DNA from: Lophium mytilinum | Lineage: Eukaryota | NCBI GenBank assembly: GCA_010093605.1 | Contig: MU004191.1 | Coordinates: forward strand, 1,889,162 to 1,909,161 | Length of the DNA: 20,000 bases | Reading direction: 5' to 3' | Shown: positions 1 through 20,000 of the stretch, in pieces | How the letters are laid out: the number at the start of each line of letters is the position of its first letter | Position numbering within the stretch: the first letter of the stretch is position 1 | The notes under the pieces: generated by a model | What the model was told of the DNA's origin: nothing | Seen by the model: the letters and a program-made list of their open reading frames with translations, nothing else | Database searches by the model: none | Translations under genes and position numbers: made by a program

Positions 1-741
1 ACTTTAGCTCCCCCCTCTACTATAAGATTTAACTAGTACTTCTACTTTATTTCTACTCTATTCTAGCCCCTCTAGAGCTACTAGATAGAATAGACCTAAG
101 ATTATAGGGGCTAGAGGGTTAGAGTTAGGTAGGGAGAAGCAAGTTTAATATAGAGAAAATTAACCTTTAAGAATTACGTGTAGCATAACCTTGCACCGCC
201 GTATTTAACTACTATAACGTAAAATAGAGTATACATGTAAAGAATAATACTTAGAATATAATATAATAGCGTTCTATTAACTTTAATTTAATTTACAAGC
301 CGTAGTAGTAGCTTAAGGTAGGTATAGAGAGGCTGCAGGGTGCATAGATATAGAATGGAAATTACTTAAAGGGTTTAGCATAAGAACAGCCTTGCGCTTA
401 AGAATTAGTACAACTACTACTATATATAACTACTATAATGTAGTATAGAAGAAATATATAAAGGATTATATATAATACATAATATAATAGTAATCTATTA
501 ACTTAGAATTAATATGTAGGCTATAGTAGTAGTAGTAGTTACATGTAGAGGTAAGATTCTAAATAATAGAAGTTACTTAAAGAGTTTAGTATAATGCCAG
601 CCTTACACTTAATAAAGACCTTAACTAGCGCTGCATAGAACTACTATAATATAAGGTTAAAGATATTTATAAGGAAAATTACTTATTATATAATATAATA
701 GTATTCTAGCAATTTAGAAATATTTTATAGGCTATAGTTAT

Positions 742-1013
742 NNNNNNNNNNNNNNNNNNNNNNNNNNNNNNNNNNNNNNNNNNNNNNNNNNNNNNNNNNN
801 NNNNNNNNNNNNNNNNNNNNNNNNNNNNNNNNNNNNNNNNNNNNNNNNNNNNNNNNNNNNNNNNNNNNNNNNNNNNNNNNNNNNNNNNNNNNNNNNNNNN
901 NNNNNNNNNNNNNNNNNNNNNNNNNNNNNNNNNNNNNNNNNNNNNNNNNNNNNNNNNNNNNNNNNNNNNNNNNNNNNNNNNNNNNNNNNNNNNNNNNNNN
1001 NNNNNNNNNNNNN
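742..1013. other. Assembly gap (272 N)
   Basis: Run of N. Confidence 1.
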
Positions 1014-1084
1014 GCATTAAATAAAATATATAAAGTAAAGGGTAGAATATAGTTTATATAACGTTTATAGATAAAGTAATTAAT

Positions 1085-1119
1085 AGGGCTACCGTAGAAA
1101 GCCTTCCTGCTAGGGCTCT
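1085..1119. repeat. 35-bp palindrome copy 1 (possibly inside a 5' intron, ~1076-1146)
   Basis: agggctaccgtagaaag-c-cttcctgctagggctct. Confidence 0.85.
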
Positions 1120-1257
1120 TCCCTAGCAACCTTAACCGAGTAGCAGTATCTATAAGGGGTGTTAAAACGGGTTAGGCAGAGTAAGCCCTATAATAAGAAT
1201 ATTAACAAATCCTTATTTTTAACTAATTATACTCCCTAACTACTTTCTACTTTTTAG

Positions 1258-3180
1258 CTCTATATTCTAAACTATTATCCCCCTTACTACTATACCTAGT
1301 AGTTAGTATAGAACGCCCTTAAAAGTACTAGAATAAAGAAGAGTAAAAAGCAGCTAAATTATATTTAATAGTAGATTTAAACCAACGCAAGAGAGATAAA
1401 AAGAAGAGGGCTATAGACTAAATAGCTGCAGTAGAAGAGGCTAGTAAGCCTACTTCTACTTCTATTCTAGATCCGTTTCTAATTATCTTTAAAAACCCTA
1501 GAGGTCTTTCTAGTATAAACATTAGGGCCCCTTATCCTACCCACCCTGCGCCTACGCCCTTTTAACAACTAATTATACCTTAGAAGCCTTTAGAGAAAAC
1601 TATTATATAACTTATAATTAGTATATCTTTTATAATCTTCTAGTATTTATAGTTAGGTTCTAATAAACTTAAGTAGAACCCGTCTTAATAAAAGAATTAT
1701 TACCTTCTACCTCTACTTAATCTACGCAATATACTCCTCCGCAGCGGTCTACTTATAGTAGTACCCGTTCTACTATTTCTTCTCTATCTATCTAACCTAT
1801 ATAACCTACGTAATATACTCCTCTATAGTAGTCTACCTATAGTAGTATCTATTCTACCGCTCCTCCTCTATCTACTAAACCCACCTAATATTCTACTCTA
1901 GGGCGGGCTACTTATAGCAGTACTTATTCTCTCGCTTCTCTAACTTCTTAATCTACTTAACTAATATAACTTTCTTATATCTAGTAGTCTACTAGTAGTA
2001 GTACACACTCTAGTAAGTTAAAAGCGGCCTAATATATACCTAAAATTTAAAGTAATATAGAATTAATAGAAGCTATAGAGTAAAATTAGAGTAATAGTAG
2101 TAAGTATACTATTATATAGACTATTAAGGGAGCAGCAGTTAAAGAAAAAGAAGAAGCGGCTAAAGAAAGCGAAGTAAATAAAGAAGTAGCCTAAGTAGAT
2201 AAAGAAGTAGAAGAGGCAGTATTAGAGTTGCTATTACCTATATCTTCCGCGTTATCTTCTTATATACCTGCGTTACTACCACCTCTAAATACTAGAGAGG
2301 TATTACCCTCTCTATTACTACCTTCTAGTGTAGGGACACCTTAGTAAGCCGCAAATAATAATAATAGAGCTCCGGGCTAAGTTCTACCCGCTATACGCTA
2401 TCTCTATAAAGTGTTTCTTAAACCTATAGCTATACTATATATATATACAGGCGTATATACTATTCTTACCCTCTAGAATACTCTATAGATAGCTATAATA
2501 CTACACGCAAGTTTACGCGCTTAATAAACTATAGCAGCTCCTACTCCTATATAACTAGAACTAATAATATAACGCTAAATACTAGCCCTTATTACTATAT
2601 TACTACTTTATATACTTATGTAAATAACTAATAAAGAGATTATAGTAGAATTATTCTTAGCGCAATAAAATAAGGCCGTAGAAGTGCTCTCTAGAATAGA
2701 CGCTACGGAATAAATAGATAAGAAGGAAATGCTAGCTAATATAAGTTAGTTTATACAACTAGCGTATAATAATAGTTAGGTTTAGATAGAGTAGTACGCT
2801 GCCTTATTATCTCTCCGCCTAACGCTAGTAACTAAGGTTATAGAAGAGGAATTTACCTAATTTAAGAATAAGGTAGAAGCAGGTGCAGATATAGATAAGG
2901 TATTAAATAATAGAGTTAAAGAGGGTAGAGAAGGTATATATACGCAAGGATAGTAAGATACTATAGATAAATTACCGGGTTTACTTAATAAAGTTACGCT
3001 AGAGAATTAAGGCAGTAGGGTAGATAATATAGCCTTAAATAGTAAAGGCAATAGTAAGATTATAGATAAAGTTATAGATAAGATAGACCCTAATAGGTAA
3101 GTATTATAAGCCCTATAGTTTATATAAAGCTAATATACGTAGGTATAATAATCTATTAGTAAATACTCTATATATAGTAA
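1258..3180 (+). pseudogene. RIP'd gene A: S/T/P/Q-rich low-complexity region followed by charged/helical region, unknown function; boundaries approximate
   Basis: Codon-phased repeats at 1721-2011, an E/K/A-rich stretch at ~2120-2230, and a canonical short intron at 3097-3142 (gtaagt...gctaat...tag). Truncated by the gap at 3181. Confidence 0.5.
1721..2011 (+). repeat. Degenerate coding tandem repeat, about 4 units with spacings of 84, 75 and 81 bp
   Basis: Units read caatatactcctccgcagcggtctacttatagtagtac / taatatactcctctatagtagtctacctatagtagtat / taatattctactctagggcgggctacttatagcagtac / taactttcttatatctagtagtctactagtagtagtac. All periods are multiples of 3 (peptide ~TQYTPPQRSTYSST). Confidence 0.8.
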
Positions 3181-3190
3181 NNNNNNNNNN
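3181..3190. other. Assembly gap (10 N)
   Basis: Run of N. Confidence 1.
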
Positions 3191-6100
3191 TTAGAAGTCT
3201 AGTATACTTACTATATATCTTAACTCTTTCTATTTAGATAATATAGTAGCTAATATTATAATATAGCAAGTAACTATATAATAGTTCCTTAAAGCAGATC
3301 CCTTAGCTAAGTTACTAGCTTTCTTCTAGCTTAGAATCTTTCCTTCTAATAAGAGCCTATTACAGCTAATACAGCCTTCTATTTAATAAGCCAACTAGAG
3401 CTATTATAGAGAGAGGATAATCCTAACAACTTTAATAATATCCTATAGAAATTAATATTAAGCAGAGAAACTAGTAATATAGAAACTCTAAGGCTTAGTT
3501 TTATAAGGTCTAAAGCTAGCTTTATAGCGAATAAAGAGATTAAAATCCGGCAAGTATATAATATTAATAGCATTATTATTAGCATCTCTACTTTAGCGGC
3601 CTATAATTTATACTTCTTACTATTTCTATAACTATCCTTTCTCTAAAGTATTACTTAAAACTAATATATTATAATACGCGGCTATAAGCTCTATATAATA
3701 AAGCAGCTTTACATAGAGTATAGATATAAGTATTAATTTAAAACTTATATATTTTTCCCCTAGATATTAACACTAAATAAGTAGAAGGGTAGTACTTTGC
3801 ATCTACTAGATATAATATAAGCAGCTTAGCTTAATAATATTATCTTACCTATAGTAAAGTATACTCTAATATCTAATAAGTAGTAGTATATACTATACAG
3901 TTTTAATATTATATAGAGTAAAGCAAGCGTTAAGAAAGAAAAATATATAATATTATCTAGAGACTCTTATATTAATACTAAGTATATAATTCTATAGTAT
4001 TAACTCTAAGAATTCTAGAACTAAGTTCTTTATAATGTAGAAAACTTTATAGAAATAGATACTATACCTAAAGATTTATTTAAAGAAGTATTCCTAGTAG
4101 TCTTAGGTTATAATCTAAAAATAGTATATAAGTCCTTAAGTATAATTTAAAGTAGAAATTAGCTACTACGTACTTTAACTACTACTTTTAATAAAAACCT
4201 AATTAATATACTAGATAAGGGGATATAGGTTAACTATAGATATAAAGATATCCTAACTACTAATTAGCTAGATACCGGGGTTACCCTTCTACATAAAACT
4301 AGCTATAACAACTACTAGGCCACTTACTTCTATAATAGTGGAAAAGAAAAGATTTATATAATATTATACCCCTACTATCTTACCTAGGGCGCGTTATCTC
4401 TAATAGTAGAGCTCTAAGCAGGCAACTATAGCCGTATTAGTAGTATAGCATATAATAAAATCTATAATAGTAATAAGATTATACTTAAGTTACCTATTAA
4501 GAATATTACGCCCTTTTATAATACTTAACTAGAAGCTCTTGCGTTCTTAACTAAAATAATTAAGTAGTAGTTTAAAGCGGCAGGTAGCTCTAAAGGATTA
4601 TTAAAAAGAAAATAGCTTTAGAATAGTCTTACTACTATTCTCTAACGCCACTATACTATACTCTAGAGAGATAGATACTTATTCTATAGGGTTTAAACTA
4701 AGTTCTAAGTACTTCTTACTATACTTAAGCAACTTAAAGAAAGCGTAAGTCCTAAATTTACTATAAAGGATAGGCTAGATAATAGTAGTAAGCCTTATTA
4801 CCCCTACTAGGTTCTTTCTATAAAAGAAGTTAATACCTTTACTATTGTAAACCTTAATCGCTAGGTATTCCTTTTCCAGGTACTATCTCTTTAGATTACC
4901 CCCGGGCGTAATACTAGGCATGTAGCAATACTAGATAAATAGCTAGTAAATAGTTATTTAGCATTTCTTTATATCCGCCTTACATAAATTACTACTAGAT
5001 ATAGTAATTCTACTTAATTATCTATACTATAGAAAAAAGAGTAGATAAATTAAAAAGACCCCTAGAATCCTGTAATCTTATATAGCCTTAGGTTATTAGA
5101 CTTCCTTAAAAAGTATAGCATAGCTTAGCTAAAGTTAGAGTACTTAGATTAGATAATAACGCCCCTATAACTTAGTCCTTAAGGCGTTAATTAACTGCAA
5201 GCCGGCCTTAGAAATTAATTCTAAGCTATATTTACTAAAGCTTAGATCTAGGTATCTCTTACTAGGGAGAATATAGAGATGCGGTATCTATAGTATAGCA
5301 TTACAGCATAGTACACGCTAGCTATTTAACGTAAAAATAGAACTAAAGTATAAAAAGATTAGTAATTAGTACCGCTATAGATAGGTAAGGCAGCTGCGCT
5401 TATTATTAAGGCATACTATACTAATATATATAAGCTTCTAAGTAGATAATACATAGAAGAAGATAGAAATACTAAGATATAATAGAAGAGTAAAGAACTA
5501 CGCAACTAATTTCTTAAGAGTATTTTAAATAGATCTATAGTTGCGCTTTATCCTAATATACTTATAAAGCTATATAGAAAGTTAGAACTTATAGTAAGCT
5601 ACGCCTATATGCGGAATGTAGCTAGAAATAGTAATATAAATTATCTAAGGCACTTAACTAGACGCTAAATTAATTAAGTCTAGCCGCTATTTAATATTAC
5701 GGATCTAGCTGCAGAAACTTAAAAATAAAATAATAGTCCCTTCCGCATAAAATTGCAAAGATTAAATGCAATAATTAGAAACAAAGCGTTACTAAAAACG
5801 GTAGAATAATTTCTTAATAATTTATAAGTAAAAGCCGCCTTATTACTCTAGATTCTTCTAAGATACAATAATAATAAAATTTTAACTACGCGTTAAGCTA
5901 AATAAAACAACTCTAAAGATATATAAGATAATATTAGGGGAAGAGATATAATTATAAATATATAGTAGATCTATATGCAACTATTAAATAGCTACTACTA
6001 TAAGGTAGCCTAACTAAGCTAATATATTAAAGAATAGGCTTAAGGGGGGGTAGTTAACCTTAGCATAGACGTAGTTGCAAAGGAAGTATAGAATATAACC

Positions 6101-6480
6101 TAGGGAAGCCCAGGAAAGTTAAAGACAATAATAATAGAGGATAATATTATAGGCCCTAGAGGTTAAGTTAATCTAAAATATATCTAGCTTAGGTTTAAGC
6201 ACTATATACTAAATAGCCCAAGGGCTTATTTAGGCAGAATTCTAATAATTAAAGAATTCTAGAATTATTTAGCAATATAAAAGAAGCAAGAGAGGAATAT
6301 AAGTAGTTAGTTATTAGATAAAGAGTATAAGTATAAAGAGAGTTTAGGTAACTATAGCTTAGAAATAGAGGACTTAGAGGACTTAGGGTAAGAGGTCTAG
6401 AAGAATAAGGCTTAAGTAGAAGAGTTTTAAGAAGTATATAGATTTAAGCGTTAATAGGTAGACTAGTAGGGGCGGCGTTA
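3191..6480 (+). pseudogene. RIP'd gene B: large (~1,000 aa) fungal hypothetical protein with acidic C-terminal tail; ends approximate
   Basis: One frame (position mod 3 = 2) gives protein-like de-RIP motifs: YDIDS (3557-3571), WVDYGYED...VTLLHK (from 4226), GGMAYNKIY...PF...LEALAF (~4440-4490), YGVRTEFRV (from 4685) and GLGLLDFLEKYGMAWLK...LDW (from 5084). These resemble a repeat-associated fungal hypothetical family recalled from memory, with no named domain. Confidence 0.7.
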
Positions 6481-6533
6481 TAAAGAAGAATTATTAATAA
6501 GAGAGGTAGTAAAGTATTTAGTATAAGATATAA

Positions 6534-6568
6534 AGGGCGTTAGTAGAAAGGCTTCTAGCTAGGCTCTT
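6534..6568. repeat. 35-bp palindrome copy 2 (intergenic)
   Basis: agggcgttagtagaaag-g-cttctagctaggctctt. Confidence 0.85.
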
Positions 6569-6659
6569 ATATAGTACGCAAATACTTATCTAGTAGGTGT
6601 ATAGTAGTAATATATATAAGAAGAGAGGTAATAATAGGCGTACTTAATATAAGTAGTAA

Positions 6660-6694
6660 AGGGCCCTAGTAGAAAGGCTTTCTAGCAAGACCCT
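6660..6694. repeat. 35-bp palindrome copy 3 (intergenic)
   Basis: agggccctagtagaaag-g-ctttctagcaagaccct. Confidence 0.92.
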
Positions 6695-7294
6695 TATACT
6701 ATAGGTAAATAGTTATACAACAACGCGCAATATTCTATTAACCTATCTTAGCGCAGTACTGTATTACTAGAACTAGGCGATATATAGCGTAGTATTATAG
6801 ATTAACCGTAAACATTTATATATTAGCGAAATTAAGTAAAACGCTAATATATTTATACCTGTAATATTTTAACCTTATATAATATATAGCCATTATATTA
6901 ACCTTAAGAGTTAACTTAAGTAGTTTACTATTAAAGGCTTAGCGTCTTAGCAGCCGGCGGCTATTAGCCCGGCCGCCCATAAACTTATCCACCGCCTAGC
7001 AGCTTTAACTTTCTTACTTTTATACTAATCTCTCCTTCTATACTACCGCACCCCCATTACTTCTACTTATCTAGCTACCTGCGGAATAGTTGCGCGCTAG
7101 TTTCTTATTTACTAGATAATAGTTAGCAGCTTTCTAGCTATATTAGAGCCGCAATTAGCTAGTTTTAGGCGTTCTTTTAGCTAGCGGTTAAGCCTTTTAG
7201 TAAGTTTACTATCTAGCAGGTAAAATTAAGTTACGTTATAGCTAATTCTGCTAATAGGTTTATTCTATTGCAATTTCTCTAAGAGTAGAGTAAG

Positions 7295-7359
7295 GTAAGC
7301 GTATTATAAGAATTATTATAGAAAGGCTTCCTGCTAGAGCCCTTTACTAGTCTTAGTAG
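7295..7359 (+). other. Predicted intron containing palindrome copy 4 (7309-7343)
   Basis: gtaagc donor at 7295; agaattattatagaaag-g-cttcctgctagagccct; acceptor tag at 7356 or 7359. Confidence 0.6.
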
Positions 7360-7430
7360 ATTAGTCTACCTTAATTTTAAAGATGCGGCGGCAGGAAATA
7401 TTAAGAAAATAATAATACTAAAAATACCCA

Positions 7431-7526
7431 GTATAGTGCATAGGGTCTTAGTAGAAAGCCTTTCTACTAGGGCCCTTTACCTGCCTTCTTTCTTCTATTA
7501 TTTAAGATAAGCTAATATATTAATAG
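7431..7526 (+). other. Predicted intron containing palindrome copy 5 (7442-7476)
   Basis: gt donor at 7431; agggtcttagtagaaag-c-ctttctactagggccct; pyrimidine tract; branch gctaat at 7511; tag at 7524-7526. Confidence 0.65.
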
Positions 7527-8455
7527 GCTAGCTATAAATACCTTAAGCAACGGGGACCCTAGTAAGGTAGTAGTAAAGGTTGCATCCCTATATATATTAC
7601 CTATAACTAACCTAGTAGATAGCTATAAGAAATAATCTACTTCTTCTAAAGTACTAGAAGATTTAAATTCTACCTCTCTACTAGTTACTAAATTAGGGGT
7701 TAATGCCTATGTTAATTTAAAGCGCAATTAGCCGGCCACTGCAATAAATCTAGAGACGCTTGCATTAGTAAATAGCAAAGTAGTTTATCTAGATAGCGAT
7801 AACTATAGTAATAACTCTAATATCCCTAAGAACTCTAATAAAGAGTAAGAAAAGCTTTAAGCGCTAGTTACTAGCAGTAGGAAAGATAAAAAGTTAGAGA
7901 AGTTATAGGCCTTAGTAAATACGCTATATGCTAGTAGAATAAAGTTAGCTAAGCTTTATAGTTAAATAAAAGTAGAACTTAAAGTAATTCTAGCTAAGCC
8001 TAATTTCTAAGTAATTTAGAATAAGTATAAGGATAGGTATTTAGACCTAAAGCGCGCCGTATACAGTTAGAATTAAGGGGCTAGTTTTACTACTATTCTA
8101 AACGCTTTTAAGACTAGCGAGTTGCATAATCTATAGTAATATACTACTCCTTAGCCTAAGATAGATAACTATAAACCCGTAGATTAGGTAGCTTAATTTA
8201 TTAGTTAATGCTTTAATTACTACCAGAAGCGGTTTAGTGGGTTTTTGCACAACCGCGCTAATATTACTAATAATAAAGCGCTTAGAATCTTCTTTAAATT
8301 AAAGAAAAATATAGAATTTAAGAGTAGCCCGTCTTAAGCTAGTAGGACCGCCTATACTAAGAACTAAATTAAGATATAGAATGTTCTTTAAAAAATAAAG
8401 CTTAGTCTAGTACCGGCACCTAAGACCCCGGCCAAAACTATTACTTATAGTAGTA

Positions 8456-8490
8456 AGAATATTAATAGGAAGCCTTTCTATTAAGGCCCT
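8456..8490. repeat. 35-bp palindrome copy 6 (reads in-frame in the helicase ORF)
   Basis: agaatattaataggaag-c-ctttctattaaggccct; frame continuous across it (~IDGKPFHQGP). Confidence 0.8.
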
Positions 8491-9140
8491 TCTAGGCCTC
8501 CCTGTTAGCAGTCGCCCTCTTATTTTACTAAGAAGAAACTCGCGGCTATTAACATAGAGGTTAACGTAGACAACCCTATCTAGGAGTTATCTAAAGAGGA
8601 AATTACTATAAACCTAGTTAATAAGAAGAAAGGTAACGTTAATATTACTAGCGCTAAGTATATTACCGGCACTATAAAATAGAAGCTTAAGTTAGTAATT
8701 ATGCATGCTAAGCGCACTAGAGTAATAATTAACTAGAACTCGTTAAAGTTTTAATATAACGCATATTGGGTAATTAGATAGATAGTAGGAGATTTTATAT
8801 ATACTATTAAATAGCACCTAAATATGCGCGCTGTAGATTTAAATAAGAATAAGTACGCTAATCTAGATAGTATTAAATATGCCTAAGATATAGAGGCTAA
8901 TATAAGGGCTACCGCTATTAATATAAAGAATATTATCCTCTTTACTATACTAACCGCAGTAGATCTTACAACGTAGAGTACACTCCGCCTTCTAATAACT
9001 AATAAAGCCTATTAGCTAGATAACCTTAAAGAAGTAATAAAGGCCCTACGCATTTATAACTATTGGAAACCCCGCCTTATTATAATAAATAGTAATATTT
9101 ACTTAAGGTAGTAGTAGATTACCGGGGCTTACTATATATA

Positions 9141-9175
9141 CTATATTATATAGAAAGGCTTTCTTAGTAGGGCTT
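9141..9175. repeat. Degenerate palindrome copy 7 (exonic, overlapping the start of SNF2 motif I)
   Basis: tagaaag-g-ctttcttagtagggct, encoding ~QKGFLGGA. Confidence 0.6.
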
Positions 9176-9253
9176 TAATTACAGATAAGGTTAGTATTAG
9201 AAAGATATTTTTAATAGCTACCCTTATTAGATATATAAGCAATTTCTCTTTAA

Positions 9254-9288
9254 AGGGTATTAATAGAAAGCCTTTCTACTACCCCCCT
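9254..9288. repeat. 35-bp palindrome copy 8 (exonic)
   Basis: agggtattaatagaaag-c-ctttctactacccccct; in-frame ~GIDGKPFCHPP. Confidence 0.8.
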
Positions 9289-10052
9289 AATAGTTTCTCT
9301 TAGCATCTACTAATTTAATTATAGCTTATTACTAAGCGCTAGCGCAAAGTTATAGATAAGAAAGACCCCGGGCTAGTAAAGCCCTTTTTTTTTCTTATGC
9401 CTCCCGTTTTAGTATACTAAATAGTAAATAAACTTATAAAGTTTAGTTCTAAACTTAAGCTCTATATCTATTTATTAAAGGGCTAAGTTACTTTCTATAG
9501 CGCTATATTTCTACATAATACCTTAACTAGAAACTATTCCTTATTTAATACTAAAAATAAGGTAAATGCTAAGAGCATTGTAATCGCCAGCTATTAGGTA
9601 ATAGCTAGTCGGCACGGTCCCTAGCCCGCATTAAAGTAGTATAGCAATAATAATCTTACTAAGCTAAAGAACTAGGTTAAATATCGCCTAAGCTCTACCT
9701 AGCCCGGTTTCTTAAGTAGCTATTTTAACGTCTAATTTATAGATAAGTGCTAGCTTATTAAAAGTAACTAAGTAAACCTCCACCTAACCGCGTTATAGCT
9801 TTACTTAGACTTTACTATACTCTATAGTAGGACCCTACTATATATAGGTATTACTAATATGCCTACTTATATATCTTTTATAGAACTAAGAGATAAGTAT
9901 TTATAATTCTGCACATACCGCTTAAAACCTAGTAAAGCTAAGTTTATTCCAGGTACTAATAATCCGTTTAAGCTTCCTAATAACTATTTAGGTGTAATTT
10001 TCTAGTATACACGCAAGGCTTTTAAAAATTTTATTCTACCTTTATTTAACCT

Positions 10053-10146
10053 GTAAGTTATTATATAAAGGGCCCTAGTAAAAAGGCTTCTAGCTAGGGC
10101 CCTTATCTCTTCTCTTATTTACTTTAATTTTTTAATATTTCTCTAG
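10053..10146 (+). other. Intron containing palindrome copy 9 (10069-10103)
   Basis: gtaagt donor; agggccctagtaaaaag-g-cttctagctagggccct; polypyrimidine tract and ctctag acceptor; removal restores the helicase frame. Confidence 0.85.
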
Positions 10147-11542
10147 GATTATATAGGGGCTTTATTTACGCTTAATTTTTAGTAAGTATATAATTACTCG
10201 CTTATACCCTTCTATATACCTAAATAATTCTACTAATCCTGCCACCTAAATTAGAGGATTACTTCCGCGGTTAGTTACGCGAGTAATTAAGCTATAGCCT
10301 ATAAAACTAGGCTATATTATCTATACTAATAAATTACTAAGCTACCTTAAGTTATTAATAGTTTCTACTAAGAACTGTGTAGGCTAGCGCACCTATATAT
10401 TTAATATATGCTCTATATATGCTCTTAACCTTATAAGTACTGCGCTATTTTTAGTCTACTCTAAGCGCGCTATAATAGCATATCCGTAAGAGAAGGTCTT
10501 AGATTTAAAGGGTAATAAGATTAAGAACGGCCCAAAAATCATCCCTCTTAAGAATAATAGCGGTTACTAGTTAAAGGAAATAGACGTTTTGCAAGGCATA
10601 ATAAAGTAAATTACCCGGAATAAGAACGTCTAAACTAACCCTAATTAGAAAGACTTTAAAGCAAAGTCCGCACCCTTTTATTATATTATCGCTCTTTTTA
10701 TCCGTAATGCCCCTAAAGTAGCTACACTACTATACTATTTAGCTAATAACGTTATTAAGCGTATAGAGAAGGTTATTATTTAGACTAACTACCTAAATAA
10801 GTAAATAATTCTTGCTAAGATTATTAACTATTATAAAATAGATGCTTATATACTAGCCTTTAATCTCTCTACTACTAACCGGGATAACTTTATCTTAGTG
10901 TTTAACAACCCCGACTCTAAAGTAAAGATTCTTATTACTAGTTACTAGGCTAATAGAGCTAGGCTTAATCTATAGTCTACTTATTATAATATATATCTTT
11001 TTAACCCTGCAGGCTCTATTTAGATTAAGAAGCAGGTAATAGCGCGTTTCTATAGAATTAGCTAGAAGTTTACTATTATAGTAACCGCGTTCTTTATCTA
11101 GGACACATTTAATGCCTTTACTCTCTCGCGCTAGGTGTAGATAGCGCTTTCCGGTCTTACTACTGCGTTAAACACTAACTAGATTAAGGTAGAGGGGACC
11201 TCTAAGGAAAAGCTAACCCTAGATAGCTAGTATGCGTAGATAACCTATAATAATAAGAGTATTGCACCCCGCCTTATTATAGGCAAAATAGATATTTTAA
11301 ATATGCCGGTAGAATTATATATTAAGCGCTTTAACTCCCTATAAGATATTCTTATATTTCTAATAACCCTTATGCAAGGTAATATAACTTTTTAGTCTAG
11401 TAGGTTTAGTAATAAGTTCTAAGAAAAATAAGCGTATAAATTTACTAAATTAGAATTAGAAGAAGAGTAGAAGAAGGGTGTAAATAGAGCGCCTAAGAAA
11501 CCGCGTATTAATAAGCTAGGTTTAAGGCTTAAGTATTATCCT

Positions 11543-11637
11543 GTAAGTAGTAAGTTCGCCCTTATAGGTTCTAGCGGGAAGGCTTTCTACTAGGGCCCTA
11601 CTTACCTTTTTATACTTTGCTAATCCGTGTTTTATAG
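11543..11637 (+). other. Predicted intron containing palindrome copy 10 (11565-11599)
   Basis: gtaagt at 11543 (alternative 11550); taggttctagcgggaag-g-ctttctactagggccct; branch gctaat; tag at 11635-11637. Confidence 0.75.
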
Positions 11638-11820
11638 TAAAAGCTACCCTAAAGCTAAAGCTAAAGACACTAGAGTAATAAAATAGTAAAGCTTTAAAGT
11701 AGAAGCGCAAAGCTAGTACTATACTAGCGGCTGCTATTAAGAAGTATAAGCCTAACCCTAAGTCTACTATTATAGTTAAAGACTTAGATTCTACTAAATC
11801 TAATATGCCTACCCCTATAA

Positions 11821-11855
11821 AGAGCACTACTAGAAAGGCTTATAGCCCTTTTATC
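11821..11855. repeat. Degenerate palindrome copy 11 (in predicted exon)
   Basis: agagcactactagaaag-g-cttatagccct; left arm fair, right arm shortened. Confidence 0.5.
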
Positions 11856-12006
11856 TATTAATATAGGCCGGAGCGTAACCCTTTATATTAAGTCCCCGCT
11901 GTTTTTAGTAATATAGACAGCAATAACTCTTTTAGTAGGCTAAATAGTAATAACTCTAAAGGTAAAAAGTATAAGAATAATACTTTATTCCTTGCAAAGT
12001 ATATAG

Positions 12007-12101
12007 GTAAGAATTTATTCTAGGGCCTTTTTAGAAAGCCTTTCTACTAGGGCCCTTTAGCATCGCCTATTATACTGCTTAAGTGCTAACTATTATAATA
12101 G
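12007..12101 (+). other. Predicted intron containing palindrome copy 12 (12022-12056)
   Basis: gtaaga donor; agggcctttttagaaag-c-ctttctactagggccct; branch gctaac at 12085; tag acceptor at 12101. Confidence 0.8.
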
Positions 12102-12914
12102 CTTCTACTTCCGCCCATTAACCTACTTTAACTCTACCTTCTAGCCCTCTTAGTACCTTTAATAGACGCCTTATTAGGACCTCTTCTATAGACTCTATTC
12201 TATTACCTAATATATAGAAGAAGAGGTAGCGTAGAGTTTCTACTATCTCCTTATAGAATTCTATAGATAATCTAGTTTTTTATTTACTACTAAAAGCTAA
12301 CATTAATATAGATAATAACTAGACTAAGAGTAATAAGTAGAATAAGAAGAATATTAAAACCCCCGACGTTAATATAGAGAACGTCCCGTCTAAGACTAAT
12401 AAGTAAAATGGGGGGTATCTTAATAATTACCCGGATTTTACTACTACGCTATCTAAAGTTGCCTTTAAGCGTAATAGCAACTACAGTAGTAACTTAAATA
12501 ACCCGCCGGAATTTATAGAAGAGGCCTTGTAGCTAACCTTAAAAACTATATCCTCTAGTAATACTAATAAGGGTTAGAAGCGCTAAGGCGCAAAAAAGAA
12601 GCCTACTATAAAGAAGGATAAAGTAGCTAAGAAAGACCCTATATCTAAATTCCTTATATATTGTCCGTACAAGTATATAATAAAGAAAGAGATTACTAAG
12701 TAGCGCCCTTAGCGCGAAAGAAAGGCTACTAAGAAGAAAGCTACTGCGTAGAAGTCTATAAACTCTACTAGACTAAAAATAGACCTACGCAGGCGGAAGA
12801 ATAATCCTAATATTAGCTAACCGCCCGCGGTATTAGGTATAGATACTAACCCTAATAGTAAAGAGAATAGTAGTAAATTAGAGGGGACTAGTATAGTGCT
12901 GGAGAAGTCTAATA

Positions 12915-13027
12915 GTAAGGTATAACTAGTAGGGTTTTTATAGAAAGGCTTTCTATAGGGGCCCTTACCCTACTTTTTAAATTTAGTTTAGTATCTCTTA
13001 ATATCTTTTTTTTTTTCTTTCTAACAG
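12915..13027 (+). other. Possible intron or 3' region containing palindrome copy 13 (12931-12965)
   Basis: gtaagg at 12915; agggtttttatagaaag-g-ctttctataggggccct; T-tract followed by ctaacag ending at 13027. Confidence 0.6.
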
Positions 13028-13329
13028 TTCTAATTAGGACTACTTTTCTTGCTATTAGTTTGCACCTACTTACTTAGTACTGCTAACTTTTTACTATCCT
13101 AATTTCTTACTTACGTTCTATCCTCTACCCCCTAATAGTTAGTACTACTCCGCAGTAGTAGTATACTTTATACCCTTAAAATCTCCTAGTTTATATTTAG
13201 CCTCTAGATAGCGGCTTACTTAACTATAGAATATAGCGTAATATTTACTACTATAACTATGCCTTGCGTATCTTATGCATAATATAATATTTATTTTATT
13301 TATCTATATTATAGAGGGCGGTCTCATCC

Positions 13330-14640
13330 ACCGTAGTTTATGTAGTTAGAAAGGGTAATTACATTCTAATGCTGCTCTATTATATCTATACTATTAGCAT
13401 GTACTTTCTATCTTTTTTATAGTAAAGAATCTGCTATTATATACCCTGTAATTTAACCCTTTTTACTAATATTAGTTATATAGCTAGGCTAAGTTCTCTC
13501 TATAGACTCTATCTATTAATACACTATATATAACTTTATTCTACCTATAGTTCCCTAAAGCGTATATTATTATATAATGCCTAAACTAACTAGAAGAAGA
13601 ATTATTTATATATATTATTATTAAGTCTTTAGCGTACTAGGCGGCGGAAGGTAATTTAGGTATTACAGTTATACTTTCTAGTTTATTAGCAATATATTTA
13701 GACCTGCTTATTATTAGTAAGAATAGTAATTCTTAAAGGGTTATAGTCTTACCGTTTATTACTTTTAATATAACTTTCCTTCTTCTTATAGTTATAAATA
13801 GTCTCTATATTATAAATAGAACTGCTCTTTTATTCTAGTATTTTCCTTTACTTCTATTCTTATAGCCATCTTAATAAGCGCTTTAGCCGTATAAGCTTCC
13901 TTCTTATAATAGAATCTAGAGTAGTATTTATAACCTCGCGCCTAGATAGAGTATTAGGCGTAGTAAGAGAAGAAGCTAACTACTCTATTAGGATATATAT
14001 ATTGGGTAGACGTAGATATATCTACCCCTGCTAAATATTATCCTTAGCGTTTAGAGTTACTATGCTGCTGCGCGTTAACCTTAGTATACCGGGCTATATT
14101 TTATATACTTTAGCCTAGTTTAGAGTTGCAGCCGTCTCTATATTAGGTTAGGCCGCTTCTTATCTTATAAATATCCACCAGAACGCTCTAGAAAGAATAT
14201 ATATAGTATACTAATTAAAACTTACATATAGTATTATACGTAGGCTGCTACTATACTATAAGGGGTAGGTAGTAGTTAGAAAAAGGTTTAATGCGCTAGT
14301 TTCTATTAATCTTAGTATATTACGTGCTAACCTCTTATATTATATCTATACTTATAATTAACCTTTAGAGGTTAACTTTATATACTATATATAAATAGCA
14401 GCTCTAAGAGTTTTATTTTATTACTATACTATACGTATATTTTATCTTAGGCGGAACTAGTAGGTTCCTATAATATATAGTTTATATAACTATACCCTGC
14501 GTTGCTTTAGCGCCCGCCTAATTTACTCTTCCTCTCTTTTCTTACTTTTTTAGCTTATTTCTCTCTACACTATAGCTGCAGGTAAACTAACAGCTAGAAC
14601 TAGCATAGGAGAGACTTTTAATTATATTTAAGGCACTTTA
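13330..14640 (-). pseudogene. Possible RIP'd minus-strand gene, unknown product; boundaries approximate
   Basis: The reverse complement of ~14545-14225 gives a plausible de-RIP frame (~EEREEEQIRRALEQRRVRLHELH...) followed by a gtaagt donor-like site. No domain was recognised. Confidence 0.3.
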
Positions 14641-14889
14641 GAGAAATAGTTTAACGGTATATAAAGTTTTAAAGCTAGTAGGCTATGGGAATACCTATAT
14701 AACTAACTTAGAAGAGTAGTATACTAAGAATAGCACCGCCATAATAGGTATACTAATAGGCTCGGGTACTATTACTTAGAACCCTCTTCTTAACCCTAAT
14801 ATACCTAGTAATACTACAGATCTTACCGCATAAAATGCTAGAGAGGAGTTCTTATTATTTATTTCTAAAATAACTTCTAAGCTAGCTAA

Positions 14890-15367
14890 TATAGACTAAC
14901 CCTATACAACTAAACCGCTTACCGCGGAGGATACTACTAACCCTACCTACATTTATGCCTAGAGAGAAGCACTTCTTGCAACTATCTAGAATTAAAATAG
15001 AGGTTCCCTTTTTAGTAATAGCCTAGGCATGCCTACTAATACTACTCTTAATATATAGCCTACTATAACTAAGTCTTAAACTCTCTATAACTATGCTAAC
15101 CCTCTATTCTAAGCTACTAGAGATAGCGCCCTACCTTCTAAGTCTAATATTAATATTAAGCCTAAACTAGCTAATAAAGTTAATATAAAGATTAAGCCTA
15201 GTATTAAGATTAAGCCCGGCCTTATAAGCAGCCTGGATACTATAACTTTTTTAAGGATAATTTTAAGGATAAGAAGCTTCTACGCTTATAGATTAATATA
15301 GAAGAGAAGAAGGTAAGGGCTATATAAATAAGGTTTAAGGCTATAGCTAGAGAGCGGAAGCGGTAGG
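14890..15367 (+). pseudogene. RIP'd low-complexity ORF fragment with (V/I)KIEP-like repeats and an acidic/coiled-coil segment
   Basis: aagattaagcctagtattaagattaagcccggc (KIEPGIKIEPG after de-RIP), then ~FEDDFEDEELLRLRIDAEEKKARAM in a shifted frame. Confidence 0.4.
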
Positions 15368-15562
15368 GCCTAATCTACTTCTAAATTTAAACCTTAAATA
15401 GAAGTAGTAGCGCTTTAACCTATTTCTATCTCTACGCGCTCATTAGTAAACACCTAACTCTTTATTTAGCGCTGCTAGGCCCTTACTATTCCCTAACCTA
15501 TCTTCTCCTTTAATAGTAACGCGTCCCTACTTTTCTAGAACTATACTCTAGCCCTCTACGCT
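15368..15562 (+). pseudogene. Truncated paralogous fragment of the dsRBD gene (first half of dsRBD1); second copy at 17653-17847
   Basis: Aligns to 16488-16650 but carries an extra in-frame 36 nt after gcctaatctact. Confidence 0.85.
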
Positions 15563-15801
15563 ATCTATATGGAAATCGTCTAATAGGCTTTACTCTTTTA
15601 CTTTACCTTACTTTTATTTCCTTCTTTAATAGCTTTATCTCTACTCTTCTACTATTAGTCTTATCTTTTTCTACTATAGCGGAGCCTCTAGACCTAACCC
15701 CTAGTAATAGTACTAGTTTACCCTTTACTACTATAGTAAAACCTAAAGATTTATCTTCTATTACTACTACTACCGCGTTGCTAACTTGCAAGCTCTAAAA
15801 T

Positions 15802-15894
15802 TATAGATATTGCAGGAAGAAAGCTACTCTAAGGTATAGTTACTATGCTAGCATTATCTACTACAATATAGATTATTAAAAGGCTAACTAGAAA
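15802..15894 (+). pseudogene. RIP'd MYND-type zinc finger fragment; second copy at 18087-18179
   Basis: De-RIP reading CGYCRKKATLRCxxCASIVYCNADCQKADWK. Copy 1 retains tgc at Cys2 and copy 2 retains tgc at Cys4. The final HxxxC is not seen. Confidence 0.75.
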
Positions 15895-16289
15895 TTATCT
15901 AATACACCGCCTTCTTACATAAAGGTTATTACACCATAATAAGACTTCTATACTTTAGCTTAAATTTACTAATAGATAGTAAAGAGCGTAAAGTTTAGTA
16001 GATTATCTAAGGGGTAGAAATTAAAATAGGCTCTAGCTCTATTATATAACTATAAGCTATAATATACTTTACCTCTTATAAACTTAGCCCGCTATATATA
16101 AATATAGAGTCTCTCCTGCCTAAGCGCTAAAGAATAACTTCTAGTAGAGTAGCTGCAGCTACCCTAGCTTATATAGATTAAACTAGCACTCTACCTTAGC
16201 CTTCTTAGGCTAGCCTTTAACCTTATATATATACTAGCATAGGTAGTAATAATTATTCTTATTCTTCCTTTATACTAAGCTTAATTACT

Positions 16290-17458
16290 ACGCCGCTTTC
16301 TAGCTTTAAGAAGAAAAGAAAGATAGAGGTTGTAGCTCCTCTTAGTAGTTAGAACTCTACCCTACTATTAATAGATTAGATATATAGAGGCTCTATTCTA
16401 GGTACCCTAAGCATGCTATAAAACCTTCTTAGTATTAATAAGTTTAAGAAGTAGTATAAAGCCGCCGTTACCGCCGCTAGAGCCTAAGCCTAATCTACTC
16501 TCTAACCTATTCCTATCTCTATATGCTTATTAGTAAATACCTAGCTCTTTATCTAGCGCTGCTAGGCCCTTACTATCCCCTAACCTATCTTCTTATTTAA
16601 TAGCAACACCTTTCTACTCTTCTAGAACTATACTCTAACCCTCTATACTGCCGGCTTTCCCTACTCTCTTACTACTACTAGCCCCTTTACCTTTAAGAAA
16701 GAAGCTAAAGAAGCCGCCTCTACTCTTAGCCTTACCCTCCTCTTCTCTCTTAAAGCCTTAGGTATAGTCTCTACCCCTAGTAAAACTAAAAAATGTACTC
16801 TAACTCTAACTTTTACTACTACTACCCCTAAGAAACCCTAGAAAAACTTTACTAGTATTCTTATAGAATTCTACTAAGCCTCTAAAATTTCTATTCTAAC
16901 CTTTACTAAGTTTAAAACCGGCACCTACTTCTCTACTAAGCTATCGCTAGCCTTATACCGCCCGGAGGACGCCCTCTTTAGTAGCCGCGCTATACTCTAC
17001 CTATTAAAGAAAGCGGCTTATATAGCTATAGTAAGAGAGGTAGTACTCTAGCTATATATAGGGATAGCTACCCGCTATATATAAGCCCGTGTTTAGAAAG
17101 AAGTAGTAGAAGATAGTAGAGGGTTCTAAAAACGCTGCAGTGTAGCTGCCGGGTAGTATAGTAGCGCAGGTGCTAGCACTAGCAAGCAAGCTAGGGCTAC
17201 TATAGCTGGAGTATTAGTAGGCGGCGCTAAGTACGCTAGTGCCGGGGCTATCTATAGTAAGTAGTTTATTCCCGGGGAGTAGAGTAGGTAGAGAGAATAG
17301 AGTAGTAGCAACGGCAAGGTATATAGTTAGAAAGAAGGCGGTAAGGAAAAAGTATGCGCAGTTAATAGGAATAGAGTTAGAAGAAGTATTAGAGAGGAGG
17401 AAGGGGGTGTTAGAAAAGGTATTAGAGAAGGGGAAAAGAGAGGTAGAGATAAGGGAGG
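16290..17458 (+). pseudogene. RIP'd gene for a protein with three double-stranded RNA-binding domains (copy 1); start approximate
   Basis: dsRBD1: TRSSVNTQLFIQRCQALAIPQPVFSF...GPFASKKEAKEAASALGL (~16520-16735). dsRBD2: ENFTGILMEFCQ...PTF...FGGR...SKKAA..A.AREAVLWL (~16840-17055). dsRBD3 after a +1 frame change: AQVLALASKLGL.QPEY...ATARHVVGKKAAREECAQL (~17160-17400). Confidence 0.85.
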
Positions 17459-17468
17459 NNNNNNNNNN
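17459..17468. other. Assembly gap (10 N) exactly at the duplication junction
   Basis: Run of N. Confidence 1.
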
Positions 17469-19743
17469 TATAAAGATTAAGCCTAGTATTAAGATTAAGC
17501 CCGGCCTTATAAGTAGCCTAGATACTATAAGTTTTTTAAGAATAATTCTAAGAATAAGAAGCTTCTGCGCTTGCGGATTAATATAGAAGAGAAGAAGGCA
17601 AGAGCTATATAAATAAGGTTTAAGGCTATAGCTAGAGAGTAGAAGTAGTAGGGCCTAATCTACTTTTAAATTTAAACCTTAGATAGGAGTAGTAGCGCTC
17701 TAATCTATCCCTATCTCTACGCGCTTATTAGCAAATACCTAACTCTTTATCTAGCGCTACTAGGCCCTCGCTATCTCCTAACCTATTTTCTTCTTTAATA
17801 GCAACGCGTTTCTACTCTTCTAGAACTATACTCTAGCTCTCTACGCCGCCTATGCAGAAATTATCTAATAGGCTTTACTCTTTTACTTTACCTTACTCTT
17901 ATTTTCTTCTTTAATAGCTTTATCTCTACTCTTCTACTATTAGTCTTATCTTCTTCTACTATAGTAGAGCCTCTAGACTTAACTTCTAGTAATAGTACTA
18001 GTTTACCCTTTACTACTATAGTAAAATCTAAAGATTTATCTTCTATTACTACTACTACTGCGTTACTAACTTATAAGCCCTAAAATTATAGATATTATAG
18101 AAAGAAAGCTACTCTAAGATATAGTTACTGCGCCAGCATTATCTACTATAATGCGGATTATTAAAAGGCTAACTAGAAATTATTTAATACGCCGCCTTCT
18201 TACATAAAGGTTATTGCACTATAATAAGACTTCTATACTTTAGCTTAAATTTACTAATAGATAGCGAAGAGTGTAAAGTTTAGCAGATTATCTAAGGGGT
18301 AGAAATTAAAACGGGCTCTAGCTCTATTATGTAACTATAAGCTATAATATACTTTACCTCTTATAAACTTAGCCCGCTACGCATAAATATAGAGTTTCTT
18401 CTATCTAAGCACTAAAGAATAACTTCTAGTAGAGTAGCTGCAGCTACCCTAGCTTATATAGATTAAACTAGCACCCTACCTTAGCCTTTTTAGGCTAGCC
18501 TTTAACCTTATATATATACTAGCGTAGGCAGTAATAATTATTCTTATTCTTTCTTTATACTAAGCTTAATTACTATACTACTTTCTAGCTTTAAGAAGAA
18601 AAGAAAGATAAAGGTTGCAGCTCCTCTTAGCAGTTAGAACTCTACCCCGCTATTAATAGATTAGACACGTAGAGGCTCTATTCTAGGTGCCCTAAGCGTG
18701 CTATAAAACCTTCTTAGTATTAATAAGTTTAAGAAGTAGTATAAAGCTACTATTACCGCCGCTAGAGCCTAAGCCTAATCTACTCTCTAACCTATTTCTA
18801 TCTCTATACACTTATTAGTAAATACCTAGCTCTTTATCTAGCGCTGCTAGGCCCTTACTATCCTCTAACCTATCTTCTTATTTAATGGCAATACCTCCCT
18901 ACCCTTTTAAAACTGCACTCTAACTCTCTACGCCGCTAGCTTTCTCTACTTTCTTACTACTACTAGCCCCTTTACCTCTAAGAAAGAAGCTAAAGAAGCC
19001 GCCTCTACTTTTAGCCTTACCCTTCTCTCCTCTCTTAAAGCCTTAGGTATAGTCTCCACCCCTAGTAAAACTAAAAAATATACTCTAACCCTAACTTCTA
19101 CTACTACTACCTCTAAGAAACCCTAGAAAAACTTTACTAGTATTCTTATAGAATTCTACTAAGCCTCTAAAATTTCTATTCTAACCTTTACTAAGTTTAA
19201 AGCTAGCACCTACTTCTCTACTAAGCTATTACTAGCCTTACACCGCCTAGAGGACGCCCTCTTTAGCGGCCGCGCTATACTCTACCTATTAAAGAAAGCG
19301 GCTTATATAGCTATAGTAAGGAAGATAGTACTCTAGCTATATATAGAGATAGCTACCTACTATATATAAGCCCGCGTCTATAAAGAAGTAGTAGAAAATA
19401 GTAGAGAGTTCTAAGAATACTATAGTATAGCTACTAGGCAGTATAGCAGCGCAGGTGCTAGCGCTAGCAAGCAAGCTAGGGCTACTGCAGCTAGAGTATT
19501 AGTAGGCGGCGCTAAGTGCGCTAGCGCCGGGGCTATCTATAGTAAGTAGTTTATTCCCGGGGAGTAGAGTAGGTAGAGAGAATAGGGTAGTAGTAGCAGT
19601 AAGATATATAGTTAGAAAGAAGGCGGTAAGAAAGAAGTATGCGCAGTTAATAGTAATAGAGTTAAAAGAAGTATTAGAGAGAAGAAAGGGGGTGTTAGAA
19701 AAGGTATTAGAGAAAGAAAAAAGGGAGGTAGAAATAAGAGAGG
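17469..19743 (+). repeat. Copy 2 of 2,275-bp direct duplication
   Basis: Colinear with 15184-17458. Confidence 0.97.
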
Positions 19744-19768
19744 GAAATAAGAACTATTATTCTTATTA
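18575..19768 (+). pseudogene. RIP'd triple-dsRBD gene (copy 2); ends approximate
   Basis: Same motifs as copy 1, e.g. tctaagaaagaagctaaagaagccgcc (SKKEAKEAA) at ~18977, with an independent set of RIP mutations. Confidence 0.85.
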
Positions 19769-19886
19769 GGAGTATAGAGAGATATATAATAGAAACTTAT
19801 TTATACTTACTTAATTTAGGTTATAGTAGGGGAAGTATATTAAAAGTATAGTAAGTAGAAAGTATAATTACTTCCGTAGTAATATA

Positions 19887-19921
19887 AGAGTTACTATAGA
19901 AAGGCTTTCTATAAAGGCTCT
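19887..19921. repeat. 35-bp palindrome copy 14
   Basis: agagttactatagaaag-g-ctttctataaaggctct. Confidence 0.85.
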
Positions 19922-19979
19922 ATAAAAAATATTAGTATAATATATATATATAAAAAAGATATATAAATTTATAATAAAA

Positions 19980-20000
19980 AGGATCCCTATAGAAAGCCTT
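19980..20000. repeat. Palindrome copy 15 (cut by window end)
   Basis: aggatccctatagaaag-c-ctt. Confidence 0.75.

Follow-up and report, generated by a model that had tools for sequence, protein, structure and literature searches.

The block at positions 3191–12965 of the 20-kb window (the whole stretch of DNA analysed here) is probably dead, RIP-mutated, repeat-type DNA, a passively carried copy that holds one SNF2 gene with introner-like hairpin introns. Nothing in the 20-kb window demonstrates that it is a transposon.

Results

The RIP index TA/AT was 1.58–2.57 and (CA+TG)/(AC+GT) was 0.17–0.39 in every one of the twenty 1-kb bins of the window, while CA and TG dinucleotides stood at 0.25 and 0.20 of expectation across the 20 kb. 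Within 3191–12965 the composite RIP index was 1.19–1.94 in each bin. The uniform RIP that the earlier note had ascribed to the block was therefore borne out, with 20/20 bins in the RIP range, and the signature extended beyond the block over the full 20 kb. When the SNF2 copy was compared with a profile of its relatives, 34 of the 71 strongly conserved columns were identical, 23 were explained only by C-to-T/G-to-A changes and one only by the reverse direction, leaving 13 other changes; across 839 weaker columns, 136 differences were C-to-T/G-to-A-only versus 24 that were reverse-only. Consensus residues R, Q or W lay under 21 of the 55 aligned in-frame stops. Two adjacent tandem copies (15184–17458 and 17469–19743) differed at 200 of 2,275 sites, 197 of these by transitions, with no indels. 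The window is a mosaic of distinct RIP-mutated repeats, and such repeats flank 3191–12965. The block starts at 3191 simply because a 10-N assembly gap ends there.

The presence of a SNF2 gene in the block, proposed by the earlier note, was confirmed on the + strand by profile, HMMER, tblastn and PDB searches. A family profile built from 14 full-length relatives aligned colinearly over 7984–11212, in frame +1 across 7984–10041 (profile positions 51–672, E 1.1e-26) and in frame +2 across 10151–11212 (profile positions 679–1004, E 1e-38). HMMER against 1.84 billion proteins returned 114 matches (best 1.1e-34), all 98 tblastn pieces fell on the + strand and in frames 1 or 2 only, and the PDB search retrieved a Rad54-like chain (E 6.7e-4). 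The gene model (Table 1) comprises 1,642 codons in at least 8 exons and contains 89 in-frame stops, spread evenly over exons of at least 40 codons (4.1–6.2 per 100 codons); the exons downstream of 11549, which have no homologue, were modelled from frame and stop density alone. Motif I is coded right after the intron at 9108–9167, where the copy reads ITDKVSIRKI and the profile LADdvGLGKT. By eye, the inter-lobe stretch (exon 10148–11542) contained just scattered cysteines. Because the copy follows the family profile colinearly, with breaks at intron-like segments only, it was probably still intact at the onset of RIP; C-to-T and G-to-A changes then killed the gene. The earlier division of the block into genes A, B and SNF2 did not survive this analysis: 7383–9100 makes up the SNF2 gene's own N-terminal half, and what was called 'large unknown gene B' belongs either to that gene or to a weak coding remnant.

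To the left, 3191–6472 is just weakly coding-like and is probably a remnant degraded further than the SNF2 gene. Frame 2 purine/pyrimidine codon periodicity was 0.12–0.24 in 3241–5040 and at most 0.12 beyond, and frame +2 of 3191–4800 had 7.5–8.9 stops per 100 codons. Over the whole of 3191–6472 there were 9.7 (+2) and 9.0 (-2) stops per 100 codons, versus 4–6 in the SNF2 exons; given the similarity of the two strands, the co-orientation claimed for the block holds for the SNF2 gene on the + strand but is not established here. Pfam and PDB searches of both strands and a word search found no relatives of this region.

By sequence comparison, the SNF2 protein is a member of an uncharacterised Pezizomycotina family without RING, which combines a family-specific N-terminal domain with a SNF2 ATPase core. 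Its members are labelled 'hypothetical' or 'putative DNA repair helicase rad5,16' ('rad5,16-like') in databases. In Pfam scans, 17 of 18 relatives carried SNF2-rel_dom and/or Helicase_C, and RING or HIRAN was found in none of the 18, nor in any of the 15 best family matches. The profile consensus of the relatives retains the ATPase motifs GLGKT, DEAH, TATP and QAIGR...GQ, from which we infer that intact relatives are ATP-driven double-strand DNA translocases. Relatives occur in Microsporum, Flavoplaca, Emmonsiellopsis, Aspergillus spp., Gyalolechia, Emydomyces, Talaromyces and Macrophomina. The family is patchy and very diverse (114 clusters at 50% identity), and many of its members are fragments or sit on very short contigs (e.g. 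of 646 nt in Aspergillus alliaceus and 693–2,424 nt in Microsporum audouinii). The named Aspergillus members each have a single occurrence in their genome, on a large contig, as expected of an ordinary accessory gene.

A 41-nt palindrome with the consensus TAAAGGGCCCTAGTAGAAAG-G/C-CTTTCTACTAGGGCCCTTTA recurs in the window. Searching with TAGAAAGSCTTTCTA at up to 2 mismatches gave 10 matches versus 0.43 expected, a count reached in 0/200 shuffles, and looser criteria gave 14 copies (~41 nt) in the 20 kb. Eleven of these lie within the 6.4 kb of 6531–12968 and three outside 3191–12965; the same loose search found none in 3191–6530, and the palindrome was also absent from an unrelated, equally TA-rich RIP-mutated repeat of 6.9 kb (12969–19883). 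A hand-computed binomial for this clustering was ~5e-4. Of the 13 complete copies, 8 have G and 5 have C as the centre base, departures from the consensus were not mostly transitions (69, versus 65 transversions), and present-day hairpins were modest (z at or below -1.7 in 5 of 13 folds).

All seven palindrome-bearing segments within the SNF2 gene have GT...AG ends, 60–99 nt apart, whose removal restores the frame that stop density, R/Y periodicity and the profile had separately indicated. The intron at 10053–10146 is the top GT/AG pair at its site (35.2 bits; 121 pairs over four sites) and is bracketed by profile positions 672 and 679, with homologue P0008 aligning on either side of it while its own sequence is ungapped. 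The junction of intron 4 belongs to the best-scoring of 297 junction combinations tried, and of the tandem GTAAGT motifs at 11543 and 11550 only the second restores the frame. The intron at 8453–8532 fits only with frame +2 just upstream, which implies an undetected indel or short intron in about 8300–8450. The segment at 7295–7382 is probably a 5'UTR intron abutting the ATG. The introns have only the palindrome in common, the tails between it and the 3' splice site being dissimilar by eye. Metagenome homologue reading frames start near the site of the intron at 9257–9355, so this position may be old, which fits either insertion into existing introns or intron creation. These features suggest that the palindrome forms a hairpin at the core of introns of spliceosomal type, as predicted from their GT...AG ends, and is not a transposon end; an introner-like family probably invaded, or gave rise to, almost all introns of the SNF2 gene and its neighbours. 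Thus the palindrome does recur, as the earlier note had it, in 14 copies, but a role as an element boundary is not upheld, the hairpin being inside intron-like segments.

The window held no second copy of 3191–12965, and the earlier note's statement that the gene set was multicopy is an inference. Of the 56 inverted pairs, the 25 longest included none that flanked the block as termini or TIRs, palindrome copies excepted. No mobilisation gene was seen in the 20 kb by domain scans, which are insensitive on RIP-mutated DNA: in a positive control, Pfam scans of X-read frames missed the SNF2 and Helicase_C domains that this gene is known to have. The earlier statement that no classical transposase is recognisable stands, yet little can be read from the lack of transposase or captain motifs, since the same scans missed a known SNF2 gene.

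Table 1 Features of the window, with tentative exons joined by in-phase GT...AG junctions
Feature	Position	Centre	Strand	Details
Palindrome copy	1082..1122		.	Outside 3191-12965
Weakly coding-like RIP-degraded region (earlier gene A or B)	3191..6472		.	Signal best in 3191-5040
Intron-like GT...AG segment with palindrome	6514..6593	6551	+	GTATTT...TATCTAG; -20.2 kcal/mol, z -1.83
Intron-like GT...AG segment with palindrome	6640..6704	6677	+	Fold z -0.37
Intron-like segment with palindrome	7295..7382	7326	+	GTAAGC...TTTAAAG, then ATG at 7383
RIP-inactivated RING-less Rad5/16-like SNF2 ATPase gene	7383..12919		+	Profile, HMMER, tblastn, stop density
Tentative exons of SNF2 gene	7383-7430, 7507-8452, 8533-9107, 9168-9256		+	
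Tentative exons, continued	9356-10052, 10147-11549, 11638-12006, 12102-12919		+	
Palindromic intron 1, 76 nt	7431..7506	7459	+	GTATAG...TTTAAG; frame +3 to +1; 16-bp stem, z -2.03
Palindromic intron 2, 80 nt	8453..8532	8473	+	GTAAGA...ACTAAG
Intron 3, 60 nt	9108..9167	9158	+	Palindrome core only; 3' splice site within right arm
Palindromic intron 4, 99 nt	9257..9355	9271	+	GTATTA...TTATAG; in phase
Palindromic intron 5, 94 nt	10053..10146	10086	+	GTAAGT...CTCTAG; between ATPase lobes; z -2.53
Palindromic intron 6, 88 nt	11550..11637	11582	+	GTAAGT...TTATAG; frame +2 to +3
Palindromic intron 7, 95 nt	12007..12101	12039	+	GTAAGA...CTAAC...TAATAG; frame +3 to +2; z -1.70
Intron-like segment with palindrome, at right border of 3191-12965	12920..12986	12948	+	GTATAA...ATTTAG; 16-bp stem, z -1.17
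Palindrome copy	19884..19924	19904	.	Fold z -2.65 for 19862-19931
Palindrome copy, cut by window end	19975..20000	~19995	.	Outside 3191-12965

Discussion

The block would most likely be one copy of a repeat unit with several genes, of the X3X3R8 kind, carried passively by segmental duplication or as cargo of a larger unit, and not moved by proteins encoded within it. It is unlikely that the block is the core of a large, autonomous DNA transposon of an unclassified type, with 3191–6472 encoding a novel transposase and SNF2 serving as an accessory motor as in AcademH-like elements. Although heavy RIP over ~10 kb implies earlier duplication, the family is patchy and diverse with many fragments or very short contigs, and available descriptions offer precedents both in the P. 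nodorum 26-kb repeat, with such helicases and nine gene-bearing copies, and in helicase-encoding fungal DNA transposons (AcademH), the inverted pairs and the lack of a second copy in the window argue against it. Moreover, 3191–6472 is barely coding-like and matches nothing, the helicase reported for AcademH is of the DEAD plus Helicase_C type and not SNF2-type, and in several Aspergillus genomes the named members of the family appear to be single-copy. Tentatively, the block might instead be a passenger, either a segmentally duplicated set of host genes or a piece of some larger carrier, for instance a Starship with its captain outside the window. The mosaic of different RIP-mutated repeats, the endogenous-cluster reading of X3X3R8 in the account of Hane & Oliver (PMC3017866) and, as weak evidence, 20 kb of DNA with no visible mobilisation gene are consistent with this; however, no carrier is evident in the window, as judged by scans that failed their positive control.

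RIP can leak into adjacent unique DNA, and RIP-mutated repeats do flank the block, so that its genes could be single-copy host genes damaged from next door. This is very improbable, because leakage is usually ascribed a reach of a few kb and the ~10 kb here is uniformly extreme. As for the palindromes, it is rather doubtful that they are a minimal MITE inserted into pre-existing introns or dead TA-rich DNA and not introners. The occurrence of both centre-base forms, the restriction of shared sequence to the palindrome and the possible antiquity of one intron site would all suit a MITE; against this, the palindrome is present in 7/7 introns modelled within the SNF2 gene, it is missing from the adjacent TA-rich repeat and from 3191–6530, and frames are restored by the GT...AG ends.

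If the introner-like reading is correct, these introns resemble the symmetrical or hairpin multi-copy introns on record in fungi, the ILEs of Capnodiales and the 'sister' introns of Hypoxylaceae (PMC3609843, PMC8469720). Those are likewise multi-copy introns of spliceosomal type with common sequence, have internal symmetry or a stable hairpin, and occur at sites without an intron in homologues. Here, by contrast, only the 41-nt palindrome is common, and it does not span the intron but sits ~30 nt away from the 5' splice site, and all copies known from the 20-kb window are in one RIP-mutated gene block.

The SNF2 protein resembles Rad5/Rad16/HLTF-type ATPases in the 'rad5,16' name of its family members, and the next profile matches beyond the family were RING-bearing CHR28/HLTF-like proteins (~130 bits, a lead from a word-preselected search). 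It differs from them in that the family has no RING/HIRAN and scores drop from at least 325 to 131 bits outside it. A Starship would account for several genes standing together with no transposase of their own, but neither a DUF3435 captain, by insensitive scans, nor boundaries were seen in the window. AcademH elements are comparable in that they are described as large fungal DNA elements, with TSDs of 9–10 bp, that encode a helicase and a large protein (Kojima 2020), whereas the helicase domain here is SNF2-rel_dom.

The closest precedent, compared by description, is X3X3R8 of Parastagonospora (Stagonospora) nodorum, a 26-kb repeat that encodes Rad5/SNF2-like helicases and a Rad6-like enzyme alongside unknown ORFs, present in nine gene-bearing copies and interpreted as an endogenous gene cluster (Hane & Oliver 2010, PMC3017866); the Rad5/SNF2 precedent that the earlier note gave for P. 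nodorum X3 was thus correct. Neither a Rad6/UBC gene nor a tandem second helicase was found in the 20-kb window, and P. nodorum proteins were absent from the 30 looked-up of the 114 SNF2 matches. Both are RIP-affected and multi-kb, the present block as a probable repeat, and in both, as far as the published description goes, Rad5/SNF2-like helicases accompany uncharacterised ORFs and no transposase is recognised, and one X3 unit, at about one third of 26 kb, compares with roughly 10 kb here (PMC3017866).

An SNF2 gene inactivated by RIP

Stops were read as X in searches with RIP-mutated frames. Read in this way, the frame +2 exon at 10148–11542 had a PDB match to a Rad54-like chain (E 6.7e-4) and weak ones to several Chd1 chains, and a HMMER search of 1.84 billion representatives returned 114 matches at E ≤0.001, 18 of them at ≤1e-10 (best 1.1e-34). 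When 125 proteins were compared with the window by tblastn, all 98 aligned pieces fell on the + strand, in frame +1 (8887–10143) or frame +2 (10157–11515). A family profile, built from 14 members of at least 880 residues, aligned through its positions 51–672 with 7984–10041 in frame +1 (E 1.1e-26) and, colinear with this match, through positions 679–1004 with 10151–11212 in frame +2 (E 1e-38). The relatives and the profile together place the N-lobe and Helicase_C in one colinear reading, in agreement with the earlier note, which had recognised an SNF2 gene here. Membership of SNF2 rests on relatives and profile because Pfam gave nothing on the RIP-mutated reading itself: a scan of the + strand of 9301–13000 (X-read) yielded no match at E ≤0.01 and missed the SNF2 and Helicase_C domains of the known gene. 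The PDB sequence search returned nothing for the SNF2 N-lobe or the N-terminus of the window copy, and a word-indexed protein search with the SNF2 exon returned no match. As the profile matches begin at 7984, the region upstream of the ATPase core, with the conserved N-terminal block of the family, belongs to the same gene; if the "gene B" previously set apart from SNF2 is this upstream stretch, the two are a single gene.

The window is AT-rich (GC 0.21–0.40) and carries a RIP signature in all 20 of its 1-kb bins, with TA/AT ratios of 1.58–2.57 and (CA+TG)/(AC+GT) ratios of 0.17–0.39. Window-wide, CA and TG stand at 0.25 and 0.20 of expectation, respectively, and only four ORFs of at least 100 codons were found in the six frames. 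Runs of N mark assembly gaps at 742–1013, 3181–3190 and 17459–17468, and the left border formerly given to the block, 3191, is the first base past the second of these. Two tandem copies of 2,275 nt (15184–17458 and 17469–19743) match over their full length once C=T and G=A are merged; in the four-letter alphabet they are free of indels and disagree at 200 of 2,275 sites, of which 197 are transitions. If the assembly join across the 10-N gap is genuine, this is RIP between duplicates in textbook form.

Within the SNF2 reading, the 71 strongly conserved profile columns comprised 34 identical residues, 23 changes in the RIP direction only (C-to-T/G-to-A), one in the reverse direction only and 13 others, and the 839 weaker columns held 136 RIP-direction versus 24 reverse changes. 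Of 55 aligned in-frame stops, 21 lay on R, Q or W consensus residues. The decay of the gene is RIP-directional. The excess of TpA and depletion of CpA/TpG in every bin, together with this directional change in both classes of column, bear out the earlier description of the DNA as RIP-mutated, and these data demonstrate the death by RIP of an intact SNF2 gene with predicted introns, from an uncharacterised family.

A diverse family of RING-less SNF2 proteins

Pfam scans of 18 relatives found SNF2-rel_dom in 15, Helicase_C in 15 and at least one of these in 17; RING and HIRAN (PF08797) were found in none of the 18. The members are 30–55% identical to one another and form one diverse family, with named representatives in Microsporum, Flavoplaca, Emmonsiellopsis, Gyalolechia, Emydomyces, Talaromyces, Macrophomina and several Aspergillus species, under the database labels "hypothetical protein", "P-loop NTPase" and "putative DNA repair helicase rad5,16". 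In the profile search, 15 family matches scored 325–762 bits and carried PF00176, PF00271 or PF04851 only. Next below them, at ~130 bits, came RING-bearing CHR28/HLTF-like proteins, a ranking that is just a lead because the search candidates had been preselected by shared words. Rad5 and Rad16 have a RING between the ATPase lobes, whereas neither the 18 relatives nor the top 15 profile matches have one; likewise, Rad5 and HLTF have an N-terminal HIRAN, in contrast to the relatives scanned here, which lack a Pfam HIRAN. Because the RING was absent, the family was filed as an SNF2 ATPase related to the Rad5/16 group, and not as a member of it.

Other searches returned generic similarity. A full-length member matched generic remodellers only in the PDB (best DDM1, 1.4e-17), four relatives showed generic SNF2 similarity only, far under family cut-offs, with PADLOC and NCBIfam, and the relative P0117 met generic SNF2 clusters only in the ESM Atlas. 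Two metagenome locus scans found no relative. The protein of the intact relatives is probably a DNA translocase. Four members, P0118, P0121, P0122 (Microsporum audouinii) and P0004 (Aspergillus alliaceus), are partial and lie on contigs of 646–2,424 nt, which hints that the SNF2 gene sits in hard-to-assemble repeated DNA of other fungi too. Taken together, the family is diverse, patchy across Pezizomycotina, mislabelled "rad5,16" though RING-less, and recurrent in repeat contexts.

Palindromes lie within predicted introns

The core of the recurrent palindrome, TAGAAAGSCTTTCTA, is present in 10 copies at ≤2 mismatches versus 0.43 expected, and none of 200 shuffles reached 10; looser criteria gave 14 copies in the window. 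Across the 13 complete copies, the consensus spans 41 nt and is self-complementary at 38 of 41 positions, its centre base being G in eight copies and C in five. Eleven copies lie in 6531–12968 and three outside the span first assigned to the block, with no copy in 3191–6530 or in 12969–19883. Mutated as they stand, the best copies form stems of 12–16 bp, and of 13 folds computed on the RIP-degraded sequence, five had z ≤-1.7. Rfam has no family for the palindrome segments. The proposal that the copies differ by RIP alone was rejected, with 69 transitions versus 65 transversions among them. The copies at 6551 and 10086 have a one-base deletion of the right arm in common (GGCTTCTAGCTAGG), which suggests that the palindrome may form sub-families and may have been copied between introns.

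Every in-gene palindrome lies within a segment of 60–99 nt that starts with GTAAGT, GTAAGA, GTATAG, GTATTA or GTAGTA and ends with YAG. Removal of seven such segments produces the frame changes (+3, +1, ..., +2, +3, +2) that were separately indicated by stop density, purine/pyrimidine periodicity and the profile, and leaves 1,642 codons with 89 stops, the exons being even at 4.1–6.2 stops per 100 codons.

Predicted introns and other GT...AG segments that contain the palindrome
Feature	Position	Strand	Remarks
Predicted intron with palindrome	7431–7506	+	GT...AG, in SNF2 gene
Predicted intron with palindrome	8453–8532	+	GT...AG; fits only with one more frame shift in ~8300–8450
Predicted intron with palindrome	9108–9167	+	GT...AG, in SNF2 gene
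Predicted intron with palindrome	9257–9355	+	GT...AG, in SNF2 gene
Predicted intron with palindrome	10053–10146	+	Best-scoring GT/AG pair of the site (121 pairs tried, four sites)
Predicted intron with palindrome	11550–11637	+	GT...AG, in SNF2 gene
Predicted intron with palindrome	12007–12101	+	GT...AG, in SNF2 gene
Palindromic GT...AG segment	6514–6593		Upstream of SNF2 gene
Palindromic GT...AG segment	6640–6704		Upstream of SNF2 gene
Palindromic GT...AG segment	7295–7382		Stops right before ATG at 7383
Palindromic GT...AG segment	12920–12986		
Palindromic GT...AG segment	~19862–19933		

The predicted intron at 10053–10146 falls between the adjacent profile positions 672 and 679. The homologue P0008 spans this site, with its residues 22–194 and 203–530 on either side and its own sequence ungapped; metagenome proteins such as P0008 are probably unspliced ORF calls. 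For the predicted introns at 9108 and 9257, profile scoring did not single out a junction, at 77.1 for the unspliced reading versus 73.6 for the best spliced one. What the in-gene segments and at least four of their neighbours have in common is the palindrome and no other sequence. The palindrome had been described as a signal that flanks or punctuates the genes; its copies mark no ends, and those in the gene lie inside predicted introns. As a transposon TIR it was rejected, because the copies sit within in-phase GT...AG segments. Judged by their sequence, the palindromic segments are probably introner-like introns.

A short GC-rich island (6936–7000; GCCGGCGGC...GGCCGCCC) separates palindrome pairs ahead of the SNF2 start; it is by eye rich in RIP-escaped C/G and may be old promoter DNA.

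The left third of the block and the flanks

In 3191–6472, codon-like purine/pyrimidine periodicity in frame 2, by a measure blind to strand, was 0.12–0.24 over 3241–5040 and ≤0.12 beyond. Frame +2 held 7.5–8.9 stops per 100 codons in 3191–4800, and the whole of 3191–6472 held 9.7 (+2) versus 9.0 (-2), clearly worse than the SNF2 exons. Neither strand of 3191–7000 (X-read) gave a Pfam match at E ≤1, the PDB search with both strands of 3191–6472 found no relative (one chance match, E 0.58), and a word-indexed protein search with the same stretch found no match. A second SNF2 paralogue here was also considered and rejected, the family profile having no match in the stretch at E ≤100. A "large gene" in this stretch gains little support, and 3191–6472 is best called a coding remnant, more degraded than the SNF2 gene.

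The flanks hold further remnants and repeats. The strongest purine/pyrimidine codon periodicity of the window (0.25–0.33, frame 2) is at 14640–15400, a coding remnant in the right flank with no Pfam or PDB match in the frames tried. Frame -3 of 2100–3150 has 6–9 stops per 450 nt versus 12–26 in frame +1, with periodicity of 0.18–0.22; it has no Pfam match, and a coding remnant on the minus strand may lie here, to the left of the assembly gap. Each of the 2,275-nt tandem copies contains a 153-nt unit that recurs at 1,087-nt spacing, and both show strong codon-like periodicity and no homologue. An 84-nt tandem repeat (1718–1878; 1.9 copies, with a weaker third copy to 1955) and repeats at ~211–221-nt spacing near the window start (202–738) are both RIP-like in composition.

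How the block may have multiplied

The feature is real and is here partly re-interpreted, as two things of known kind: a helicase-bearing repeat degraded by RIP, and introner-like introns with a hairpin. No second copy of 3191–12965 was found within the 20-kb window; we infer that the block was repeated. That single-copy genes were instead hit by RIP leakage is scarcely plausible. It is quite possible that the block was a passive duplication or cargo, and unlikely that it was an autonomous unclassified element. Pfam detected neither a transposase nor a DUF3435 captain, the tyrosine recombinase carried at one end of Starships, in any frame scanned. This silence has little weight, given that SNF2 and Helicase_C, both demonstrably present, escaped the same scan. 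Eight flank frames gave a single chance match in Pfam (Ribonuclease_P, E 0.27), and PDB searches of flank frames gave none for 15900–17458 and one chance match for 14561–15420 (E 2.7). No TIRs with a TSD bounding the block were found: among the 25 longest of 56 inverted pairs, the border pairs were palindrome copies only. The true ends of the unit may lie outside the window.

A more specific proposal would make the block one copy of an X3-like, unclassified multi-gene repeat or mobile unit of fungi with its own RING-less SNF2 translocase, and also the home or even the source of a palindromic introner family; we regard this as very unlikely. We know of no mechanism as yet for the multiplication of fungal introners; if the proteins of the element act on the hairpin, it would be a candidate autonomous partner for that process.

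Comparison with known systems

The Parastagonospora nodorum repeat X3X3R8 is 26 kb long and consists of two X3 units, one of them diverged, and an R8 in reverse orientation (Hane & Oliver 2010, PMC3017866). According to the available text of that paper, its authors read the original content as genes for three helicases and a Rad6-like ubiquitin-conjugating enzyme plus two unknown genes, gave gene annotations for nine copies, and interpreted the repeat as an endogenous gene cluster (PMC3017866). The helicase-bearing X3 repeat named in the earlier note is thereby confirmed (Hane & Oliver 2010, PMC3017866). As described there, it has only the annotation "Rad5/SNF2-like" in common with the block, and the two are likened by description. 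In the literature searched, X3X3R8 was named in PMC3017866 alone, and the same paper alone surfaced for RIP-affected repeat families with an SNF2 helicase; a tie between the block and this old, unclassified repeat is possible. In a search of the Starship and SNF2 literature, the passages of one paper held no description of an SNF2-encoding fungal element. AcademH transposons also encode a helicase, which citing papers, in the excerpts available, report as DEAD plus Helicase_C; the helicase of the block is SNF2-type. Further marks of AcademH are an Academ DDE transposase and a TSD of 9–10 bp.

For the predicted introns, the nearest counterparts are fungal introner-like elements (PMC3609843) and the sister introns of Hypoxylaceae (PMC8469720), both described in the accessible text of these papers as spliceosomal introns that occur in many copies and form a hairpin or have internal symmetry. 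Introner-like elements are marked by near-identity among several introns, a stable predicted fold, positions that homologues lack and a spread over many unrelated genes. The segments here are alike in the palindrome only. With the same hairpin in all seven modelled introns of one gene, the block offers a compact natural case on the origin of fungal introner-like introns.

What the first reader, a model, noticed from the sequence alone, without database searches (positions are those of the whole stretch)
7295..13027. All six predicted introns of the helicase locus carry one palindrome just downstream of the 5' splice site
Seen: the predicted introns 7295-7359, 7431-7526, 10053-10146, 11543-11637, 12007-12101 and 12915-13027 each contain a copy starting 11-22 nt after the GT. 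Four of them are 94-96 nt long. The short intron in gene A (3097-3142) has none. Inference: the introns may be free space for the binding site, the hairpin may regulate splicing, or these may be related introner-like insertions. Introner-like elements with stable secondary structure are known in Dothideomycetes. Caveat: apart from 10053-10146, these introns were predicted partly by looking near the motif.
Basis: partly seen in the sequence, partly recalled or inferred. Interest (0 to 1): 0.7.

Follow-up and report, generated by a model that had tools for sequence, protein, structure and literature searches.

The report
Hairpin-carrying introns in dead helicase gene
A fungal helicase gene that was wrecked by repeat-induced point mutation is interrupted many times by short introns that all share one 41-base hairpin-forming palindrome just behind their start, which looks like a small family of copied ("introner-like") introns rather than a new kind of element.

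Summary
All six stated segments carry a ~41-nt palindrome, and its core is far commoner than chance: 7 exact hits against 0.01 expected.

It is incomplete, though. The window has 15 loci. Two further strong copies lie in the gene (8454, 9251), two partial copies lie in exons (9150, 11818), and five lie outside the gene.

The whole window is RIP-mutated. The gene is a dead SNF2-family helicase.

Evidence that the segments are introns:
- Homology and frame show that 10053-10146 is absent from relatives.
- Frame changes support about 11550-11637 (not 11543) and 12007-12101.
- The other three stated introns have no independent support.

The strongest new fact is the donor spacing. A GTAAG donor lies 20-34 nt upstream of 6 of 15 palindrome centres on the sense strand, against 0.42 expected. 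Five of these are at 31-33 nt. Beyond donor and palindrome the introns are not convincingly alike.

Best reading (about 0.45): a family of copied, hairpin-bearing introns, introner-like or same-gene duplicates. The main rival (about 0.3) is a palindromic mini-element that landed in older introns.

No RNA and no second genome could be examined.

The parts
7295..7359 (+). Candidate intron (65 nt, GTAAGC...TAG) holding palindrome copy 7307-7347 with a decayed left arm. It lies in the unresolved 5' region.
   Evidence: nhmmer E 2e-10. GTAAG lies 31 nt upstream of centre 7326. No frame or homology support. The fold is no better than shuffles (z +0.47).
7431..7526 (+). Candidate intron (96 nt, GTATAG...GCTAAT...TAG) holding the best copy, 7440-7480.
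   Evidence: nhmmer E 1.3e-13. 16-bp hairpin, z -1.92. The length does not link the ATG at 7383 (frame 3) to the frame-1 exon. An acceptor at 7506 would (read).
8453..8511 (+). The donor overlaps the decayed left arm.
   Evidence: nhmmer E 7.7e-10. GTAAG lies 20 nt upstream of centre 8473. The length fits a frame 2 to frame 1 change, but the upstream frame is ambiguous.
9150..9177 (.). Partial copy (exact 13-nt core plus a right-arm-like stretch) inside coding sequence, between the SNF2 Q motif and motif I.
   Evidence: nhmmer E 4.9e-4. Exact core at 9152-9164. P0060 aligns without gaps across 9094-9215 in frame 1.
9251..9291 (.). Strong copy inside a 26-codon surplus between motif I and the next conserved block. 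Probably a decayed intron; its boundaries are not resolved.
   Evidence: nhmmer E 3.5e-10. The window has 59 codons from the motif I lysine (9202) to 9379, against 33 residues in P0030 and P0060, the 2 of 9 relatives checked that contain motif I.
10053..10146 (+). Best supported intron (94 nt, GTAAGT...TAG) holding copy 10066-10107.
   Evidence: P0008 residues 22-194 align to 9511-10038 in frame 1 and residues 203-530 to 10157-11113 in frame 2. The 118 nt between, minus 94, equals the 8 unaligned residues. 12-bp hairpin, z -2.53.
11550..11637 (+). Intron (88 nt, GTAAGT...GCTAAT...TAG) holding copy 11564-11602.
   Evidence: Stop density changes from frame 2 to frame 3 here, which needs a length of 1 mod 3. 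GTAAG lies 32 nt upstream of centre 11582.
11818..11849 (.). Weak palindrome-like stretch inside the frame-3 exon.
   Evidence: nhmmer E 2.2e-4 to 3.7e-4. Frame 3 has 1-2 stops per 180 nt here. Only 4 Watson-Crick pairs of 18.
12007..12101 (+). Intron (95 nt, GTAAGA...GCTAAC...TAG) holding copy 12021-12059.
   Evidence: The length fits frame 3 to frame 2. Downstream, frame 2 is tied with frame 3 on stop counts and is preferred for its lysine- and serine-rich tail, which resembles the P0008 C-terminus. GTAAG lies 32 nt upstream of the centre.
12915..13027 (+). Candidate last intron or 3' segment (113 nt, GTAAGG...TCTAACAG) holding copy 12930-12969.
   Evidence: nhmmer E 9.1e-11. GTAAG lies 33 nt upstream of centre 12948. 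16-bp hairpin. No frame or homology evidence downstream.
9094..11515 (+). Conserved core of the RIP-inactivated SNF2-family helicase gene: frame 1 to 10052, frame 2 from 10147.
   Evidence: phmmer found 114 relatives, the best at 1.1e-34. In the 9 hits scanned, 7 have SNF2-rel_dom and 7 have Helicase_C. tblastn maps are. Stop codons occur in every frame.
6496..6745 (+). Two tandem units of about 122 nt upstream of the gene, each with a palindrome (6531-6571, 6657-6698).
   Evidence: 82% column identity along the units. nhmmer E 3.1e-9 and 6.2e-12.
1082..1122 (.). Palindrome copy far upstream, next to the 272-N gap.
   Evidence: nhmmer E 7.8e-11. No GTAAG within 120 nt upstream.
19885..20000 (.). 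Two copies at the window end: 19885-19923, and 19978-20000 (cut by the window end).
   Evidence: nhmmer E 1.2e-8 and 3.2e-3.
3097..3142 (+). Motif-free 46-nt intron-like segment of the neighbouring gene A, used as a comparison.
   Evidence: GTAAGT...GCTAAT...TAG. No nhmmer hit.
8237..8285 (+). Candidate motif-free 49-nt intron (GTGGGT...GCTAAT...TAG). If real, it is a counter-example to the claim that all introns carry the motif.
   Evidence: One of two candidates in 7900-8300 with length 1 mod 3, and the one with a usual fungal donor and a normal length. It would pair with 8453-8511 to give frame 1, then 2, then 1. Unproven.

Best explanation
The 41-nt palindrome (consensus TAAAGGGCCCTAGTAGAAAG-S-CTTTCTACTAGGGCCCTTTA) is the conserved core of a small family of related spliceosomal introns in an SNF2-family helicase gene.

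The shared unit is a donor (GTAAG), about 12 nt of spacer, then the hairpin. An AT-rich tail follows, with a CTAAY-like branch site and a YAG acceptor. This unit was copied to several positions of the gene, as in introner-like or same-gene intron duplication.

In the pre-mRNA the palindrome would fold into a 12-20 bp hairpin. That would loop out about 41 nt, so an 88-96 nt intron would present an effective length of about 47-55 nt, close to that of ordinary fungal introns.

Later the whole locus was hit by repeat-induced point mutation (RIP). RIP killed the gene and blurred the AT-rich parts. It spared the palindrome, whose GGGCCC and core have no CpA or TpG.

Shown:
- The repeat family exists.
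- The locus is RIP-mutated.
- The gene is an SNF2-family helicase.
- One intron is supported by homology and two by frame.
- The donor and the palindrome are coupled at a near-fixed spacing.

Inferred:
- Copying as the origin of the family.
- Folding in RNA.
- The order of events.
For: - Repeat family: 15 loci by nhmmer; 7 exact cores against 0.01 expected.
- Coupling to the donor on the sense strand only: 38 GTAAG occur in 20 kb. 6 of 15 centres have one 20-34 nt upstream (0.42 expected). 5 of 15 have one at 26-34 nt (0.25 expected), at 31, 33, 32, 32 and 33 nt. On the opposite strand the counts are 2 (0.45 expected) and 0.
- Intron status: 10053-10146 is absent from P0008 and shifts frame 1 to frame 2. 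Frame changes fall at about 11550-11637 and 12007-12101. Branch-like CTAAY occurs in 7431, 11550, 12007 and 12915 (read).
- No palindrome-free interruption exists in the 2.1 kb that aligns to relatives.
- Length is about twice that of the motif-free 46-nt intron.
- Hairpins of 12-16 bp form in 4 of 7 introns, with z -0.9 to -2.5.
- Long length and stable structure are the reported marks of introner-like elements (PMC3609843, passages).
- Fungal introners are reported to lack target-site duplications (PMC9860276, passages). None is visible here.
Against: - Similarity is confined to the donor plus about 45 nt. For the 3' tails, 8 of 300 mononucleotide shuffles reach the observed score; for the 5' spacers, 33 of 300 do.
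- Mean pairwise identity of the 12 strong copies is only 65%. Differences from the consensus are 59 transitions against 56 transversions, so the copies are not simply RIP-diverged twins.
- 0 of the 5 copies outside the gene has a GTAAG at the canonical distance.
- An exact core lies in an exon.
- Three of the seven folded introns (7295, 8453, 11550) fold no better than shuffles. Two of them (65 and 59 nt) are too short for the loop-out arithmetic.
- Intron-like signals also arise by chance in this RIP-mutated DNA: 10182-10254 has GTAAGT, a branch site and TAG, yet it is exon by homology.
- There is no RNA evidence, and no other gene or genome was seen.
Confidence: 0.45

Rival explanations
1. 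The palindrome is a free-living, very short foldback repeat: a MITE-like or solo inverted-repeat mini-element. It inserts at the DNA level anywhere. Inside the gene only insertions into pre-existing introns of about 50 nt were tolerated. Within those, only a narrow zone behind the donor and ahead of the branch site was tolerated, which would mimic a fixed offset.
For: - 5 of 15 loci lie outside the helicase gene, and none of these has a GTAAG at the canonical distance.
- Both orientations of the central base occur: G in 9 loci, C in 6.
- Nothing outside the palindrome is convincingly shared.
- Intron length minus 41 nt gives 47-55 nt for four introns, the size of ordinary fungal introns. The window's motif-free intron is 46 nt, and regular introns of 50-55 bp are quoted in PMC4457414 (passage).
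- The palindrome ends in TA...TA, which is compatible with a TA target.
Against: - The spacing of five copies falls within 3 nt (31-33 nt). That is tighter than a merely permissive zone would predict.
- No target-site duplication can be told apart from the palindrome ends.
- No solo arms occur elsewhere: 8 of 8 arm matches lie in known loci.
- 41 nt is far shorter than known MITEs (recalled).
- 11 or 12 of the 15 loci cluster in 6.5 kb, while 4 kb of gene A and 6.8 kb downstream have none.
Confidence: 0.3
2. The palindrome is a functional cis-element kept in the non-coding parts of this locus. It could be a DNA site for a dimeric binding protein, or an RNA hairpin that tunes splicing. Introns would then be simply where it can be placed.
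For: - It is a dyad-symmetric site with two GGGCCC half-sites.
- Copies also lie upstream of the gene at 6531 and 6657, in a duplicated 122-nt unit.
- The offset from the donor is constant.
Against: - There is no matching RNA family: 0 Rfam hits at E up to 1.
- Pairing is not kept better in the sense RNA than in the antisense: 19 against 12 G-U pairs, and 38 against 45 mismatches.
- The copies are only 65% alike.
- Nothing ties them to a protein.
- The gene is dead, so present-day selection cannot be read.
Confidence: 0.1
3. The segments are not introns. A repeated palindrome was scattered into an already dead, repeat-rich locus. The GT...AG look is a by-product of RIP-biased sequence, in which GTA, TAG and CTAA are abundant.
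For: - GTA occurs 510 times on the plus strand.
- A convincing false intron, 10182-10254, lies in an exon.
- Three of the six stated introns have no independent support.
Against: - GTAAG, not just GTA, is enriched about 14-fold at the fixed offset, and only on the sense strand.
- Removing exactly 10053-10146 restores both the frame and collinearity with P0008.
- The copies carry many C-to-T and G-to-A differences of their own: 17 G>A and 9 C>T against the consensus. They were therefore present while RIP acted.
Confidence: 0.08

Closest known systems
Introner-like elements (ILEs) of Dothideomycete fungi (van der Burgt et al. 2012, recalled; Collemare et al. 2013 PMC3609843 and 2015 PMC4457414, passages read)
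   Same: - They are spliceosomal introns with canonical donor, branch and acceptor.
- They are about twice the length of regular introns.
- They have a stable predicted secondary structure.
- They are related copies at several positions.
- No target-site duplication is visible.
- Several can occur in one gene.
   Different: [quoted passage not shown]
- Here only one gene could be seen.
- Likeness is limited to the donor plus a 41-nt palindrome (65% mean identity).
- Some copies lie outside any recognised gene.
- Sequence likeness to published ILE families could not be tested.
Same-gene intron duplications (SGD) in fungi (PMC3609843, passages read)
   Same: Related introns occur at different positions of one gene, and the exons between them are not repeats of each other.
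   Different: - SGDs are reported to have the length and folding energy of ordinary introns. These introns are long and carry a hairpin.
- Eight or so related introns in one gene is many.
Internally symmetrical sister (stw)introns of Hypoxylaceae (Fekete et al. 2021, PMC8469720; abstract and section 3.5 read)
   Same: - They are proliferated fungal introns of about 93 nt, built around dyad symmetry with a short central palindrome.
- They have no flanking duplications.
- The symmetry is thought to serve copying rather than splicing.
   Different: - Their inverted repeats are terminal (45-55 nt) and cover the whole intron, around TTTCTAGAAA.
- Here the palindrome is internal. It starts about 12 nt behind the donor and leaves a tail of roughly 10-60 nt (35-60 nt in the five longer introns) that is not symmetric.
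- The core is GAAAG-S-CTTTC.
- No nested donor was seen.
Transposon-type introners of algae and other protists (Gozashti et al. 2022, PMC9860276, passages read)
   Same: A short repeated element with inverted-repeat symmetry that coincides with introns.
   Different: - Those carry terminal inverted repeats and 3-9 bp target-site duplications at the intron ends. Neither is seen here.
- The paper singles out ascomycete introners as lacking both.

Membership tests
Introner-like elements (ILE) | Canonical spliceosomal signals on the coding strand | tested here: met
   GTAAG donor in 6 of the 8 strong in-gene copies. CTAAY-like branch sites and YAG acceptors are read. One intron is confirmed by homology. 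No RNA evidence.
Introner-like elements (ILE) | [quoted passage not shown] | not testable with these tools
   - No genome is held for this window.
- Metagenome scans found nothing.
- Only one gene was seen.
Introner-like elements (ILE) | Sequence likeness over the whole intron | tested here: not met
   For the tails, 8 of 300 shuffles reach the observed score; for the spacers, 33 of 300 do. Core identity is 65%. RIP may have erased more.
Introner-like elements (ILE) | Longer than regular introns and more stable predicted structure | tested here: inconclusive
   Lengths are 59-113 nt against one 46-nt motif-free intron. Four of seven have 12-16 bp hairpins, but only two reach z below -1.9.
Same-gene intron duplication (SGD) | Related introns at different sites of one gene without duplicated exons | tested here: met
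   There are eight strong copies in one gene. The exons align once each to relatives.
Hypoxylaceae symmetrical sister (stw)introns | Terminal inverted repeats of 45-55 nt spanning the intron ends | tested here: not met
   The palindrome centre lies 20-33 nt from the donor and 33-79 nt from the acceptor. The tails are not symmetric.
Transposon-type (MITE-like) introners | Target-site duplication flanking the insertion | tested here: not met
   No direct repeat flanks the palindrome or the intron ends in the centred alignment. A TA duplication could hide in the palindrome ends.
SNF2-family helicase (host gene) | SNF2 N-terminal ATPase lobe followed by a Helicase_C lobe | tested here: met
   - Pfam finds nothing in the mutated frames themselves.
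- 114 relatives were found.
- Of the 9 scanned, 7 have SNF2-rel_dom and 7 have Helicase_C.
- They align collinearly to 9355-11515, and motif I reads SIRKI at 9193-9207.

The most novel reading that the evidence does not exclude
The module 'donor, 12 nt, 41-nt perfect hairpin' is itself a mobile intron-making unit. It would be a palindromic mini-introner that moves at the DNA level, spread at least eight times within one gene, and also sits as bare copies outside genes.

That would be a dyad-symmetric, transposon-like introner in an ascomycete. Ascomycete introners are currently described as lacking inverted repeats and as RNA-propagated (PMC9860276, passages).
Probability: 0.2. Interest if true: 0.7.

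Novelty: new member of a known kind. Interest (0 to 1): 0.4.

Why it matters
How new spliceosomal introns arise is still open, and fungi are one of the few groups where copied introns have been caught.

This locus holds about eight related introns within 5.7 kb. Each has a hairpin at a fixed distance from the donor. That makes it a compact natural series for two questions:
- Is the hairpin what gets copied?
- Can a looped-out hairpin let a double-length intron be read as a short one?

The locus also gives a practical lesson. In RIP-mutated DNA, splice-like signals are cheap, and GC-rich repeats without CpA or TpG survive as the only legible landmarks.

As it stands the case rests on one dead gene. 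It is a modest addition rather than a surprise.

Tried and rejected
- **Whole genome.** None is held for this window.
- **Sequencing runs.** Two DNA holders from one study were listed, and no RNA holder was listed.
- **Collection scans.**
  - The palindrome, written with Y/R at RIP-prone places, gave 0 matches in metagenome contigs.
  - Relatives of P0039, P0001 and P0008 gave no confirmed locus in metagenome contigs.
  - P0008 gave no confirmed locus in genome contigs.
  - So no homologous DNA was available for comparing intron positions.
- **Pfam on the mutated frames.** 0 families. A second, larger Pfam call failed on a stop codon and was not repeated.
- **Gene A (3602-6301, frame 2).** No relatives found.
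- **Rfam and tRNA.** 0 Rfam hits at E up to 1 and 0 tRNA genes. The hairpins are not a known RNA, and the window is not mitochondrial.
- **My own idea of one 216-nt intron, 9109-9324, with two palindromes.** Rejected, because the Q motif to motif I stretch lies inside it.
- **Selection on the RNA hairpin, judged from sense against antisense pairing.** No clear difference.
- **Solo palindrome arms as transposon ends.** None outside known loci.
- **Earlier notes of this scan.** Nothing for this genome or this sequence. One search listed only cases from other genomes.
- **van der Burgt et al. 2012.** Not held, so it is cited from recall.

Full report
**Setting**

The whole 20-kb window carries the signature of repeat-induced point mutation (RIP).
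- TpA/ApT is 1.95 and (CpA+TpG)/(ApC+GpT) is 0.27. Every 1-kb bin is affected, and GC is about 31%.
- TGA is almost absent, and TAA and TAG litter all six frames.
- RIP is known from filamentous ascomycetes (established knowledge).
- There are three runs of N: 742-1013, 3181-3190 and 17459-17468.

**The repeat**

The motif is an odd-length palindrome of about 41 nt, TAAAGGGCCCTAGTAGAAAG-S-CTTTCTACTAGGGCCCTTTA.
- Its 13-nt core gives 7 exact hits against 0.01 expected.
- It gives 11 hits with up to 2 mismatches against 1.63 expected, and 0 of 200 shuffles reach 11.
- A profile built from 12 copies finds 15 loci:
  - twelve strong: 1082, 6531, 6657, 7307, 7440, 8454, 9251, 10066, 11564, 12021, 12930, 19885;
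  - three partial or weak: 9150, 11818, and 19978, which is cut by the window end.
- The central base is G in nine loci and C in six, so both orientations occur.
- The 12 strong copies are 65% identical on average (range 49-88%). They differ from the consensus by 59 transitions and 56 transversions in a gapless register. They are therefore not simply RIP-diverged twins.
- GGGCCC and the core contain no CpA or TpG. This probably explains why they remain legible in this DNA (inference).

**The gene**

- Pfam sees nothing in the mutated frames.
- A full phmmer search with 10148-11542, with stops read as X, finds 114 proteins. The best is P0001 at 1.1e-34.
- Of nine hits scanned, seven have SNF2-rel_dom and seven have Helicase_C.
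- tblastn of all 114 gives 91 pieces. Every one lies in frame +1 between 8887 and 10143, or in frame +2 between 10157 and 11515.
- P0060 aligns without gaps to 9094-9215 in frame 1. There the window reads YLR***ITGAYYIYYII*KGFLSRALITDKVSIRKIF against P0060's FKFWQ...GLGKT.
- The present SIRKI is what RIP-type transitions would make of a G-x-G-K-T motif (inference; motif names recalled).
- So the 'helicase locus' is a dead SNF2-family gene on the plus strand.

**Which palindromic segments are introns**

Best case: 10053-10146.
- P0008 residues 22-194 align to 9511-10038 in frame 1, and residues 203-530 align to 10157-11113 in frame 2.
- The 118 nt between them, minus 94, equals the eight unaligned residues.

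Frame evidence comes from stop density, which is a noisy measure.
- Frame 2 runs to about 11549 and frame 3 starts at about 11638.
- That change needs a length of 1 mod 3. A donor at 11550 (GTAAGT, 88 nt) or 11547 (91 nt) meets it.
- 12007-12101 (95 nt) fits frame 3 to frame 2. Downstream, stop counts alone leave frames 2 and 3 tied. Frame 2 is preferred for its lysine- and serine-rich reading, which resembles the P0008 tail.

Segments without independent support:
- 7295-7359, 7431-7526 and 12915-13027 have none.
- 7431-7526 (96 nt) does not carry the ATG at 7383 (frame 3) into the frame-1 exon.

- 8454-8494 lies in a possible 59-nt intron, 8453-8511 (GTAAGA...CAG). It would take frame 2 to frame 1, but the upstream frame is ambiguous.
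- 9251-9291 lies in a 26-codon surplus. The window has 59 codons from the motif I lysine to 9379. P0030 and P0060 have 33 residues there; they are the 2 of 9 relatives checked that contain the motif. I found no intact GT...AG pair of suitable length around it.

In the 2.1 kb that aligns to relatives there is no interruption without a palindrome. A motif-free 49-nt candidate, 8237-8285, exists in the unaligned part.

**Coupling to the donor**

- GTAAG occurs 38 times on the plus strand.
- 6 of 15 palindrome centres have one 20-34 nt upstream (0.42 expected).
- 5 of 15 have one 26-34 nt upstream (0.25 expected), at 31, 33, 32, 32 and 33 nt.
- On the minus strand the counts are 2 (0.45 expected) and 0.
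- All six are in the helicase gene.

As a control on how cheap splice signals are here, 10182-10254 has GTAAGT, a branch-like site and TAG, yet it is exon by homology.

**What else is shared**

- Outside the donor and the palindrome the seven introns are not convincingly alike. For the tails, 8 of 300 mononucleotide shuffles reach the observed score. For the spacers, 33 of 300 do.
- As RNA, four of the seven introns (7431, 10053, 12007, 12915) fold into 12-16 bp hairpins, with z -1.92, -2.53, -1.35 and -0.91. The other three fold no better than shuffles.
- The motif-free 46-nt intron of gene A has no such structure.
- Pairing is not clearly better kept in the sense RNA than in the antisense: 105 Watson-Crick pairs in both, 19 against 12 G-U pairs, and 38 against 45 mismatches.
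- Subtracting 41 nt from 88, 94, 95 and 96 gives 47-55 nt, the size of ordinary fungal introns (my arithmetic). Regular introns of 50-55 bp are quoted in PMC4457414.

**Copies that do not fit a purely intronic element**

- Five loci lie outside the gene, and none has a GTAAG at the canonical distance.
- 6531 and 6657 lie in a tandem duplication of about 122 nt. The two units are alike well beyond the palindrome (82% column identity).
- The exact core at 9152-9164, together with a right-arm-like stretch, lies in coding sequence just ahead of motif I. I cannot explain this. Part of the arm likeness could be RIP convergence, but the core has no RIP-prone sites.
- No solo arms occur elsewhere: 8 of 8 arm matches lie in known loci.
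- There is no Rfam match and no tRNA gene.

**Reading**

I favour a family of copied, hairpin-bearing introns at about 0.45.
- In favour: the near-constant donor-to-hairpin distance on the sense strand, the doubled length, the hairpin, and the lack of flanking duplications. These match what is described for introner-like elements and same-gene intron duplicates (PMC3609843 and PMC4457414, passages; PMC9860276, passages, for the lack of duplications in fungal introners).
- The main rival, at about 0.3, is a tiny foldback repeat that inserted into older introns and into non-coding DNA. It explains the bare outside copies and the length arithmetic equally well. It explains the 3-nt spread of spacing less well.
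- A functional binding site or splicing hairpin gets about 0.1. Scattered insertions into a dead locus get about 0.08. Both are less likely.

**Membership**

- Membership in the ILE family proper cannot be claimed. [quoted passage not shown]
- The Hypoxylaceae symmetrical introns (PMC8469720, abstract and section 3.5) resemble these in size and dyad symmetry. Their repeats are terminal, however, and their core differs.

**Limits**

- No genome, no reads, no RNA and no homologous DNA could be examined.
- The gene structure upstream of 9094 rests on stop density only.
- The supplementary files of the ILE papers were not consulted.

Noticed in passing
window 9150-9177: An exact copy of the 13-nt palindrome core, plus a right-arm-like stretch, lies inside the coding sequence between the SNF2 Q motif and motif I. 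The expected number of exact cores per window is 0.01. It could be chance, RIP convergence, or a clue to where the palindrome came from.
   Followed up: partly
window 6496-6745: A tandem duplication of a unit of about 122 nt (82% column identity). Each unit begins AAGAGAGGTA and carries one palindrome. Here the likeness runs far beyond the palindrome, unlike among the gene's introns.
   Followed up: partly
window 8237-8285: A patch that still contains TG and CA dinucleotides and looks like a motif-free 49-nt intron (GTGGGT...GCTAAT...TAG). With 8453-8511 it would give frame 1, then 2, then 1.
   Followed up: partly
window 15184-19750: Two tandem copies of a 2285-nt unit (300 nt at 91% identity; internal 153-nt repeats spaced 1087 and 1198 nt). 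A 10-N gap at 17459-17468 lies at the junction, so an assembly effect is possible.
   Followed up: no
window 2300-6400, plus strand, frame 2: A long coding-looking reading ('gene A') with a 46-nt motif-free intron at 3097-3142. A search with 3602-6301 found no relatives, so its identity is unknown.
   Followed up: partly
window 202-738 and 1713-1955: Short tandem arrays (units of 211-221 nt and of 84 nt) lie beside the 272-N gap at 742-1013.
   Followed up: no
window 7307-12969: In the in-gene copies the 3' arm keeps GGGCCC in 7 of 8 strong copies. The 5' arm keeps it intact only at 10066. The asymmetry has no clear cause, and the pairing counts do not show selection at the RNA level.
   Followed up: partly
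window 17376-17449 and 19661-19734: Purine-rich repeats of 33-41 nt (GAAG-rich) produce sharp swings of GC skew at the ends of the 2285-nt units.
   Followed up: no
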